Assembly: GCA_027366585.1 (NCBI GenBank) | Contig: DAHXNF010000040.1 | Span: 5,740 to 69,739, forward strand | DNA from: Thermoplasmatales archaeon | Lineage (GTDB): Archaea; Thermoplasmatota; Thermoplasmata; Thermoplasmatales; Thermoplasmataceae | DNA length: 64,000 nucleotides | Reading direction: 5' to 3' | Shown here: positions 1 through 64,000 of the stretch, piece by piece | Position numbering within the stretch: the first letter of the stretch is position 1 | Layout: every line of letters begins with the position of its first letter | Translations under genes and position numbers: made by a program | Notes under the pieces: model-generated | The model's input: the letters and a program-made list of their open reading frames with translations, nothing else | Told to the model about the DNA's origin: nothing | Databases searched by the model: none

Positions 1-48
1 GATAAGTAATGGCAACACTTATTTTAGTAGTACGCCTTTTGAATCTTA

Positions 49-555
49 ATGGCAGACCTTGCGGAAATTCTCACACTGGAACATCTTGCTATCAGGCACA
101 TAAGGAAGGAATCGGCACACTGGGGAGCCTTCGACCAGATGTATGAATTTCACAGATTCCTGAAGGAGTGCCATATCGAGGTAGAGGAGAAGATATTTTT
201 TCCGGTGCTGAAGGAATCATCATGGAAGGACTCAAAAGAATTCTTCTCGCAAATCGACATGATAATCGCAGACCACAAGCTTATAAACACTCTTTTTCAG
301 AACCTTGCAAAGTGGAATAATGATGGCAACAGGCAGTTGTATGCTGAGCGGCTACCGCTTTACTTCAAGATCCTGGAGGAGCATAACGATAAAGAGGAGA
401 ACCTGATCTTTCCGCGTTGGGCGCAAGTACCGCCTGATGCAATCAGGAACACCGTTAAGGAGGCCCTGAATGTCGAGGAATCGTTCGGCATTGACCGGTA
501 TCTATCGACTGTTGGGATGACAAAGAGTGGTTTCAGCTACACTTTCAGGACATGA
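49..555 (+). CDS. hemerythrin-like (HHE cation-binding) domain protein
   Basis: 168-aa ORF with repeated His/Glu-rich helices (EHLAIRHI, FHRFLKECHIEVEEKIFFPVL, ADHKLI, LEEHNDKEENLIFP), typical of hemerythrin HHE domains. Confidence 0.65.
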   Translation: MADLAEILTLEHLAIRHIRKESAHWGAFDQMYEFHRFLKECHIEVEEKIFFPVLKESSWKDSKEFFSQIDMIIADHKLINTLFQNLAKWNNDGNRQLYAERLPLYFKILEEHNDKEENLIFPRWAQVPPDAIRNTVKEALNVEESFGIDRYLSTVGMTKSGFSYTFRT

Positions 556-666
556 TTGCAAAATATACCATCTAATGCCTTAAATGCACGTAGCGTGCTG
601 CATGATAGCCGATGACAATAGGCGAATCATTGAAGCAAAGAGTGCTGGAATCATGGCCTGGACCCG

Positions 667-1044
667 CTATATTGATTCGAGTGCCATCCTCAGCTCATTC
701 TCATAAAACCTCGGTCTTCCTGGATCCTCATCAATGTACTTTTGCGCAAGTTCAGATATTAGTAACATCTTTATCTTGCTCCTCTTCCCATCGCCCTCGA
801 TAACTATCTTGCAGGGTAGATACAGGCCGAAATCATGATTTCTGCCGATAAGCTCCCTGGCCGCTTCCGGTTTGCATACGTCCAGGATATAGTACACGGG
901 AAAATCATCCCCGAACTTGTTTTTTATTATTTCCTTCACGTCCACATAGGACAGTAAAGCGAAACCTATTTCCTTGAGCTTCTGGGAGATCTTCAGGAAC
1001 GTCTTTTCAGTATCCAGGTCTACAATCCTCTCAAATTTATACAC
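667..1044 (-). CDS. DUF302 family protein
   Basis: 125-aa ORF. The pattern YILDVCKPEAARELI...GLYLPCKIVIEGDG matches the DUF302 signature (il..CnP..a..ll...lPc.v.v). Confidence 0.7.
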   Translation of the reverse strand: MYKFERIVDLDTEKTFLKISQKLKEIGFALLSYVDVKEIIKNKFGDDFPVYYILDVCKPEAARELIGRNHDFGLYLPCKIVIEGDGKRSKIKMLLISELAQKYIDEDPGRPRFYENELRMALESI

Positions 1045-1238
1045 ATTTTGAAAGTCGTTTCACGTACATCTATTTTCCTGACTTCAAGCACCTGCACTTC
1101 AGGCTCACGGTGCATTGTGAATGCATATCATTCTCTCCCCCACTCAACACAATCCCAGACTTGAAGGAGGCGAAAAGCCGTCAATTGCACCAATCTAAAT
1201 GCTTTAGAGTGGGTATGGAATGGAGCGGCAGATCAAAA

Positions 1239-1571
1239 ATGGAATCATCAGACGAGATAATGAGGCAAGTGCAGGATACGATGAAGTTTGCCGGAGAGAA
1301 GGATCCGATGGCGCAGAAAGCATTCATGAATTTCAACCAGGCAGTCCTCGCCCAGGGAAGTCTGTCTACCAAGGTCAAGGAGCTCATTGCTGTCGCCCTA
1401 TCCCTCTCAAGCAATTGCGAATGGTGCATAACTTACCATGTCAAGGCGGCAAAGGATCTTGGCGCAACAGACGAGGAGATCATGGAAGCTTCATACGTGG
1501 CAGTTCTGCTATCCGGTGCACCGGCCCTCATGCATGTTGCCATATTGAAGAAGGCACTAACAGCAAAGTAA
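1239..1571 (+). CDS. carboxymuconolactone decarboxylase / AhpD-like peroxidase family protein
   Basis: The ORF track starts at 1110, but the conserved part begins near the internal ATGs at 1215 and 1239. It has a CxxC motif (SSNCEWCITYHV) and GATDEEIMEASYVA, typical of the AhpD/CMD family. The start is uncertain. Confidence 0.7.
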   Translation: MESSDEIMRQVQDTMKFAGEKDPMAQKAFMNFNQAVLAQGSLSTKVKELIAVALSLSSNCEWCITYHVKAAKDLGATDEEIMEASYVAVLLSGAPALMHVAILKKALTAK

Positions 1572-2092
1572 AGCCGGCCATTGTTGAGGACCGTGCGATT
1601 CTAATCCACTCCTGAACCGATTGCCTCCGCGTCCAAAGCAGGTCGAGAGATCAATAGCGTGGGTCCCGAAAATGCAGCATATATTGCGGGATATCCGATC
1701 TGAATCAATTTCAACATTGCGCCCAAATATGCGAATTGGGCATTCAACATGCACCCGGATCCAGTTCAGGATGCTGCACTTCGCCTGGCAAACCAATTCA
1801 TCCAAGAGTTTCGGCGAGCGCACTTCATTTCCAACAAGGAAAGATTATAAGTGGCTTCGTGTTTTTAATTCAATAGATGTGAACCTAACTAGGGAATTAT
1901 CATTCTTCCCGCATTCTATCTTGCATTTCAGCGCATGCAGAAGGGAAAACTTCTGTCAGGGCGGTCAACTGATAACACGACTATAAGTTTAATAACGTAT
2001 AATTACTATCATTTAGTATTAAAATAAATTTAACACTAGAGCAAGCTTCGTATGGCAATACATTAATTGAAGTAGAAGCTCGAGGAACGTGA

Positions 2093-4267
<2,175 letters not shown>

Positions 4268-4419
4268 TCATAATGAAGATATTATCATTCACGATAATTC
4301 TTCCCTGCAGGATCTAAGGTGCAGCATGTTTGCTATATGTCAAAACTAAAGCCATGGGCATGTGTTTCCATGCGGACTTGTTGCCAGGAACCCAGGCCTT
4401 TCCCCTCATACTGAGATGA

Positions 4420-5223
4420 TTATTGCTTATCATGCAATTGCATATATTCTGCATCGGTGAGATCAAAAGCATTGGCTCCGAGGAGTTCATCGATATTTCC
4501 CTTGCTGGAAGATTTGGGGATTGGATAGCTTTTCCTCATCACGTACCTGAGCGCGACCTGAACCGGGGTAGCGTCATGCTTTGCCGCAATCCTGCGAAGA
4601 GAGTCATATGAGTTGACATTGCCTTTCATGATGGGCGTGTAAGCGATAACTTCCACTCCGCTCTTCTCACAGAACGGTATTATGTCGTTTTCAGGGCTCC
4701 TCTTTCCATAGCTGTACTCGATCTGGTTCGCAGCAATGTCGCATGTCTTGGCAGCGTCCATTGCTTCCTGCATTTCAGTAACGCCAAAATTGCTCACTCC
4801 TATGCTTCGAACCAACCCGTCACGGACAAGCTGTTCCATCGCAGAAATCGTTTCCCCAATGGGGACAGATTGATTGGGCCAGTGAATCAGGTAGAGATCG
4901 GCATAAGATGTATGAAGCCTCTCAAGGCTGTGCTTAGCTGCCTTAATGAGGTCATCCCGCATGAGATGTGTATTCCAGACCTTTGTAATTATGAAAAGGT
5001 CTTCGCGGTCATAGATCGAGATAGCCTTTCCAACCAGTTCTTCTGTGTGCCCGGAAGCATACATCTCAGCAGTATCTATCACGTTTATTCCCTTGTCTAT
5101 GGCATATCTTAGCGATTCAACATGAAGATCATCCTCTTTTGGATCGGGAGCAGATTTTCCACCAACACCCCATGTACCCATGCCGAAATCGGAAACAGTT
5201 CTTTTACAGAGGCTCCTTGTCAT
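4420..5223 (-). CDS. aldo/keto reductase family oxidoreductase
   Basis: 267 aa. GMGTWGVGG, IDTAEMYASGHTEELVGKAI, DLYLIHWP and IGVSNF are AKR motifs. Confidence 0.9.
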   Translation of the reverse strand: MTRSLCKRTVSDFGMGTWGVGGKSAPDPKEDDLHVESLRYAIDKGINVIDTAEMYASGHTEELVGKAISIYDREDLFIITKVWNTHLMRDDLIKAAKHSLERLHTSYADLYLIHWPNQSVPIGETISAMEQLVRDGLVRSIGVSNFGVTEMQEAMDAAKTCDIAANQIEYSYGKRSPENDIIPFCEKSGVEVIAYTPIMKGNVNSYDSLRRIAAKHDATPVQVALRYVMRKSYPIPKSSSKGNIDELLGANAFDLTDAEYMQLHDKQ

Positions 5224-5386
5224 GGATTGGTTCAGTTTATCCTGCCTTATATTTTCACTGCTTTTTCCTTCATAACAGGGAAAAATGCATGCATTGTGTC
5301 GACGAAAACAGATAATATTCCGAATCGATCGGAAGATTACGGATACAAATGGCCGGGAAAATTCCCGGCTCTAATGACAAGTAAGC

Positions 5387-5980
5387 TCATGCCGCAGTCA
5401 GTATCTCATAGGAAGCGGTCGAGTCCTTTTTCGTCGTTATTATGATAGTCTCGTTGGAGCATGAGATAAGCTGGATTATGTTGATCCCCCTTGAATAGAG
5501 CTTGTGGGTAATCCTCATCACAAAACCGGGAGTTGACTCAATTTCCTTTGGGGACAGGATGTGGATCATGCTTACATCCGCCTCCAGAGTCACTCCCTGT
5601 GCATTCCGTGGAATTCTCGTTTTCATCTCATCCACGATATAGACGATGCTGTCCTGCAGGAAAGTCGCCGAGATATAGCCAACAGGCAGGACCGATTTTG
5701 ACGTCACGACGCATATCTTGTCCTGGATGGAAACCCTGCTCTTTTTCAGGAGCGAGTCTGCGTTTTCCTTTCCGGACGAGGAAGGACCTCTCTCCTTTAT
5801 CCTTTTCAATGCAGCCCTTATTGAAATTAGGTTAAGATCAACATGTTCCTTTCTTATACGCAGTGCAAGGCCGCTTATGTTGACAACACCATCCCTCAGG
5901 GCGAGCAGTATGTCAGGGTTCTCGTCCAGGTATCCCGTGACGATGCTTTCCAGCGTTTTCCTTTCCCGTTTAACTTTCAC
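5387..5980 (-). CDS. conserved hypothetical protein with C-terminal ACT-like domain
   Basis: 197-aa ORF. The C-terminal segment (VSMIHILSPKEIESTPGFVMRITHKLYSRGINIIQLISCSNETIIITTK) resembles aspartokinase-type ACT domains. No stronger assignment is possible. Confidence 0.45.
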   Translation of the reverse strand: MKVKRERKTLESIVTGYLDENPDILLALRDGVVNISGLALRIRKEHVDLNLISIRAALKRIKERGPSSSGKENADSLLKKSRVSIQDKICVVTSKSVLPVGYISATFLQDSIVYIVDEMKTRIPRNAQGVTLEADVSMIHILSPKEIESTPGFVMRITHKLYSRGINIIQLISCSNETIIITTKKDSTASYEILTAA

Positions 5981-6094
5981 AAACTGATAATAGTATTGTT
6001 AATGTTAATACTATTCATATTTTTTTATCATTAATTTGATTATTTTTGACATTTTTAATATAGAAGTTAATATCAACCTGCCTGATCGGCAGGC

Positions 6095-7315
6095 ATGAAA
6101 GAAAAGGCACTGCTACTTTACTCTGGCGGACTGGATACTTCGGTAATGATAAAATGGCTCCAGGAAATGAAGAATTATAACGTGTTAACCCTGACACTCG
6201 ACGTCGGGCAGGAAAAGAATGACCTCATGGCAATTGGAGAGAAGGCGAAGCTTTTGGGAGCCATAAAGTCGATCACGCATGATGCGACCGACAAGTTTGC
6301 GGACGATTTTATTTCCATGGGGATATTAAGCAACGGCCTTTACGCGGACAGATACCCGCTTTCAACCAGCCTTGCGCGGCCGCTTATGGCCGAGCTTGCA
6401 GTGAAATACGCACAGGAAAACTCGTGCGGCATAATAGTCCACGGCTCCACCGGCAAGGGGAACGACCAGGTTCGCTTCGAGGTATCAATCAAGGCACTGG
6501 ATGATGGCATCAAGGTACTTGCGCCGGTCAGGGAAATGAACATGAACCGTGAGGAGGAAATTGAGTATGCGAAGGAGAAAGGCATAGCCATACCATACGG
6601 CGGAAAATACTCGGTTGACGAGAACCTCTGGGGCAGATCGGTTGAGGGCTCCACAATCGAGGATATAAGCGCACCAGTTCCGGTCGACGCCTACCGCTGG
6701 GTCATGCCGCTCGATGAATTGCGCGGATCCAGGAGGAGGGTTTCAATCACCTACGAGAGCGGAATACCGGTCGCAATAGATGGAAAGAACATGCCGCTCA
6801 AGGACCTGGTGATGAAGATGAACGAGATCGCAGGTTCACATGGAATAGGTGCAATCGACATGATCGAGGACAGGGTTGTCGGCATCAAGAGCCATGAGTT
6901 CTACGAATGCCCTGCGGCCGTGACCCTCATTGAAGGCCATAAGTACCTTGAATCGGCGGTGTTGAGCAGGCGTGAGCTGAAGGTAAAGAAGTTCATGGAC
7001 GACCAGTTTTCCGAACTGGTTTACGGTGGTCTCTGGCATGATCCGCTGACCGCCTATATCTGCGATTTTGAAAAGCGCATGAACGGTCCTGTAACAGGAA
7101 CTGTGCAACTGGATCTTTTTATGGGAAGCATAAAGCACGCTGGCGTTGAATCAGGCAGCTCACTGTACGACCAGGCCACCTCTACTTACGGGAAGGCACA
7201 GACATTTGACCAGACAATGTCTCCCGGCTTCATCTATGTATACGGTGCGTCAACTGTTGCTTCCAGAAAAGTCAGGAGCCAAAAGTTAACGGAAATCAGC
7301 CTGGAAGGGCGATAA
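6095..7315 (+). CDS. argG: argininosuccinate synthase
   Basis: 406 aa. LLYSGGLDTS (N-type ATP-PPase), HGSTGKGNDQVRFE and ENLWGRS match ArgG. Confidence 0.95.
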   Translation: MKEKALLLYSGGLDTSVMIKWLQEMKNYNVLTLTLDVGQEKNDLMAIGEKAKLLGAIKSITHDATDKFADDFISMGILSNGLYADRYPLSTSLARPLMAELAVKYAQENSCGIIVHGSTGKGNDQVRFEVSIKALDDGIKVLAPVREMNMNREEEIEYAKEKGIAIPYGGKYSVDENLWGRSVEGSTIEDISAPVPVDAYRWVMPLDELRGSRRRVSITYESGIPVAIDGKNMPLKDLVMKMNEIAGSHGIGAIDMIEDRVVGIKSHEFYECPAAVTLIEGHKYLESAVLSRRELKVKKFMDDQFSELVYGGLWHDPLTAYICDFEKRMNGPVTGTVQLDLFMGSIKHAGVESGSSLYDQATSTYGKAQTFDQTMSPGFIYVYGASTVASRKVRSQKLTEISLEGR

Positions 7316-7346
7316 CCTGCAAAAAATCTGGGCAGGGGGCGCAGCC

Positions 7347-8654
7347 ATGCCATCGGGCACGGACCTGAGCGACATATTAACCAAGGAGGATTCGCGAATA
7401 GATGCAATCATGCTCGATTACGAGCTGATGAACCTGATCGCATTCCACCTGGACATGAAGGACAGGGAGATAATTCCGCCGGCAGAAAGTGCATCAATAA
7501 TCACGCATCTCGTGGGAATGCTTGGAAAGAAAATAAGCATCGATCCGGAAGAAGAGGATGTACACGCATACGTGGAAAACCGGATCCGTGAGAAAGCCGG
7601 CGATTCAGCCGGGAACCTCAGGCTTTTCATCTCCAGGAACGAGCAGAGCCAGTGCAACCTGAGATCCTTCTACATTGACCACCTTCTTATTCTGGCAGGA
7701 ATCCTGCTGCAGGGCTCGGCTTCATTGGAGGAAATCTCCTCCACTGCAAAGGGCAAGATTCCCGGGTTTACCCACTGGAGGCAGGCAATGCCGGTCTCAA
7801 TCTCAACCTATCTTGATTACATTTCCCGTATAAACATGGATCTCGCGGGTGAGGCAGTGTCGCTGATCAGGAGACTCAGGAAATTTTCGCCAATGGGACT
7901 GGGCTCAGGCTATGGAAGCCTATCCAATGCGTCTTTTGATCAGGTTGCAGAATATCTTGGATTCGCTGCCGGCCCGAAGAACCCTGTTGCCGCTGCATTC
8001 TATCGGGGTTTCGATGACATCGATGTGATGTCCCTGCTGGTCAGAATAATGATCTTCTATTCCCGGGTATCGGCGGATCTAATTCTCTACTCGTCAGGAA
8101 GTAACCCTTTTCTTATCCTGCCGGAATCGTTTCTTACCGGAAGCTCGCTCATGCCAAACAAGCGAAACCCGGATTTTCTCGAAATGGTCCAGGGATACGC
8201 ATCCCAGTTCACCGGAGATCTTGCTGCAGCCGCAGCAATTCTGGCAGGCAGTAATACCGGCTATCACAGGGAATTCCAGGTCTCAAAGGACAGGACCGTA
8301 TCAAACATCCTGCTGGTCGAAAGCATCTCGAAGCACATGAATCAGCTTATGCAGGAAATGAAGTTCGATCCTACCGCATCCAGGGAAGCTATCGAGAACC
8401 AGTCATATGCATTGCATGAGGCATATGAGTTATTCAGGAAAACCGGGAAATGGAAGGAATCGTATCAACAGGCAGGCTCAATGGTAAGATCGGGGAAGAG
8501 GTTTAGCGAGCGTGATCCGATAGACTATTTCAGCGTTGACGACAGCGATCTCAAGGAACTTGAAGGAGATCTCCTCACATTATATAACGCATGGAATGGG
8601 CCCCGGAAAAAACTCGTTAAAATGGCGCGTTCATTGCAGCAAACCCCGGGTTGA
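7347..8654 (+). CDS. argH: argininosuccinate lyase (fumarate-lyase superfamily), divergent
   Basis: 435 aa, immediately downstream of argG. It carries the fumarate-lyase signature GSSLMPNKRNPDFLE. Confidence 0.8.
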   Translation: MPSGTDLSDILTKEDSRIDAIMLDYELMNLIAFHLDMKDREIIPPAESASIITHLVGMLGKKISIDPEEEDVHAYVENRIREKAGDSAGNLRLFISRNEQSQCNLRSFYIDHLLILAGILLQGSASLEEISSTAKGKIPGFTHWRQAMPVSISTYLDYISRINMDLAGEAVSLIRRLRKFSPMGLGSGYGSLSNASFDQVAEYLGFAAGPKNPVAAAFYRGFDDIDVMSLLVRIMIFYSRVSADLILYSSGSNPFLILPESFLTGSSLMPNKRNPDFLEMVQGYASQFTGDLAAAAAILAGSNTGYHREFQVSKDRTVSNILLVESISKHMNQLMQEMKFDPTASREAIENQSYALHEAYELFRKTGKWKESYQQAGSMVRSGKRFSERDPIDYFSVDDSDLKELEGDLLTLYNAWNGPRKKLVKMARSLQQTPG

Positions 8655-8703
8655 AGTGCGTGACGGTTGCACCATCCGGCACGTCAGGATGAGCATCCGG
8701 CTT

Positions 8704-9519
8704 TCATTTCCAGCTGCTGAACAAGTTTTTTCCCGAAACGGCATCAGCCCGCAGGATGTCCCAGTTCTTCGCTGGATTCCCCAAAGCTGACCTGAAGGCG
8801 TTTGCAGTTGAAGGGCTGAACCCCTCGAAGTGGTTGTTGACGAAAACAACAAAATCCTGTACTTCATCCAGCTTCTCCTTAACCCGATCCGCCCAAGCCT
8901 GTATCTGTGCACTCCGTCTTATTGTGACATTTCCAAATTCGCTTTCCTTTATGGATCTGTCGCCAACAAGCCGGAGGTATATGCTTTTAGAAGTCAGGTT
9001 TGTCTGGGGCTCAACGAACGGTGTATCTGACCAAGCAAGAACTATCTTCCTGGACCTGAGGTCACTTAAAGTGACATCGTTGAACCAGGACGGATGCCTG
9101 AACTCGACTGCAAAGCTGTATCCGCCGGGGAGCGCGTCCATCAAATCCCGCAACTTCTCCTTTCCGGCGGGATACCTGAAAGACGGGGGAAACTGGATCA
9201 GGATGGGCCCCAGCTTATTTTCCAGCCCGTTGATCACTTCAAGGAACCTTGACATAATACTATCAGGCCTAGGTCCCGGAGGAGTGTGAGTTATTTCCTG
9301 CGGTACCTTAGGTGCAAAAATGAATCCGTCAGGTACCGCGTTGTACCACTTTTTTACAGTTTCAGGTGACGGTATTCCATAAAAGGTCGAGTCTATCTCG
9401 ACTGCATCAAAAACCCTTGAATACAGTTTAAGGTAATCCTCCGCGAGAGTTCCCGGAGGGTAGAAGGAACCCACCCAGCCCGTGTAACTCCAGCCAGAGC
9501 AACCAATTTTCCCCTTCAT
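8704..9519 (-). CDS. DUF72 (UPF0759) family protein
   Basis: 271 aa. GCSGWSYTGWVGSFYP...YLKLYSRVFDAVEIDSTFY...FAVEFRHPSW is the DUF72 pattern. Confidence 0.85.
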   Translation of the reverse strand: MKGKIGCSGWSYTGWVGSFYPPGTLAEDYLKLYSRVFDAVEIDSTFYGIPSPETVKKWYNAVPDGFIFAPKVPQEITHTPPGPRPDSIMSRFLEVINGLENKLGPILIQFPPSFRYPAGKEKLRDLMDALPGGYSFAVEFRHPSWFNDVTLSDLRSRKIVLAWSDTPFVEPQTNLTSKSIYLRLVGDRSIKESEFGNVTIRRSAQIQAWADRVKEKLDEVQDFVVFVNNHFEGFSPSTANAFRSALGNPAKNWDILRADAVSGKNLFSSWK

Positions 9520-9810
9520 GACTGAAATATAATAGAAGATACCTGATAAATAAATTTGCTTAACTTTACATCATTTCCCTTTCAACTTACCTCGGAATCG
9601 CTGAATTAGAGGACTTCTGGCAATTGAGCTGTAGATGCATATTCACAATCTTTCGGGGTAACCGCCGCTGTACTTCTGGTGTAGAGGGATAGGTATCTCA
9701 GGGATACCGTGGATTCAATCATTGGGCACAGGAACAACGGTCTTTCTCCCGGCGACTATGCCCTCATATTCACAATGAACCGCCTCTCTGTCCGAGATCG
9801 AAGAACCGGA

Positions 9811-10366
9811 TGCATGAGTGGATGCGAGGCGATTACCCACCCACACTCTATCCAAAAGTGACTTCACAGGGATTCTGGAACATGATGGATCGTTTCTCCG
9901 AAGAAGGAATGAAAGCAATAAGGGACATGACAAAGGAGAGACTTATCTCCCTTGGTTATGATCATTCCACTCTTTGTTGAAGGCTCCAATTTCTACACCT
10001 TCATTAGGAGAATGACATGGCAAAGAAAGCACACAGCAAGCAGCACCGCATTGATCTGAACCAAATCGCACATTACATAGCGGCAAATGATGACTATATT
10101 CCTTTCTACGGTGAATCCTATCCCGGCAATTTGCATGATTCCGGTACATTTCCATGGATAGTGGGCAATATCCCTCGGGATTCCACGGTGATATTCATGG
10201 CATTTACAACACTGAGAAGAATGTTTCACTTCTTGGTGAGAAGAAATACATCGTTGCTCTCGTGCTTTCGGACCACAGTGATCTCATGTCACTTCACATG
10301 GAAAGGGATTCGTACACTGAAACATTGTCAACGCCCATTCAATTTTTCCCAAAAACACCCAAATAA
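9811..10366 (+). pseudogene. IS1634-family-like DDE transposase remnant (multiple frameshifts, truncated)
   Basis: The reading frame breaks at least 3 times. Pieces are ...LISLGYDHSTL / FVEGSNFYTFI / AHSKQHRIDLNQIAHYIAANDDYIPFYGESYPGNLHDSGTF / SGFHGDIHGIYNTEKNVSLLGEKKYIVALV. They resemble the D..TN.Y / GHSK..R.DL.Q / Y.GN..D core of IS1634-type transposases. Confidence 0.5.
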
Positions 10367-10426
10367 AAAATCCCCAAATACGCTCATTGAAATTTCACCA
10401 TTTCATGCACATGACGAGGAAATTAC

Positions 10427-10609
10427 GTGTTGCGCGATGAGAGGTGGCGTATGATAAGAAACTTGGTAGAGAACGGTTCGAAAATATCTGACATAGCAAG
10501 GGACCTGAACCTTGAAAGAAAGACGGTGAAGAAGTACTCGAAATCAAAGGTTGTGCCTAGGTACAGGATGGGGCAAGGCTCTCATTCCTTTAGTAGCGAG
10601 TGCACTTGA
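10427..10609 (+). pseudogene. transposase N-terminal HTH fragment (IS21/IstA-like)
   Basis: 60-aa GTG-initiated ORF (ERWRMIRNLVENGSKISDIARDLNLERKTVKKYSK), the typical IstA-type HTH. No catalytic domain follows. Confidence 0.4.
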
Positions 10610-10826
10610 TTCTCCAGGAATATCAACCTCTCCCCATGACTATGTTAATAATTTTGGCTTGCAATGGGTCTGGGCTGGCGTCCACTATCCTTGGACAGAG
10701 ATATTTGTACCTTGAAACTAGCGTTGGATTAGCTCCATGCAAAGAGTAAGGGCTATAGTGATGTGGGTAAATCTAATGAGATGGATGGGAATAATAGCTT
10801 GAAGGAATTGAAGATGTGAGATAAAA

Positions 10827-11642
10827 ATGACTAACCCTTTTATCTATTTTCTGTTGAGTGTGTCAGCATTCTATATGGCTGCACTCTTGATTTTGGTTGA
10901 TGCTTTTCTCAGATACAGAAAACCTAGAAGCAAAAAGTTAGTCGTTCGCAGGCTGAATGCAGTTTCCATTCTTGTTGTTCTTGATTCTACGGCGTACATA
11001 ATTGGAATTGCGATTCTAGTACTATCAAGCAATCAAATCGGAAATGCGTCCTTTCACTTCAATGTGGGATTATATTCTGCTCTATTTGTTTTAAGCTGGA
11101 TTCCCATATTCCTTTTGGCCACGATGCTTTGGAGGTCCTCCCAGCAGGTTCAAGGGCGTTCCAGAAGTAAGAATATCGAACACTTCAAAAATGAAACCTA
11201 TGGACTTGCTTTCTTTATTTCAGTTACAATTGCTCTAGTCGCCGTGTCACTCTCTTACTATCTTTATCTAAAAAGCAGTTCAGCTGCATCAATCGGTTAT
11301 TTCTTAATTTATCTCCTTGTTCTTTTTGATGGCTTATCGCTAATACTATGGCTAAGCATGAAATATGGAGAGAAAAATCAAACCGGTGAGGTCGCTCACG
11401 AAGTTGAAAGCAATGAAATGAGCCAACTAACAGCCAGTAGCACCGTTCAGCTTAGAGCCTCCAGAAAAGTATCACTTTATGTCTTTTTAGGCAGTTTCAT
11501 TCTTGAACTCGTATTATATGCTATGAGTAATGCTAAGATAATTGAAGTTGGAATACCGTTTGACAATCCGTATTTTTCCGGCTTGGGATATCTCTCGGGC
11601 ATCTCATTTGTTTTGTGGCTTGCTTTCATGATTGCAAGGTAG
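10827..11642 (+). CDS. hypothetical polytopic membrane protein
   Basis: 271 aa with an ATG start. About 7-8 hydrophobic segments separated by short basic loops. AT-rich and lies between IS remnants. No family recognised. Confidence 0.6.
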   Translation: MTNPFIYFLLSVSAFYMAALLILVDAFLRYRKPRSKKLVVRRLNAVSILVVLDSTAYIIGIAILVLSSNQIGNASFHFNVGLYSALFVLSWIPIFLLATMLWRSSQQVQGRSRSKNIEHFKNETYGLAFFISVTIALVAVSLSYYLYLKSSSAASIGYFLIYLLVLFDGLSLILWLSMKYGEKNQTGEVAHEVESNEMSQLTASSTVQLRASRKVSLYVFLGSFILELVLYAMSNAKIIEVGIPFDNPYFSGLGYLSGISFVLWLAFMIAR

Positions 11643-11752
11643 AAGCTTCTGCTGTGATATCCCTTGTAACCCTTCAATGCACATGGCTTCTTTTTATCTC
11701 CATTATGATCTGGGGGATTTTCTGTCTCTTTCTTTTTATTTCCTTCAAGTAC

Positions 11753-11932
11753 CCATAAGGTTTGCAGTTCCCAACCCCAGCATTCTCCGGGTGCCTGATC
11801 GTGGATGCTATAAACGATCTATGCACTGGATCTCATGTCAGTGTGACATGCACTACAGGAGAGGATGGGAGGACAGTCCCTCAAATTGCCTCTCTGGAAT
11901 CTATCAGCGATAAAATCAAGTGAACTCACGAT
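11753..11932 (+). pseudogene. IS66-family-like transposase remnant (zinc-finger region), left copy
   Basis: Nucleotide similarity to 19090-19252, ending in the same ...aattgcctctctggaatctatc(a/g)gcgataaaa...aactcacgat. One frame reads IASLESISDK, like the CG..L..IG segment of the IS66 zinc-finger region. Heavily degraded. Confidence 0.4.
11884..11932. repeat. direct repeat copy A (49 nt) matching 19203-19252
   Basis: aattgcctctctggaatctatcAgcgataaaatcaAgtGaactcacgat against aattgcctctctggaatctatcGgcgataaaaatcaTgtAaactcacgat. About 45 of 50 positions are identical and the orientation is the same. Confidence 0.9.
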
Positions 11933-11946
11933 AGGGAGTCTCGAAA

Positions 11947-11973
11947 CATTAATAAACAGAATATATATATAAT
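11947..11973 (+). promoter_or_regulatory. AT-rich promoter region with TATA-like boxes upstream of the kinase-HD gene
   Basis: ttaataaa (11949-11956, about 30 nt upstream of ATG 11983) followed by atatatatataa. The spacing fits an archaeal TATA box driving a leaderless or short-leader mRNA. Confidence 0.35.
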
Positions 11974-11982
11974 TTGTTAAAA

Positions 11983-14900
11983 ATGACTTCAACGGAGCAT
12001 TTGTGTACTTATTACGATAGCGAAAGTGACCAATGTAGAGTTAACCGCAAATCTCCCAGCATCTTCGGTAAAGATCACTACACTCGGTTTTGTTCAAGTT
12101 CGCTTGAATCTTGGGTATTCTGCCATGAGTATATAGTAGGCGAGCTAAAGAAGAACGACTTTAAAGACATTGTAGACCTAGAAAAGATCGGCTCGGCAGA
12201 ATATAGTTCATTGAAAAACTTGACTGGACCAAAATTAGCGAATTTGGTTTTGTTCCTAAATTTGCCATCGATTAGCAATTGCAGTAAATGCAAAAATACC
12301 CCTTACAAAGTTGGAAAAAGTAAAAAAAGCACAGGTATGTGCTGGGAGCATAACATAAAGATGCAAAAGACAATATTTATGCTAGAAACTGTGCATCACT
12401 TTGTGAATTCTGATAATTTACTTCCATTTTCTTTCACTCTGGGAACTCACGGACCTATGAGCGATGCATTAACAAGTTATCTAGTTGACAAACGCATTTC
12501 ACCTGAAGAATGGTTGGAAATGAAATCTAGACCCGACTTAGGATTAGGGGAAAGTGCACATGGTATTGTTAGCAGGTTAGTAAAATCTTACTTTAGCGCT
12601 GATCCTCGCGAAATGGAACTGCTAACTTCTGAGGTTGTAAAGCTTGAGGCAGAAGGCTTCATAAAAAAGTCAAAATATCTTGACCTTGGCGTTTCGACCG
12701 ATTCTATTTCACTATTCGAAAAAAACCTAAACGAAAAGTATGAATCAAAAAATATAGGAAATTTCGCTGAAGATTGGAAATTACTCAAGAAACCACTTGA
12801 AGAAACCTTTATTAAATTGAGGAGTTTAGGGTATGAATATTCAAAGATACTGGGAATAGGTAGTTCTGCGGTAGCATTTTTGGTAGAAAAAGTGAAAAAT
12901 GAACAAGTGATTTCTCACGAGCGATACAAAGTAGTCAAGTTTCCTCGACCCACACAAGGAGAATTCAAACTATCTAATCTAAGAGCAATCAAGGGTGAAG
13001 CGGACAAGTTGGCTAAATTGCACCACCCAAACATTGTGTCAGTCAATCATATTGAAACCATCAAAACCGGAGTTGTCGGTAAAGAGGATTCCCTGATGTG
13101 GTTTCTCATGGAATACATTGAAGGTGCTGTAGACTTGGGTGAATTTGTGGATTTCGAGACTCCACAACCCCATTCTGTCCAAACACATGGAGGTGGACTC
13201 ACAGCCTTTGACCAAGTTTTGAGTAGTATTGGAAAGAAGAAACCTACTTTTAATTTTACTTTCGAAAACTTCATACAAATTTTTAGAGACGTCGGAGACG
13301 GACTGTCATATCTCCATAGTGAAGGAATTGTGCACCTTGATGTCAAACCCGGAAATATTTTGATATCCAGAACGCCTAATACTGGTGTGTGCAGGGCATT
13401 CATTACTGATTTAGGCTACTCTGTTTACAAGAACTTCAATGAAAGCGCGGAGAACTCTTCTGAATCAACTAAAATCAACATCAGGTGCGACTACGAAGTC
13501 GCTCCCCCATTTTTTAAAAACTGTCTTGAAAAGGGATACTCACGGGAAGGTATGGTTTATTCTATCGGGGTGAGGGAATTGAAAAACTACGGGGACCTTT
13601 TCGATCTCTACGAGCTTGGTAAGACTATGAAGATTATCTTCGAGAAAATAGACCATGGCATGGTCAAGTTTGGACTTTCAGATGATTGGATTGATCCATA
13701 CAGAAAGAGGTATGTCTATATAATCATAGGGAGGCTATTGTCAAACTCCGCATTTCCTGAAACTAATGAGAATTCAGAAGGCTTAAACGAATTTAGCTAC
13801 TATTTGACCCGAGTTACTCTTGAGTCGGCGAAGCAGCTTAAATTCGACTCGGCTTCTGATTTTGTAATTGAATTAGATAAGATGAATGCAAGGGTTGCAC
13901 TGATTAGTTTACTGCCCGAGGCTTCTATAATGGAGAACGAGACTATTAGGCTGCTAAACGTAGGTGGTTCACAGCTGATGGCACCATTATCTAACCGAGT
14001 CAAAAAAATAGTCGATCACGTTAAGTTTGCCAGACTGTCTAACGTGAGCCAGTTGGGGTTTGTTAGATTGGTCTTTCCTGGGGCTATAGGAACACGGTTT
14101 GAACATTCTATAGGCGTGTACTTGCTGACGATACAGTACATTATTGCACTTTGGAACGATAATTTGAATCCCATGTTCAAATCAGTCATGAGAAAGCAAG
14201 ACCTTGAACTCGCTATTCTGGCTGCGTTGCTACATGATGTTGGGTACTTTCCAATGGCACATGATCTTGAGGATACACATTTCATTAATCCAAAGGAAAC
14301 ACATAGTGGTCTGAAACTTCATGAGCAAATTGGGTTAGACGTTATACCACAATTCAAGGACGTTATGTCGGGCGAGTGGAGCGTTTCTGTCGAAGATGTA
14401 TATTCACTTTTGTCAGGCGATGAGTCGAATTATAAGAATAATGAATTCAGATGGAAAATAATAAGATCGCTAATTAGCGGCGTGATTGATTCTGACAAAC
14501 TGGATTACGTTTACAGAGATTGCAGACACTTAGGTCTACCTTACGCCGAAGGTATTGACCGGAGTCAAATGATAAGGAATTTGACTCTAGAATATAGCGA
14601 AAACACAGATATTATTCAAAATGATAGAAAGAAGGAGATCCAAGATGGCCCGGAAATAGCAGTTAAGGAAAAAGGAAGGATAGCAGCTGAAATGCTATCA
14701 TTCGCAAGATATGCAATGTTCTCTGTTGCATATTGGCACCACACGGTTAGGATCTTGAAGCGAATGCTGAGTTTTGTTGTGGAGAAGATACCAGAAAGGA
14801 ATAAACGAAATGTTATGGAGTTTATTGAACAGTATGAGAAGGAATTTGATTTGAAACAAGACGCGGAAATACTTTGGGGCAGAACACTTGGTTATTCTGA

Positions 14901-15399
14901 TAAATCATTTTTGCTTATGTTGAAGCGTAATACTTCAGAAGAAGGGGCACTAATGATCGACTGTATCTTAGAGAGAAAACTTTACAAGAGAATTAAAGTA
15001 TATAATAGCACAGAACCTGAATTTGAAGAACTGCAAACTATAGATGTTTCACACCTTGAGCGTAAGTTTGCAGGTTTGGTAGAGGAAGAATTGAAGATTT
15101 CTGGCAAATCCGACGCAGAAATACATATAGGGATCCCACTCGTGCTAATCGATCAGCCTATTATGCAAAAGAAAGCTACTTTATTCACTGTACGTGAAGA
15201 CAATGAAATTAGGTTTAGGGCATTGAAATCTAATGTTAACGAATTGATTTATGATAAAGTGCTACCCGGTCTCGCGAAGATAAGAGTTTTGATACCATAT
15301 CATGTCTGGATACTTCTGAAGGAGAAACAAAAGTTGGATCTCAGAGATAAGATCGCAAAAGGAATATCAAAAGCAACTTCTAATGAACTTAGAAGGTAA
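11983..15399 (+). CDS. fusion protein: Cys-rich N-terminal region + Hanks-type Ser/Thr protein kinase + SAMHD1/dGTPase-type HD phosphohydrolase
   Basis: The track ORF 11974-15399 starts at TTG and the first ATG is at 11983. Kinase motifs are LGIGSSAVAF, YKVVKF, HLDVKPGNILI and ITDLGYS. HD motifs are RFEHSIGVY, LLHDVGYFPMAHD and DSDKLDYVYRDCRHLG. Single uninterrupted frame. Confidence 0.9.
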   Translation: MTSTEHLCTYYDSESDQCRVNRKSPSIFGKDHYTRFCSSSLESWVFCHEYIVGELKKNDFKDIVDLEKIGSAEYSSLKNLTGPKLANLVLFLNLPSISNCSKCKNTPYKVGKSKKSTGMCWEHNIKMQKTIFMLETVHHFVNSDNLLPFSFTLGTHGPMSDALTSYLVDKRISPEEWLEMKSRPDLGLGESAHGIVSRLVKSYFSADPREMELLTSEVVKLEAEGFIKKSKYLDLGVSTDSISLFEKNLNEKYESKNIGNFAEDWKLLKKPLEETFIKLRSLGYEYSKILGIGSSAVAFLVEKVKNEQVISHERYKVVKFPRPTQGEFKLSNLRAIKGEADKLAKLHHPNIVSVNHIETIKTGVVGKEDSLMWFLMEYIEGAVDLGEFVDFETPQPHSVQTHGGGLTAFDQVLSSIGKKKPTFNFTFENFIQIFRDVGDGLSYLHSEGIVHLDVKPGNILISRTPNTGVCRAFITDLGYSVYKNFNESAENSSESTKINIRCDYEVAPPFFKNCLEKGYSREGMVYSIGVRELKNYGDLFDLYELGKTMKIIFEKIDHGMVKFGLSDDWIDPYRKRYVYIIIGRLLSNSAFPETNENSEGLNEFSYYLTRVTLESAKQLKFDSASDFVIELDKMNARVALISLLPEASIMENETIRLLNVGGSQLMAPLSNRVKKIVDHVKFARLSNVSQLGFVRLVFPGAIGTRFEHSIGVYLLTIQYIIALWNDNLNPMFKSVMRKQDLELAILAALLHDVGYFPMAHDLEDTHFINPKETHSGLKLHEQIGLDVIPQFKDVMSGEWSVSVEDVYSLLSGDESNYKNNEFRWKIIRSLISGVIDSDKLDYVYRDCRHLGLPYAEGIDRSQMIRNLTLEYSENTDIIQNDRKKEIQDGPEIAVKEKGRIAAEMLSFARYAMFSVAYWHHTVRILKRMLSFVVEKIPERNKRNVMEFIEQYEKEFDLKQDAEILWGRTLGYSDKSFLLMLKRNTSEEGALMIDCILERKLYKRIKVYNSTEPEFEELQTIDVSHLERKFAGLVEEELKISGKSDAEIHIGIPLVLIDQPIMQKKATLFTVREDNEIRFRALKSNVNELIYDKVLPGLAKIRVLIPYHVWILLKEKQKLDLRDKIAKGISKATSNELRR
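12832..13740 (+). other. protein kinase domain of the fusion protein
   Basis: Numbering is from track start 11974. G-loop G294-F302, Lys322 (VVKF), aC Glu in IKGEADKLAKL, catalytic loop H454-L-D456-VKPGN, D479-L-G. Confidence 0.85.
13987..14794 (+). other. HD phosphohydrolase domain (COG1078 / SAMHD1-like) of the fusion protein
   Basis: H711 (RFEHSIGVY), H754-D755 (LLHDVGY), D839..D841...D844 (DSDKLDYVYRD) and YWHH. This is the motif order of dNTP triphosphohydrolase-type HD proteins. Confidence 0.8.
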
Positions 15400-15517
15400 T
15401 GAATTGTCTTCTGGCAAATAGGTTCAAAGGACATATATGTGACTTTACATAAATCATTTAGCTGATTATTTGAAGATAACCTTCAATGCTGCCTGGATTG
15501 CTAATTGCCTTCAGGTG

Positions 15518-15949
15518 CTACACAATTTCTTCAAGATTTAGCTTTTTAATGACATCCTTCCCTATTTCGACATTAGATGCAGGGCTGTGTGCAAAGTTGT
15601 TGCCCATCTCCTTTGCATCCACTGGCTCCTTGATGGAACGTGCCCTGTTGTTTGTGAGGTTTCTTGTCTTCTCACGTATTCTCTTCTCGGATTTTGGAGA
15701 GGGAAAACATCTCATTACCCTCTTCCTCCTCCATCAGGAATACTGCCTCACAAACCTAAAGCCGAGGAATTCGATGCCACGCTCCGCTTCAACAAGTCTC
15801 GTCTTCTCAGGGTTGAGTGTAAGACCCAGGTCTTCTAGGATCATTTTTAGCTTCTCGTACAGGAAAGAGGAGGTGAGATCAGTCACGGGTGGATCCAGGT
15901 GCACAATCGAAGACGCACGGAAGATCACAGACTGCAAAGGAGATGGCAA
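15518..15949 (-). pseudogene. reverse transcriptase C-terminal fragment (group II intron RT/maturase-like), frameshifted
   Basis: The two minus-strand ORFs together read ...VIFRASSIVHL...LGLTLNPEKTRLVEAERGIEFLGFRFVRQ / PSPKSEKRIREKTRNLTNNR...NNFAHS... This matches RT domains 5-7 plus the thumb/X region. The YADD position reads ASSI and N-terminal RT domains are absent. Confidence 0.55.
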
Positions 15950-16320
15950 TGTATGGTGCCCTGACAGCTATCCTCTCAAACATTGAAAATAAGAATTACA
16001 TTGAGAATGTCCTCTCAAGGGTAGATTTCCTGAATGAGTTTGTATCCATGAGCCCAGAGGAGATGGATAATGCAAGGAAACTCGTAGGGCCGAACCCAAG
16101 TAAGCCAATAGTAAGAAAAGATTGGGAGATGAAGCCAGTTCTTGATATCATTGTGTAGATCCTTGAAACGTATGAGGATCTACCAATCAAAGAAGTAAAA
16201 GCATGGGTCAAATCGATCAAAACCTAAGAGTATTTTGACACCATATCGAACGATTATTAAAATTCCTACAAGCTTTCTCAAAAACCATATCGTTACCTTT
16301 TTTCATAACCCCAAGTCAAA

Positions 16321-16449
16321 TTGAATAAATCTGCTCCAGACAGGATCAAGGATATTCTTACAGACCTCTATAACAACGATACAGAGAAGGCAGGAAGGCC
16401 AAACTATGAGCCTGTGCTCGTGGTGAAAACATTACTGCTTATTCTCCTT
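16321..16449 (+). pseudogene. IS5/IS1182-type transposase N-terminal (DUF772-like) fragment
   Basis: Reads ...DTEKAGRPNYEPVLVVKTLLL, the GRP.y.P..m.K.LLL motif. It ends abruptly where IS630-derived sequence begins. Confidence 0.45.
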
Positions 16450-16567
16450 TAGTTTATTCTTTCCACGCTTATGCAGGTAATCGAAGCTTTGAGCCTCTGA
16501 TAGTTTTCTCAACTCCTCATTTGGCCTGGAATGTTTGCTGAATTCTTCAGAAAGGGCATTCTTCAGC

Positions 16568-17011
16568 TCACTCAGCAACCGGAAATACCTGTTGTGTTGC
16601 ATGCTTCTTTACAAGCTTCCTCACCCTTTCAATGGGGTTCAGTTCCGGTGAGTACGGTGGAAGAAATATCATATCAATACACGTAAGGAATGCATAATCT
16701 GTGATTAGACATGCATGGTGATACAGTGCATTGTTCAGTACAAGTATACTGTCCGGCAATCTTGCATGCACACGGGAGAGGAACTCCAGGAATGTGAGTG
16801 CATTGTACTTTTTCCTGACCTCGCTGACAAGGCTGCCGTCTTTTATGCTCACGGCACCGAAGACACTTATTCCTTTCCGGTTCGGTTCCTGCAGCACTGC
16901 TGGATCTGCATCTTCAGGAGGGTACCATGCCCTTACCCTAGTGCCGTGTTGATAGAAATGGCACTCATCCATGAATACAAGAGATTTTTCCTCACGAAGA
17001 AGTGCAGTCAT
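16568..17011 (-). CDS. IS630-family transposase orfB (DDE_3 catalytic part, probably inactive)
   Basis: 147 aa. LVFMDECHF (first D), VLNNALYHHA (second catalytic D reads N) and PPYSPELNPIERV. The ATG overlaps the orfA TGA (ATGA). Confidence 0.7.
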   Translation of the reverse strand: MTALLREEKSLVFMDECHFYQHGTRVRAWYPPEDADPAVLQEPNRKGISVFGAVSIKDGSLVSEVRKKYNALTFLEFLSRVHARLPDSILVLNNALYHHACLITDYAFLTCIDMIFLPPYSPELNPIERVRKLVKKHATQQVFPVAE

Positions 17012-17511
17012 TTTTTTTTGAAAATCTCTTTTTTGGCATCATCACCCTTTGCTATTACAGGTCTTGGTTTCCTCAGCCGGAGGCCAAGCTTCCTGAATAT
17101 CCTCTGGCACTGTCTGGTTCCCAGGACAATGCCATATCTGTCCTTTATGTGATGGCTAAGCAGTTTGCCATCCCAGAGATTCTGATCATAACCAAGGTCC
17201 ACAGGATTCTTCCGAAGATCCCTCCCTATTTCATCCATTATGCTCGACAGTCTTGCAGGCCTGCCAGGCCTCCCTTGTTCCCTGAGCCCGTCAAAACCAT
17301 CCTTCAGAAAAGCCTTGACCCATGTCTCTATGATCTTGGGGCTGTTGCCCATAACCTCAGATACCTGGTATGGGCTCATGCCGTTGGCCACAAGGAGGAG
17401 ACCATGAAGCCTGTGATCATACCTGGAATCATCGTTGCGTCTAATCTCGTCGATTATGTCCATCTTTCTGTCATCTGATATGGTAAGTTTTCTCATAATA
17501 CAGGTAATCAA
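17008..17511 (-). CDS. IS630-family transposase orfA (HTH / winged-helix part)
   Basis: 167 aa. SPYQVSEVMGNSPKIIETWVKAFLKDGFDGLREQGRPGRP...WDGKLLSHHIKDRYGIVLGTRQCQRIFRKLG is typical of the IS630/Tc1 N-terminal. Confidence 0.75.
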   Translation of the reverse strand: MITCIMRKLTISDDRKMDIIDEIRRNDDSRYDHRLHGLLLVANGMSPYQVSEVMGNSPKIIETWVKAFLKDGFDGLREQGRPGRPARLSSIMDEIGRDLRKNPVDLGYDQNLWDGKLLSHHIKDRYGIVLGTRQCQRIFRKLGLRLRKPRPVIAKGDDAKKEIFKKK

Positions 17512-17569
17512 AAAGTATATTTATACTATGCGCAAATAATTATGACGCCATGTATAGTACTTTGCACTT

Positions 17570-18538
17570 TTAGAGCTGATGCAAATCGTTCGAAGGCGGA
17601 GCAGTCACATTAGGTTGACTCGGTAGAGCTGTCTTAATAAAGGATTTTCCCATATTATTTTCCACTATCTTAACCGCTGTAGTGTATGTAAAAGTTATCA
17701 TTGCTGAATGATAAACAGACAGCACCAAGTCCTGTAAAGTCTGATCATCTTCTAAATTATCAATTTTCATTCCATGATTCCTAGCATTTTCTCTATCTAT
17801 GTATATACCGTGACTTTTGAATTCATGATGATCACTTAGCCAAGCAGAGATTTTGGACGCTTTGATCTTGGCATCCTGGTCGTCACCAAACATGTACGTT
17901 GTCAACCATTCACTCACTAAACTCTTTGAAAGTTCTAACTGATCTGATGCATCTTGAATTAACGCAGGTCCATACTGAGATATGATAGGCATCCAAACAC
18001 CGATACTATCTGGGTCATGTTTAATTTCCTCTTTTGCTTTCTCAAATTGGTCGATAATAGCTTGAGCAGGCCATGACATTGCACTTCCTTGATATGGAAG
18101 CACAAACTGAGGGTCAATAGGTCCAATGAAAGAATGTTTTCCCATTACTATCCGATTTGCTGAACAAGATAGCATAGTGGCAGCCGACATCGCGGCGTGA
18201 GGTACAATCACTCTAACATCAGTGAACCTCGTTCTCAAATATTTAACTAGTGCACCAGTAGCTTCAGCAGTACCTCCAGGGCTATGTACTATTAGGTCAA
18301 TTTCATTTCCGTCCAGTCCGTGTAACACTTCCATAAATGCTTCAATGTCCTCATCTGCTATGGATAACAATTCAGGAGATATTTGTCCTTTGGGTTGTGT
18401 CCAACTGGAAGCGTACAGTACTGCACTTCGATGAGTGTGCTCTGTAAGTTGTTTAAGATACTTCCGTCTCACAATATCGAACGCGGATGCCGTTGTAATT
18501 TGGGATATTTCGGCAAGTAGTTCACTCCAAGTAGGCAT
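17570..18538 (-). CDS. ClpP-fold serine protease, S49/SDH (serine dehydrogenase proteinase)-like
   Basis: 322 aa. IDLIVHSPGGTAEATGALVKYLR...VRVIVPHAAMSAATMLSCSANRIVMGKHSFIGPIDPQ matches the PF01972-type pattern (lhtPGG...vP..AMSgGT..alaad.i.M...a.lGPiDPQ). Confidence 0.75.
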   Translation of the reverse strand: MPTWSELLAEISQITTASAFDIVRRKYLKQLTEHTHRSAVLYASSWTQPKGQISPELLSIADEDIEAFMEVLHGLDGNEIDLIVHSPGGTAEATGALVKYLRTRFTDVRVIVPHAAMSAATMLSCSANRIVMGKHSFIGPIDPQFVLPYQGSAMSWPAQAIIDQFEKAKEEIKHDPDSIGVWMPIISQYGPALIQDASDQLELSKSLVSEWLTTYMFGDDQDAKIKASKISAWLSDHHEFKSHGIYIDRENARNHGMKIDNLEDDQTLQDLVLSVYHSAMITFTYTTAVKIVENNMGKSFIKTALPSQPNVTAPPSNDLHQL

Positions 18539-18540
18539 AC

Positions 18541-18735
18541 TCAGCGCCGTTTCATAGACGTCGAATCAGTAACTGAAACCTTCGGAAATGTACTATATAT
18601 TTTGTTATATTTTTGGTAAATTTCTATATGCTTCTGATACTGTCTGAAAAGTTGCTCTACTTCTCCAATACCAGGTTTTCTTTTGGTTATAATATCGTTA
18701 TACTCATCTTCAAAAGTCATAGTGTAAATCACCAT
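18541..18735 (-). CDS. hypothetical small protein (64 aa), translationally coupled to the protease
   Basis: The stop at 18541-18543 lies 2 nt from the protease ATG (18538). The ATG at 18735 sits about 23 nt downstream of a TATA-like catttataga on the minus strand, whereas the track start at 18750 is GTG. Helical, Lys/Glu/Tyr-rich, no family recognised. Confidence 0.45.
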   Translation of the reverse strand: MVIYTMTFEDEYNDIITKRKPGIGEVEQLFRQYQKHIEIYQKYNKIYSTFPKVSVTDSTSMKRR

Positions 18736-18870
18736 GCTCAAATACAACACAAATCTATAAATGTTGTTATTAAATGTAACAGGTTGCTGTTCTGTAGTTA
18801 AATCATTACTAGAACCGCTATGTCACTGGACCGAAAGATCCATATATAAAGATTGCATTATATTAATAAC

Positions 18871-19252
18871 ATGATTAAATTATTTGCAGAAACGCCAAGG
18901 GATCAGAGGATCATTGACGCCATGAAGAAGGCTGAGAAGTGGAAGGATAGGAAGATAGATGAACTGCAGGACGAGAATAAAGGTTGAAGGAACAGCTTGA
19001 TGAATACAAGAAACGCCACCCTTCCAACATAGGCGAGAAGAACGGCAAATCATACGAGATCATGCCACAGCCTACAGAAAGGAAGAAACCGGTACTGAAG
19101 AAGGGCCACATAGGTTTCTTCAGAAGATCGCCTGACAGCATAGACCAAGTGGTGTATGTTGTCAATATGCACTACAAAAGAGATTAAGCGTGCACACGCT
19201 CTAATTGCCTCTCTGGAATCTATCGGCGATAAAAATCATGTAAACTCACGAT
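18871..19252 (+). pseudogene. IS66-family-like transposase N-terminal remnant, right copy (frameshifted, truncated)
   Basis: Coiled-coil N-terminus MIKLFAETPRDQRIIDAMKKAEKWKDRKIDELQDENK, then a frameshift to LKEQLDEYKKRHP...ERKKPVLKKGHIGFFRRSPDSID, the IS66 G.pGH.G..R motif. The zinc-finger-like IASLESIGDK lies in a third frame. Confidence 0.5.
19203..19252. repeat. direct repeat copy B (50 nt) matching 11884-11932
   Basis: See copy A. Weaker similarity extends about 40 nt further upstream in both copies (atgcactaca..agag). Confidence 0.9.
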
Positions 19253-19344
19253 TTGTATGCCAAAATCCCCAGCTTCTTATATATCATTAAGGTATCTGAT
19301 AATGCTTGAAAGCAGAACAAACGTTATCGACGGCCACGGATCAC

Positions 19345-19674
19345 ATGGCAAACGAGAGGACGTACCTTTCATGGGTCAGAACCGGAATAACAGTCATAGC
19401 ACTGGGCTTCGTTGTTGCAAAATTTGGAATCATAATAAAGGAACTTGTTCCTGGCGCACCGTCCACATCTTATCACTTATCATCGGAAATAGGTATAGTG
19501 CTGGTGATCATAGGCGGCGGGATGCAACTCCTTGCGCTTAGGAGTTTCTTCAGGAACAAGAAAAGCATTGAAAGAGGCATATTCATCCCTTCTGCTTTCC
19601 CGGAGGCATTGGCTGGAATCCTCTCGGTTGTCATAGCTATCCTGGTTGTAGTGTACATGGTGCTGACCCTTTAA
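19345..19674 (+). CDS. DUF202 (YidH-like) membrane protein
   Basis: MANERTYLSWVRTGITVIALGFVVAKFG is the DUF202 signature (ERT.LaW.RT), with 3 TM segments. The track start at 19306 is TTG and the first ATG is at 19345. Confidence 0.7.
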   Translation: MANERTYLSWVRTGITVIALGFVVAKFGIIIKELVPGAPSTSYHLSSEIGIVLVIIGGGMQLLALRSFFRNKKSIERGIFIPSAFPEALAGILSVVIAILVVVYMVLTL

Positions 19675-19804
19675 TGCACGGTCAACCAGGAAACCACTAC
19701 CCATGCCGTTTCACATACGATGCGTACCTGAGAAAGGATAGCCTAGACCGGAAAATACTTCACTCACCAGCCAACTAGGGCACCATTTTTTATATATCAA
19801 CAGC

Positions 19805-20740
19805 ATGCGATTGCCTATGCTTTATCGAAATGTCGATGGAAAGCTGGATATGACAGTCAGCATATCTGCGGAGCAGAAACACCCCCTTATATCAATGATA
19901 AACCGTGATTATCAGACTGTCCCCCTCAACCTCGATGTATATGGAGGGCACTCCTACATAGACCTCTTCCTTGGATCCGGCGGAGGGCGGCAGATTGAAA
20001 GCATAGCCGCCAACTATCCTGTGGTCCGAATCGATGATGTCAGGATAGTCAGGATGGACCTTGAAGAGGTGCAGGTGGTTTCTGCTGTTGTTCGCGACCT
20101 GCTTTCAATAGATTCGGTATGCCCCAGCGGTTTCTATCTCGAGGGTAACAGGATAAATGCAGACTTCAGGTTCCATCATTCAGACCTGAGGAAGATCTCT
20201 GATATAATTGGAAAGATCGTCTCGCTCGAGAACCACGTGCAAATAACGGACCTCGGAGCAGGAAAGGGAGGAATCGCATCCATTAACCGGATAAATGACA
20301 GGGTTAAACTAAGCGTAATATCGTATGAAGTTGCATGGACTCCCTCCGGCCCGGAGGGCAGCACGGAAAACTTCATGTTCGACGCCAAGTACTCAACTTT
20401 CAATGACAAGGAGATTGAGTCTATCGTACTCTACGATGCATCGGAAAAAGATAGGAAGATCGGCCGCCCTATTTCAGCCGAAGACGGCGTGTACCTGTCG
20501 AAGATAAATTCTGACTTTGTAACCGAGGTATGGAACAGTTGCAATGAGAAGCACATTCCAAGAGGCTCGGTCCTTGCAAAAATCGTCAAGGATAAGCTGG
20601 AAATACACACATTCCTGCCGTCATCTCTTGCGAACCACTATATTGAGCTCTTATACGAGATCACATCGAGGAAGAAGGTTGATGACTTCATCCTCACCGG
20701 ATCCCGGATATATAACGAGTCAATATGGGACTCCATATAA
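19805..20740 (+). CDS. hypothetical protein
   Basis: 311-aa ORF with core-like composition and no overlapping competitor. No motif recognised. Confidence 0.55.
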   Translation: MRLPMLYRNVDGKLDMTVSISAEQKHPLISMINRDYQTVPLNLDVYGGHSYIDLFLGSGGGRQIESIAANYPVVRIDDVRIVRMDLEEVQVVSAVVRDLLSIDSVCPSGFYLEGNRINADFRFHHSDLRKISDIIGKIVSLENHVQITDLGAGKGGIASINRINDRVKLSVISYEVAWTPSGPEGSTENFMFDAKYSTFNDKEIESIVLYDASEKDRKIGRPISAEDGVYLSKINSDFVTEVWNSCNEKHIPRGSVLAKIVKDKLEIHTFLPSSLANHYIELLYEITSRKKVDDFILTGSRIYNESIWDSI

Positions 20741-20777
20741 GCCTGGGTGGCTTCGCATGATGCAGGGAAGTCATTTC

Positions 20778-21221
20778 CTAGTGCCGTAATATCCTGTATT
20801 GCATCCCCAGCCTTCTTGCCATCTCGCCGTCAACATCATCCCTGTCGCCGATCACGATCGATCCACCGAGATCGATATCGAGATCATTCACTGCCCTGAG
20901 GATCAAGCCTGTTCCAGGTTTCCTGCATGTACAGCCCTCATCAGGCCTGTGGGGGCAGTGATAGACGGCATCGACCTTCGCTCCGCGTCGCTCAAGCTCG
21001 GACAACAGCGCGCGGTTGAATTCCTCGTACTGTTCTTCCGTGAAATATCCCCTGTTTATTCCCGACTGGTTTGTCACTATCACTATGAGATAACCGCTCT
21101 CCCTGTAATTCCTGATAATATCCACTGCGTCGTCATATATTACCAGGTCTTTTGGATCCCTGCAGTATGGGCAGTCCCGGTTGATCGTCCCGTCCCGGTC
21201 AATGAACAGTGCTTTTTTCAT
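20778..21221 (-). CDS. HAD-IIIA phosphatase, D,D-heptose-1,7-bisphosphate phosphatase (GmhB)/histidinol-phosphatase-like
   Basis: 147 aa. LFIDRDGTIN, VTNQSGI, the Zn motif YHCPHRPDEGCTCRKPGTG, and GDRDDVD. Confidence 0.85.
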   Translation of the reverse strand: MKKALFIDRDGTINRDCPYCRDPKDLVIYDDAVDIIRNYRESGYLIVIVTNQSGINRGYFTEEQYEEFNRALLSELERRGAKVDAVYHCPHRPDEGCTCRKPGTGLILRAVNDLDIDLGGSIVIGDRDDVDGEMARRLGMQYRILRH

Positions 21222-21242
21222 GATAACTCCACCGTCCGGGGA

Positions 21243-21965
21243 TCAGTTCTCCCTCCACCTCGTAAAGAACCGGGCAAGTGCGAAGAAGAACACCATCTCA
21301 ACCAGCATGATCGGTATCATGGTGTACATGATCGGCTCAAAGCCAAAGAACCCCTGGGCAAGCACTGCTGCCGGAGTCGTGGGCGAGATCGCGAGTATGT
21401 AGATTATGTATTTCGGCAGGTACGAGTAGGGATAGAAGGTAGGCGGCAGTACCGTCAGGACGACAGACATTATTGCCGATATCCCCCAGACATTCCTGAT
21501 ATGGTTCACTGCGCCGCCGATCGTCATTGACAGGCCAGCGGTGCTTACTGTAAGAATCACCAGGAGGAGAACAAGTGCGATTATGGATTCGAGCGTGAAG
21601 ATATGTATGAGCGCCCCTATGATCGCATAGAGGATGATTCCCGGCATGGAGAATATTATGTAACTTAGCGTGAGGCCGAGTATGTAATCTGTCGGAGAAA
21701 TAGATGTGGCAACGAACAGGTCCTGGATCCTGAGCTGTATCCTCAGGAATGCAGCATCGGCCACGCTCGCAAAGCTTACAGATGCAACAAGTCCAAGGAA
21801 CCCTCCGACAACCGCATACTTGATCAGCTCCCCTTTGCTTATGATATAGATAAGGAAGAGTAACGTGAGCGGTGAGCTCAGGGAAGCGATGACGTAGGAA
21901 GGACCTCTCTTTATCGTCCTGAACCCGTAGTACCATGCAAAAGCAAGCGAGAACCTAGGGTTCAA
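21243..21965 (-). CDS. ABC-2 type transporter permease
   Basis: 240 aa with 6 predicted TM segments. It overlaps the upstream ATPase gene by 11 nt. Confidence 0.8.
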   Translation of the reverse strand: MNPRFSLAFAWYYGFRTIKRGPSYVIASLSSPLTLLFLIYIISKGELIKYAVVGGFLGLVASVSFASVADAAFLRIQLRIQDLFVATSISPTDYILGLTLSYIIFSMPGIILYAIIGALIHIFTLESIIALVLLLVILTVSTAGLSMTIGGAVNHIRNVWGISAIMSVVLTVLPPTFYPYSYLPKYIIYILAISPTTPAAVLAQGFFGFEPIMYTMIPIMLVEMVFFFALARFFTRWREN

Positions 21966-22794
21966 TGGTCACACCCCTGACGATGAATAGATCATCCAGC
22001 GTTATCCGGCGCACGTTATAGCCTTTCTTGACGAAATCCTCTGCATCCTCCTGCTTCACGTATTTGACATAAGTCCTGCCGATCTGGTAATCGCCGGATC
22101 CAGGAAGAATGCTCTCCACCCTGACTTTTCCATCGAATCTTCGCAAAAGCTCCTTAACAGGACCCTTTTCCAGTATCTTTCCAGCCTCGACCAGGATTAC
22201 TTCCTCGGCAAGCTCCTGTGCTTCCTCCATGTAGTGCGTTGTAAGCACAATATTACCGGAAAGGTTCTTTATGGCAGCCCAGACCTCGAATCTCGACACC
22301 GGGTCCAGGCCGGTCGTAGGCTCGTCCAGGAAAGTTATCTCGTCATTTGCTGCAAGAGCCATTGCAACGAAAACCTTTCTCTTCATTCCGCCTGAGAGGG
22401 TATCCGAAGGCCTGTTCCTTGCATCATACATTTCCAGTTCGCGCAGCGCTCTCAGCGACTCCTCATTAGCCTGGAGAACGGAAAACCCGCGTGCAATTAG
22501 ATATAGCTTCATGTGCTCCATCGGCGTAAGGACACCCAGCGTCGATGCTTCCTGTGGTATGCTCACGATCTTCCTCCTTATCTGATCAGGCTGCTTCAGT
22601 ATATCGTATCCTGCAACATTGGCTGTACCCGATGAGGGCTTAAGCTGGGTCGACAGTATCCTGAGCAAAGTTGTCTTGCCCGCACCATTCCTCCCTATGA
22701 AAGCGACCAGCCGCTTGTCAACAGTCAGCGTGACTGAGTCAAGAGCCTTTATTCCGCCTTTATATGTTTTTGACAGGTTTTCGGTACTTAACAT
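21955..22794 (-). CDS. ABC transporter ATP-binding protein
   Basis: Walker A GRNGAGKTT, signature LSGGMKRKV, Walker B ITFLDEPTTGLD, H-loop LTTHYMEE. Confidence 0.92.
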   Translation of the reverse strand: MLSTENLSKTYKGGIKALDSVTLTVDKRLVAFIGRNGAGKTTLLRILSTQLKPSSGTANVAGYDILKQPDQIRRKIVSIPQEASTLGVLTPMEHMKLYLIARGFSVLQANEESLRALRELEMYDARNRPSDTLSGGMKRKVFVAMALAANDEITFLDEPTTGLDPVSRFEVWAAIKNLSGNIVLTTHYMEEAQELAEEVILVEAGKILEKGPVKELLRRFDGKVRVESILPGSGDYQIGRTYVKYVKQEDAEDFVKKGYNVRRITLDDLFIVRGVTIEP

Positions 22795-22936
22795 CTATAA
22801 CTTCCAATCTGGGAGAATTAACCGGTATAAATTGAATTTTTGGTCATCACGTTGCCTAGGAGCAACTCGGATCTCGTCACAATTTGTCGAATGCATCCAA
22901 AGAGCGGGAGGGTAAAATCGCTTATGATCGAGATAA

Positions 22937-23749
22937 TCAAACGGCATTGACAGCAAAGCCTGCAAGAAATCCAAGAACCATTCCAATATACAGCAGTTTT
23001 TGTAAATATCCTGTGTCTGCCTGTCTAAACAGGGTTCTCAGCATTGGTATTATGACATACAGGATCGCGCCGATTGCAAGGCCGTCAAAGAGTACCTCGA
23101 AAAGGGCACTTGAATAAGAATATCCAATCATTCCCCCTATGATCGTAGGAAACCCGCCTATGAAGTAGAATCCTGCCAGGAGCGCCACCTTCGGCCTTTC
23201 CCTTCCCAGGTAAGGGGAAACAATTGGGAACCCTTCGGTGAAATTCTGGAGGGTGAATCCAACAAGTATAACAAGAAACACTCCGGTGAGGCCCACGGCA
23301 TAGTCTGCTCCAAAGACCAGGCCTTCAGTGAGGTTCTGGAGCCCCATTCCATTCGCGACAATGAGTGCAACCTTCCCCGGAATATATGCGCCTGGCTTGC
23401 CTGCAGATTTCCTCCTGTTCTCAATAAGATAGAGAAGTGCGAAGATCAATGCCACAGACAGGAAAAAAGTTATCGATAACCAGCCATTTGCAATGTACGA
23501 TCCCGATGGATATATCACGGTGGACACATCTGAGAAAATATCGCCCATCAGGAAGACAAGGATACCGACTGCAAATGAGACAAGCAATACGCTGGACCTC
23601 GCGGTAAGGTTTCTGTGAAAGATGATTGGAAATGACAAGTAGATGGAGAAGCCCATTATTAGAAGCAAGAAAATCATTTCAAGGTATGAGCCGTGGAACG
23701 TTAAAATCCCTCCACGCATAATACACTGCAATAACAGAAAAGACTGCAT
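22937..23749 (-). CDS. ZIP-family (ZupT-like) divalent metal transporter, divergent
   Basis: 270 aa, polytopic. It has paired motifs GLQNLTEGLVFG and TLQNFTEGFP where ZIP proteins carry H/Q-N-x-x-E-G metal-site motifs. The start is uncertain. Confidence 0.55.
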   Translation of the reverse strand: MQSFLLLQCIMRGGILTFHGSYLEMIFLLLIMGFSIYLSFPIIFHRNLTARSSVLLVSFAVGILVFLMGDIFSDVSTVIYPSGSYIANGWLSITFFLSVALIFALLYLIENRRKSAGKPGAYIPGKVALIVANGMGLQNLTEGLVFGADYAVGLTGVFLVILVGFTLQNFTEGFPIVSPYLGRERPKVALLAGFYFIGGFPTIIGGMIGYSYSSALFEVLFDGLAIGAILYVIIPMLRTLFRQADTGYLQKLLYIGMVLGFLAGFAVNAV

Positions 23750-24354
23750 TCACAGCCTTCAACCACTCTTTTATTAGGCATACCTAAGATAATTATCCTC
23801 TCTATATCTTGATAACGTAGTAAGAGGAGCGACTAAAACGATCAATGCCATACGGGTTCTGTATTCTGGATTTCATACAGCGTTCTGTGCGGATATATTC
23901 CCTAAAAAGTTTGGGGTTGGGGGTCAAAGTATATTTTTTTGGCTTTAAAGAGAGATATTTACTAAATGCTATTCCACCGCCCTAAATACGGCAAATATGA
24001 TAATTATCGTGTTTTTTATCGTTCTTTTTCAGCTCATTATTGCAATAGGAATCCGCTGCCAACATGATAAGATTTTTAGATGCCTTACTAAGCTGAGAAG
24101 GGCTTTCTATTTTATGTATGTCGTCTTTGACACAATGCTGTGGACTTATCCTGCATTGAGAGAACTGAGACTTGACCCTCAGGCCTACAATTCCATTTAC
24201 TTTTTGGTCCATCATCTCCTCGAATGGGCTTAAACTGCTGCCGTTTCACTTCTCGTATGACCGGTAGGAAGTTGACTTCCCCGAAGGTCTCTTTTTGAAC
24301 GTGGAGGCAGGGGTCCAAAAACTGCCTCAAGTTGTGAAAATGAAGCTTGGGGAT

Positions 24355-25863
24355 TCATACCTCAGACCTTCTCCATATTACAGTTGCCAGAAGTATTGGG
24401 ATGAAGGCCCACAGAAACAGGAAGACAATCATGTCCTGCATGGAAAATGGAAGCAGGGTAAGCTCACCTCCTATCCCTATTCCTAATCCCCTGTCCAATC
24501 TTTGTAGTATTCCGGACACTATTTGGAAAGGAGTCAAGTACATGCCATAAGTTGAAACCTTGTAAGAGGTAACGATGTTTAGCGTTCGCAGAAAATAAAA
24601 CAGGCCAGCGATGAAAGATCCAAGGATATAATAGAAAAATAACAGGATTGCCAATGGTAAAGCAAAGATAGTGACAAGGCCTTTGCCAATGGCGGCAACA
24701 AGAAAAGTCAGCGATGAGAAAATTGCCCCTGTCAGCAGCGATACACCAAAGACCAAGAAAAATGTCCCGGCACTCAGGTATATTCCAAAGTAGTAGTAGA
24801 ACAGTAGATCTGACCCAACAAGCGCAGATACTATTGCCAGGCCTGTAAAGATAATGGTAGCCAAATATCTGGAAACTATTATGTCATTTCTTGAAAGCGG
24901 TTTTGCCAGAAGGAGTTCAATGGAATGTGTGGCCCGCGGATAGCCGAAAGAAAGAATTGCAACTATAATCCCAAAAAAGCTGACCAACAGTATGTCGGTG
25001 CTGAAAAACTCAGAGTAAACTTGCGGTTCCAAGTACTTTTGAGTTACCCTGACAAATACCTCATACTGGCCAGTGATAGGCTGAAAATTATTGACGTTTT
25101 TCCATCCAGAGCTCGTGTTGTATTGCAAGGTACCAAATGCGGTGCTTATGTTTGCAGGGATGGAATTGTAGTCAGGATACAAGCGTGTGTAGCTGAAATC
25201 CCCCGCACTTCCTAGATCAATAGTGCCACTAAATCCAGCGTTTAAGTTATTGCCGCCGCCAATGGAAGGGCTATACAAGCATACAACTCCTGAATCTTCG
25301 CTGGAATAAGATAACCTGAATTGTGTCTGAGGCGCCTTTGTGTCATTGGTACTAACATAAAAGACAACGAAACCTGCCCTGTTACTAAACCCATGGTCGT
25401 AGATGTCTAGGTAGCTGAGAAAACCGCCTGTCGAGTTTGATGGGCCTATTAGATATCCAACCGAGTACTGGTAACCTGTTGGCTCAGACAGGTACAACTC
25501 CGCATTCCATGTTTCATTGGAAGTGAAATTTATCACAGCCATCCCATCAGCGCCAATTGTTCCCAGTGCCGTTTTTGAGACCTGGGTCGTGGAATTGGTG
25601 AAAACCATCTTAACACCCTGTGAATATAATGGAGTCCCATTGTCTGTGTATGAAAAAACCACCAGATGATATGCACCGTCGCTGTAAAAGGAGTAGAATC
25701 CATTCTCATTTTCTAGATTTATAGTTGGTCCCTCAGACGATGTCTGGCCAAAAGTGAGGAGAACCAGAAGCAACTCCATCAGCAGGAAAACAGCGATAAG
25801 TCTTCTGGAGGACAGGGTTTTCCAGAGCGACTTCAGCAGGTTAGCTCTTCCCGATTTTCTCAA
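24355..25863 (-). CDS. ABC transporter permease with large N-terminal extracytoplasmic domain
   Basis: 502 aa. N-terminal TM, then an about 270-aa Ser/Thr/Asn-rich domain, then 5-6 TM segments. It overlaps the upstream ATPase gene by 23 nt. Confidence 0.7.
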   Translation of the reverse strand: MRKSGRANLLKSLWKTLSSRRLIAVFLLMELLLVLLTFGQTSSEGPTINLENENGFYSFYSDGAYHLVVFSYTDNGTPLYSQGVKMVFTNSTTQVSKTALGTIGADGMAVINFTSNETWNAELYLSEPTGYQYSVGYLIGPSNSTGGFLSYLDIYDHGFSNRAGFVVFYVSTNDTKAPQTQFRLSYSSEDSGVVCLYSPSIGGGNNLNAGFSGTIDLGSAGDFSYTRLYPDYNSIPANISTAFGTLQYNTSSGWKNVNNFQPITGQYEVFVRVTQKYLEPQVYSEFFSTDILLVSFFGIIVAILSFGYPRATHSIELLLAKPLSRNDIIVSRYLATIIFTGLAIVSALVGSDLLFYYYFGIYLSAGTFFLVFGVSLLTGAIFSSLTFLVAAIGKGLVTIFALPLAILLFFYYILGSFIAGLFYFLRTLNIVTSYKVSTYGMYLTPFQIVSGILQRLDRGLGIGIGGELTLLPFSMQDMIVFLFLWAFIPILLATVIWRRSEV

Positions 25864-26746
25864 AGAAATACCTCTCTATAGTGTCTTCCTTCCTCTCAAC
25901 GGACAGAACTTTTGACCCCGAATTTTCCAGGGCTTTACCAATCTCCCAGGAGCTTACAGGCTTCCTGCCGGAAAGGTGCAGTTCATATTTTTTTCCTGTG
26001 AGAATTACACTGCCAAATTCTTCCAGAGCGGCCCTTACCTTCGGCTCCTCTCCATCGCACCTTATTATGAACACGGAAAATTCCATTATTTCATCTACGC
26101 TGGCAACACTGACTATTCTACCATTGTGGATTATTGCAACCTTATCAGCCAACCCGTTGAGTTCAGTTAAAACATGCGTTGAAAGCAATATTGCTTTGCC
26201 CTTTGACTTAAGTTTGATCAAATTCTCCCTTAGGAACCTCGCCCCTTCAGGGTCAAGGCCGGTAAAAGTCTCATCCAAAAGATAATTTACAGGATCCTGG
26301 AAGAGAGATAGAGCTATCATCAGTCTCTTTTTCATCCCATTTGAAAAATGTCCTATCCTTTTCTTCAATAACCCGTCAAGGCCCACGACTTCCATGAGCT
26401 CCCGGGCCTGTTCTTTTATTTCGCCACGCGGCTTTCCAAAATAAGATCCATATTCCAAGAATAAGGAAATGGGATTCTGAAAAGGATCAAAAAGAGAAGC
26501 TTCCGGTATCCAGGCAATGTCAAATTTTGCTTTCTTCCCATCGGTAACGATACTCCTGTCCTCAACAAGCACATCTCCGGCAGTTGGAAATATTACGCCT
26601 GCCGTGATTTTCATTGTTGTGGTTTTTCCAGCTCCGTTGACGCCAGCGAAACCCATTATTTCTCCGTTGCAAATGCTCAGGCTAACAGAATCCAGAATGT
26701 TGCGTTTATCGTACACCTTGGTAACATCGACTATTTTAATAGTCAT
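25841..26746 (-). CDS. ABC transporter ATP-binding protein
   Basis: Walker A GVNGAGKTT, signature FSNGMKKRL, Walker B YLLDETFTGLD, H-loop LSTHVLTE. Confidence 0.9.
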   Translation of the reverse strand: MTIKIVDVTKVYDKRNILDSVSLSICNGEIMGFAGVNGAGKTTTMKITAGVIFPTAGDVLVEDRSIVTDGKKAKFDIAWIPEASLFDPFQNPISLFLEYGSYFGKPRGEIKEQARELMEVVGLDGLLKKRIGHFSNGMKKRLMIALSLFQDPVNYLLDETFTGLDPEGARFLRENLIKLKSKGKAILLSTHVLTELNGLADKVAIIHNGRIVSVASVDEIMEFSVFIIRCDGEEPKVRAALEEFGSVILTGKKYELHLSGRKPVSSWEIGKALENSGSKVLSVERKEDTIERYFFEKIGKS

Positions 26747-27338
26747 AATCTGAATAATTTAAATCAAAAGGCAGTATTTTAAATATATGCAACCCGCAGG
26801 AAAATTATCTTATCCTGAAATCATTAACAGATTATATGGATCCTGATTCCGCGAACAGGCTCCATAACCATTAGAATCGCTGGATCGTTATTCATCCAAT
26901 AGCAGTTGATTCAGTGAAAAGCATTGCTGTAACTTTCAGAGTGCCCGCTTCAGGACAAGACAGATCCTCTCCTGTTATTTCTGTTTCTCTTTATATTTTC
27001 ATAAGTCTCATCGTCTATCATGATAGGCTTTGTACATATCTGTATACAATTACCAATTTTACAGCCTATGGTCATAATGAAAAATACCCCATTCTGTGCA
27101 TCTCAACCTGGGCAGTCAAACCTAATAGATGATTTAGGACCCACAATCTACTGGTCGAATCGCGATCCGATTGATCTTTGTTGGTGGATAAGGTAAGAAA
27201 ATTAGGCCTATAGTTTTCGCTAGGGATATTTTGCAGTTCTGCTCATTGAATCATTCAGTTTTATGCAGATAGGATCTCTTACACATATGATAAGTTATAT
27301 GATGAAACGTAAAACACCTGTAACTATCCATGGAAAGT

Positions 27339-27920
27339 TCATACTTTGTGCTTTCCAACGACAGAACAAACTCTCTTACGAATTCCTGCCGGAACCTTGG
27401 AGAGGTATTTTTCCAATATTTCTGGTTCAGATATTCCAACCAGATCTCGATAAACACTGTCTGGAATTCTGAGCTTAAAATAAACAAGATCAATGAGCGT
27501 TTTCTCATTGTCTGAAACTGGTATGTAAAAATCACCGTATCTTATAAGTGAATACCCAAAAAACATGCTGCGATCCAACCTCCTTATAATGTAATTTCTT
27601 CCTTCAAAATCTCTGACTCCGGTTCTAACCACCCTTGGGGTAACCACAACTGGATTGGTTTGCTGATTCCATATTCCTCTGAGAGAGAGTGCATCCTCCA
27701 AGCCATAATAGAAAGGCCGATATGCAAAGCCAACGTATTGTACTTCATCATAAAATGTGTATGCTCCCTTTGTGATTCTCCTTATACGGCCGGATTCCAC
27801 CAGATTATGAAGCATGAGTTTATAATAGCCTTTTGAAGCACCACGGGATACCACGAAGTGCCTGGATTCGGCTGATGTGAAGGCTGGCTTGCTCGAAAAG
27901 TGCTGAGTGAACTCTTTCAT
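27339..27920 (-). CDS. AbiEi-like wHTH protein (type IV TA antitoxin/regulator family), copy 1
   Basis: 193 aa. KLMLHNLVESGRIRRITKGAYTF (the l..lv..G.l.ri.rG.Y motif) plus the C-terminal PFYYGLEDAL...IPVSDNEKTLIDL. It overlaps the upstream NTase gene by 4 nt. Confidence 0.65.
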   Translation of the reverse strand: MKEFTQHFSSKPAFTSAESRHFVVSRGASKGYYKLMLHNLVESGRIRRITKGAYTFYDEVQYVGFAYRPFYYGLEDALSLRGIWNQQTNPVVVTPRVVRTGVRDFEGRNYIIRRLDRSMFFGYSLIRYGDFYIPVSDNEKTLIDLVYFKLRIPDSVYRDLVGISEPEILEKYLSKVPAGIRKRVCSVVGKHKV

Positions 27921-28570
27921 GAACTTCGTCTCAGGAGCCTCCTTATCTCTTCCACCATTCTATTAAAAGATGGAGCCAGTCCAGCGTATACTATAGATCT
28001 CAGTACTGATTCATCCTCGGATGCCGGAATGTTCATCAATAATTTATCTAACTGACCGCGTACGGCTGACAGATCCAGTTCGCAGTGCAGGAGGTGATAG
28101 ATGTCAAACAAATCCCTGATATAGTGCCTGTCAGAGTATGCGGATATTTTCTCCAGAATCAGTTGTTCCGGGGTTAGAGAAAGTACGTCAATTTCAGTAC
28201 CGTCCATGAGTTCAAAACCTATCTGCACTCCCTTGACATGGACAGAATGGTTTACTTCAAGCTGTACTACCGTTCTGCCATCAGAAACAGAGGCGAAGAT
28301 AACGTTCCTCGTGTCCTTGAATTTGTCAAGAACAAGGCGGCGTTCTTTGATTTCTTTTTCAAAAGCGCTTTTTAACTCAGTAAATGAAATAGAATACCCA
28401 TCTATATCCTGTGAGAAGCGCTTCCCTCCATAGCATCGCCATATTGCAGTGCTTCCATGAAGCACGAAATCATCTGTAACTGAATATACGATCTCGATCA
28501 GTTCATCCTGCAAAATTGCAATATCCAGTTGAGTTCTCTTTTTCAACTGGTTTGATATTGGAATTTTCAT
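27917..28570 (-). CDS. AbiEii/DUF1814-like nucleotidyltransferase (type IV TA toxin family), copy 1
   Basis: 217 aa. NTase motif LHGSTAIWRCYGGKRFSQDIDGY and C-terminal KISAYSDRHYIRDLFDIYHLL. Confidence 0.7.
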   Translation of the reverse strand: MKIPISNQLKKRTQLDIAILQDELIEIVYSVTDDFVLHGSTAIWRCYGGKRFSQDIDGYSISFTELKSAFEKEIKERRLVLDKFKDTRNVIFASVSDGRTVVQLEVNHSVHVKGVQIGFELMDGTEIDVLSLTPEQLILEKISAYSDRHYIRDLFDIYHLLHCELDLSAVRGQLDKLLMNIPASEDESVLRSIVYAGLAPSFNRMVEEIRRLLRRSS

Positions 28571-28590
28571 TGTTATGAGATTAACCGTAG

Positions 28591-28606
28591 ATATATAAAA
28601 GTATAT
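28591..28606 (-). promoter_or_regulatory. TATA-like box for the minus-strand AbiE-like pair
   Basis: The minus strand reads tttatatat, centred about 25 nt upstream of ATG 28570. This fits a leaderless transcript. Confidence 0.3.
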
Positions 28607-28896
28607 CTTAGTTCAATTTTGGGAAAGGACTTTTGACACCTGTTATTTGTAATATTGGCGGTTTATGGCTGAATTGACGAGGCTAGAAACTTATTTGCTC
28701 GTTTCATCTTGACTATCGAAGCAGTTCATCATTAACCGATGATTCTCTCGATATATGACGCGCATCTTTTACTTTGAAAAAATATATTTTTTTGTTAAAT
28801 CGCACACAAATTCAGCAATAAGTTCATTTTATTGCATATGAGATCGTTTCCTTTCACGCTTCATCGACGATTTATGAAAACTTCAATCAGTGAAAG

Positions 28897-28908
28897 TTAT
28901 AATATAAT
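28897..28908 (+). promoter_or_regulatory. TATA-like box for the plus-strand AbiE-like pair
   Basis: ttataatataat, centred about 26 nt upstream of ATG 28928. Confidence 0.3.
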
Positions 28909-28927
28909 ATAACAATTACTCATTTAG

Positions 28928-29569
28928 ATGAAACCTATCGGATCATTTCTTAGCGGCCAAAGGCTTAAAATTGCTGAACTCCAAGATTATGTGATAGACC
29001 TCATCTACGATAGTTTCCAGCAAGGTGCTCTTCTATATGGCGGTACAGCGATCTGGAGATGTTTTGGAGGAATGCGATTTTCAGAAGATGTTGACATTTA
29101 CCTTGAAAAACATGCGTTTGACGACTTCATGATATCGCTTGAAGAGAATGGACTGAGAATGACTTGGAATGATCCGGAATTTCCTACAAGGGTTAGGATT
29201 GCCAGAAACGAAACAGACATCCTTCTGGAATCAAAACCAGGTTTTGCCGAAAACGAAATAAGAACTTATTCACGAGTTGATGGTAGCGTGAAAACAATCA
29301 ACGTACTTAGTACCACAGAACTGATGATAAGGAAGATAGAGGCGTATCAGGGCAGGAGGTTCATAAGAGATATTTACGATCTTTATGTCCTTACAAACTG
29401 GCTGGACAAGTCAGATTACCTGGTTAAGTCAAGATTGTCGCATTTCCTGCATGAATTAAAGGCGCCCGTTGATGAAAGTATACTGGGTTCATTACTTTAT
29501 GCAGGACCCAGGAATTTGAATTTCGCCCGTATGGTGGATTATCTCAGGAGGTGGATCAATGAAGTATGA
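28928..29569 (+). CDS. AbiEii/DUF1814-like nucleotidyltransferase, copy 2
   Basis: 213 aa. LYGGTAIWRCFGGMRFSEDVDIY and KIEAYQGRRFIRDIYDLYVL. Paralogous to 27917-28570. Confidence 0.7.
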   Translation: MKPIGSFLSGQRLKIAELQDYVIDLIYDSFQQGALLYGGTAIWRCFGGMRFSEDVDIYLEKHAFDDFMISLEENGLRMTWNDPEFPTRVRIARNETDILLESKPGFAENEIRTYSRVDGSVKTINVLSTTELMIRKIEAYQGRRFIRDIYDLYVLTNWLDKSDYLVKSRLSHFLHELKAPVDESILGSLLYAGPRNLNFARMVDYLRRWINEV

Positions 29570-30110
29570 AGCTTCCTTCATCGAATTCTTTTCGAAGCAG
29601 GCCATGTTTACCACAAACGATGCAAGAAGATTTCTCATTTGGCTAAGCGCAGGTGAATCTTACATACGACTGATGCTTCACAACCTAGTCAAATCCGGAA
29701 GACTGTACAGAATTGGGAAGGGTGCATACACATTTCACAGAAATGAAGCTGCAATTGGTTTCAGGTTCAGGCCTTTCTATTACGGACTTCAGTATGCACT
29801 TACCATAAGAAAGATCTGGACGCAGCAATCTGTTCCGGTCATCATAACTGCAAGTAAAGCCAATCCTGGTGTCAGGGAGATCATGGGGACCCGGATCATA
29901 GTGCACAGAATGAATGAAGGGACATTTTTTGGTTTTGAGTATGTTAGCTACGGTGGACTTTTCGTTCCCGTCTCAGACGTGGAAAAGACCCTGCTTGATT
30001 TCGATTATTATCATATAAGCCTGGACCGGGAAACTTTGGCAGCATTGAAGAAGAAAGCGAACAAAACAAAAGTTCTGGAATATGAAGCGAGGACAACCAG
30101 ATTTCAATAA
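29559..30110 (+). CDS. AbiEi-like wHTH protein, copy 2
   Basis: 183 aa. RLMLHNLVKSGRLYRIGKGAYTF and PFYYGLQYAL...VPVSDVEKTLLDF. It overlaps the NTase gene by 11 nt. Confidence 0.65.
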   Translation: MKYEASFIEFFSKQAMFTTNDARRFLIWLSAGESYIRLMLHNLVKSGRLYRIGKGAYTFHRNEAAIGFRFRPFYYGLQYALTIRKIWTQQSVPVIITASKANPGVREIMGTRIIVHRMNEGTFFGFEYVSYGGLFVPVSDVEKTLLDFDYYHISLDRETLAALKKKANKTKVLEYEARTTRFQ

Positions 30111-30341
30111 GGAATTATGTCTCGAATTGCGTGAGCAGGTCCACTGTCGGTCTGGAAGCTGAGGGATATTAAAATTCTGTGCATACGATCATCTAATTGA
30201 TGGCGCAAAGGAGGTACTGAAATGAAAAATACAGGATAACAGGTCAAAGAAGTAAGAAAATATCAAGAATCAATGGAGACAGGAGGTATCACTGTTATCT
30301 GTTCAACAGAGCACACTCTTGCTGCTGTGTTGAATAGATAT

Positions 30342-30656
30342 TTAAGCAGAATGTAGCTTCTTGATCTCATCTTCTTCAGGAATTACTTTCCACATCCTGC
30401 AGCTTGCATTATTCTTATCCAGGAAATCCATGATCTTATTCTTTCCATCCCCATATCTTATTGATGGAATCGAGTCAGGGAGACCAGCCCACCCGTAATG
30501 GTATTTGCCATACTTGCTTGATGAATTATATCCATACAGCAGCCTGTATATCCTGGCCTGTTCCTTTCTACTCATGCCCTTCCTTGTGTAGGGTACCCAC
30601 ACAAGCACGAGGATTGCGATCATTGCAGTACTATGCATATTCGTAGTACTGTTCAT
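30342..30656 (-). CDS. hypothetical small protein
   Basis: 104-aa ORF, possibly starting at the internal M at 30623. No family recognised. Lies in the accessory island. Confidence 0.35.
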   Translation of the reverse strand: MNSTTNMHSTAMIAILVLVWVPYTRKGMSRKEQARIYRLLYGYNSSSKYGKYHYGWAGLPDSIPSIRYGDGKNKIMDFLDKNNASCRMWKVIPEEDEIKKLHSA

Positions 30657-30664
30657 AGAGGAAA

Positions 30665-30847
30665 GTGATGGGGAAACCTTTCAAGGATAGAAGGAACTGG
30701 AAAGAATACAACGAGGAGCTGGTGATAAGAGGTACATTCTTCTTCAAGCTTGATTTTGTCAGGCAGTTGGCAAATATACTCTTTGTCAACTCAAAGAGAT
30801 ATATGGTTTTAAAGTTAGGAAGGTTGTGCAGATTATGGCACAGATGA
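30665..30847 (+). pseudogene. IS5-family (IS903-group-like) transposase N-terminal fragment
   Basis: GKPFKDRRNWKEYNEELVIRGTFFFKLDF matches the RNW..YN..L..RG....w.d N-terminus of IS903-like transposases. No DDE domain follows. Confidence 0.5.
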
Positions 30848-30975
30848 AAGTACTGCAACATTGACCAAATGCCAGAGCGCAAGCCCACACCCTTCAAGTT
30901 AGATCAAACTCGTTGTGGTTCAAAATGTTTCGACCAAGATATATATAAATATAACGATATTATTCTGAAAGTGTA

Positions 30976-31599
30976 ATGGGCTTGAAATACCTTTACTTGG
31001 ATGAGAGTGGAGACCTTGGCTTCTCGAGCGGGAGTTCAAAGTTTCTGGTAATTTCAGCTCTTATGGTTGCTGATTACAGAGAGCTAGATAGAATCATAAA
31101 GAATATGAGGAGAAATAAATTTAAAAAAGAACTGAGAAAAGCATCAGAGATAAAGGCTAACAAGTCCTCTCCCGAGTTGAAAAAATACATGATTAAAAAA
31201 TTAAACGAAGTCCCTGAAACATTAGGGTTTCATACTATTCTTAAAAAAGACCGGTTGCAAAGTCGATACTTAAGAGAGAATAAAGACAAGCTGTATAACT
31301 ATATTGCCGGGATTTTGGCCAGAAACATTGTCATAGATCGATTTGACGTAGAGATAAGAGTTGACAAGTCAAAGGGTAAACAAGTACTCCGGGATGATTT
31401 TAATGAATATTTTGTTAATCATCTGCGAGAGGGCTCTACAATAGGTAAAATTGAGATACATCACAGTGGATCTGAATCATTTTCAGGCCTCCAATTCGCA
31501 GACTTACTCGCCTGGAGTATCTACCAGAAATATTCTACGCATAATAATGAATACACTGATTTGTTTACCTTCGAGAATAGCTGTAACATTGTTACCTAA
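30976..31599 (+). CDS. DUF3800 family protein
   Basis: 207 aa. The N-terminal LYLDESGDLGF and the C-terminal SGLQFADLLAWSIY are the two DUF3800 hallmark motifs. Confidence 0.75.
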   Translation: MGLKYLYLDESGDLGFSSGSSKFLVISALMVADYRELDRIIKNMRRNKFKKELRKASEIKANKSSPELKKYMIKKLNEVPETLGFHTILKKDRLQSRYLRENKDKLYNYIAGILARNIVIDRFDVEIRVDKSKGKQVLRDDFNEYFVNHLREGSTIGKIEIHHSGSESFSGLQFADLLAWSIYQKYSTHNNEYTDLFTFENSCNIVT

Positions 31600-32661
31600 T
31601 ATACAGAGACCAAGTTAGATGATTTAAAAAAAATTCAGTACCAATGAGAACTCTTTATCGTGCACCTCAAGGTACACTGTCTCATTGGTTTTACCTGTAC
31701 ACTATAATCAATATAATCTATTTAAGCGTTGTTAATGTAATGGGTGTGAGACACTATTCTAAGACATTCCCATATTGAATAGATTGTGACACACGTTGGT
31801 GTAGAACAGAACATTATCGATCCTTTCATCCCTCTTCTGTGTTATGTTCCATCCGAGCATTTTCTTGTCAGCTGCAAATCCAAATTCTGAACTGCTTATC
31901 TCATGGCACTATTTCAGGTATCCCATGGTATCCTCAACAGACTCCTTGGTTGATTTCCACTCCTGTGAACCATTGAGAGTGGCATTCTTTTTCGGGGTGA
32001 CAATAACCTTGTATTGTCAGGTTTATCTATGTATGATGTGGATGAATAATACCTGCCAAGACGGATAGAAACCATGGTTATTTCAATGGAACTTCAACGT
32101 TCTATTAACTATCCCTCTATATGCACCTTTCTCCACGATCAAACTGCCTTGTTTTTTTCCGGGTCCAGTACGACAATTTATGCACCGCTGTTTCAGGATC
32201 AAAACATTGGATCAGGCGGATCCTCAAATGGGTCAACGCCATCAGTTTTCAAGCAACACTCAGCAGGAACATCGACATAACGAGTGGAAAATCGATAAAC
32301 TTTCCGATCGACCTGGGGTAGTATGGTTGCTTGGTGCCATAACCCATTGCGCTTATTCAAACTTCATTCTGCATGTTTCTTTATGGAATCTTATGGAATA
32401 CACCACAATATAATGACTTTGCAGAACGAGAAGTTCTATTCTGTTGAGTTCACCGCTTTTGCGGATTCCCCGCATGTTGCGATGCATGGCGGAGTCCGGC
32501 GCTTGAATATAGAAAATGTGACATTAACTGGTCAAATCCATGCGTTGGTGCTGACCAGGCCGCCATGATGTATTCATTCCACATCCTGGAGAGGTAAGGT
32601 TTTACGACTATCCGATACAATCAGGGAAGGAAATATCAGCAAATATCCCTTAGGAAAAAGA

Positions 32662-33597
32662 CTACAGAGAAAGCTTCCCGGGAATCTTTGGGAACGGATG
32701 GGTATCCTCTATTCTCTGGAGACCGCAAATGTACCTTGTCAACCTCTCGATCCCAATGCCGAACCCCGCACTCGGGGCAAGGCCCTTGGAGGAATAGGCA
32801 AGTATCCACTTGAACTGCTCCTCCGATTGTCCCTTCCTCTTAATCCTCTCCCTGATTCGTTCTTCAAGGAACTCCCTTTCTCCTCCCGAGAGTCCCTCGC
32901 CAAAACCTTCCGGGTAAATCAGGTCCATGTCCTCAAGTATTCCAGGCTCACTGTCACTTTCCCTGTCATAGAATTCCCTGTTCTCCAGGGGAATGTCTAT
33001 AATCCAGAACGGGTCCTTCATCCTGCCCGAAAGGATCGATTCAAAGTCCTTGCCGTATTCCTTCTCCGCGTCAAGGAACCTGAACTTCTTGAACGGTCTG
33101 GACGGAACATTGAGTTTTCTCCTAAGGAATTTGAGATCCGATGCCCTTTCACTGTTCATATGCTGTGTCAGCCCGACCATGAGATCCTCTACAAGCCCCA
33201 TCATCTCTTCCCTTGAGGCTCCACGCTTTTCAACATCAATCTGCGTGAATTCGGAAAGATGGCGGCCGGTTTTCTCCTTTTCCGGCGTTTCCAGGCGAAT
33301 GTTCGGTGAAAAGGTGAAGATTGAACCAAGCTCCTTCGCAAGGATCTGCTTGTGGAATATCATGCTCTTGGTCAGTCCATATTTCATTCCATAATAGTCG
33401 ATCGATGGATCCAGTACGGGGTGGTTAAGCGGGTCAGTGATCGGAGATATTATGACCGGGGGCACCTCTATGAATCCATGTTTCCTGAAAAATTCGCCAA
33501 GGTATGCCCTTATGTCGCTCTGGACCTCGATCGCTTTCTGCACTCTCTTGTCTTCAAGGTGCTGCTGAAGGCTGTCAACCAGTAAGTTATCGTTCAT
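32662..33597 (-). CDS. class II aaRS-like catalytic core without anticodon-binding domain (archaeal AsnRS-like asparagine synthetase A type)
   Basis: 311 aa. Motif 1-like GFIEVPPVIISP, motif 2-like TGRHLSEFTQIDVE, motif 3-like GFGIGIERLTRYICG. There is no N-terminal OB fold. Confidence 0.75.
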   Translation of the reverse strand: MNDNLLVDSLQQHLEDKRVQKAIEVQSDIRAYLGEFFRKHGFIEVPPVIISPITDPLNHPVLDPSIDYYGMKYGLTKSMIFHKQILAKELGSIFTFSPNIRLETPEKEKTGRHLSEFTQIDVEKRGASREEMMGLVEDLMVGLTQHMNSERASDLKFLRRKLNVPSRPFKKFRFLDAEKEYGKDFESILSGRMKDPFWIIDIPLENREFYDRESDSEPGILEDMDLIYPEGFGEGLSGGEREFLEERIRERIKRKGQSEEQFKWILAYSSKGLAPSAGFGIGIERLTRYICGLQRIEDTHPFPKIPGKLSL

Positions 33598-33728
33598 AAT
33601 CAGGGATTTCAGAATTGGATTTAACTATTGGTCTGATTTATTGAACATTTATGCTATTTATAATCGGAATAGTTCGAGGAAATAAAACATAATGACAAAA
33701 TTTATAGGGTATAACCAGATATTTTGTC

Positions 33729-34163
33729 ATGGATAAGAAAGATCTGAAGATACTTGACTACCTTATGGAAAACGGGAGGGATAAAATCTCCGATATTTCG
33801 AGGGAACTGGATATTCCCAGGGTCACCGTTCATGAGAGGATCCAGGGCATGATCAGGCGCGGAGAAATCCGGAGGTTTACCGTGGTTCCGGACTACGAGG
33901 CAATAGGACTCAAATTCACGGCATTTATCTTTGTCGGGTTTAGCGCAAACCAGAAGGTATCGCAGAGAGAGCTGGCAAGAAAGATTAGCCAGATGAGGGA
34001 AGTTGTTGAGGTGCACATTATCACGGGTTCCTGGGATCTATTGCTGAAGGCAAGGGGAAATACCCTGAAGGAGATTGGGGATCTTGTTCTCGACAAGCTG
34101 AGGGAAATGCAGGGGATCGAGAAGACCGAGACCGTTGCGGTGTTCCAGACAGTCAAGGACTGA
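33729..34163 (+). CDS. Lrp/AsnC family transcriptional regulator
   Basis: 144 aa. The HTH is DKKDLKILDYLMENGRDKISDISRELDIPRVTVHERIQGM, followed by a C-terminal RAM/AsnC_trans_reg domain. Confidence 0.9.
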   Translation: MDKKDLKILDYLMENGRDKISDISRELDIPRVTVHERIQGMIRRGEIRRFTVVPDYEAIGLKFTAFIFVGFSANQKVSQRELARKISQMREVVEVHIITGSWDLLLKARGNTLKEIGDLVLDKLREMQGIEKTETVAVFQTVKD

Positions 34164-34481
34164 GCCTTTCAGGCCGGAATCAGGCGTTCATTTCACCATG
34201 CCTGCAGGATCAATTGATGAATTTGAAATTGCATTTACCACACACATGATTTAGGGAACAGCGGCACCGCAGTGTGTTGTTTTTATTCGCCCCCTGAGTT
34301 CCTTCTTCTAAAGGGATTATTTCGCATTGTTTACCGGAATAGCTGTCTTATCCAATTGAACCGTCCAGGCACAGATTACCCCATGTCAGGTCTTCCTCAT
34401 CGGTGCGCAAAACTGCAAGTACTTTGAAGGGTTTGATTCAATGTCTGTAATACTTAAAATAACCAACCCCGATTGTAGTGC

Positions 34482-35198
34482 ATGATCTATCAACCTCCAC
34501 TCTCATCCGACGGTGGAAGAATCAAATTCTATCGATATTTTCCAGGGATGAGGCCAAGCGTAGGGATTGGCCTTACGAAACCGTTTGTACGCCTTGACCA
34601 CTTCTTCTCCGATTCACCCGACTCGATCACCAGGCTAGCTTCACCCGGCACATCGCTGATCATATACATGATCTCGGGGGATGCCGTTGTCAGCAGGGGT
34701 GACAGAAAACATGATCTTTCCGCTGGTTCTGCAGTCCTGATAAAATCGATGGAAGGTCTTCCCGCCTCGGTAACAACACCAGCAAAGCCCGGCAAGTCTG
34801 AGGGAATACTCATCGAATTTCATGAACATGCACAGGTAACTGCTGAAGACCTAATGTTTGCAGGCCCGGCGGCATTACCTGTCTACGAGTCTGAGGAAAG
34901 CAGGGAACTGAGGATAGCAGGGAAATGGGGAGGAATCGAGACAAACGGTTTCCTGACGGTCTCACTCTTCGAATATCACGCACGCACGACCTTCAGTGCA
35001 GTAAAGCCCGGCCCAAACATCATAATTCTCGTCCTGGACGGATGGATTGCCTCTGGACATGATAACATACTGAAAGATCAGGTCCTTATTCCCGAGGAGG
35101 CCGCAAGCGTAGACTGCCGGAAGGGTTCGCGCCTCCTCGTGCTTTCCGGAGGCGAGGCTGCGGAACCTTCACATCCTACTCGAAGTACGGTGTCCTGA
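34482..35198 (+). CDS. hypothetical protein, weakly pirin/cupin-like
   Basis: 238 aa. The beta-rich pattern [29 protein letters not shown] resembles a cupin barrel, but the His ligands of pirins are not evident. The 3' end overlaps hutU by 23 nt. Confidence 0.4.
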
Positions 35199-36831
35199 AC
35201 CTTACGCCCTTTTTAATGAGTTCCCTGGACTTCTCGTAACCTGCGTCAGCATGCCTGATAACCCCGAGCCCGGGATCTGCGTTCAGGACCCTTCGCATCT
35301 TTTCATCCGTCCTCTCCGTCCCGTCTGCAACGAGAACGAAGCCTGCATGGATCGAGTTGCCGATGCCTGTTCCTCCGCCATGGTGGACCGATACCCAGGA
35401 AGCACCGGATATTGCGTTGAGGAGGGCATTAAGGATGGGCCAGTCGGCTATCGCGTCACTGCCGTCCTTCATGGCCTCTGTTTCCCTGTAGGGAGATGCA
35501 ACAGAACCCGTATCATGGTGGTCCCTGCCGATCGCAACGGGGGCTGCGAGGTCACCGTCTGCCACCATCTCATTGATGATATGCCCGATCTTTTCACGCT
35601 CGCCGTAGCCGGCATAGCAGATTCTCGCCGGCAGACCCTGGAAATGTACATGCTCCCTGGCAAGCTTGAGCCACTTGGACAGGTGCCTGTTTTCCGGAAA
35701 CTCCCGCATCAGGCGATCGTCTATTGCATAAATATCCGCGGGTTCACCGGATAGCGCGACCCACCTGAACGGTCCGGAACCAACGGAAAAGAGGTCACGT
35801 ATGTACGCAGGAACGTAACCCGGTATCTTGAAAGCATCCTTGAAGCCGCCCTCGACTGCTCTCCCCCTCAGGTTGTTCCCGTAATCGAAGGCATGGGAGC
35901 CGGCCTTCATCATGCCGATTATTGCCCCTGTCTCCTTAACTATGGAGGCATAGACTGCTTTCCTGTAACCTTCCGGATCCCTGGACCTGAAAACCTTCGC
36001 CTCTTCCACGGTATAGCCCTCTGGTATGTAACCCACATTGATGTCATGCGCTGCAGTCTGGTCTGATACAATATCGGGCACAATGTGCCTGCTGTTCAGC
36101 GCATCATATACGGCAGCCGCATTTCCCAGCACAGCGATTGACTGGCATTTTCCCTCCCGGATCTGCTCGTCCTTTATCTTCAGCGCCTCATCGATGCTCT
36201 CCACGCTTATGTCAACGTAATGATCCCTGAGCCTCCTCCTGATCTTCTCAGAATCGACCTCAATAACTATGGCTACGGCGTCATTCAGCTTCGCAGCGAG
36301 GGGCTGGGCACCGCCCATCTCTCCGAGGCCTGAAGACAGGAACCATTTTCCGGATAGATTATCAGTATGGAAATCCAGCCTCGCAATGCTGGCAAGTGTC
36401 TCGAATGTTCCCTGAAGGACACCCTGCGTTCCGATGTAGATCCAGCTGCCTGCAGTCATCTGGCCGAACATCGTAAGGCCTTTTCGCTCAAGTTCCCAGA
36501 AAATATCGTCTGTTGCCCACCTCGGAACAATCTGGGCATTTACTATCAGGACACGTGGAACATCCTCTGAAGTGCGAAAAATTCCGACAGGCTTTCCAGA
36601 CTGTATCAGAAGGGTTTCGTCATTCTCGAGCGTCTTGAGTGATGCGACTATCTTGTCAAACGCTTCCCAGTTCCTCGCTGCCTTTCCCCTGCCGCCATAA
36701 ACGATCAGATTCTGCGGATCCATGGCAACTTCCGGATCAAGGTTATTCATGAGGAGCCTGAGCGCAGCTTCCTGTGCCCATCCCCTGGTGTTAAGCCCAG
36801 GTCCTCTCGGAGCATGTATTTCTTTCAGCAT
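35176..36831 (-). CDS. hutU: urocanate hydratase
   Basis: 551 aa. [35 protein letters not shown] and [12 protein letters not shown] match urocanase. Confidence 0.95.
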
Positions 36832-36851
36832 GGATGAAAATGTTAACTTGG

Positions 36852-38201
36852 TTAAATAACCTGATCCATATCCGGTGCACCCAGATTGCTGCGATCAAAG
36901 GTCAGTTCCCGCCTGCTCCCGAAAGATATTATCCTGACAGGGAAGCCGGAGAGCTTCTCAATCAGGCTCACATACTCCCTCAGTTCCCTCGGGAATCCCG
37001 CCATTCCATTCTTCCTGACATCTTCAAGAATCCCGTCGCCAAGTTTTCCCCAGGGCTGGACATCCTTGTATTCGACAGTCACCTTTTCCAGGATCCTGAA
37101 GTCCTTGGGAAAATGCTGAATGGGTTCGCCGTTCAGTGTGTAAGCATAACCCACCTGAATCTTGTCCAGCATTCCAAGGGTATCCAGCTTCGTCAATGCT
37201 ATGAAGTCAGCGTCATTGAGCAGGAGGGAATACCGGAGCGCAGGTATGTCAAGCCATCCGACCCTGCGCGGTCTGCCTGTTGTAGTACCGAACTCGGATC
37301 CGATCTGGCGCAGCACTTCTGCAGCCTTTCCCCTGATCTCTGTCGGGAAGGGACCGTTCCCGACCTTCGAAACATATGCCTTTGCCACGCCCACGACAGT
37401 CTTGACCTTCCTGAAAGAGAAGCCGGTGTCATTGGTCAATGCACCTGCGATGGTATTAGATGATGTAACGAACGGATAGATGCCAAAATCAATGTCGAGC
37501 AATGCGCCATGAGCGCCCTCGAACATCAGGCTCTTTCCTGCATCATACGCAGCCTGGATAGTGACTTCGCTGTCCACAAGGTACTCCTTCAGGAGCTTAC
37601 CGCTTTCGAGCAGCTTGACTGCGAGGTCGTCTATCTTTGATTCATAGAGGTAATCGGATCCTTCGAACAGAGACTGTTTCAGCCTAGATATTAGCCGGAG
37701 CTTCTCCTTCAGGATAGAAAGATCAAGAAGATCCGACATGCGGATCCCGGACCTGCCATACTTATCCTCATACGTGGGTCCTATTCCCTGGGCAGTTGTC
37801 CCGATCCTCAGGTTCTTCCTGACATCTTCCTCAGCAAGATCGAGATGCTTATGCATCTCCGTTACGACGTGTGCGCTCCTGCTGACCTCAATCCTGACAT
37901 CCGGGTTCACCTCCTTAAGCTTCTTGATCTCCTCCACGAGTGCAATTGGATCAATAACCATGCCATTGCTCAGTACAACTGTTCCTGCCCTGAGTGCACC
38001 GGAAGGTACAAGGTGGAACTTTGTCGTACCTTTTTCGGTAACGACTGTGTGCCCGGCATTTCCTCCTCCATTGTATCGAATAACCACATCATGAAAAGCG
38101 GAAAGATGGTCGGTAATCTTCCCCTTTCCCTCGTCACCAAACTGGAGTCCAACAACCACTGTTATATTCTGCACCTTATCATCAGAAGAAATATGCAACA
38201 C
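36852..38201 (-). CDS. purA: adenylosuccinate synthetase
   Basis: 449 aa. [23 protein letters not shown] and [13 protein letters not shown]. Confidence 0.95.
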
Positions 38202-38521
38202 CCCTGCCCTGCCTCAAGTATATTGTTTTTAGCATTAAATTACTTTGCAGCGGCAGCCTGTTCGCGTAAATCCAGGATCTTTGATATTTACCTGGAGATG
38301 GACAGTGCATTCTATATGTGATGGGATCGGAAAGCTACAATCTGTTTGAAGAAAGCAAGTATATGAGATGCATTATGTGCTGATACAACCCGTAGAAGAG
38401 GATATAATTACGTTTTACCGTTCTTCATTGCCGACTATCCATTCCTGAAAATCAACAAAGAATTGACAGGGCCGGAAAAGGGAAAAAGTAATCCGAAAGT
38501 TAAACATTTCATGGGGATAAT

Positions 38522-39733
38522 ATGACATACATTGAGGTCAAGGATGGTTCCAGTCTAAAAGTTCCGGAAAATCCAACAATCGGCTACATAGAGGGAGATG
38601 GCATAGGCTCAGACATTACCAGAACGACAATACAGGTTGTAAATTCCGCACTGGAAGCTGCATACAAGGATAAACGATCAATAGAATGGAAGAAGATACT
38701 TGCCGGTGAGGAGGCGATGGAAGCCACGGGAAAGCACCTTCCGCAGGAATCGCTCGACGAGCTGAAGAAATGTATTGTCTCGATCAAGGGTCCCCTAACT
38801 ACTCCTGTAGGCGAGGGATTCAGGAGCCTTAACGTCACATTGAGGCAGTATTTCGATCTTTATGCAAACATAAGGCCGATTAAGTACTTTCCCGGAATTC
38901 CAACCCCTGTTGTGCACCCGGAAAGAGTCAACATGGTAATCTTCAGGGAAAATACGGAAGACCTTTATTCTGGAATAGAGTGGAGATATGACAGCGAAGA
39001 GGCAAAGAAGCTCAGGAATTATCTCAACACAGAGTTCGGCGTCAAGCTTACAGACGACACCGGGATTGGGATAAAGCCGATCAGCCGTTTCCGCTCATCC
39101 CGCCTTGTAAGGAAGGCGCTCAACTTTGCAATCGATAACTCGAGGAAGAGCGTCACGCTGGTGCACAAGGGCAATATCATGAAATACACCGAAGGCGCGT
39201 TCAAGGACTGGGGTTACCAGGTGGCCGAAAATGAGTTCAGATCCCACATAGTCAGGGAGGAAGACTACCTCAAGAACAAGGAAGAATTCAAGGACAGGAT
39301 CGTTGTGAAAGACAGGATTACAGATAACATGTTCCAGCAGGTCCTGACAAGAACTGAAGAATACGACGTGATCGCAACAACAAACCTCAACGGTGACTAC
39401 CTGTCTGATGACATTGCGGCCCAGGTCGGCGGTATCGGCATCGCACCCGGCGGCAACGTCGGGGATCTGCATGCGATATTCGAGGCTGTACACGGAACAG
39501 CACCAAAATACGCAGGCCTTGATCTTGCGAACCCCACATCACTCCTTCTGTCCGCAGGCATGATGCTTACCTATATCGGGTGGAAGGAAGCATCGAAGAT
39601 ACTTGAGGATGCAATTACGGAGTGCTACAAGGAGAGGAAGGTGACACAGGATATTGCCCGCCTCATTGGCATAAAGGAGTTAAAATGCTCCGAATTCGGG
39701 CAGGAAGTCATAAAGAGAATGGTCCCGGCCTGA
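38522..39733 (+). CDS. icd: isocitrate dehydrogenase (NADP-type)
   Basis: 403 aa. IKGPLTTPVGEGFRSLNVTLRQ, NLNGDYLSDDIAAQVGGIGIAPGGN and HGTAPKYAG. Confidence 0.95.
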   Translation: MTYIEVKDGSSLKVPENPTIGYIEGDGIGSDITRTTIQVVNSALEAAYKDKRSIEWKKILAGEEAMEATGKHLPQESLDELKKCIVSIKGPLTTPVGEGFRSLNVTLRQYFDLYANIRPIKYFPGIPTPVVHPERVNMVIFRENTEDLYSGIEWRYDSEEAKKLRNYLNTEFGVKLTDDTGIGIKPISRFRSSRLVRKALNFAIDNSRKSVTLVHKGNIMKYTEGAFKDWGYQVAENEFRSHIVREEDYLKNKEEFKDRIVVKDRITDNMFQQVLTRTEEYDVIATTNLNGDYLSDDIAAQVGGIGIAPGGNVGDLHAIFEAVHGTAPKYAGLDLANPTSLLLSAGMMLTYIGWKEASKILEDAITECYKERKVTQDIARLIGIKELKCSEFGQEVIKRMVPA

Positions 39734-39758
39734 AGCCTGACTGACCGCGTTCGCGGGG

Positions 39759-41090
39759 TCAGCTTCCATGAATCACAGACTTATTCCGCATCATCGATGC
39801 AAGCAGCGCCTTTGGCCCCTGGACAATATTCTGGTTGCAGAGCGGGTTTGTCCAGCTTTCCGGCAGCTTAAGAGGAAGCGTGTTAAAGAAGATCGACGAG
39901 ACCTGCAGCGTGTCGCGCGAAAGTTCTTCAAGGTACGGGTCTTCCGACCACACTGAAGAAAACATGAGGTTACCGGACTGCATTACCTGCTGAAAAGCAT
40001 CCTCTATGGAGCGGATGACCTGCAACCTGAGCACAGGGAGATTGGAAATCTCTCCAAGCGCCTTCGGGTCCTGGACATTGCCGATCAGTGCGGGATAAAA
40101 TATGTTCTTTTCAAACCCGCGCCAGTCCAGGAGATCGAGCGTCTTGTTTTTCCGGGTGGCGATTGATGCAGCCACTTCCTTCGCCCTCTGGGGATCCTGG
40201 ACGGTGCCGACTGCGGATTTCCCGGACAGCGGATCCCCCGCTTCCAGCTTGTCGATCTCTTCAATAAGCCTGTTCTTTAGGTACTCTTCAGCACCTGATT
40301 CCACAAGAACAGTGGCGGGCCTCCTGAACGGCGATCTCGAGTAATCCAGGAAAAGACTTGCAATTGTCCGGGCACACGAGTCCAGCGATGCATCTGCGGT
40401 AACAACGACTGAAAAACCCTCCCCAAATTCTGCGGCCACCGACGGATATCCCTTATTTTTCCTGAATGCAGTAAGATTATCCTCCGGGCCAGAGAAAAGT
40501 ATGTCGGAAACCACGAGATTCTCAAGGAGCATTTCGGTTTTACCCCGTGCCGCAAAGAGGGAAGTCACCAGGCCCGCTTTTTCCTTCACCTCAGGATCGG
40601 GGTAATCAAGCAGCCTTAGAATTGCAGTGAATGCCTCCTTGTCCGGTGACACAACGGTAAGCTTCCTGGAAATGACGCTGGGAATCACTCTTTCAACGAA
40701 TGACAGGATTGGGCACCACCTGTCTGGATAAACAACCGCAACGCCGTCACAGGAAGGGTGCGAACCATCATGCTCACCTTCTCCGGGGGTATCGCTGGAC
40801 ACCGTCCGGATGCGCCCCAGATCGCCATGCAGGAGATCGTTCGCAGCAGAAATCTCCGCTCTCGATGCAGCAACCGGTTTTCCAGTATCTTCCGTGATCG
40901 CAAGGGCTATCTCTTCCTTACTGGAAAGAAGCGCACCCCTCAAGCTTAGGAGAAAATCCTCCTGTCCACCTGAATCCGTCACCCTGTGGCCGAGGACGGA
41001 GGCGATAGCCCTCCTCAACTTGGAAGACCTGGATTCTGCATAATCCCTAGCCTCAAGGGTAATCCTGTTCAGTGCCCTGATTCCCGGCAT
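39759..41090 (-). CDS. aldehyde dehydrogenase superfamily-like protein, catalytic residues apparently missing
   Basis: 443 aa with an ALDH-like layout (KEEIALAITEDTGKPVAASRAEI; AAEFGEGFSVVVTADASLD). There is no Cys at the GQ.C.A position (reads SRSPFRRPA), and WNFP reads RWCPI. Confidence 0.6.
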   Translation of the reverse strand: MPGIRALNRITLEARDYAESRSSKLRRAIASVLGHRVTDSGGQEDFLLSLRGALLSSKEEIALAITEDTGKPVAASRAEISAANDLLHGDLGRIRTVSSDTPGEGEHDGSHPSCDGVAVVYPDRWCPILSFVERVIPSVISRKLTVVSPDKEAFTAILRLLDYPDPEVKEKAGLVTSLFAARGKTEMLLENLVVSDILFSGPEDNLTAFRKNKGYPSVAAEFGEGFSVVVTADASLDSCARTIASLFLDYSRSPFRRPATVLVESGAEEYLKNRLIEEIDKLEAGDPLSGKSAVGTVQDPQRAKEVAASIATRKNKTLDLLDWRGFEKNIFYPALIGNVQDPKALGEISNLPVLRLQVIRSIEDAFQQVMQSGNLMFSSVWSEDPYLEELSRDTLQVSSIFFNTLPLKLPESWTNPLCNQNIVQGPKALLASMMRNKSVIHGS

Positions 41091-41127
41091 AATGGTGTGT
41101 AGGCTGAAATGCCTTATCTATGTGACG

Positions 41128-41976
41128 TTACAGGAATTCCTCGACGGACTTCTCGCTTAGCTTTACTGTCTCGATTTCCATCATCGAGGCGTTGCCAGCC
41201 ACAGGGTCCATGTCGATGTAGCTCCTGGCAGACTTTTCATAAAATATGCCGATCGGTATCCTATCTCCCCATTCCTCCGATACCTTGTATGCAGCCGCAA
41301 AATCAGTCAGGTCTTTTGCCTCGTACTTGTAGACCCTCTTCCGGAAGTAATCGTAGGTGTTGAGCTTGTTGAATGTAACGCAGGGACTCATAACGTCTAT
41401 GAAGGAGAATCCTTTGTGCTGTATCCCCCTCTTTATGATTTCCTGGAGATGCTTAGGGTCACCTGAGAATCCTCTCGCAACGAACGTTGCGCCTGCTGCC
41501 AGGCCAAAAGTGAGTGGGTTCGTTGTCTCCTCAATGTTTCCGTACGGGGTCGTCTTGGACTTGAAGCCGATCTCCGACGTCGGAGACGCCTGCCCTGTCG
41601 TGAGGCCGAATATCTGGTTATCGGATACAATGTATGTTATGTCCACATTCCTCTTTGCCGTGTGGTAGAAGTGCTGCGTCCCTTCAAAGAACCCGTCGCC
41701 GTCTCCGCCGTAAGCAATCACGGTTAGCTTCGGGTTTGCCCATTTTACTGCGGAAGCCACGGGCAGGGCCCTGCCATGCAATCCATGGAAGCCATATGCC
41801 TTTATGAATTCCGGCAGGTTGCTTGAGCACCCTATTCCCGATACCACGACAGTATTATGTGGCTCGATACCGAGTTCCGGTAGCACTATCTTGAGTGCGG
41901 ACAGCTGTGCAAAATTACCGCATGCCGGGCACCAGTCCGGCTTGACCGTTCCATTAAAATCTGCTGTTGTTACCAT
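41128..41976 (-). CDS. 2-oxoacid:ferredoxin oxidoreductase, beta subunit (TPP-binding)
   Basis: 282 aa. DWCPACGNF, SGIGCSS and YGGDGDGFFEGTQH. Confidence 0.93.
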   Translation of the reverse strand: MVTTADFNGTVKPDWCPACGNFAQLSALKIVLPELGIEPHNTVVVSGIGCSSNLPEFIKAYGFHGLHGRALPVASAVKWANPKLTVIAYGGDGDGFFEGTQHFYHTAKRNVDITYIVSDNQIFGLTTGQASPTSEIGFKSKTTPYGNIEETTNPLTFGLAAGATFVARGFSGDPKHLQEIIKRGIQHKGFSFIDVMSPCVTFNKLNTYDYFRKRVYKYEAKDLTDFAAAYKVSEEWGDRIPIGIFYEKSARSYIDMDPVAGNASMMEIETVKLSEKSVEEFL

Positions 41977-41980
41977 ATTT

Positions 41981-43729
41981 TCACCTCTTTATCTCCTGTT
42001 CCAGTTCTTCTGCCAGCGCGCCTGGATAAAACGCTTCACCGTCATATTTCTTCACCAGTGATGTGGTCACAAGGAACTCGGACCTTAGAAGCCGGTTGAA
42101 CTGCCCTGTGTAGTTGCTCTCCACCACGATGATCTTCTTCCTGTTTTTCAGTAATTTTCCAATATCCGGGTTCAGGGGGAAAACGCGGTTCACCTCAACT
42201 GCACCTGCCTTGATTCCCCTGCTCCGCAATATGTCCACGGCTTCCTCAACTACACCCTGGGTCGATCCCCACTGCACAATTGCGTAATCTGCATCACCAA
42301 GCATGTAGGTGTCGGTAGGCGGCATCTCCTTCACGTACGTATCGAGTTTCCTCATTCTCTTATCCATTATTGCGATCCTGAGTTTCGGATCCGTCTCGGC
42401 ATCGGAAACAACGTCTCCTGTCTCGGAATGCTCATCCGAATCCTCATTATGCATCAGGCCAGCCTGTCCCGGTATTGCTCTCGGGGAAATGCCGTTCGCT
42501 GTGTACTCATAGCGCTTGAAGTTCTTCGCGTTGTCCTGGGCTCTCAACCCATGATCTATCTTGAAGTTGAAGTCGAATTTGTCTACTGTTTCCAGGTGCT
42601 CGGCGAGATACAGATCAGACATCACGATCACCGGGGTCTGGTACTTTTCCGCGAGGTTCATTGCCTCCCTTGTCAGTAGGAAGGTATCGTATACATTTCT
42701 CGGCGCAAGCACGATCCTTGGGAAGTCGCCCTGCGATGCTCCAAGGACAAGGTTCAGGTCTCCCTGCTCCGTCTTCGTCGGAAGTCCGGTAGATGGTCCG
42801 GAACGCTGCGCTTCATAAACCACAAGAGGTATCTCCAGCATTCCCGCCATTCCAAGCGCTTCCACCATCAACGAGAATCCGCCGCCGGAGGATCCTGTCA
42901 TGGCCCTAAGGCCTGCGTAATTTGCGCCTATCGCCATGTTGATCGCAGATATCTCGTCCTCAGGTACCTTGACAAACAGGTTGAAATCCTTCGCGTGGCT
43001 CGATATATAATGCAGTGCAGACGACGCAGGCGTCATCGGGTAACCTATGTACATCTTGAGTCCGCCATTCACTGCTCCTAACCCGATTGCTTCTCCGCCG
43101 CCCAGAAGGTATTTCTTGTTGCTGTTGAACTTCAGCTTCTTGTCAAGCTTCTTGAAATGATCGTTGAAGTATTCAAATCCTTCCTTTGCAGCCGAGACGT
43201 TCTGTTCAGCCACATCGCCCTTTCCCCCAAACGTATCCCTGATCACGTCTCCAACAACGTCAAATGGCATACCAATTGATGCCATCGCGGCTCCTATTGC
43301 AACTGTATTCTTGACAAGCGAAACCTTGCTGTGCCTTCCCGCTATCTCCGCGAGCGGAACAGCGCAATACTGGATATTGTCGTATTTCTGGAAACCTGTA
43401 AGTGCAGTGTCGAATATGGCAATCCCATTTAGCGGCGAAGCCCCACCCTCGTTGATCTCAGGGTTTGTGTGCCTTACAAGTGCATCTATATTCAGTGCAA
43501 TCAGGACGTCGAGGCCATCACCCTGGTTTCTTACCTTATTGTGCGAGGCACGAACCTGATACCAGCTCTGACCTCCTCTAACAATATCCTGGTAATAGTT
43601 ATACGTCATGGCATACAGCCCGGTTCTTGAAAATGATTTTGCTACAACAGACCCTGCAGATTGGACACCTTCGCCTGCAGCGCCACCTATCCTCACGATT
43701 ACTTCTTCACTGGTCATAAGATCAAGCAA
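41981..43729 (-). CDS. 2-oxoacid:ferredoxin oxidoreductase, alpha subunit (fused gamma-alpha type)
   Basis: 582 aa. The N-terminal gamma-like GGAAGEGVQSAG is followed by the alpha domains (YPMTPASS, GGGFSLM). Gene order is alpha-beta, as in Sulfolobus/Thermoplasma-type enzymes. Confidence 0.93.
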   Translation of the reverse strand: MLDLMTSEEVIVRIGGAAGEGVQSAGSVVAKSFSRTGLYAMTYNYYQDIVRGGQSWYQVRASHNKVRNQGDGLDVLIALNIDALVRHTNPEINEGGASPLNGIAIFDTALTGFQKYDNIQYCAVPLAEIAGRHSKVSLVKNTVAIGAAMASIGMPFDVVGDVIRDTFGGKGDVAEQNVSAAKEGFEYFNDHFKKLDKKLKFNSNKKYLLGGGEAIGLGAVNGGLKMYIGYPMTPASSALHYISSHAKDFNLFVKVPEDEISAINMAIGANYAGLRAMTGSSGGGFSLMVEALGMAGMLEIPLVVYEAQRSGPSTGLPTKTEQGDLNLVLGASQGDFPRIVLAPRNVYDTFLLTREAMNLAEKYQTPVIVMSDLYLAEHLETVDKFDFNFKIDHGLRAQDNAKNFKRYEYTANGISPRAIPGQAGLMHNEDSDEHSETGDVVSDAETDPKLRIAIMDKRMRKLDTYVKEMPPTDTYMLGDADYAIVQWGSTQGVVEEAVDILRSRGIKAGAVEVNRVFPLNPDIGKLLKNRKKIIVVESNYTGQFNRLLRSEFLVTTSLVKKYDGEAFYPGALAEELEQEIKR

Positions 43730-44190
43730 CTGTATTTTAAGAATCTATTAATACATGCCGAATACCCGAAAATGCCTTTTTTTGGAAAATCTTCCATGTG
43801 AGCTACCTATCATGCAGAACTCAATGTCACGATCAGGTAACCTTTCATGGAAGTACTTACATTGAAGGTGACGGGACAGCCAAACCTCTCTGCAATATTC
43901 ACAATACATGAGATTCCTGTGCTTTCCTTCCGATCATGGAATTCACAAAAAAGGGGTTAAATCGAATTATATACGCCGCTTAATGACGATGATTTTTCTG
44001 TACCGATAAGATGGGACAGCTGCTTAATTTTAAAACACGAGCTAAAAGCTCTGTGATCTAATGCATAATATACACTGGTTGATGACGCCAACCAGAGAAG
44101 AGGCCGTGAGCAATTTCTCGTAACCAACAGATTATTCTTGTGTTTTTCATAACATCTTTGCGAATAAAAAGATTTTATTACATCCATCCC

Positions 44191-45204
44191 ATGATGGCTC
44201 ATCTCATGAAAAGTTCGCTGGGTATTGGAAATAAGGTATTGATCGCCGTTATTGAGTTTATTGCGCTTCTTATTTTCCTCTACGCGTTCCTGCTTGCAGC
44301 AGAATACACAAACAAAAATGCAGTGATCCTGCAATCGGCAGGATATTCAATGGGCGTTAACCAGAGTTCCTTCTTGCAGTTCTTTTATTTCCTCAGGGAC
44401 GTATTCACCGGTAGCTGGGGCAACGTCACGCCATCATTTCCTACACTGGGAGCCTTCCCAGCAACGACAGTTGTAGGATTCTCCCTGCCACTTACCGCTA
44501 TCCTTCTCTTGATATCGCTCCTTGTCTCGATGCCTATCGTTATACTGATGGGGATCGGTTACAGCAGGAGGGTCAACACGACAACAAAAGCGGCATCAAA
44601 CGTTTACCTGGGACTCGGCGCAATCTTCCCACTCTTTCTTGTAGCTGCTTTTGCCCGCTTTTTCCTTTATAATACATCTCTAATCATTTCCGCATCGAGC
44701 AAGAACCTCCCGAACTGGAGTTTTCCCACTCACATTCCGTTCATCGACGGCCTGATCAACGGGAACTATGCGCTGGCCGGATCTGGCATCCTTGTTTTCA
44801 TCATACCGCTTCTTCTTATGATATTCTTCGCATCAGTTGAGATGCTGCAAATATACAGGTCCGGTATACTTAAGTCGCTTAACCAGGGATATCTTGGCTC
44901 AGCCAGCAGCCTTGGACTCCCACGCTGGCTGGTTGTGAGAAATTACCTGATGAACAAGGGAGCTTCTGAGATATTCCGGTATATGCCAATTGTTATGACA
45001 AGCATACTTACATTTGACATTGTGGTGGAAGCAATAATGTCATACCGGGGAATCGGCTGGGTGTTTTACGAATCCATAATTTCCGGCAGTTACTTTGGTG
45101 CAATATTCTCCCTGTTTGTATTCGGAATCATCATCATATTGGCTTCTTTCATATCAGGAATCGCACGTGCCTTACTGGATCCAGAAATTGCCGGGGGTGA
45201 GTGA
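44191..45204 (+). CDS. Opp/Dpp-type ABC transporter permease (OppB-like)
   Basis: Polytopic, first gene of the permease-permease-ATPase-ATPase operon. The track start at 44140 is GTG and the first ATG pair is at 44191. Confidence 0.75.
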   Translation: MMAHLMKSSLGIGNKVLIAVIEFIALLIFLYAFLLAAEYTNKNAVILQSAGYSMGVNQSSFLQFFYFLRDVFTGSWGNVTPSFPTLGAFPATTVVGFSLPLTAILLLISLLVSMPIVILMGIGYSRRVNTTTKAASNVYLGLGAIFPLFLVAAFARFFLYNTSLIISASSKNLPNWSFPTHIPFIDGLINGNYALAGSGILVFIIPLLLMIFFASVEMLQIYRSGILKSLNQGYLGSASSLGLPRWLVVRNYLMNKGASEIFRYMPIVMTSILTFDIVVEAIMSYRGIGWVFYESIISGSYFGAIFSLFVFGIIIILASFISGIARALLDPEIAGGE

Positions 45205-45205
45205 T

Positions 45206-46174
45206 ATGGATGGCATTGAAGGCAATGACAGGCTTGAACCTCCGACAGTAACAATGATCCTGAAGTCCCGGCAGGCTACCAAGTCGGTGAAGGTATCCCT
45301 GGCAAACAAGAGCGCACTTGCGGGAGCAATCATTACTGCAATTTACTTTATTATAGGGCTGCTGGATACCGCGTTTCCCGGTTATCTTGGCGCATCGGGA
45401 TCAATGGGTAACGCACTTACAGCATTCCACGGATCTCTTGCCGCATCCACACCGGTTTCTCCACTCTTCGGTTCTGGGTGGTACATACTTGGTGGAACAC
45501 TGTACGGGCTTCCGATTCTTCCAGTCATGCTTGCAGCGATAAAATTTGACCTGGCATTCTCCCTCTTCGTTGTGGTTGTCAGCTCGCTTATCGGACTGGT
45601 TATAGGCCTGTATGCAGGATTCTTTGGCGGAATTATTGACATGATACTCATCAAGATTTCAGATTTCTTCCTTCAGATACCGCTAATCGGACTTGCGATA
45701 ATAATCGCATATCTTCTGGGTTTCTCCTTCCTCGACCTTGCAATTGCTGTCGCGATTTCATGGTGGCCTGTCTTTGCGGTGTTTGTACGCGACAAGGCGC
45801 ATTCTGTAAAGAAGGCGACATTTGTAGTTTCTGCCATGTCGTCAGGAGACACTGCAACGGAAATAACGTTCAGGCACATCTTCCCAAGCATACTTCCAGA
45901 CTTCGCGGCCAGGGTATTCATTGAGCTGGGACTCATTGTCCAGGTCCTGGCAACAGTGGATTTCCTTAATCTCAATCCCTCGTTCAGGTATATGCCTGAA
46001 ATAGGCAATATGATGTCCTGGGGGAGCAGCAACGCCCTGCTTGGAACTACGGCATGGTGGCCGCTGGTGATACCCGGGCTGTTTCTTCTGGGCTTTACAC
46101 TTGGTGTTTTCCTCCTTGGTTCTGGGCTTAAACGTTCCATAAGGTACAAGAGCAGGAGATATGAACAGAGATGA
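45206..46174 (+). CDS. Opp/Dpp-type ABC transporter permease (OppC-like)
   Basis: ATG 45206 lies 1 nt after the OppB-like stop. Polytopic, with a BPD_transp_1-like segment (AMSSGDTATEITFRHIFPSILPD). Confidence 0.8.
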   Translation: MDGIEGNDRLEPPTVTMILKSRQATKSVKVSLANKSALAGAIITAIYFIIGLLDTAFPGYLGASGSMGNALTAFHGSLAASTPVSPLFGSGWYILGGTLYGLPILPVMLAAIKFDLAFSLFVVVVSSLIGLVIGLYAGFFGGIIDMILIKISDFFLQIPLIGLAIIIAYLLGFSFLDLAIAVAISWWPVFAVFVRDKAHSVKKATFVVSAMSSGDTATEITFRHIFPSILPDFAARVFIELGLIVQVLATVDFLNLNPSFRYMPEIGNMMSWGSSNALLGTTAWWPLVIPGLFLLGFTLGVFLLGSGLKRSIRYKSRRYEQR

Positions 46175-47727
46175 TGCCAGGCACACCGGTTAACACCGAA
46201 GCTCCCCTTGTCGTAGATGGACTCAAGTCATATTTCGTTACTCTTGATGGAGTTGCAAAGGTTCTCACCAGGCTCAGTTTCAACCTCAACAAGAGCGAGA
46301 TCCTTGGCGTTTTTGGAGAGAGCAGGAGCGGCAAGACAACTGCTGCCAACTCTATTGTCGACCTGCTAAGATCCCCCGGTTACGTCGTCGGGGGCGCAGT
46401 ATACATAGAAAGGTTCAACATATTCAGGGATGTTAAGAAACTTGACAAGATTAATGCCGCCATATCTTCCGGAAAGGAGAAGAAGAGCAGTCTTCGCGGA
46501 TTGAAGCAGCAGGAGGAGATAATGGGCCTCCTGAGGGGAAAGACCATTACACTGGTTTCAGAGGACGCACATGCAAGCCTCAACCCGATGCAGAGCATTG
46601 GGAACCAGTTCCTGGAGGCAATCCTCAGCCAGAATACCTCCGAATTATGCCAATCCGTCATAAACAGGGAAGAATTCACGCTGGAGGATGTCGAGAGGCT
46701 GGTAAGCACGGTTGAGCAGCAACCTGACATCTCGGGAAGGAAGAGGATCATTAGGCAATGGATGACAGATCATGCAATATTCAGCACCAGGGACATCATA
46801 ATCAATGCATTCGATTTCAAGTATGGTCAGGAGGATCTGGCACAGGAAGTGTTCAGCATTGCAAGCACGGAGAAGAGCAAGACCGAACTCGGGGAGGTTA
46901 GAAGAGTCAAGAGCATATTCGATCTGCATTCCAGGATAGGAAAGCTAAGTGTAGACCTGGTACATGCAACTGCTGACAAGGACACCGAACTCGTCAAGGA
47001 TATCCAGACCGATCTGTCAAACAGCGTGGGAAAGCTGAAGGAGCTTGGATCCTTCGAGAAGACACAGAGATCCCTGCTGAAGGGGAAAAAGCACTCCTTC
47101 ATGCGCGATATCGCAGTCATGTATGCGGCAAACATACTCAGGGACTTTGGTGTTGAGGAGACGGATTCACTGCTGGCATCATACCCCCACGAGCTTGGAA
47201 ATGTGCTCAAGCAGAAGATTGCGCTTGCCCTGGCATTCTCTATCAGGCCGAGGATTGTGATTCTCGACGAACCCACCGAAAGCTTTGACGTCAATACGAA
47301 GCTCAAGATACTCTCCTCGATCAAGGAGGAGCAGAGGTCCAGGAACGATCTCAGCATCCTTATTTTTTCGAAGGATCTCACAATTTTATCAGCTATCTCG
47401 GACCGGGTGCTCGTAATGTATTCAGGCAACGTGATCGAGGAATCAACTATAGATGTCCTCATTCATGACTCAAAGCATCCCTTCACGAGCGGCGTGATAA
47501 ACACATTTGAGGCAGCCGAGCGGGTTTCGGATAAGACTGTAAAGCTTGAGTACACCCAGGGATTCTCCCCTGATTTTGTGAATCCTCCCAAGGGCTGCAG
47601 GTTCAACCCCAGGTGCAAGTTCAGGATGGACATGTGCTCGATCAAGAAGCCGCTTTTATCTCCTATAGCCGAGGGGCACAATGTGGCATGCTTCCTGTAT
47701 TCTGAGGCAGTGGAGGAGGAAAGATGA
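46171..47727 (+). CDS. Opp/Dpp-type ABC ATPase (OppD-like) with large insertion and degenerate signature/H-loop
   Basis: 518 aa. Walker A GESRSGKTT, Q-loop region SEDAHASLNP, YPHELGNVLKQK in place of YPHE.SGG..QR, Walker B ILDEPTESFD, FSKDL in place of THDL, and the C-terminal KHPFTSG...GCRFNPRC domain. Confidence 0.85.
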   Translation: MMPGTPVNTEAPLVVDGLKSYFVTLDGVAKVLTRLSFNLNKSEILGVFGESRSGKTTAANSIVDLLRSPGYVVGGAVYIERFNIFRDVKKLDKINAAISSGKEKKSSLRGLKQQEEIMGLLRGKTITLVSEDAHASLNPMQSIGNQFLEAILSQNTSELCQSVINREEFTLEDVERLVSTVEQQPDISGRKRIIRQWMTDHAIFSTRDIIINAFDFKYGQEDLAQEVFSIASTEKSKTELGEVRRVKSIFDLHSRIGKLSVDLVHATADKDTELVKDIQTDLSNSVGKLKELGSFEKTQRSLLKGKKHSFMRDIAVMYAANILRDFGVEETDSLLASYPHELGNVLKQKIALALAFSIRPRIVILDEPTESFDVNTKLKILSSIKEEQRSRNDLSILIFSKDLTILSAISDRVLVMYSGNVIEESTIDVLIHDSKHPFTSGVINTFEAAERVSDKTVKLEYTQGFSPDFVNPPKGCRFNPRCKFRMDMCSIKKPLLSPIAEGHNVACFLYSEAVEEER

Positions 47728-49175
47728 TTGAGATAGATGAAACAACGCTTCTATATGCAGCACACATGGATCTGGAGCTGGCAGCAATCACCAGGAGACC
47801 CGGAGACAAGGCAAAGGTGCTGGACGACATCTCATTGCAACTGCTTGAGGGCGAAACCCTGGGCATAATCGGCGAGTCCGGAAGCGGGAAGTCTATCCTG
47901 CTCAGGGCGATAGCAGGGCTTGTACATGTCGACTCAGGCGCAGTTTACTTCGAGACGCCGCCTGAATTCATGTACAAGGCAGTGAAGCTCGAGAAAGAGT
48001 ACGTCCCGGGCGGATCGAATCAACCCGCTGCATTGAGCCCCGCAAGCGGCATCAGCCCGGAACTTGCCGACATCAGGGCTAGGTTTTCGCTGATAGCCGG
48101 CCCGCTGCGGAAAACAAGGAAGGTAAGGAAGGAGATCTACTTTGTCTTCCAGGGGTCTAGAACCGCTATAGATCCCAAGAAGACAGTGTGGGATATCATC
48201 GCGGAGTCATTCAAGCGTGGAACGGATCTCAACAAATCGGAAATCGACAGAAAGATCAGGGAAGTAGCTGAAGCTGCCGGGCTCAGGGAATCCGATCTGC
48301 AGAAGTACCCGAATGACATGAACGTCGAGGAGCTCCAGATCGTGAATATAGCAAGGGCCCTTGCCGTGGAGCCGAAGCTTGCCATACTGGATGAACCAAC
48401 GTCGGACATGGATATTTCGGCGCAGGCACAGATCCTCAATACTCTCAGGGACTATCAGTACTCACGGGGAATGTCCTACATCGTGGCATCCAACGACCTG
48501 AATGTAATCAGGGTGCTCTCCGATAAGGTTGCAGTGATGTACCTCGGCAAGATAGTTGAGTACTCGACCCTGCAGAACATATATTCCGGCATGCTGCACC
48601 CCTACACCAAGAAGCTGCTGTCGAATGCAATCACCCTGGAAAACGGCAAAGGACTCATCGACAGCGAAATTAGCGATCGATCCCCGGCCCTACCGAATAT
48701 ACCTGCAGGTTGCGCATTCCACACGCGCTGCCCCGTTGCATTCAAGCATTGCGGCTGGACTGCGGCAGAGATTGCACCACTCATTAGGGAAATCCTCATC
48801 CTGAACAGGAACACAGACCTGAGTAATTTCCCTCCATATCATGAACTGATCCCGGACACTGCGGGTAATTCACTTAAGATCACATTTGAAGGCGGCCCGC
48901 ACATTTCCTACGAGTTCGTAAGTGAATTCAACAGGCTCATAGAAGCCAGGATCCTGCTGGAGGGTGGAACGCCTCTCCAGGCAGTATCCTCGGTTACTGT
49001 ATCGCCTGGAGGTGATTTCGTCACAATCCAGCTGCTCAAGCCGAAGGTTCCGAAGCTGATGGAGGTCAGGCCCGCTCATTTTGCGTCATGTTTCCAGTAC
49101 GGTGGTCTCGATGAATACACCGACCGGCAGGAGACCAGGGAGCCGGAAGAAAAGCCTTCAGTGGAAGAATCCTAG
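47724..49175 (+). CDS. Opp/Dpp-type ABC ATPase (OppF-like) with degenerate signature/H-loop and C-terminal extension
   Basis: 483 aa. Walker A GESGSGKS, YPNDMNVEELQIVNIARAL in place of the LSGGQ region, Walker B ILDEPTSDMD, ASNDL in place of SHDL, LHPYTKKL...GCAFHTRCP, then about 130 extra residues. Confidence 0.85.
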   Translation: MIEIDETTLLYAAHMDLELAAITRRPGDKAKVLDDISLQLLEGETLGIIGESGSGKSILLRAIAGLVHVDSGAVYFETPPEFMYKAVKLEKEYVPGGSNQPAALSPASGISPELADIRARFSLIAGPLRKTRKVRKEIYFVFQGSRTAIDPKKTVWDIIAESFKRGTDLNKSEIDRKIREVAEAAGLRESDLQKYPNDMNVEELQIVNIARALAVEPKLAILDEPTSDMDISAQAQILNTLRDYQYSRGMSYIVASNDLNVIRVLSDKVAVMYLGKIVEYSTLQNIYSGMLHPYTKKLLSNAITLENGKGLIDSEISDRSPALPNIPAGCAFHTRCPVAFKHCGWTAAEIAPLIREILILNRNTDLSNFPPYHELIPDTAGNSLKITFEGGPHISYEFVSEFNRLIEARILLEGGTPLQAVSSVTVSPGGDFVTIQLLKPKVPKLMEVRPAHFASCFQYGGLDEYTDRQETREPEEKPSVEES

Positions 49176-49981
49176 ACTACCTGCAGATCGGGCTTCTTCA
49201 GGATGCCCATACTGTCTGCGCGATCGAAGTACTTTTCTATTGCAGCCCTGCCGACGGAACCGAAATCCCTCGTCAGCTTGTTGACGTACATTTTCACAAA
49301 CCTGCGTTCAAGCTCGAAATCGCTGTACCTCGCGTATTTCATTGAATATGAGAGAGCATCATCCTCGTGCTCCAGTCCATAGTCTATCGATCGCCTGAAG
49401 TCGTCCATGAATCCATGGATGTCATCAGGACTCAGGTTCCTGGAGATTGCATTGAATCCAAGAGGTATTGGCAGTCCCGGTGCAAAAGCGCTCCATTCCT
49501 TGAAAAGATCCGCAACCTTTACGAGTCCCTTGTTCTGGTAGGTAAGCTGCTCATCATGTATGATTATCCCTGCGTCCACCTTTCCGGAAAGGACGGCGGA
49601 GACGATCTGGTCAAATTTCATGACCACCAGCTTCCTGGGCTCAGGCATGAACATCCTGTAAAGATTATGGGAAGAAGTGAGTTCCCCGGGCGAACCCACA
49701 ACAGCATTTGCCAGGTCGACCTGCTTCCTTGCAATGACGATCGGCCCGTAGCTTATCCCGAAACTTGCCCCCGAAGAGGTAAGGAAATACTTGTCCGGTA
49801 CCCTGGCGTAAGCGGGGGCGGACATTGCTGTGACTTCATACTTCCCCGAGAGCGCATCCTGGTTAAGGGCCTCAATGTCCTTTATGACCTGTCCATACTT
49901 GTGATGAACCTTGATCTTTCCCTCGAACATTCCATAAAACATGAAAGAATCATCCGGATCCGGTGTGTGAGCTACTTCCAT
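49172..49981 (-). CDS. MqnA/MqnD family protein (futalosine-pathway menaquinone biosynthesis; 1,4-dihydroxy-6-naphthoate synthase-like)
   Basis: EVAHTPDPDDSFMFYGM (compare SPCPND.F.fyal), DIEALNQDALSGKYEVTAMS and HDEQLTY. I place the start at the internal M (49981) rather than the track start 50113. Confidence 0.7.
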   Translation of the reverse strand: MEVAHTPDPDDSFMFYGMFEGKIKVHHKYGQVIKDIEALNQDALSGKYEVTAMSAPAYARVPDKYFLTSSGASFGISYGPIVIARKQVDLANAVVGSPGELTSSHNLYRMFMPEPRKLVVMKFDQIVSAVLSGKVDAGIIIHDEQLTYQNKGLVKVADLFKEWSAFAPGLPIPLGFNAISRNLSPDDIHGFMDDFRRSIDYGLEHEDDALSYSMKYARYSDFELERRFVKMYVNKLTRDFGSVGRAAIEKYFDRADSMGILKKPDLQVV

Positions 49982-50088
49982 TGGTGGATATCGCACAATC
50001 GCATACAAATCTTCGCTGATCGCGGGCAGCATCATGAACGGACAAGCCTGCATGAAATTGCGGTGGATAGCAGGACATGCGGGCAAAA

Positions 50089-50742
50089 TTATGCAATATT
50101 CGGCAATTCCCACCTGTCGCCCGAGGACTTGACCTTCCCGGACACGGCAAAATTCTTCAGGAGTTCCTCGAGATAGTCCTTCTCAAGATCCAGGCCGAAG
50201 TTCTCCTTAAGCGCGGCGGATATCTCGAATAACCTCATTGGGCGCTGCATTACCTTTCCGGACAGGTTGAGGACATCCTCGTAAACATTCCATGGAAAGA
50301 TGAACCATGTCCACTCCCTTGCGGAAACGCTGGCTGCATAATAGTCAGGAACATACGTGGAATGCTCAATATGAAGCATGGTTGATGTCTTTATGGATGC
50401 GGGGCCCAGCTTCTTGATAGTGTCAACGGCAAGCTTCATGCTGCTGCCGGTGTCCGTGATGTCGTCAACAATGAGCACATTCTTTCCCTTAACGGGAAGA
50501 GAAGCGTCTGCAGTGATCCTGGCCTCGCCATCCTTCGATGCCGTGATTCCCCAGTGCTCGGTCTTGACTGAAAACAGGTCCTTGATCCAGAGGTAATCCG
50601 AGAGTAGGCGAGCCGGTACCAGGCCGCCTCTTGAAAGCCCGATTATCGAATCGGGCTGGTAGTCTCCGACGATGCTTGACCTCAGTGAGAGGCACCAATC
50701 CACGATCTCCTTCCAGGTAACCAGTTTAGCCTTGAACTGCAT
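50089..50742 (-). CDS. purine phosphoribosyltransferase (xanthine/hypoxanthine-guanine PRT-like) with C-terminal extension
   Basis: 217 aa. SIIGLSRGGLVPARLLSD and the PRPP motif VLIVDDITDTGSSM. Confidence 0.85.
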   Translation of the reverse strand: MQFKAKLVTWKEIVDWCLSLRSSIVGDYQPDSIIGLSRGGLVPARLLSDYLWIKDLFSVKTEHWGITASKDGEARITADASLPVKGKNVLIVDDITDTGSSMKLAVDTIKKLGPASIKTSTMLHIEHSTYVPDYYAASVSAREWTWFIFPWNVYEDVLNLSGKVMQRPMRLFEISAALKENFGLDLEKDYLEELLKNFAVSGKVKSSGDRWELPNIA

Positions 50743-50883
50743 CGGCCAGTGAATTACTGCATGCTTATTATCATGTTGCAGCGTGCCGCTGAGGATTGAA
50801 CCGCAGTGGATTTCCCAAAGGTGGTTTATGCGCCTGCTCCGATCGTTTGCGGCATCTTCTAATTATAGAAAAAGAATATGTGT

Positions 50884-51543
50884 TTACGGCCCAGATTTTC
50901 CTGCCCTTACTGACATCTTGGCATCCGCAACCAAGGCATCTTCTGATGTTACGATGACCGGGTTCAGATCCATGGTCTCAATGCCATGCTTTCCTTTCGA
51001 CACTAAGTTGCTTACAGAGACAAGCATCTGCTTGAGTGCTGCACAGTTTATCCTCATTCCGCGAAATCCCGTACAGAACCTGTTTGACTTGATTTCCTCA
51101 AGCATCTCACCTGCGTCTGCCAGGCTGATTGGTATCTTCCGGAAGGCAACATCATGATACAGTTCGGTGTAAATCCCGCCTGCGCCAAGCATTATTACAT
51201 GACCGAATGTACCGTCCCTTACAACGCCAATAATGAACTCGATGCCCCGGGGAAGCATCTCTTCTATCAGGAAAGAGGAGCCTGGAAACTTTTCCTTCAT
51301 CTTCTGGAACTCTGTTTCGAGATCCTTCTGTCCAAGATTAAGCCTGACCCCTCCAACATCGGACTTGTGGAGGATGCGGCTATCGGATACCTTCAGGGCT
51401 ACAGGAAACCTTAGCCTGATCTCGTGGGGAAGTTCAGATATTTCCATCCCACATGGTACGGGAATACCCTCTTCATGCAGTATTTCCTTGGCTTCATGTT
51501 CCACCAGCATGACCATGTCCTGCCTGTTCGAGTCAGTTTCCAT
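50884..51543 (-). CDS. acdB: acetate--CoA ligase (ADP-forming), beta subunit (ATP-grasp)
   Basis: LVEHEAKEILHEEGIPVP, LKVSDSRILHKSDVGGVRLNL and DLNPVIV. The start is ambiguous (51570, 51543 or 51516) and the gene overlaps the acdA stop. Confidence 0.85.
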   Translation of the reverse strand: METDSNRQDMVMLVEHEAKEILHEEGIPVPCGMEISELPHEIRLRFPVALKVSDSRILHKSDVGGVRLNLGQKDLETEFQKMKEKFPGSSFLIEEMLPRGIEFIIGVVRDGTFGHVIMLGAGGIYTELYHDVAFRKIPISLADAGEMLEEIKSNRFCTGFRGMRINCAALKQMLVSVSNLVSKGKHGIETMDLNPVIVTSEDALVADAKMSVRAGKSGP

Positions 51544-52933
51544 CCAGAAGCCTCCTCCTATAAACTCCATAGCAATACAGGGCCTTCATGGCATTGGTCG
51601 CCCGTCCTATGGAAGGATATGCGGGAATCCCTGCCTTCTCAAGTTCTACCAGGAGGCTCTTGGAAAGCCTGTTGCCTATTACCCCTGCAACCAGTGTCTT
51701 CTTCCTCGAGGCAACCTTGAGCGGATCAACAATATCAACGCCAATCTTAGGTGTCTGTGGCAGGGCGTATGCAATAATACCGTCGACGTTATCCGATTCC
51801 ACAAGGACGTTCAGGATTGCAGCGTATGCCTCGCTGCTGCCATCGGCCGTCAGGTCAATCGGGTTATTCACCGAAGCTATGGGTAACGCATATTTCTTTA
51901 ACTCGTCCTTCTCCTCAGAGCTGAAAGAAGCCATCCTCAATCTTATCCCGTCATGTGATGTCGTCAGGAGGTCCGTTGTGACCACACCCACTCCACCCGC
52001 GGTCGTTATGACAGCGATCCTGTCACCAGACGGCGGGGGCTGGTATGCGAGTGCCCTGCCGTAATCAAGCAACTCCACCTCGTCGTATGCCCTGATTACT
52101 CCCGCCTGCCTCAGGACTCCATCCAGAACGCGATCATCAGTTGCCATTGCACCAGTGTGGAATGAAGCCGCTCTCGACGACTCCTCCGATCTTCCCGTCT
52201 TGAGCAAGACCACCGGTTTCGTCAGGCTTGCTTCCCTTGCTTTTGAGAAAAAGGCTGCACCGTCTGAGATACTTTCCAGGTACAGGACAATTGACCTGGT
52301 GTTCGGATCATGCATGAACATCGAAAGCACCTCAACCTCGGTAACATCAACACGGTTTCCAATGTTGACAAACCCTGACACACCCATGCCGAATTCCGTG
52401 ATGGAGTCCATTACCAGGAGGCCAAGGGCGCCGCTTTGAGAGATGAAAGCCACGCTCCCTTTTCCGGGATAGTAAATCCTGTCATTCGGCGTAAGTGCTG
52501 TGTTAAGGGCCGAATGCGGGAAGAGCACGCCGACTGTATTTGGACCAATCACCCTTGTTCCGGTGCCGTTGATCCTGGCTCTGACCTGTGCCTCAAGCTT
52601 CCTGCCCTCCTCGCCAAGTTCCGAGAAACCGCCGGCGACCATTATAACGAACTTCGAGGAATTCCTGACACACTGGTCAAGGACTTCCACCGATTTCTCG
52701 GCAGGAAGCGCAATGACTGCAACATCCACAGCCTGATCGATCCCATCCAGTGATGGAAAGCATCTCAAGCCGAAAATTTCGTTGCAGGAGGGATTTACAG
52801 GGTATATTCTTCCACTGTATCCGTACCTGACGAGATTCTCCAAAACGGCATTCCCTATCTTCCTCCTGTCGGGAGATGCACCAACCACAGCAACTGATCC
52901 AGGGTTACGGAGTGCTTCAAACAAATTATTCAT
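51533..52933 (-). CDS. acdA: acetate--CoA ligase (ADP-forming), alpha subunit
   Basis: 466 aa. CoA-binding VAVVGASPDRRKIGN, IGPNTVG, the phosphohistidine loop FISQSGALG, and RAASFHTGAMA. Confidence 0.9.
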   Translation of the reverse strand: MNNLFEALRNPGSVAVVGASPDRRKIGNAVLENLVRYGYSGRIYPVNPSCNEIFGLRCFPSLDGIDQAVDVAVIALPAEKSVEVLDQCVRNSSKFVIMVAGGFSELGEEGRKLEAQVRARINGTGTRVIGPNTVGVLFPHSALNTALTPNDRIYYPGKGSVAFISQSGALGLLVMDSITEFGMGVSGFVNIGNRVDVTEVEVLSMFMHDPNTRSIVLYLESISDGAAFFSKAREASLTKPVVLLKTGRSEESSRAASFHTGAMATDDRVLDGVLRQAGVIRAYDEVELLDYGRALAYQPPPSGDRIAVITTAGGVGVVTTDLLTTSHDGIRLRMASFSSEEKDELKKYALPIASVNNPIDLTADGSSEAYAAILNVLVESDNVDGIIAYALPQTPKIGVDIVDPLKVASRKKTLVAGVIGNRLSKSLLVELEKAGIPAYPSIGRATNAMKALYCYGVYRRRLLDGN

Positions 52934-53733
52934 GGCTCAAGCGTATTATGAATCTTTAAGCTTTTACCTGACATTCAAGTATATTCCTTTCAGTCACGAA
53001 ATAACCCGTATACTTCCTGGACAAAAGTGTCCTGCCTGTACCTCGACCTCAAATCCGTCACGGGAATGTCATATTTGCCAATGCTGTACCCCGGATGTAT
53101 GACTTTAAACCTAGGCCTGGGTGACATAGAAGTATACCGGATCTGCAACGCAATACATGCTGTCATCAAATGCAGGGAGAGGTAGCGGAGAAACACCGAT
53201 TTGGTTTGGACGGGTAGGAGTCTAAAGGGAAATGACGCCGGGCCGCTGCAAATCCTCGAGATCCAAGCCGTTCCACACCAATCTTCTGGAATTCGCGTGA
53301 TCGTTAGATTCGTTCCCGGGGCAGCAGGTCGAAGCAGGCAATCGCAAATTTATCGGAAAAACGACCACCCCGACAATAGAACCCACACAAATGCGTAAAC
53401 CTACTATGACTCCGGCATTCCCGCCCATCGCGGAACGATTCTCAACAATGGACGCAAGTGCATGTACCATTTTAATCTGCCGCAAGCCATATCTTTCCAA
53501 CCCAATAGAAAAGACACATCTGAATCCTATGATAAGAATAAACGGACTGGTTCATTCTTTTTCCGAACAAATATTAATCACCGTCCGGCGTGGAGCTGAA
53601 CCACCAACCTGACACATATGCAACTGCTAATCCAAAACGACATCGCCCTGGTTTCTTACAAGATAAATTTTTCATGGTAATGGATACTTCATCCGTGTGT
53701 AAAGTTATTATACCCAGAGTCCAATATGGTAAT

Positions 53734-54549
53734 ATGTCATCAGTAGGATTGGCTGAGGAAGTATTACTTGCATTCTTGGTGCTTGTTGTCATTATAATAT
53801 TCCTCTCCGGCCTTCATATATTGAAAGAATGGGAGAGAGCGATTGTTCTTACCTTAGGTAGGTTTGCAGGTATCAAAGGTCCTGGTATAATATTTGTAAT
53901 GCCCATTGTCAGCAGGATACAGAAAGTTTCAACGAGGATACAGGCTGTCGCATTCAAGACAGAGGCATCATTCACACAGGATAACGTTCCCGTGAACATC
54001 GACGCGATAATGTATTTCCAGATTGTTGATCCAAAGAAAGCTGTACTGAATATTGAGAATTACATTACAGGCACAAACCTGTCGGCACAGACAACCATAA
54101 GGGAAGTCGTCGGTACATACACTTTTGACGAGGTCCTGTCCGAAAGGGAAAAGATCGGTGGCGCCGCAAGGGAAATCATTGACGAGAAGACCGAGCACTG
54201 GGGAGTGAAGGTCTCATCGGTGGAGATCAGGGATGTCCAGGTCCCACAGAGCCTGCAGGAAGCAATGTCCAGGCAGGCCAGCGCAGAGAGGGAGAGAAGG
54301 TCGAGGGTCACACTGGCGCTCGCAGAAGTCGAGGCGGCCCAGAAGATGGTTGAAGCATCCAACCAGTATGCATCTAACCCGATTGCATTCCAGCTAAGGT
54401 GGATGAACATACTTTACGAAATAGGCTTGGAGGGAAAGGGCACTCTGATGATGATCCCAATCGATGCTATGCAGGCAGGATCATTTTCACCACTTTCCGC
54501 ACTTGGACTGAAAGGGGCAGCCCAGGGGAACGATTCGCCAAACAAATAG
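53734..54549 (+). CDS. SPFH/band-7 family protein (stomatin/prohibitin homologue)
   Basis: N-terminal TM LLAFLVLVVIIIFL, then ILKEWERAIVLTLGRF...GPGIIFVMPIV, and the C-terminal SAERERRSRVTLALAEVEAAQ coiled coil. The ATG at 53734 is preferred over the track start. Confidence 0.9.
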   Translation: MSSVGLAEEVLLAFLVLVVIIIFLSGLHILKEWERAIVLTLGRFAGIKGPGIIFVMPIVSRIQKVSTRIQAVAFKTEASFTQDNVPVNIDAIMYFQIVDPKKAVLNIENYITGTNLSAQTTIREVVGTYTFDEVLSEREKIGGAAREIIDEKTEHWGVKVSSVEIRDVQVPQSLQEAMSRQASAERERRSRVTLALAEVEAAQKMVEASNQYASNPIAFQLRWMNILYEIGLEGKGTLMMIPIDAMQAGSFSPLSALGLKGAAQGNDSPNK

Positions 54550-54571
54550 TTTTATAACTAATTCTTATCAA

Positions 54572-54601
54572 TTTTTTTTTGCGTTTACAAATCTTTTTTT
54601 T
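54572..54601 (+). terminator. oligo-T tracts (T9 and T8) downstream of the SPFH gene
   Basis: ttttttttt (54572-54580) and tttttttt (54594-54601). Archaeal RNAP terminates at oligo-T runs. Confidence 0.4.
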
Positions 54602-54662
54602 ATCATCTTGCCATGCTGCTTTATTACCATAGCTTTAACTGTAGGGAAGCATACCCCTTTTC

Positions 54663-57600
54663 ATGAGGTTTAAATTTATCTCCTTACTTGTTAGTGTTGT
54701 AATGGTTTTGTCCGCGTTTGCCATAGTCACGAACTATGATCAGGGAGCGTCCGGTTCCGGATTGCTGTATATTAGTGAGGGTGTTCCAATCGGTACTTAT
54801 CATGGTAATATAACAATCTACCCTAATGACACCCTTTCTTCAGGAGCGTCGGCAGCAGTGCATTTGTACAGCGGCACCGCCACGCTTGTTGAGAACATAA
54901 ACGGCACGATTTTTGACAAACTAAACAACTCGATCATCGACGGCTCTGGACTGACTGTCAATGCACTCGGCCAATTGGGCATATCGCTGGCCGGCGTTTC
55001 AGGAGTAGTAATAGAATCAACATCCATTATAAACGCTTCAACAGGAGTTTGTGTCAGTGAATCGAATAACATCGAAGTATCGACAGTCAGCTTCTCTGAT
55101 AGCAGTGGCAATACTGCAATATACACCTCAGTTACAACTGGAATGAATGTTACAAATATTAAGGTTACCGGCTATTACTATGGGCTCGATTCCTATCGCA
55201 CGTCTGATCTTAACCTTGGCGGCAGCTATTTCAACAAAACCACATATGGTGTATGCATTGATTATGGTAATGCCGTAAATCTCGAGAACAACTACTTCAA
55301 CAGCACATCTTTTTGTGCTATACGTTCCTATTATGCCCATGGTGTGACTATCAGCGGGAACGTTGTCATGCATACCGGCCGCGATGGGGTATATGTTTAT
55401 GAAAACTCAGGCATTAATGTGAGCAATAATCTGGTTACATACGCAGACTACGCCATATATATAGATTCTTCCGAAAACATCCTCTCTTCCAATAATACGA
55501 TCCAAGATTCCACCTACGGTATTTATCTCTACTCTGATACGAACTTTACCTCGATGCATGATATGGCATCTCAGGCAAACGAGTATCCACTGTATTTCTC
55601 ATGTGTGAACTCCGGAATCATAACATATGGCAACTTTGCTAATGCTACTGATCATTCATACATATGTGAAAGCAGCGGTATCCAGATTTCTCACTCGAAC
55701 TTTTCACACGCTTCTGTCGATGGTCTTTACTTGTACTACAATATCTACAACGTCAACCTTTCATATGACAGCTTCAACATGAGCGGTACCAGTGGAAACG
55801 GTCTAGTCCTCTGCTATGACAATGTTGTCTCCTTATACCATGACCAGATTAATACGACTAATGGTTATGGAATACTCACATACAAGACTGTCGAACTGAA
55901 CATGAGGGATTCAGTCATAAACTCGACATCTTATGACATACTTTCGTGTGCTTATGACAGAACTGAAGGAGGCTCAGTTTCACTTGCGATGAATAATGAT
56001 TCGTTTGTTTCAGCATCGGGCGAATATGCGATTTATGTTTATGAGTATCTGCATGTCGACTCCATTGTGCTTACTAATAGCACTTTTAAGTCAAGTGGAT
56101 CTGGAGCCCTTGGGTATGGTGTTTTGACTTGTTATTCCGATTCAATAAATAGCGTGATCGTCAACAACAACAGGTTCTATAACGTGAGTCATCCTGTTTA
56201 TCTGTATTGTCCCTCTACTAATGTCGTGATCGACGGTAACATATTCCATAACCCCACTTGCGCTGTATACTCATATGGTGCATCCTCTATCACGTTTGCC
56301 GGTAACACAATCTATAGTGTAACTGATTATGGCATTTACACAGTACAAGCTGGTTTTGAGGCTGTTTCAAACAACACCTTCAAGCAGGTCGGTGTAACAA
56401 CCTCATCTGGAAAGGCAATATATCTAGAACATGATAGTACGGGTACTATTATTGTATCTGGAAATTTCATATCATTCAATGGCTCAACTGGAACCACCTG
56501 CGGGATAACGATTTATGAAGACACAGGTTCATCGGTTGTTTATGGAAATATGATATACGGCACGTCATACCCGGTTAACATTTGCTACAGCACTAACGTC
56601 CATGTCTTCGGTAACACTATATTTAATGCGAGCGATACTGGTTTTTGCTCCAATGAAAACAATAACTTCAGCTATTATGGCAATACTATCACCAATGCAA
56701 AATGTGGGCTTTCCTCATCCTACGATACAAATGGCTTGATCTACGGTAATACATTCACCATGAGTCAGGCAAATGAATCTGGTCTATGCATGCTTGACGT
56801 TTCGGATGGGACATCCCTTACCTTCTACCACAACAACTTCATAAACGACACGACCAACTCTACTGTGAAGAACTATGTTGCAAGCGGACAGTTCGGCGTG
56901 GAATTCAACTCAACTCTCCCGGTCGGCGGGAACTACTGGTCCAACTATACCGGTACCGGTTCGAATGGAATAGGCACCGCTCCCATGCCTGTATATGGCT
57001 CCTACAAGGATTATTATCCACTGACCTCGATGTGGACATCTCCTACAGAGACCTTCGTTGAAACAGGTCTTCCGGCAGGCACTCTGTGGTCCGTCACTCT
57101 GGGAACGGCAACAATGAAGGGCACAGGCGATTCCATTGTCTTCCAGCCATCAAACGCCGAACACATTACCGCATCCTTCTCAGTTGCACGCATCTCTGGA
57201 TACAACTCTTCCATGGTAAGCGGAATGTTGAACCTTAATGCCTCAAACTCAGTCGTTACCCTTACATTTACAAAGTACACTTACGCAGTATCGTTCACGC
57301 AGAGCACACTGCCGTCCGGAACAACATGGTCAGTAACACTGAATGGAAACACAAAGAGCTCAAGCACCGGAAGCATTACGTTCAGCGAACCCAATGGAAC
57401 ATACAGCTACTCGATTGGATCAGTCACAGGATACCACACAGCCACAGCGTCTGGTAACTTTAATGTAAGCGATGCAGGACTCTCCACGACGGTGTCATTC
57501 TCGCAGAATACATACACAGTGACTGTTATGGAGATCGGTCTGCCTTCCGGTGACTCCTGGACATTCACCCTGAATGGAAAGAACTACACATCCACATCAG

Positions 57601-57878
57601 ATACGCTCAATATATCCATGGTTTCCGGAATCTATGCGTATTCTGCATCAGGTCCTGCTGGATACACCGTTTCTTCTGCAGCGAATGTTACAGTGAACAA
57701 TGCAAATGCCTCTGTTACTGTGACCTTCAAGCAGCAGACCTCCAAGCCTAACACGACAGATTCACTGCTCGGCGGAATCGGAATTGGTGCACTGGTAGGC
57801 GTGATTGCAGGAGTATTTTCTGCGATGTACTTCACCGGTTCAGGAGTATTCAGGAAGGGAAAAGGAGGAAATCCTTAA
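54663..57878 (+). CDS. large cell-surface glycoprotein candidate: signal peptide + right-handed parallel beta-helix repeats + three tandem about 78-aa domains + C-terminal TM anchor
   Basis: 1071 aa. Signal-like MRFKFISLLVSVVMVLSAFAIV. Many PbH1-like repeats (N..i.gN.i....yGIY). About 35-40 N-x-S/T sequons by eye. C-terminal LLGGIGIGALVGVIAGVFSAMYF followed by RKGKGGNP. Confidence 0.85.
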   Translation: MRFKFISLLVSVVMVLSAFAIVTNYDQGASGSGLLYISEGVPIGTYHGNITIYPNDTLSSGASAAVHLYSGTATLVENINGTIFDKLNNSIIDGSGLTVNALGQLGISLAGVSGVVIESTSIINASTGVCVSESNNIEVSTVSFSDSSGNTAIYTSVTTGMNVTNIKVTGYYYGLDSYRTSDLNLGGSYFNKTTYGVCIDYGNAVNLENNYFNSTSFCAIRSYYAHGVTISGNVVMHTGRDGVYVYENSGINVSNNLVTYADYAIYIDSSENILSSNNTIQDSTYGIYLYSDTNFTSMHDMASQANEYPLYFSCVNSGIITYGNFANATDHSYICESSGIQISHSNFSHASVDGLYLYYNIYNVNLSYDSFNMSGTSGNGLVLCYDNVVSLYHDQINTTNGYGILTYKTVELNMRDSVINSTSYDILSCAYDRTEGGSVSLAMNNDSFVSASGEYAIYVYEYLHVDSIVLTNSTFKSSGSGALGYGVLTCYSDSINSVIVNNNRFYNVSHPVYLYCPSTNVVIDGNIFHNPTCAVYSYGASSITFAGNTIYSVTDYGIYTVQAGFEAVSNNTFKQVGVTTSSGKAIYLEHDSTGTIIVSGNFISFNGSTGTTCGITIYEDTGSSVVYGNMIYGTSYPVNICYSTNVHVFGNTIFNASDTGFCSNENNNFSYYGNTITNAKCGLSSSYDTNGLIYGNTFTMSQANESGLCMLDVSDGTSLTFYHNNFINDTTNSTVKNYVASGQFGVEFNSTLPVGGNYWSNYTGTGSNGIGTAPMPVYGSYKDYYPLTSMWTSPTETFVETGLPAGTLWSVTLGTATMKGTGDSIVFQPSNAEHITASFSVARISGYNSSMVSGMLNLNASNSVVTLTFTKYTYAVSFTQSTLPSGTTWSVTLNGNTKSSSTGSITFSEPNGTYSYSIGSVTGYHTATASGNFNVSDAGLSTTVSFSQNTYTVTVMEIGLPSGDSWTFTLNGKNYTSTSDTLNISMVSGIYAYSASGPAGYTVSSAANVTVNNANASVTVTFKQQTSKPNTTDSLLGGIGIGALVGVIAGVFSAMYFTGSGVFRKGKGGNP
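57055..57740 (+). repeat. three tandem protein-domain repeats inside the surface protein gene
   Basis: ETGLPAGTLWSVTLG..., QSTLPSGTTWSVTLNG... and EIGLPSGDSWTFTLNG..., starting at about 57055, 57292 and 57523 (periods of about 237 and 231 nt). Confidence 0.75.
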
Positions 57879-58633
57879 TCCCTGATTTTTTCATTTTTTT
57901 CAATTATTCTGCAGAAGTCCAGGAATTTATCCATCGTGAGTTCCTCTCCCCTCATTTCCGCGTAGTCATGCGGGATGCCACGAAATATACTTCCAAGCTT
58001 CTTTCTCCTCGCAGAGAAGATCCTCCTCAGGATGTCATCTGCCGCTTTTACATCATCAACAGGGACCTGTTTCGGAACAATGCGGATAATGGCGGAGTCT
58101 ACGCCTGGAACAGGATTAAAAAATACCCTCGGGATGGTTCGGACATAGGAAATATCGGCGCGCAGGCGGAGGGAATAACTTATTCTACCTGCTTCTCTCT
58201 TTCCCGGCTCTGCGCATGCCTTGTCGGCAAATTCCTTCTGCACCATTAGGATCGCCTCTCCAAAATCAAGGTCAAAAATCTTGAAGATTATGGGTGCAGT
58301 GATCATGTACGGAATATTTCCGATGATGCTTTCGTATCTCGAAGGTGGAATGTCAAGCACGCTTTCCTGCAGGATTGTGAGCCGGCCGTCCTCCAAATGA
58401 GATGCAAATCTTGTCCTCATGAAACTGGCGAGCCTGTGATCAGGTTCCACCGCGACAACGGTGAAGCCTCTTTCAAGCAGGATCCCGGTCAGGAAACCTT
58501 CGCCAGGTCCAATCTCCAGCACGCTTCCTGGATGAGCATGAAGAAGACTAGCCTCGAATTCTGCAATTTCACTGTTGCGCAGGAATACCTGGCCGTATTT
58601 TTTCGCGAATCGATTGCGCGCCGTACCGCTCAC
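57875..58633 (-). CDS. rsmA: 16S rRNA (adenine-N6,N6)-dimethyltransferase (KsgA/Dim1)
   Basis: 252 aa. KKYGQVFLRN, SAM motif VLEIGPGEGFLT, and GNIPYMITAPI. Confidence 0.93.
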   Translation of the reverse strand: MSGTARNRFAKKYGQVFLRNSEIAEFEASLLHAHPGSVLEIGPGEGFLTGILLERGFTVVAVEPDHRLASFMRTRFASHLEDGRLTILQESVLDIPPSRYESIIGNIPYMITAPIIFKIFDLDFGEAILMVQKEFADKACAEPGKREAGRISYSLRLRADISYVRTIPRVFFNPVPGVDSAIIRIVPKQVPVDDVKAADDILRRIFSARRKKLGSIFRGIPHDYAEMRGEELTMDKFLDFCRIIEKNEKIRD

Positions 58634-59187
58634 TGTGAAACGAAGAGGCGGTGTTTCTGTGAGTGATCGCTGAGTTCCTCGACGATCCTGGCGGCAATCA
58701 TCTTTTGCGGGTTGTGCAGCGTCTTGACCCTCTCTGTGAGATCCTCGAAGGTCTCAAATTTCTTCTTCTTCCTCTCTTCTATGACGGACCACATGGTCTT
58801 GTTTCCGAGCCCGGGAAGAAGCTCAAGGGAATGCATCCTCGCGTTTATCGGCTGGGCATTGTTGAAGAAATCCACAAAATACGACTTCCTGTCGTTTATA
58901 ATACTCTCAAGGATGAACGGCAGTTCGTTCTCCGCTGCATGAGTCAGGTCCCTGTAGGATATCCTCCGCTTGACGGAAAGGACCTTAGTCCTGAGTTCCG
59001 GTGTCTTGCCGATGTAAACCTTCTCGCCTACGGATATGACGGCATTGTTCTTCGGGACGAGCTCAAGCAGCTTGAACTCCTCCTCGCCTATTGAAAGCAC
59101 AATTGGCGTCTTGTGATATGCCTTGTCATCTGGTCGTCCGGATGCAAGGTAGTCCAGGACATACGCATATTCCTCCATGCCTGGCAT
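58630..59187 (-). CDS. DUF655 (COG1491) putative RNA-binding protein
   Basis: EEYAYVLDYL...LELVPK...HSLELLPGLGNKTMWSVIEER (HhH). Conserved neighbour of ksgA and rpoF in archaea. Confidence 0.8.
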   Translation of the reverse strand: MPGMEEYAYVLDYLASGRPDDKAYHKTPIVLSIGEEEFKLLELVPKNNAVISVGEKVYIGKTPELRTKVLSVKRRISYRDLTHAAENELPFILESIINDRKSYFVDFFNNAQPINARMHSLELLPGLGNKTMWSVIEERKKKKFETFEDLTERVKTLHNPQKMIAARIVEELSDHSQKHRLFVSQ

Positions 59188-59190
59188 AGC

Positions 59191-59505
59191 TCACTCCACT
59201 ATCCCCTTCACTGTGTCAAGAATGGCGGTAACTTTTTCTTCAGGCAGGTTGATGGAACTTGAGTTAAGAATAACCATCAGGCTTTCCCTGTTCCTCGGTG
59301 CCAGGTCAATGATCTTCACGACAACCTTGTCGGGCAGCTCTCCAAACCCTGAGAGCTCCTTGATCGCTTTCTTCACTTCAGCGGCCTTCAGGGCGTGGAA
59401 CTTTTCCAGGTATTCCAGGCCCTGCTTTTCAACCGGTGTTGTAAGTTCCAGCTTCGACAGTAATGCAAACGACTCCGATATCGTCAGATATTTATATTCA
59501 ACCAA
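59191..59505 (-). CDS. rpoF: DNA-directed RNA polymerase subunit F (Rpo4)
   Basis: 104 aa, helical Rpb4-like (LEYLEKFHALKAAEVKKAIKEL). Sits in the conserved position between L21e and DUF655. Confidence 0.8.
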   Translation of the reverse strand: MVEYKYLTISESFALLSKLELTTPVEKQGLEYLEKFHALKAAEVKKAIKELSGFGELPDKVVVKIIDLAPRNRESLMVILNSSSINLPEEKVTAILDTVKGIVE

Positions 59506-59538
59506 AACGGCACCCCCTATTATATATTTAACGAGAAT

Positions 59539-59844
59539 TTAATTCTTTCCGACTTCGATCTTCTTCAGGTGGACCGGAGCTGCAACTAGCTTCTTCTTCA
59601 CAGAACCCACGGAAATAGCTAGAACGTAGCATTCTCCCTGCTTTTTCACGATCACACCGGTCTTACCCTGGAAGTTATGGAACGGCATTCCGTCATGAAC
59701 TGATGGATTTATCCGCACAGCTGCATAATCACCTATCTCAAAGGTCCTGACCATGTCGTTAACCCTGGGGAATCCTCTTTCCTTGATAGACTTCGTCATT
59801 TTCATTCTTGAACCCGACCTGGGTCCATGTGACATTTTAGACAT
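59539..59844 (-). CDS. rpl21e: 50S ribosomal protein L21e
   Basis: 101 aa. SHGPRSGSR...FEIGDYAAVRINPSVHDGMPFHNFQGKTGVIV. Confidence 0.93.
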   Translation of the reverse strand: MSKMSHGPRSGSRMKMTKSIKERGFPRVNDMVRTFEIGDYAAVRINPSVHDGMPFHNFQGKTGVIVKKQGECYVLAISVGSVKKKLVAAPVHLKKIEVGKN

Positions 59845-59845
59845 C

Positions 59846-61006
59846 TTACATTTCCTCCGTTATCGCGAGCACGTCGAGTTCTTCCACCTTCAGGCTGGAT
59901 CCATACAGGCCCGACAGGTTTGGGTCTGTTCTACCACCATCCCCGTTGATTAGTTCCTTTATGTATGTCCCCGCTTCTGCAGTCATTTCGACCACCGCAC
60001 GAGTACCATCTATTGATATGGTATCAGCTTTCTTTACTATTCTTTCCCGAATGAGATCTGCCCTGCGTCCCGACACCCGTAATGGAGTACGCTGATAAAT
60101 AATTTTGCCGCTTAATTCGGAGACGGCTTTCCGGAATGCTACAGGATCTATTGGATCTCCTGCAATAATCAGCGCCCTGTAGCTCTTGTCATGCCTGCTG
60201 TTCTTCACCTTCTCAACCATCTCGCCGCCCACGATCTCAAGGTCCGCTATCTCCACTGCTCCGCTTTTTCTCACTTTTTCCGCGAGGTTCGAGAGATCGA
60301 TGTTCCTTAAATGTGGAGATGATAGCTCAAGTACAAACTCCCTACCGCCTCCGAGCATAAGCACATCAACATCCTCCCTGCCGGCTGCATGAAGGTAGAA
60401 ATTCTCTGCCCTGACCATCGTCTGTGCTGGAATTCCAATGATCTCCTCTACAGAATCATGCTTGTCGAAGTTGATCCACCTGGTCTGAGGTATCCCGCGG
60501 ACAAGCTTCCTGTATCTTCCACGGATAAAGAGACTCCTGAACCAGAACCTGTAAGACAGATATTCCAGGTTGACGGTGACTATGACTTCAGGGTCCTTGA
60601 ACTCCACCTCCTTCTGCATCCTTCCGGACAGGATCTTCCCAAATTCCCGGTTAAACTCCTTCTTGATACTCTCCCCCATCCCGAACCTCGACTCGAGTTC
60701 CTTCTCAAGGGGGTTATGGACCCTGTTTTCAGAGCCAACCAGGAAGGTCGAGAAATCATAATCCCCCAGTGCCTCATGGATTGACGCTCCCAGTCCTTCC
60801 AGATCCAGGAACAGGCCATGGCAAATAGAACATTCACGCTCCTCCTTCAGGTCAGGAGAAAAGCCAAGTGCAGTGAGTGCAAAACTCATCCTGTCACCGC
60901 GATCATTGTTGGATAAACCATGCCCTACTCTGCCAAAAACCCTGCCAAGGCAACGCTTGCAGATCGGGGATGTTGACAGGAATTCAAGATCCTGCCAGTT
61001 TGGCAT
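59846..61006 (-). CDS. pus10: tRNA pseudouridine(54/55) synthase Pus10
   Basis: Zn-ribbon pairs CKRCLGR and CSICHGLF, then THUMP and catalytic domains. I set the start at ATG 61006 because the longer track ORF (to 61084) overlaps the rpoP gene found at 61015-61146. Confidence 0.85.
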   Translation of the reverse strand: MPNWQDLEFLSTSPICKRCLGRVFGRVGHGLSNNDRGDRMSFALTALGFSPDLKEERECSICHGLFLDLEGLGASIHEALGDYDFSTFLVGSENRVHNPLEKELESRFGMGESIKKEFNREFGKILSGRMQKEVEFKDPEVIVTVNLEYLSYRFWFRSLFIRGRYRKLVRGIPQTRWINFDKHDSVEEIIGIPAQTMVRAENFYLHAAGREDVDVLMLGGGREFVLELSSPHLRNIDLSNLAEKVRKSGAVEIADLEIVGGEMVEKVKNSRHDKSYRALIIAGDPIDPVAFRKAVSELSGKIIYQRTPLRVSGRRADLIRERIVKKADTISIDGTRAVVEMTAEAGTYIKELINGDGGRTDPNLSGLYGSSLKVEELDVLAITEEM

Positions 61007-61014
61007 GGCTGGCT

Positions 61015-61146
61015 TCACTTCGTAATGATTGTCTTTTCTATCGGCGGTCTTTCCTTGAGGAAGACCCTGGAGCCGCATTCGCATTCAATCTCTGCAGTAC
61101 CGATCGATTTCTCTAGCGGTTTCCCGCATCTAATGCACTTATACAC
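61015..61146 (-). CDS. rpoP: DNA-directed RNA polymerase subunit P (Rpo12), 43 aa, not in the ORF track
   Basis: Manual translation gives (GTG)[45 protein letters not shown]. This is a zinc-ribbon CxxC...CxC followed by R.f.K.R, in the conserved position after L37Ae. The GTG overlaps the L37Ae stop region. Confidence 0.7.
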
Positions 61147-61396
61147 TCTGCCTCACCTGTTCCAGGACAGCACGTGAGAATTCGGGCGTATAGGAACCGC
61201 CAGCAAACTTGTAGTGACAGTGCCTGCACTCCCAGATGCCGCTCGCGATACGCTTTACCTTTCTCTGCTTGCAGGAAGGGCATGAATAGAAAGCGATCTT
61301 TTGCTTATACACCTCGTTCCATTCCTTCCTGACAGTAACTCCGTATCTTGGCCCAAATCTTCCAGCAGCCCCAACTTTTACCGTTCTTTTTGCCAT
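61139..61396 (-). CDS. rpl37ae: 50S ribosomal protein L37Ae (L43e)
   Basis: 85 aa. [19 protein letters not shown]...[17 protein letters not shown]. Confidence 0.95.
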
Positions 61397-61400
61397 ATGA

Positions 61401-62186
61401 TCACTTCGGGAAATTATTCCTGATTAGGCTTCCGACATCGCTTGATGTTTTTATAGCTTTTTGGATCTCTTCCAGTGTGAAGAAACCGGGCTCTCCCTTC
61501 TGCATTGCCTTAAGATGGCCGTCCTCTGCCGTCGTTACGGTAAGCCGGGCAGTTGCAATCTGTTCTTCCTCCAGATCCGGATCCACAACAACCGTGTCAC
61601 CAACCTTGACCATGGTCACCGAGGCAGGTTTGCACGTTATTGGAAGCGGGAAATCCTGCTTTCCAATCGTTGATCCTGGAACAACGGCAGTTGACAGCGC
61701 AGAAACAGCGGCTATCGTGCATGCGTCTATCAGGTTGCCGTCAAAATCTATTACGTCAATATCTATGAACACGATCCAGACCTGCTTTGCCGGTTCTACC
61801 ACGAGCTTCTGCAGGTCGATCATCTTTGATTCACGGATTCCGCGGTCGACTACGCGGGCAATCTCGATCGAATCCTCGCTTGGAGGGCCAGCCTCAAAGG
61901 TCGGGAAAGCCATCGGGAGCAGCTCTACATTCGTGGTAAGGACACCCTGGTTGGGCGTATCGGGGAACGGTTCCCCTGCCTCGATCTTGACGCCACAAAC
62001 CACCTTGGTTCTTCCAAGCGTCACAACAGCGGAGCCTGCGGCTCTAGGGATGAAGTTGGTCTGTATCGTTACCGCCCGCATCTCGTCCAGTTTTCTTCCA
62101 TCAGCTCTCAGCCCTTCCTTCTTGATCTTCTGCAGAATGTAGTTCCTTTTTATCTCTGACATTACGTCAAGTTCGTCTCGCGGCAT
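61401..62186 (-). CDS. rrp42: exosome complex component Rrp42
   Basis: 261 aa, RNase PH-like. [40 protein letters not shown]. Third gene of rrp4-rrp41-rrp42. Confidence 0.9.
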
Positions 62187-62188
62187 TC

Positions 62189-62929
62189 TTACTCACCCCA
62201 GTCCTGTGCGTTCGATGAATAGTTCTTCTTCAATGCATCCCTCTGTATCTGGTTGATCCTCTCGGTTGCCTTGAATATCATGGATGTTGCCTCATTGAAC
62301 TCATCGATTGAAAGGTCCCCATCCATCTGCATAAGTACGACTTTCCCGGATTTAGGCATTATTGCAACCGGCAGATCAGCCTGGCCAAAGTTGTCCTCCT
62401 CCTTGGAGAGATCAAGGACAACTTTTCCATCCACCTTGCCAGCAGTGCAGCCTACCACGAGATCACGCATCGGTACTCCGGCTGCTGCAAGAGCAACAGC
62501 GGCTGCAGTCAAGCCCGCGATCCTGGTGCCCGCATCGGCCTGGAGCACCTCAATGAAAACGTCAATCTGCGCCCTTGGGAACAGTTCAACCATTACCGCT
62601 GCCTGCAGCGCCTCAGAGATCACCTTGGATATCTCCATGGATCTCCTGTCCGGGCCCGGCCTCTTTCTTTCATCAACGGAGAAGGCTGCCATGTTGTATC
62701 TCGCCCTCACGAAAGCCTGGTTGATATCCTGCATGTGCCTCGGGTACGCCTCCCTGGGACCATAAACTGCAACCTGTATCTTGTTGCCGCCCCACTCAAT
62801 GAATGCGCTCCCGTCAGCCCTGTTTAGCACGTCCGTCTCAATTCTTATCGGCCTCAGGTCGCCCGGAGATCTTCCGTCCAGCCTCAGGCCGTTATCATCA
62901 AATAGCTTCTTGTCACTCGCTGTTCCCAA
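62189..62929 (-). CDS. rrp41: exosome complex exonuclease Rrp41
   Basis: 246 aa. GLRLDGRSPGDLRPIRIETDVLNRADGSAFIEWGGNKIQVAVYGPRE and ADAGTR. Confidence 0.93.
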   Translation of the reverse strand: MGTASDKKLFDDNGLRLDGRSPGDLRPIRIETDVLNRADGSAFIEWGGNKIQVAVYGPREAYPRHMQDINQAFVRARYNMAAFSVDERKRPGPDRRSMEISKVISEALQAAVMVELFPRAQIDVFIEVLQADAGTRIAGLTAAAVALAAAGVPMRDLVVGCTAGKVDGKVVLDLSKEEDNFGQADLPVAIMPKSGKVVLMQMDGDLSIDEFNEATSMIFKATERINQIQRDALKKNYSSNAQDWGE

Positions 62930-63602
62930 CTATCTCACCTTTCTTGTCATCCAAAAACTTCTTCACTCTGTCTGTGAGGCCCACGGTATGTGCCTCCTTT
63001 TCCACCATTCTTAATGCATCGATGGCCACTATGACGTTCTCAGGTGCACCATCCAGCCATATTATACCGTTCTGGCCAACCATTATCCTGGTATGCGTGG
63101 AATCCTTGATCATGTTTACCATGCTTCCGCCCTTGCCGATTATCCTCGGCACCTTCGGTGACGATATGGTAACAAGGGTTCCCCCTTCAAGCTTCCTCAT
63201 GCCGACGTCCTTCATCGTGATCCAGCTCTCCTTGATCTCGTTGATTGAGAGAATCTTGGCGTAGACGTAGTCGCCGACATTCATGTATCTCTTGAGCTCG
63301 CCGGAGGATACCCTCCATGGCGCATCGTTCATATGAAGGAGGGTCGTATAGGTTGAGCTTATGTCCACAACCCACATCGATGGTCCTATCTCTATCACTT
63401 TCCCGATAACCTTGTCATTCCGGCGCGGAACGTACCTTCCCGAAAACGGGACAACGTCCACGAACTGCTCGCTTTCCTGCAGGATTCCAAAAAACTCGGA
63501 GCAATATTTGTTCTCTCCGCACTTGTATACCCCATTTCTCGGCTTGAGGTTTGAAACCTCCACAGGATCGCCCGGCATTACTATCTGCTTAACATTTGAC
63601 AT
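62913..63602 (-). CDS. rrp4: exosome complex RNA-binding protein Rrp4
   Basis: 229 aa. N-terminal domain plus S1 (DKVIGKVIEIGPSMWVVDI) plus KH (IGKGGSMVNMIKDSTHTRIMVGQNGIIWL). Confidence 0.9.
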   Translation of the reverse strand: MSNVKQIVMPGDPVEVSNLKPRNGVYKCGENKYCSEFFGILQESEQFVDVVPFSGRYVPRRNDKVIGKVIEIGPSMWVVDISSTYTTLLHMNDAPWRVSSGELKRYMNVGDYVYAKILSINEIKESWITMKDVGMRKLEGGTLVTISSPKVPRIIGKGGSMVNMIKDSTHTRIMVGQNGIIWLDGAPENVIVAIDALRMVEKEAHTVGLTDRVKKFLDDKKGEIVGNSE

Positions 63603-63780
63603 CTGATCACCATTCTTTTTCCTACAAACATTTTATTCTTTTTTCCAATTTTAAGTGTATTATATCAAATGATATAATTATATCACAATCGTACTGATAG
63701 TAATTATTAAATTTGAAACATGCAGCCAGGGCTTGTCAAGCCATATATAGGCTGATGCGATATTATTGGCATGTCGCGAA

Positions 63781-64000
63781 AAGAGAAGGATGTTCTTGGA
63801 GAGATCGAAATACCCGACGACGTAATGTATGGGATCAACACGAAAAGAGCGATGGAAAATTTCCAGATTTCTGGATTGAAGGCCGATGCAGATCATATTG
63901 CATCCATGGCCCAGATAAAGAGATCCGCGGCTATAGCAAACTACACCGGAAAGAAGCTCGACGTAAAGAAGAAGGATGCCATAGTAAAGGCATGCGACCT
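63781..64000 (+). CDS. aspartate ammonia-lyase / class II fumarate hydratase family protein (5' partial, runs off window)
   Basis: Manual translation gives MSRKEKDVLGEIEIPDDVMYGINTKRAMENFQISG...IKRSAAIANYTG, which matches the N-terminus of AspA/FumC (D.lG...vP.d.yyG..T.RA.eNF.IS). Confidence 0.7.

Follow-up and report, generated by a model that had tools for sequence, protein, structure and literature searches.

A kinase-HD fusion protein of a Thermoplasmatales archaeon as a candidate phospho-regulated dNTP-depletion protein

The window, the whole 64,000-nucleotide stretch of a Thermoplasmatales archaeon contig (DAHXNF010000040.1) analysed here, carries on its forward strand a single uninterrupted ORF at 11983-15399, which runs from ATG to stop in the ORF list and encodes 1138 amino acids, as an earlier note made from the sequence alone had claimed. 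Two in-frame starts are available, a TTG at 11974 (1141 aa) and the ATG at 11983 (1138 aa), and the ATG is the supported one because five other clusters align with its product from Met1 onward and because JGI/Logan hold an identical 1138-aa product (P0174); the NCBI annotation (P0001, 1020 aa) starts later than this ATG. A codon check located every motif and codon that the note had named: GAT at 13339-13341 (the Asp of H-L-D), GAT at 13408-13410 (the Asp of D-L-G), CATGAT at 14233-14238 (HD), DSDKLDYVYRDCRHLG encoded from 14488 and the TAA stop at 15397-15399. The earlier numbering ran from 11974, so that its K322, D456, D479, H711 and H754 are K319, D453, D476, H708 and H751 when counted from the ATG. 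A full-length AF2 model of the 1138-aa protein had a pLDDT of 84.5 and a pTM of 0.77. The features of the gene and of the DNA directly 5' of it were as follows:

11949..11974, + strand: AT-rich TATA-like run directly 5' of the ATG (read from the sequence)
11983..15399, + strand: complete kinase-HD fusion gene, TAA stop included (ORF list, codon checks, identical JGI/Logan product P0174)
11983..12687, + strand: N-terminal Cys-rich module, aa 1-235 (alignment of six clusters)
12688..12831, + strand: pre-kinase helical segment, aa 236-283 (conserved family-wide; within the PADLOC mad6 match at 245-486)
12832..13572, + strand: Hanks-type Ser/Thr kinase domain, aa 284-530 (Pfam PF00069, residue conservation, model)
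13573..13983, + strand: conserved helical linker from the kinase C-lobe to the HD core, aa 531-667 (in the family profile, about 150 representatives)
13984..14787, + strand: SAMHD1/EF1143-type HD catalytic core, aa 668-935 (Pfam HD, PDB profile alignments, residue mapping, Foldseek)
14788..15396, + strand: C-terminal lobe of the dNTPase fold, aa 936-1138 (HD_assoc_2 runs into it; Foldseek, about 500 columns)

The kinase half is real and complete, and looks catalytically competent. Pfam placed Pkinase at residues 284-530 (E 4.8e-15, 56 bits against a cut-off of 31.7), and this match, together with the conserved residues and the model, upheld the full Hanks motif set proposed earlier, with G-loop LGIGSSA, K319, E339, H451-L-D453, N458 and D476-L-G; an insert at about 398-425 was modelled at low confidence. 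K319, E339, D453, N458 and D476 were found in every family representative aligned at those positions (139-148 of 154, the rest being gapped), which suggests that the kinase is under selection. With H451-L-D453 the kinase is non-RD, uniformly so across the 154 representatives, and non-RD kinases do not depend on activation-loop phosphorylation. The family profile begins at about residue 237, and the pre-kinase helices are modelled at 239-256 and 261-281; behind the kinase, the linker helices (pLDDT about 90) bear the nearly invariant residues D541, G546, R584, Y621, D630, P645 and E646.

The HD half is also real, complete and, by its looks, catalytically competent, with a SAMHD1/EF1143-type dNTPase core spanning about 640-1138. 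HD (705-795, E 8.8e-8) and HD_assoc_2 (PF19276; 891-1028, E 8.6e-10) were both above the Pfam cut-off, a single-sequence search of the PDB found SAMHD1 at E about 1e-11, and the family profile matched EF1143 at 5e-30 and SAMHD1 at about 1e-21 to 4e-25. Foldseek on the AlphaFold model found EF1143 at E 3e-14, with TM 0.61-0.72 across about 500 columns, the best matches being EF1143 with dGTP/dATP, BT4208 and SAMHD1. The earlier assignment to the SAMHD1/COG1078 type, as opposed to another HD family, was thereby confirmed. The core residues are Q690-L691, R705-x2-H708, H751-D752, H760, H780-E (SAMHD1 H233-E), D836-x-D838-K839-x-D841-Y842-x2-R845-D846, R909 and Y917. Equivalents of SAMHD1 Q149, L150, R164, H167, H206, D207, H215, D309, D311, K312, Y315, D319, R366 and Y374, among them L150/Y374, which gate the deoxyribose, and D319, which reads the 3'-OH, were kept in at least 94% of the 154 diverged representatives, and kinase and HD catalytic residues were about 95-100% conserved across the family. 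From these conserved residues we infer dNTPase chemistry and substrate specificity. The equivalent of H210 is Q, H or Y and that of Q375 is W, and residue mapping found the allosteric-site-1 guanine readers Q142 and R145 not conserved in the family, so that the likeness to SAMHD1 proposed earlier holds for chemistry and fails for regulation.

The earlier note had passed over residues 1-235, which form a novel module and are the most lineage-specific part of the protein. They gave no Pfam match, no relatives outside the kinase-HD family and no fold match by Foldseek against PDB and BFVD. The module (AF2 pLDDT 72) contains a pair of four-ligand motifs, C8/C18/C37/C47 and C100-x2-C103...C120-x2-H123, and behind them a helical domain in which G157-P158-x-S160 is invariant; the module probably binds metal and may have a sensory or regulatory role.

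An exhaustive profile search placed the protein in a family of at least 150 full-length 50%-identity clusters from bacteria and archaea (3,272 matches at E<=1e-30). In at least 150 clusters the kinase, linker and HD half matched in one stretch at E<1e-119, and these matches, with the linker's own invariant residues, suggest that coupling of kinase and HD half is obligate. The family is patchily spread (Methanoregula, Alphaproteobacteria, Actinobacteria and the present archaeon), and its N-terminal modules and partner genes are exchanged between sub-lineages, a swapping typical of conflict systems. Some members are labelled 'HD superfamily phosphohydrolase/serine/threonine protein kinase' in JGI. 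No name or system for the fusion was found in the databases and literature searched, and PADLOC 2.0 held no family member as a system, its matches being confined to the kinase part and the HD half matching none of its models; with NCBIfam MAD6 and PglW far below cut-off, the claim that no named defence system fits was sustained. The architecture, which had been put forward as a candidate undescribed module, is thus without a named system but is no rarity: kinase-HD fusions are a large, horizontally mobile, unnamed family.

The surroundings of the gene in the window contained three further features:

9600..19300, no strand: low-GC foreign island holding the kinase-HD gene (composition profile, GC contrast, gene content)
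11848..11935, + strand: direct repeat, left copy, about 88 nt, imperfect (repeat search and alignment)
19167..19255, + strand: direct repeat, right copy, overlapping the end of a 67-aa ORF fragment at 18984-19187 (repeat search and alignment)

The island (G+C 0.409 vs 0.477) is bordered by DUF72/argGH on one side and by DUF202, Ta1207 and ABC transporter genes on the other. The AT-richness noticed earlier was real, the gene having a G+C of 0.389 and a GC3 of 0.385 against 0.56-0.62 in katG, argG, argH, DUF72 and Ta1207, and so were the IS remnants around it: a split IS630-type transposase at 16568-17511(-), an RT C-terminal fragment at 15734-15949(-) and an HTH_7 fragment at 10427-10609, with RT and IS debris filling 15400-17511 immediately 3' of the gene. 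The direct repeats, which share an exact 22-nt core (two occurrences, 0 expected), bracket a 7.3-kb segment with the gene; the 67-aa fragment is, at a guess, a transposase remnant. Low GC3, the IS630/RT debris and the 88-nt repeat around 7.3 kb together indicate that the gene was horizontally acquired and that its island is foreign. No recognisable defence gene was found in the window's own island and no NTase neighbour was seen near the gene, and none of its neighbours recurred beside other family members. The five relatives bearing the N-terminal module each lay in a different context without housekeeping synteny among them, and the island of the window gene likewise showed no conserved housekeeping synteny, in keeping with the earlier remark that the gene has no housekeeping neighbours.

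Many relatives' loci are short contigs, and of the 21 with at least 7.6 kb of sequence at least 14 had a defence- or MGE-rich context, a raw count without a background rate. These contexts were variable, often with TIR, SIR2, type IIG R-M, a mad2-like methyltransferase partner, M78 peptidases or recombinases. Examples were TIR_2, MmeI_N, an rve integrase and two PD-T4-6-like kinases (L001); ThsB_TIR, Cas4-like, YhcG nuclease and CARF-like genes (L005, a Methanoregula MAG); a 1004-aa SIR2_2 protein with an N6_N4 MTase (L107); Eco57I/MmeI type IIG enzymes (L108, L142); and serine recombinases (L085). An M78 peptidase lay upstream in L092, L094 and L185 (3/104 scanned neighbours in the Pfam tally), and in five loci a mad2-like MTase gene abutted or overlapped the fusion gene directly downstream, these MTase-linked fusions being without the N-terminal module.

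Several known systems resemble parts of the protein. SAMHD1 has the fold of the whole catalytic core in common with it (TM 0.61-0.69), and its metal ligands, catalytic His and dNTP-reading residues are kept in the family. SAMHD1 is itself under protein kinase control (CDK, T592), but in trans, whereas here the kinase is covalently fused and there is no SAM domain. The EF1143/COG1078 dNTPases (PDB 2o6i, 3irh, 4lrl; 2hek, 2q14) matched the C-terminal half best in both structure and sequence (Foldseek E 3e-14; profile 5e-30 to 3e-36) and have the same HD plus HD_assoc_2 organisation, but these enzymes of about 370-480 aa stand alone, without kinase, linker or N-terminal module, and in alignment EF1143 retains the Q/R allosteric readers that the kinase-HD family does not. 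To our knowledge, no HD dNTPase is known on MAD6, PglW, PD-T4-6 or Stk2 kinases. The kinase part was matched best in PADLOC by mad6 (E 1.6e-18, pre-kinase helices included) and more weakly by PD-T4-6, MkoA and PglW, while in NCBIfam MAD6 scored 48 bits against a curated cut-off of 460 and PglW 30 against 990. The kinase-plus-MTase pairing of MADS/Pgl is echoed by the sub-lineage operonic with a mad2-like N6-adenine methyltransferase (10.1101/2023.03.30.534895), but the remaining MADS and BREX genes are all missing.

The logic proposed for the present protein is also that of the nucleotide-depletion defences, namely defensive dGTPases and a dCTP deaminase fused to an essential N-terminal kinase-like domain (Tal et al., 10.1101/2021.04.26.441389), which deplete a dNTP during infection. 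Those dGTPases are of the Dgt/COG0232 branch, and direct alignment of them to SAMHD1 failed; a nucleotide-binding motif is predicted in the kinase-like domain of the deaminase, unlike the Hanks-type protein kinase found here; and the PADLOC nucleotide-depletion models did not match the kinase-HD protein. Clover, in which the CloA dGTPase is paired with the CloB nucleotidyltransferase and a defensive dNTPase requires dedicated restraint (PMC12265719), is a conceptual precedent for an HD dNTPase effector with built-in restraint by a regulatory enzyme; its regulator is a separate NTase making p3diT, with activation by dTTP, whereas the candidate regulator here is the fused kinase.

Taken together, we put at about 0.5 the probability that this is a phospho-regulated dNTP-depletion protein for anti-virus or anti-plasmid defence, the defence part resting on guilt by association in relatives. 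Three modules would act in a single chain: a Cys-rich N-terminus, an active Hanks-type kinase of the non-RD class and, as the HD half, a complete SAMHD1/EF1143-type dNTP triphosphohydrolase. In this scheme the effector is the HD half, which would convert dNTPs to deoxynucleoside and triphosphate and so starve the replication of invading DNA, and the kinase would be the switch, keeping the toxic reaction in check until a trigger has been detected, by auto- or trans-phosphorylation inside an oligomer. Kinase control would thus replace the GTP/dNTP allostery of SAMHD1 and the partner-enzyme control of Clover. The N-terminal module would provide the input in the sub-lineage of the window gene, a role that in other sub-lineages seemingly falls to partner genes, the mad2-like DNA methyltransferase or M78 peptidase. 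Regulation of the HD half by the kinase, sensing by the N-terminus and the defence function are all inferred; if they are true, this is a self-regulating defence in which a virus is starved of DNA building blocks.

A host regulator without an immune role is a fairly unlikely alternative, in which dNTP levels, or replication or the cell cycle, would be adjusted by the kinase in response to growth or stress signals, much as CDK acts over SAMHD1. EF1143-type enzymes are usually held to be housekeeping dNTPases, some fusion loci have plainly metabolic surroundings (L099 and parts of L122, L143 and L108), and the nearest clade of standalone HD proteins, a sister clade, recurrently neighbours ECF sigma factors, PknB-like kinases, LeuA, TPR and BON genes, contexts of that clade that look physiological rather than defensive and give a physiological role its share of the probability. 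Defence suits better the patchy distribution, the strongly foreign GC3 and flanking IS debris, the missing synteny even among the five closest relatives, the frequent defence, R-M or MGE neighbours and the swapping of modules and partners. It is unlikely that the kinase is instead the effector, aborting infection by phosphorylation of numerous host or viral proteins as with Stk2 or PD-T4-6, with the HD half as a nucleotide sensor of dNTP pool changes or as a second parallel effector. The resemblance to mad6, PD-T4-6, MkoA and PglW that points this way is partly a library effect, since PADLOC kinases are all defence kinases; the uniform non-RD character and the sensing of dTTP by Clover CloA (PMC12265719), by which dNTPases can be nucleotide sensors, would also fit, but HD catalytic and substrate-binding residues conserved at 94-100% suggest turnover rather than mere binding, and the SAMHD1 allosteric readers are the very residues that are not conserved.

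Action of the HD half on NTPs, signalling nucleotides or nucleic acids is very unlikely: the changes at H210 and Q375, the nucleic acid binding of SAMHD1 in PDB entries and the lack of an assigned activity for the close structural relatives 2hek and 2q14 would allow it, but the deoxyribose and triphosphate readers L150, Y374, D319, R164, K312, R366 and H215 are all conserved, and in fold the HD half comes closest to dNTP-bound EF1143 and SAMHD1. Most improbable is that the window gene is the orphaned, perhaps non-functional or deregulated, half of a pair with a mad2-like methyltransferase destroyed by RT/IS630 insertions. The debris does lie where five relatives have the MTase gene, but an MTase HMM search of the window found no match, not even a fragment, the fusions that come with an MTase have no N-terminal module, the closest relatives (P0002, P0020, P0023, P0032) likewise have no MTase neighbour and the ORF is fully intact. 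The TATA-like run at 11949-11974 may be an archaeal promoter, giving a leaderless or short-leader transcript.

The kinase-HD gene of the window was found to be a single unbroken ORF on the + strand, running from 11974 (TTG) or 11983 (ATG) to 15399. The ATG at 11983 was taken as the real start, because five other protein clusters can be aligned over residues 1-235, beginning at Met1, and because an identical 1138-aa product (P0174) is present in JGI and Logan assemblies; the NCBI call for the same gene (P0001, 1020 aa) begins 118 codons too late and removes half of a conserved Cys-rich N-terminal module. Residues are numbered here from this ATG, three lower than in an earlier note on this DNA, which counted from 11974. 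All of the codons cited in that note were recovered (GAT at 13339, the Asp of H-L-D; GAT at 13408, the Asp of D-L-G; CATGAT at 14233, the His-Asp pair of HD; and the motif DSDKLDYVYRDCRHLG, beginning at nt 14488), and we regard the structural description of the window protein as close to certain.

The Pkinase family PF00069 was matched over aa 284-530 with 56.1 bits, relative to a Pfam gathering threshold of 31.7, placing the proposed Hanks-type kinase above the curated cut-off. Its beta3 Lys, alphaC Glu, catalytic-loop Asp and Asn and DFG Asp (K319, E339, D453, N458 and D476) are all in place, as the earlier reading of the motif set had it, and no family representative with a residue at these columns (139-148 of 154) lacked them. 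The HRD arginine is absent, the catalytic loop being H-L-D in the window kinase and H-(L/C/F/M)-D in the family, with R never found at that position. As the loop is never HRD, the family kinase is of the non-RD type, a subclass feature which leaves its membership of the kinase superfamily unaffected. A Thr in the activation/P+1 segment, at the column of aa 503, was kept in 132 of the 154 family members; this residue (13489-13491) is Asp in the window protein and also in its relatives P0002 and P0003 (RCDYEVAPP).

In the C-terminal half, the Pfam domains HD (aa 705-795) and HD_assoc_2 (aa 891-1028) were both found over curated cut-offs, and the metal ligands of the H...HD...D pattern are present as H708, H751-D752 and D838 (97-100% in 154 representatives). 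Residues of SAMHD1 corresponded to the window protein as follows:

SAMHD1 Q149, L150, R164, H215 and H233: window Q690, L691, R705, H760 and H780
SAMHD1 K312, Y315, D319, R366 and Y374: window K839, Y842, D846, R909 and Y917

These substrate-reading equivalents were kept in at least 94% of the 154 representatives with the exception of H780, which was nearly invariant in a MAFFT alignment, yet lay in a variable column in the hmmalign-based count. At the same level of at least 94%, the 154 diverged representatives retained the equivalents of SAMHD1 Q149, L150, R164, H167, H206, D207 and H215, and of D309, D311, K312, Y315, D319, R366 and Y374; the deoxyribose- and triphosphate-reading residues of SAMHD1 are thus among those retained in the family. 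Conservation of kinase and HD residues across these representatives indicates that both enzyme halves are under selection for activity.

By sequence, the HD half matched the solved structures of Aquifex 2hek, Bacteroides 2q14 and Enterococcus EF1143 and also SAMHD1 of human, mouse, C. elegans and Rhizophagus, with a best PDB E-value of 3e-36 for the family profile. The whole protein was confidently modelled with AlphaFold2 from 71 family sequences (mean pLDDT 84.5, pTM 0.77), and the best Foldseek folds for this model in the PDB were dNTP-bound EF1143, BT4208 and many SAMHD1 entries, including Rhizophagus SAMHD1 (E ~1e-12 to 3e-14, TM(target) 0.61-0.72, ~480-530 columns). Taken together, the fold and sequence matches identify aa ~640-1138 as a complete SAMHD1/EF1143-type dNTPase core, beyond a mere HD motif, and the SAMHD1/COG1078-type assignment of the earlier note was upheld by Pfam, by the PDB sequence matches and by Foldseek. 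The guanine readers of allosteric site 1 (SAMHD1 D137, Q142 and R145) correspond to D678, A683 and S686 in the window, and the family columns for Q142 and R145 are variable (R/A/S/Q and A/G/K/S), the SAMHD1-type allosteric readers having been lost; this bears on regulation, not on the catalytic family. SAMHD1/EF1143-like chemistry is thus predicted for the window HD half from its catalytic residues and modelled fold, with an allosteric site that departs from that of SAMHD1.

Residues 1-235, overlooked in the earlier note, were found to form a separate module with two invariant four-ligand motifs (C8/C18/C37/C47 and C100-x2-C103...C120-x2-H123) followed by a helical domain. A Pfam search of this stretch gave no match even at E<=10, a homologue search detected no relatives outside the kinase-HD family, and the module's own model, moderately confident at pLDDT 72, gave no significant Foldseek match to PDB or BFVD. 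A suspected motif likeness of the helical part to Panacea/DUF4065 gained no support from the same Pfam and Foldseek searches. The module is carried by only 6 of ~154 family clusters, and cluster P0047 has an N-terminal extension of a different kind. The kinase and HD parts are joined by ~140 aa of helical linker, which has nearly invariant residues of its own.

The covalent kinase-linker-dNTPase architecture, with both active sites intact and a SAMHD1-type pocket, is conserved well beyond the window. An exhaustive profile search against 1.84 billion representatives returned 3,272 proteins at E<=1e-30, of which the best 150 all had E<1e-119 and most spanned kinase, linker and HD in one stretch; members are typically 850-930 aa. 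The window protein scored 1239 bits against the kinase+linker+HD profile (profile positions 7-880), with both catalytic centres intact. Word-index homologue searches had recovered only ~7-8 members, a heavy under-count that we attribute to generic kinases saturating the candidate list, and the exhaustive figure was used instead. A profile search of genome contigs placed at least three members, among the matches listed, in a Methanoregula MAG, an alphaproteobacterial MAG and an actinobacterium, and many more came from metagenomes. No functional name for the family was found in the database sources, where the JGI label for members is 'HD superfamily phosphohydrolase/serine/threonine protein kinase', and full-text literature searches found no description of a Hanks-kinase-HD fusion; a 2026 review (PMC13276650) notes that SAMHD1-like bacterial defence proteins may remain unidentified.

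One member was found on an IMG/VR contig (L085), together with serine recombinases, and this contig is probably an integrated element. It was the only IMG/VR contig with a true member, and viral carriage of the family was rejected as the other 79 matches were SAMHD1-like genes of giant viruses. These HD proteins, on GVMAG contigs L186-L264, had at most 36% identity to the family HD core (most 24-33%); they are unrelated to the fusion family and are of note as viral carriers of dNTPase-like genes.

The window protein lies outside every named defence system, in agreement with the earlier failure to recognise it as one. PADLOC matches, mad6, PD-T4-6, MkoA and PglW among them, covered the kinase part only; among 25 of the 30 PADLOC 2.0 families matched there was no defence dNTPase model on the HD half, all lying in aa 245-505. 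The NCBIfam scores were an order of magnitude under cut-off, at 48 bits relative to 460 for MAD6 (NF047741) and 30 bits relative to 990 for PglW (NF033442), and the PADLOC mad6 match was confined to model positions 34-206 of 659. MAD7 and MAD8 are mandatory in the published MacSyFinder model of MADS (10.1101/2023.03.30.534895); no MADS component was matched by PADLOC in the other island ORFs and an HMM of the methyltransferase partner found nothing in the window, and membership of MADS was rejected on these scores and on the absence of MAD7/MAD8 and the mad2 methyltransferase. BREX type 2/Pgl membership was likewise rejected, the PglW score being too low and PglX/Y/Z absent from the window neighbours. 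Clover has an adjacent CloB nucleotidyltransferase, whereas Pfam found no NTase among the window neighbours, and, in comparison with Dgt-type defensive dGTPases, only the family HD half aligns directly with SAMHD1.

Neighbourhoods of relatives were analysed in 90 unique loci, 32 of them with fusions and 58 with standalone HD proteins from the clade to which the fusion HD belongs, with individual look-ups added. No universal partner gene was seen among the analysed loci; N-terminal modules and partner genes are swapped, and contexts are foreign, mobile and often defence-rich. Fusion loci are rich in conflict-type genes: of the 21 with >=7.6 kb of sequence, at least 14 had such neighbours, a raw count uncorrected for background. 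Examples were:

L001: TIR_2, MmeI_N, an rve integrase and two PD-T4-6-like kinases
L005: ThsB_TIR, an 8xMP membrane protein, a Cas4-like nuclease, a YhcG nuclease and a CARF-like protein
L107: 1004-aa protein with N-terminal SIR2_2 (4626-7637, - strand) and an N6_N4 DNA methyltransferase (1-1497, - strand), flanking the fusion
L108 and L142: Eco57I/MmeI-type IIG enzymes
L085: large serine recombinases
L185: M78 peptidase with ParE/HTH and transposase fragments, the insertion lying between transketolase and ribosomal-protein genes

The SIR2_2 protein of L107 is presumably in the size range of DSR-type defence proteins. The two ~910-aa kinases of L001, beside the relative P0005, were rejected as family paralogues, being absent from the best 40 family-HMM matches.

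Two kinds of partner recurred beside fusions. In five loci (L122, L132, L138, L140 and L143; for example L143:11647-13314) the 3' end of the fusion adjoins or overlaps the gene for a protein of ~550-580 aa, which gave matches to models of type II N6-adenine methyltransferases and to the MADS gene mad2; this mad2-like partner was missing from all 58 standalone-HD loci. In this sub-lineage fusion and methyltransferase make up a tight unit of two genes, which may be a methylation-linked system with a non-nuclease effector. A Peptidase_M78 gene (ImmA/IrrE, CapP-like) lies immediately upstream of three independent fusions, on the same or the divergent strand (L092:243-959, L094:9280-9966 and L185:9219-9893), the domain being found by Pfam in 3 of 104 scanned neighbours, and may regulate the system at the level of transcription or by proteolysis.

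The five relatives sharing the N-terminal module were each found in a different context, shown here with the window gene:

P0002: acetyltransferase, and a putative DegT-type aminotransferase downstream (read by eye)
P0020: hypothetical proteins only
P0023: He_PIG protein
P0032/P0170: PLDc_2 and a permease
window gene: IS and RT debris

As these contexts all differ, the conserved housekeeping synteny that the earlier note had named as an argument against its reading is absent among the N-terminal-module relatives. The closely related standalone HD proteins (~430-500 aa) had as recurrent neighbours a divergent PknB-like kinase and an ECF sigma factor, and LeuA, BON and TPR genes were close by (L117, 7411-9120; L121, 7615-8292; L133; and others). 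These contexts look physiological, and hint at kinase-HD coupling in trans in some lineages.

The window gene has a G+C of 0.389 and a GC3 of 0.385, relative to a GC3 of 0.56-0.62 in the flanking katG, argG, argH-like, DUF72 and Ta1207 genes, and the low-GC island around it extends over ~9.6-19.3 kb. Its features are:

within ~9.6-19.3 kb: HTH_7 fragment
10827-11642, + strand: 271-aa multi-pass membrane protein directly upstream of the kinase-HD gene, GC3 0.379
11848-11935 and 19167-19255: imperfect direct repeat of ~88 nt, bracketing 7.3 kb
15734-15949, - strand: 71-aa C-terminal RT fragment (Pfam RVT_1 positions 170-205; weak PADLOC RT/DRT matches)
16568-17511, - strand: IS630-type transposase in two ORFs (HTH, 17008-17511; DDE_3, 16568-17011)
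17570-18538, - strand: ClpP-like SDH-type serine protease, PF01972, 322 aa, GC3 0.325

The foreign, IS-littered island described in the earlier note was borne out by its low GC3, the IS630-type transposase and the RT fragment, the 71-aa RT ORF being a remnant. The membrane protein belongs to the same island by its GC3; neither Pfam nor PADLOC gave a match for it, and no other family member had a homologue of it nearby. The SDH protease, with a GC3 below even that of the kinase-HD gene, is cargo of the same island, and it too had no PADLOC match and did not recur in other family loci. The exact 22-nt core of the direct repeat, AATTGCCTCTCTGGAATCTATC, occurs twice where 0 occurrences are expected by chance. 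The bracketed 7.3 kb starts at the upstream region of the kinase-HD gene and holds this gene, the RT fragment, the split IS630 and the SDH protease; the repeats may mark the att-like ends of an integrated element, or may be what is left of a single IS. Integration at a tRNA was discounted, with no tRNA within the window; with no Rfam match in the island at E<=0.1, so was the presence there of a group II intron or any other ncRNA. The other island ORFs gave no PADLOC match, and no island neighbour recurred beside other family members in 264 fetched loci. The island is clearly foreign, yet gives no independent evidence of defence.

Some smaller observations were made within it. The IS630 HTH and DDE_3 ORFs overlap by 4 nt, and the split could reflect decay or a programmed frameshift. 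A 69-aa ORF lies directly upstream of the SDH protease (joint span 17570-18750, - strand), and a 67-aa ORF fragment (18984-19187), which we would guess to be the remains of a transposase, shares its end with the right repeat copy.

Immunity by nucleotide depletion is established in animals (SAMHD1) and in bacteria (dGTPase, dCTP deaminase, Clover), and SAMHD1 is under CDK control. To our knowledge, how such toxic enzymes are silenced before infection is understood in few cases only. Defensive dGTPases have been described, as has a dCTP deaminase with an essential fused kinase-like domain (10.1101/2021.04.26.441389), and the dGTPase of Clover, lethal by itself, is held in check by a partner enzyme (PMC12265719). 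With defensive dGTPase/dCTP deaminase, Clover and CDK-SAMHD1 as three precedents, dNTP depletion is the most economical reading of the family, and we give defence by this mechanism even odds. In such a system the HD half would hydrolyse dNTPs, an activity that would be toxic and need gating; the fused kinase would be the gate, through auto- or trans-phosphorylation within an oligomer, and the Cys-rich module would be the input in the window lineage. Candidate target sites for a kinase facing the HD of a neighbouring subunit are the conserved Ser/Thr columns T548, S/T670, S/T704 and T868. That the kinase-HD family is an unrecognised, widespread prokaryotic immune class, in which a non-RD kinase directly gates a SAMHD1-type dNTPase, is put at a probability of roughly 0.3; such a class would be a prokaryotic single-polypeptide counterpart of the kinase-controlled dNTP starvation of animal SAMHD1. 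The intact two-enzyme fusion and the foreign island of the earlier interpretation stand; for the defence role proposed there, PADLOC found no local defence genes. The finding is stronger than was apparent then, because there is a large coherent family with natural variants, and weaker in that the window copy lacks a local defence context and its defence function is one we infer.

A physiological regulator of dNTP pools would suit the ECF sigma factors, PknB-like kinases, LeuA, TPR and BON genes beside the standalone HD clade, but the N-terminal-module relatives have no conserved housekeeping synteny, and we consider this role unlikely. Somewhat less likely again is an arrangement in which the kinase is the effector and the HD half a sensor or second effector. 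Action of the HD half on a different substrate is improbable given the retained deoxyribose and triphosphate readers, and it would be very surprising if the window gene were the orphaned half of a methyltransferase-linked system, as the methyltransferase-partner HMM drew a blank across the window.

If the immune reading is true, a kinase hard-wired to a SAMHD1-type dNTPase would be a third, phosphorylation-based control solution, and dNTP-depletion defence would be extended to archaea; what would be new, conditional on experiments, is nucleotide-depletion defence with a fused regulatory principle. The methyltransferase-paired sub-lineage hints at methylation-dependent self/non-self discrimination with a non-nuclease effector. 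Clean genetic handles are available at kinase residues K319/D453, at H751/D752 of the HD core and at the N-terminal Cys ligands; for the study of mechanism, natural variants are provided by fused and split forms, by methyltransferase or M78 partners and by members with or without the N-terminal module. One locus (L099:10001-15717) carries two tandem family copies, the first broken into pieces of 564 aa and 237 aa and the second apparently divided between a kinase gene (304 aa) and an HD gene (655 aa) with a 16-nt overlap; either frameshifts arose in the assembly or the fusion also exists in a naturally split form.

Follow-up and report, generated by a model that had tools for sequence, protein, structure and literature searches.

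Two AbiE-family cassettes in toxin-first order, probably independent, lie head-to-head in an accessory island of an acid-mine archaeon

Within the window (the whole stretch of 64,000 nucleotides that was analysed), two gene pairs are arranged head-to-head, and the most satisfactory reading, which we regard as likely, is that they are two independent, intact AbiE-family toxin–antitoxin or abortive-infection cassettes of an archaeal 'toxin-first' subfamily, insulated from one another within an island of about 9 kb. The island has probably been horizontally acquired, and its host is an acid-mine archaeon. The two modules belong to different lineages, differ in the outer arms of their operators and have partners that diverged together with their nucleotidyltransferases, so that separate acquisition, followed by parallel and insulated working, is most likely.

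The two operons and their protein families

The locus is made up of four intact open reading frames, two for nucleotidyltransferases (NTases) and two for winged helix-turn-helix (wHTH) proteins, and their coordinates match to the base those given by the first-pass annotation. Module 1 lies on the minus strand, where NT1 (27917–28570) encodes a compact AbiEii/MenT-type (DUF1814) nucleotidyltransferase of 217 residues, the presumed toxin, which belongs to the 'type 1' Thermoplasmatota lineage, and HT1 (27339–27920) encodes an AbiEi-type partner of 193 residues (wHTH at the N terminus, AbiEi domain at the C terminus), the presumed antitoxin and autorepressor. Module 2 lies on the plus strand and comprises NT2 (28928–29569; 213 residues), a compact AbiEii/MenT-type nucleotidyltransferase and presumed toxin of the 'type 2' lineage, and HT2 (29559–30110; 183 residues), the corresponding AbiEi-type partner and presumed antitoxin and autorepressor. 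The NTase gene comes first in both pairs and overlaps its partner, by 4 nt in module 1 (the HT1 ATG being placed over the NT1 stop codon as ATGA) and by 11 nt in module 2, as had been claimed; both pairs are tightly linked, overlapping bicistronic units of the kind found in AbiE and MenAT. The 357-bp spacer between them (28571–28927) is indeed AT-rich, with 31% GC versus 47% for the window. Scanning the window for Rfam families and tRNAs gave no hit, which leaves the spacer without an RNA gene and the window without a tRNA integration site; a scan for bacterial sigma-70 promoters and terminators was uninformative in this archaeal host.

In pairwise comparison, NT1 and NT2 are 35% identical (E 2e-28) and HT1 and HT2 45% identical (E 2e-50), which agrees with the estimates made by eye (35–40% and about 45%) and with the view that the copies are old paralogues. 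The peptide motifs quoted earlier for the NTases and the partners are all found in the translations. The hGG/S-x9-13-D-x-D motif is present as well, but the spacing from G39-S40 to D55 is 14 residues, not 9–13.

The assignment of both pairs as an AbiEii-type NTase with an AbiEi-type wHTH partner is supported by profile searches, by searches of the PDB and by AlphaFold models compared with Foldseek. The Pfam PF08843 scores are 56 bits for NT1 and 45.5 bits for NT2 (gathering score 22.5), and many PADLOC AbiEii models match, at E 1e-17 for NT1 and E 5.6e-14 for NT2. A profile of the clade NTases matches the DUF1814 structures JHP933, MenT4 and AbiEii/AbiGII in the PDB, and the AlphaFold2 model of NT1 (pLDDT 96) matches the folds of JHP933 (4ok0/4o8s), MenT4 (6y56) and MenT3 (6j7o). 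For the partners, HT2 reaches 29.1 bits against Pfam AbiEi_4 (gathering score 25) and HT1 stays slightly below the cut-off at 23.6 bits (E 5.5e-5), while the PADLOC AbiEi models cover both nearly to full length (HT1, E 6e-12; HT2, E 1.3e-16 over residues 5–178). NCBIfam gave zero significant models for the four proteins, with TAA_AbiEi at E 0.049 for the partner, and a PDB sequence search with the HT profile returned no relevant relative. The partner assignment thus rests on the PADLOC models and on the predicted fold, for which the HT1 model (AlphaFold2, pLDDT 96.6) has its best PDB match in Streptococcus agalactiae AbiEi (6y8q; E 5e-7 over about 205 columns), followed by Rv2827c (1zel).

Motifs I (hG[GS]), II (DxD), III (acidic) and IV (K..A...R...RD..D...L), as defined by Dy et al. 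2014 (PMC3985639), are present in both NTases. The residues concerned in NT1 are G39-S40, S53, D55xD57, K141, A144, R148, R152-D153, D156 and L160, together with the glutamate of LEVN; most of the motif residues are invariant in an alignment of 25 clade sequences, and NT2 carries all of the clade-invariant residues. Among them is Ser53 of RFS-x-D-x-D, located two residues before the DxD and invariant across the clade alignment, at the position equivalent to Thr65 of AbiEii and Ser78 of MenT3 (preprint 10.64898/2026.01.19.700257). The same preprint reclassifies AbiE as type VII, and the Ser/Thr two residues before motif II, by which type VII control is recognized, is present here at the level of sequence.

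Like AbiE of Lactococcus lactis pNP40 and S. agalactiae, each pair combines a DUF1814/PF08843 NTase (motifs I–IV, Ser/Thr two residues before the DxD) with a two-domain AbiEi-fold partner (wHTH and C-terminal domain, 6y8q being the best fold match) in an operon of two overlapping cistrons whose promoter carries inverted repeats. Here, in contrast, the NTase gene comes first, its product has about 215 instead of about 290 residues, one long palindrome on an archaeal TATA box replaces the two inverted repeats of a sigma-70 promoter, transcripts of the first cistron are probably leaderless, and the sequences are less than 20% identical to those of the solved proteins. MenAT of Mycobacterium tuberculosis (MenA3/MenT3, Rv1044/Rv1045; MenA4/MenT4, Rv2827c/Rv2826c) shares the NTase fold (MenT4 6y56, MenT3 6j7o), the partner fold (Rv2827c 1zel) and the phosphoacceptor-equivalent serine, but is bacterial and antitoxin-first, consists of larger proteins and has known tRNA targets and nucleotide specificity for MenT. 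JHP933 of Helicobacter pylori (4o8s/4ok0) ranks first in the sequence-profile and the fold comparison alike (E 9e-10, TM 0.67), and it has its compact size and the RFSEDLDF motif in common with the NTases described here; it differs in being bacterial and in lacking the clade-specific TAIWRCYGG motif, and we know of no AbiEi-type partner downstream of it.

Promoter palindromes and translation signals

The TATA-like box claimed upstream of each NTase gene is real and conserved, and in both modules it is located at the centre of a palindrome. The predicted type-1 promoter/operator (28580–28617) is an imperfect 38-bp palindrome, ATTAACCGTAGATATA / TATATCTTAGTTCAAT, with a central TATA box; the inverted-repeat search places its centre about 28.5 nt ahead of the NT1 start codon. 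No other upstream sequence is conserved when 79 loci belonging to several phyla are compared. The symmetry of the palindrome amounts to 81.7% of cells paired, versus 33–40% in slid controls and with none of 500 shuffles as high, and compensatory double changes are found at 13 of the 16 pairs, by which covariation is shown to maintain the palindrome for type 1. The predicted type-2 promoter/operator (28885–28924), AATCAGTGAAAGTTATAATATAATATAACAATTACTCATT, has as its core an 18-bp near-perfect palindrome, GTTATAATATAATATAAC (28896–28913), which the same search centres 23.5 nt upstream of the NT2 ATG. About 40 nt of this element are nearly invariant in nine orthologous loci, where the proteins are just 54–77% identical; the core occurs a single time in the 1.7-Mb genome and so gives no sign of a wider regulon. 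The symmetry of such palindromes could in principle serve another purpose, for example recombination or a hairpin.

The first-pass annotation had raised the possibility that a shared bidirectional control region serves both pairs. The locus would then be one functional unit with two specificities, each wHTH protein acting on the common spacer and the modules regulating each other. The genes are divergent with just 357 bp between them, the operator cores of both types have the form (G/A)(T/A)TATA...TATA(A/T)(C/T), and the recognition helices of HT1 (YYKLMLHNLVES) and HT2 (YIRLMLHNLVKS) are very similar, so that cross-binding is possible; in addition, a second sample has the head-to-head junction too (see below), and AbiE modules adjoin other AbiE modules at three loci elsewhere (L008, L074 and L041). 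Against this, each palindrome lies close to its own gene, with the centres 306 bp apart and the outer arms differing between the types, and each is found again with lone orthologues of its module, farther upstream of which the DNA is unrelated from locus to locus. The AT-rich central spacer (28618–28884) contains no recognisable conserved element, and its 266 bp match nothing upstream of the orthologues aligned. Moreover, neither the 78 toxin-first loci nor the 11 NT2-type ones show this pairing of two toxin-first modules. These observations do not support a shared control region, and a single unit appears quite unlikely to us. Two specificities, one for each pair, are plausible from the sequences, the operator outer arms and the protein pairs being different.

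With regard to translation, a Shine-Dalgarno-like GGAGGTG (29548–29554, plus strand) lies inside NT2 at its 3' end, 4 nt ahead of the HT2 start codon. Across the clade, 53 of 76 loci have an SD-like 4-mer ahead of the partner gene, versus 5 of 76 ahead of the NTase gene, a contrast confounded by composition, as it compares coding sequence with AT-rich promoter DNA.

The island and the origin of the two modules

Both modules are contained in a strain-specific accessory island of about 9 kb (23750–32661), with 41% GC versus 49–51% in the flanks, which also includes an ABC transporter, an orphan ORF, an IS fragment, a DUF3800 gene and 1 kb without ORFs. Three genomes of the same genus are collinear with the window from 19.3 to 23.7 kb and then, within about 160 bp, continue with the homologue of 32662 onward; the absence of the island from these genomes makes the adjacency of the modules young and their divergence old. 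The head-to-head junction is covered by a 14.8-kb contig of a source-like run (25500–31695, zero differences) and by a 752-nt contig from an independent hot-spring metagenome (28342–29093, 13 differences), which comprises the NT1 5' end, the whole spacer and the NT2 5' end. An assembly chimera is ruled out by both contigs. None of the RNA-seq runs contains the locus.

In the NTase tree, NT1 belongs to a clade in which 15 of the 17 rows are from Thermoplasmatota (SH-aLRT 97), and NT2 to a separate clade with a long stem (support 100). The closest orthologues are 57–62% identical to NT1 and 77% identical to NT2, versus the 35% between the two NTases, and HT2 is 76% identical to the partner of an NT2 orthologue in a related genome (G007) versus 45% to HT1. 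Orthologues of NT2, at 54–77% identity, are present in 11 related genomes, where NT2-type modules stand alone in other genomic contexts, including same-genus genomes; in four genomes (G020, G029, G052 and G055) both types co-occur unlinked.

The 'divergent tandem' of the first-pass annotation, taken as a duplication in place followed by long divergence, would suit two adjacent pairs of identical architecture, 35% and 45% identical and drawn from the same toxin-first clade, but it is contradicted as a local event by the separate supported clades, by orthologues far closer than NT1 is to NT2, by the solitary NT2-type modules and by an island missing as a whole from three same-genus genomes, and we regard it as very improbable.

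The toxin-first clade and the proposed mode of action

Dy et al. 2014 (PMC3985639) describe AbiE as having the regulator gene ahead of the NTase gene 'in each case', an order shown by neither pair. A survey of gene order, which the first-pass annotation had asked for, found the NTase directly upstream of its partner in 78 of 80 loci of the archaeal clade of NTases of about 215 residues, the remaining two being cut by contig ends. NTase-first order is the rule in a clade with 411 relatives among GTDB species representatives, distributed over Thermoplasmatota and several DPANN phyla; NTase and partner genes in this clade most often overlap by 4 nt (47 of 76 loci). Of the order-inverted, shortened subfamily proposed earlier, the compact NTase therefore stands, but the order is not special to this locus: it is fixed throughout a large archaeal clade and is no anomaly. 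The annotation's own caveat, that NTase-first order might prove common in the clade, turned out to be correct. The locus itself is a tidy but fairly ordinary example of its subfamily. We found no description of a toxin-first AbiE in the literature searched, an absence that is weak evidence with most subscription journals outside its scope.

Toxin-first type II toxin–antitoxin operons are known in higBA, hicAB and mqsRA, where the toxin gene comes before that of an antitoxin acting as a DNA-binding autorepressor. The likeness is one of analogy only, as the protein families and the toxic activities are unrelated, but the precedent indicates that the reversed order is viable.

On the preferred reading of two independent cassettes, each would be a self-contained unit of about 1.25 kb, consisting of a 36–40-bp TATA-centred palindromic operator, an NTase cistron that is probably leaderless and, overlapping it, an AbiEi cistron preceded by an SD motif. 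What we infer for the two pairs is that the NTases are toxic, that the partners neutralise them and bind the operators, that the toxin genes are transcribed without a leader and that the cassettes serve in defence or addiction. By homology with AbiE and MenAT, the free NTase would add nucleotides to tRNA 3' ends and arrest translation, and the C-terminal domain of the partner would bind the NTase and switch it off, probably via induced autophosphorylation of the invariant Ser53. The wHTH domain of the partner, in turn, would bind the palindrome, which overlaps the TATA box in both modules, and block the access of TBP and TFB, so that the operon would be autorepressed.

We think it highly improbable that the locus has no toxin–antitoxin or defence role, being instead a regulator with a non-toxic nucleotidyltransferase of cellular function, or that one pair is already inactive: the functions assigned to toxin-first clade members are predictions, and decay is seen in some of them (L017, and by stop codons in G006 and G052), but occasional pseudogenisation is itself typical of toxin–antitoxin and defence genes, all catalytic and clade-invariant residues are intact in NT1 and NT2, the distribution is patchy and island-borne, and tight coupling to an AbiEi-fold partner with an autoregulation-type operator is a hallmark of toxin–antitoxin modules.

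AbiE is among the commonest defence and toxin–antitoxin systems detected in archaea, and to our knowledge all experimental studies of it concern bacterial, antitoxin-first examples. A clade of hundreds of members in Thermoplasmatota and DPANN, with the opposite order and a TATA-centred operator, suggests how archaeal transcription and translation can accommodate a bacterial-style autoregulated toxin–antitoxin module, and two diverged modules side by side provide a convenient pair for comparing operator and toxin specificity. A further step, to which we give a small but real chance, is that the archaeal toxin-first AbiE clade embodies a regulatory design distinct from that of bacterial AbiE, in which a leaderless toxin cistron is overlapped by an antitoxin cistron with an SD motif and a single dimer-type operator is built on the TATA box, and that the locus is a natural experiment within this clade, its modules being either orthogonal or cross-wired. 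If so, two lineages with nearly the same recognition helix and different outer arms would be operating 306 bp apart; strictly orthogonal modules would amount to a small code for the specific recognition of operators and toxins, and cross-wired ones to a two-toxin circuit. For annotation, the toxin-first order of compact AbiE pairs is normal and calls for no anomaly flag. We note that the same genome carries, elsewhere, two AbiE pairs of canonical order.

The four genes and their protein families

The ORF listing of 25–33 kb places four genes exactly where the first-pass annotation had put them. Module 1 lies on the minus strand, with the AbiEii-type NTase NT1 (28570->27917, 217 aa) followed by its AbiEi-type wHTH partner HT1 (27920->27339, 193 aa); module 2 lies on the plus strand, with NT2 (28928–29569, 213 aa) followed by HT2 (29559–30110, 183 aa). 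The junction sequences agree with the overlaps assigned to them, ATGA in pair 1 and 11 nt in pair 2, where GGAGGTG lies 4 nt 5′ of the HT2 ATG. The spacer is 357 bp long and AT-rich as described (31% GC), the identities judged by eye hold in BLASTP (NT1/NT2 35%, HT1/HT2 45%), and all the peptide motifs quoted in that annotation are found in the proteins.

The four proteins belong to known families. The NTases score 56 and 45.5 bits against Pfam PF08843 (AbiEii; gathering score 22.5), and against AbiEi_4 (gathering score 25) HT2 is above threshold at 29.1 and HT1 just below it at 23.6. PADLOC models for AbiEii match NT1 and NT2 and those for AbiEi match HT1 and HT2, several over nearly the full length, whereas the NCBIfam search called no model for the proteins. 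A profile from 25 clade members matches the DUF1814 structures JHP933, MenT4 and S. agalactiae AbiGII/AbiEii in a PDB search, and the AlphaFold2 model of NT1 (pLDDT 96) finds its best fold matches in JHP933, MenT4 and MenT3/TglT. The partner profile gave no match to the PDB by sequence; the best fold matches of the HT1 model (pLDDT 96.6) are 6y8q, the S. agalactiae AbiEi, along the full length (E 5e-7), and Rv2827c. Both NTases retain the catalytic residues of motifs I, II and IV. In the clade alignment Ser53, two residues N-terminal to the DxD, never varies, and Asp55 and Asp57 are kept in at least 90%; Ser53 occupies the position of the phosphoacceptors T65 of AbiEii and S78 of MenT3 (preprint 10.64898/2026.01.19.700257). 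Profiles, folds and catalytic residues thus bear out the AbiEii/AbiEi identification. We note that NT1 residues 41–53 (clade alignment A1) read T-A-I-W-R-C-(Y/F)-G-G-x-R-F-S, with W44, R45 and C46 invariant; this motif is specific to the toxin-first clade (NTase gene before partner gene), and canonical DUF1814 proteins, e.g., JHP933, have ETALYLGYGLNRFS there.

Gene order and descent of the two modules

In the AbiE systems described by Dy et al. (PMC3985639), the regulator gene precedes the NTase gene in each case, and the NTase-first order therefore departs from the described kind. Gene order was surveyed by a pattern scan in which each GTDB species was represented by one genome; it returned 411 stretches encoding relatives of the compact NTase. 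Of the best 80 of these 411, 78 have an AbiEi-like gene immediately 3′ of the NTase and in the same orientation, and in the other two the contig ends immediately after the NTase; the commonest junction is a 4-nt overlap (47/76 loci). The hosts are Thermoplasmatota, Micrarchaeota, Iainarchaeota/Diapherotrites, Nanoarchaeota, Woesearchaeota, Parvarchaeota and one Thaumarchaeota bin. The inverted order, which the first-pass annotation took as unusual while allowing that it might prove common in this archaeal clade, is indeed common there and hence no peculiarity of the locus.

Another contig of the same genome, C44, carries two canonical-order pairs (L001:1408-2834 and L002:1420-2747), in which putative AbiEi genes (209 and 196 aa; Pfam match none or weak) precede AbiEii genes (266 and 245 aa) with overlaps of 4 and 1 nt. 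Both architectures are thus present in this genome, which has four AbiE-type modules in all. The toxin-first sequences split from the two canonical C44 sequences with tree support of 98, these two very long branches being the only outgroup.

NT1 has relatives at 55–62% identity in other Thermoplasmata and falls in a 17-row clade with 15 rows from Thermoplasmatota (support 97). NT2 belongs to a separate, long-stemmed clade of eight sequences of the same order (support 100), and NT2-type genes occur at 54–77% identity in 11 of 60 related genomes searched. All 11 fetched loci are NTase-first with a co-diverged partner, and no NT1-type pair was found in their 1.5-kb flanks, where present. HT2 is closer to the partner of its orthologue in the related genome G007 (76%) than to HT1 (45%), and toxin and partner have therefore diverged together. 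At least four further genomes (G020, G029, G052 and G055) contain both types in unlinked positions. Local duplication of one pair is contradicted by the separate clades and by the NT2-type modules without an NT1-type neighbour in these flanks.

The neat natural pairing of two lineages with distinct putative operators is most simply explained by accretion in a genomic island. Three same-genus genomes are collinear over 19.3–23.7 kb of the window and then continue, after ~160 bp, with the homologue of 32662, which defines 23750–32661 as a strain-specific island of ~9 kb; its GC content is 41%, against 49–51% in the flanks. AbiE modules of differing architecture cluster repeatedly: a canonical-order pair stands head-to-head with a toxin-first pair in L008:988-3645 (Thermoplasmata) and L074:952-3243 (Micrarchaeota), and in tandem with one in L041:3001-5529 (another Micrarchaeia genome). 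Two toxin-first modules head-to-head were seen at this locus alone among those examined. Within the island there is also an ABC-2 permease/ATPase pair, for which the genus offers no close orthologue (39% at best), and, 0.9 kb downstream of HT2, an intact DUF3800 gene (30976–31599; Pfam E 1e-17). One mine-drainage metagenome run matches the window exactly, and a 752-nt contig from a hot-spring metagenome of another study spans NT1, the spacer and NT2 at ~98% identity; no indels within the four genes were reported in the metagenome comparison.

A palindrome before each module

In the upstream alignment, the ~40 nt 5′ of NT2-type genes, AAT(C/A)AGTGAAAGTTATAATATAATATAACAATTACTTATT, are near-invariant, and the DNA farther upstream is unrelated. 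The core, GTTATAATATAATATAAC (28896–28913), is a 16-of-18 palindrome centred 23.5 nt before the NT2 ATG and occurs once in the whole genome. NT1-type genes are preceded by an unlike but analogous element, TTAACC-AAAC/AAAG-(A/T)TATA-n5-7-TATA(A/T)-GTTT/CTTT-GGTTAA (28580–28617, centred 28.5 nt before the NT1 ATG), which is again the sole conserved upstream sequence and is present from Thermoplasmatota to DPANN. In a 79-locus alignment of this element, complementarity at the 16 symmetric position pairs holds in 81.7% of cells and drops to 33–40% with one arm slid; both sides have changed in 13 of the 16 (columns 60/77, for example, are G:C in 28 loci and C:G in 25), and the observed values were not reached in any of 500 shuffles.

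At the palindrome centre is a TTTTATATA-type box, ~24–29 nt from the start codon, which is most naturally read as a TATA box within a predicted dimer-type operator, with a leaderless transcript starting downstream. An SD-like 4-mer is present ahead of the partner gene in 53/76 loci and ahead of the NTase gene in 5/76, a contrast that is partly a composition effect and that agrees with a leaderless first cistron. The proposed shared bidirectional control region finds no support, as each module has its own palindrome, the two lying 306 bp apart with DNA between them that is not conserved in any orthologous locus. Because the HT1 and HT2 recognition helices are similar and the two palindrome cores are alike, each partner may also bind the other's putative operator.

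The inner half-site (operator alignment A4, columns 60/77 and 61/76) alternates between GATATA, CATATA, CTTATA and GTTATA; each switch is mirrored in the opposite arm, and the switches roughly follow host clade. The start of the partner recognition helix (partner alignment A5, residues 31–36) likewise differs by clade, GYHK/GYYK versus GYLN/GYLS. This may reflect a protein–DNA specificity code, or shared ancestry only.

Proposed function and relation to described systems

By homology, we propose that each cassette is an autoregulated AbiE/MenAT-type toxin–antitoxin or abortive-infection unit. The NTase would nucleotidylate tRNA 3′ ends, as reported for MenT toxins and AbiEii (preprint 10.64898/2026.01.19.700257), and so block translation; the C-terminal domain of the partner would neutralise it, probably via induced Ser53 autophosphorylation, and the wHTH domain would repress the promoter from the TATA-centred palindrome. 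Translational coupling and the SD before the antitoxin cistron would make the toxin-first layout safe. Parallel action of the two cassettes is the most likely arrangement.

Public records already label these proteins AbiEii-family and defence-finder models recognise them; the departure from described AbiE and MenAT systems lies in architecture. Here, unlike in those systems, the gene order is reversed, the NTase is compact, a single TATA-centred putative operator is present, and the first cistron is probably leaderless. No description of a reversed-order, compact-NTase AbiE architecture with a TATA-centred operator was found in the literature searched. Specific to this locus are the two lineages with distinct putative operators side by side.

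Decay is seen within the clade: the NT2-type genes G052:C1:285682-286320 and G006:C25:5742-6350 bear in-frame stops (TAA and TAG), and at L017:1716-2330 an interrupted NT1-type gene is accompanied by an intact partner gene.
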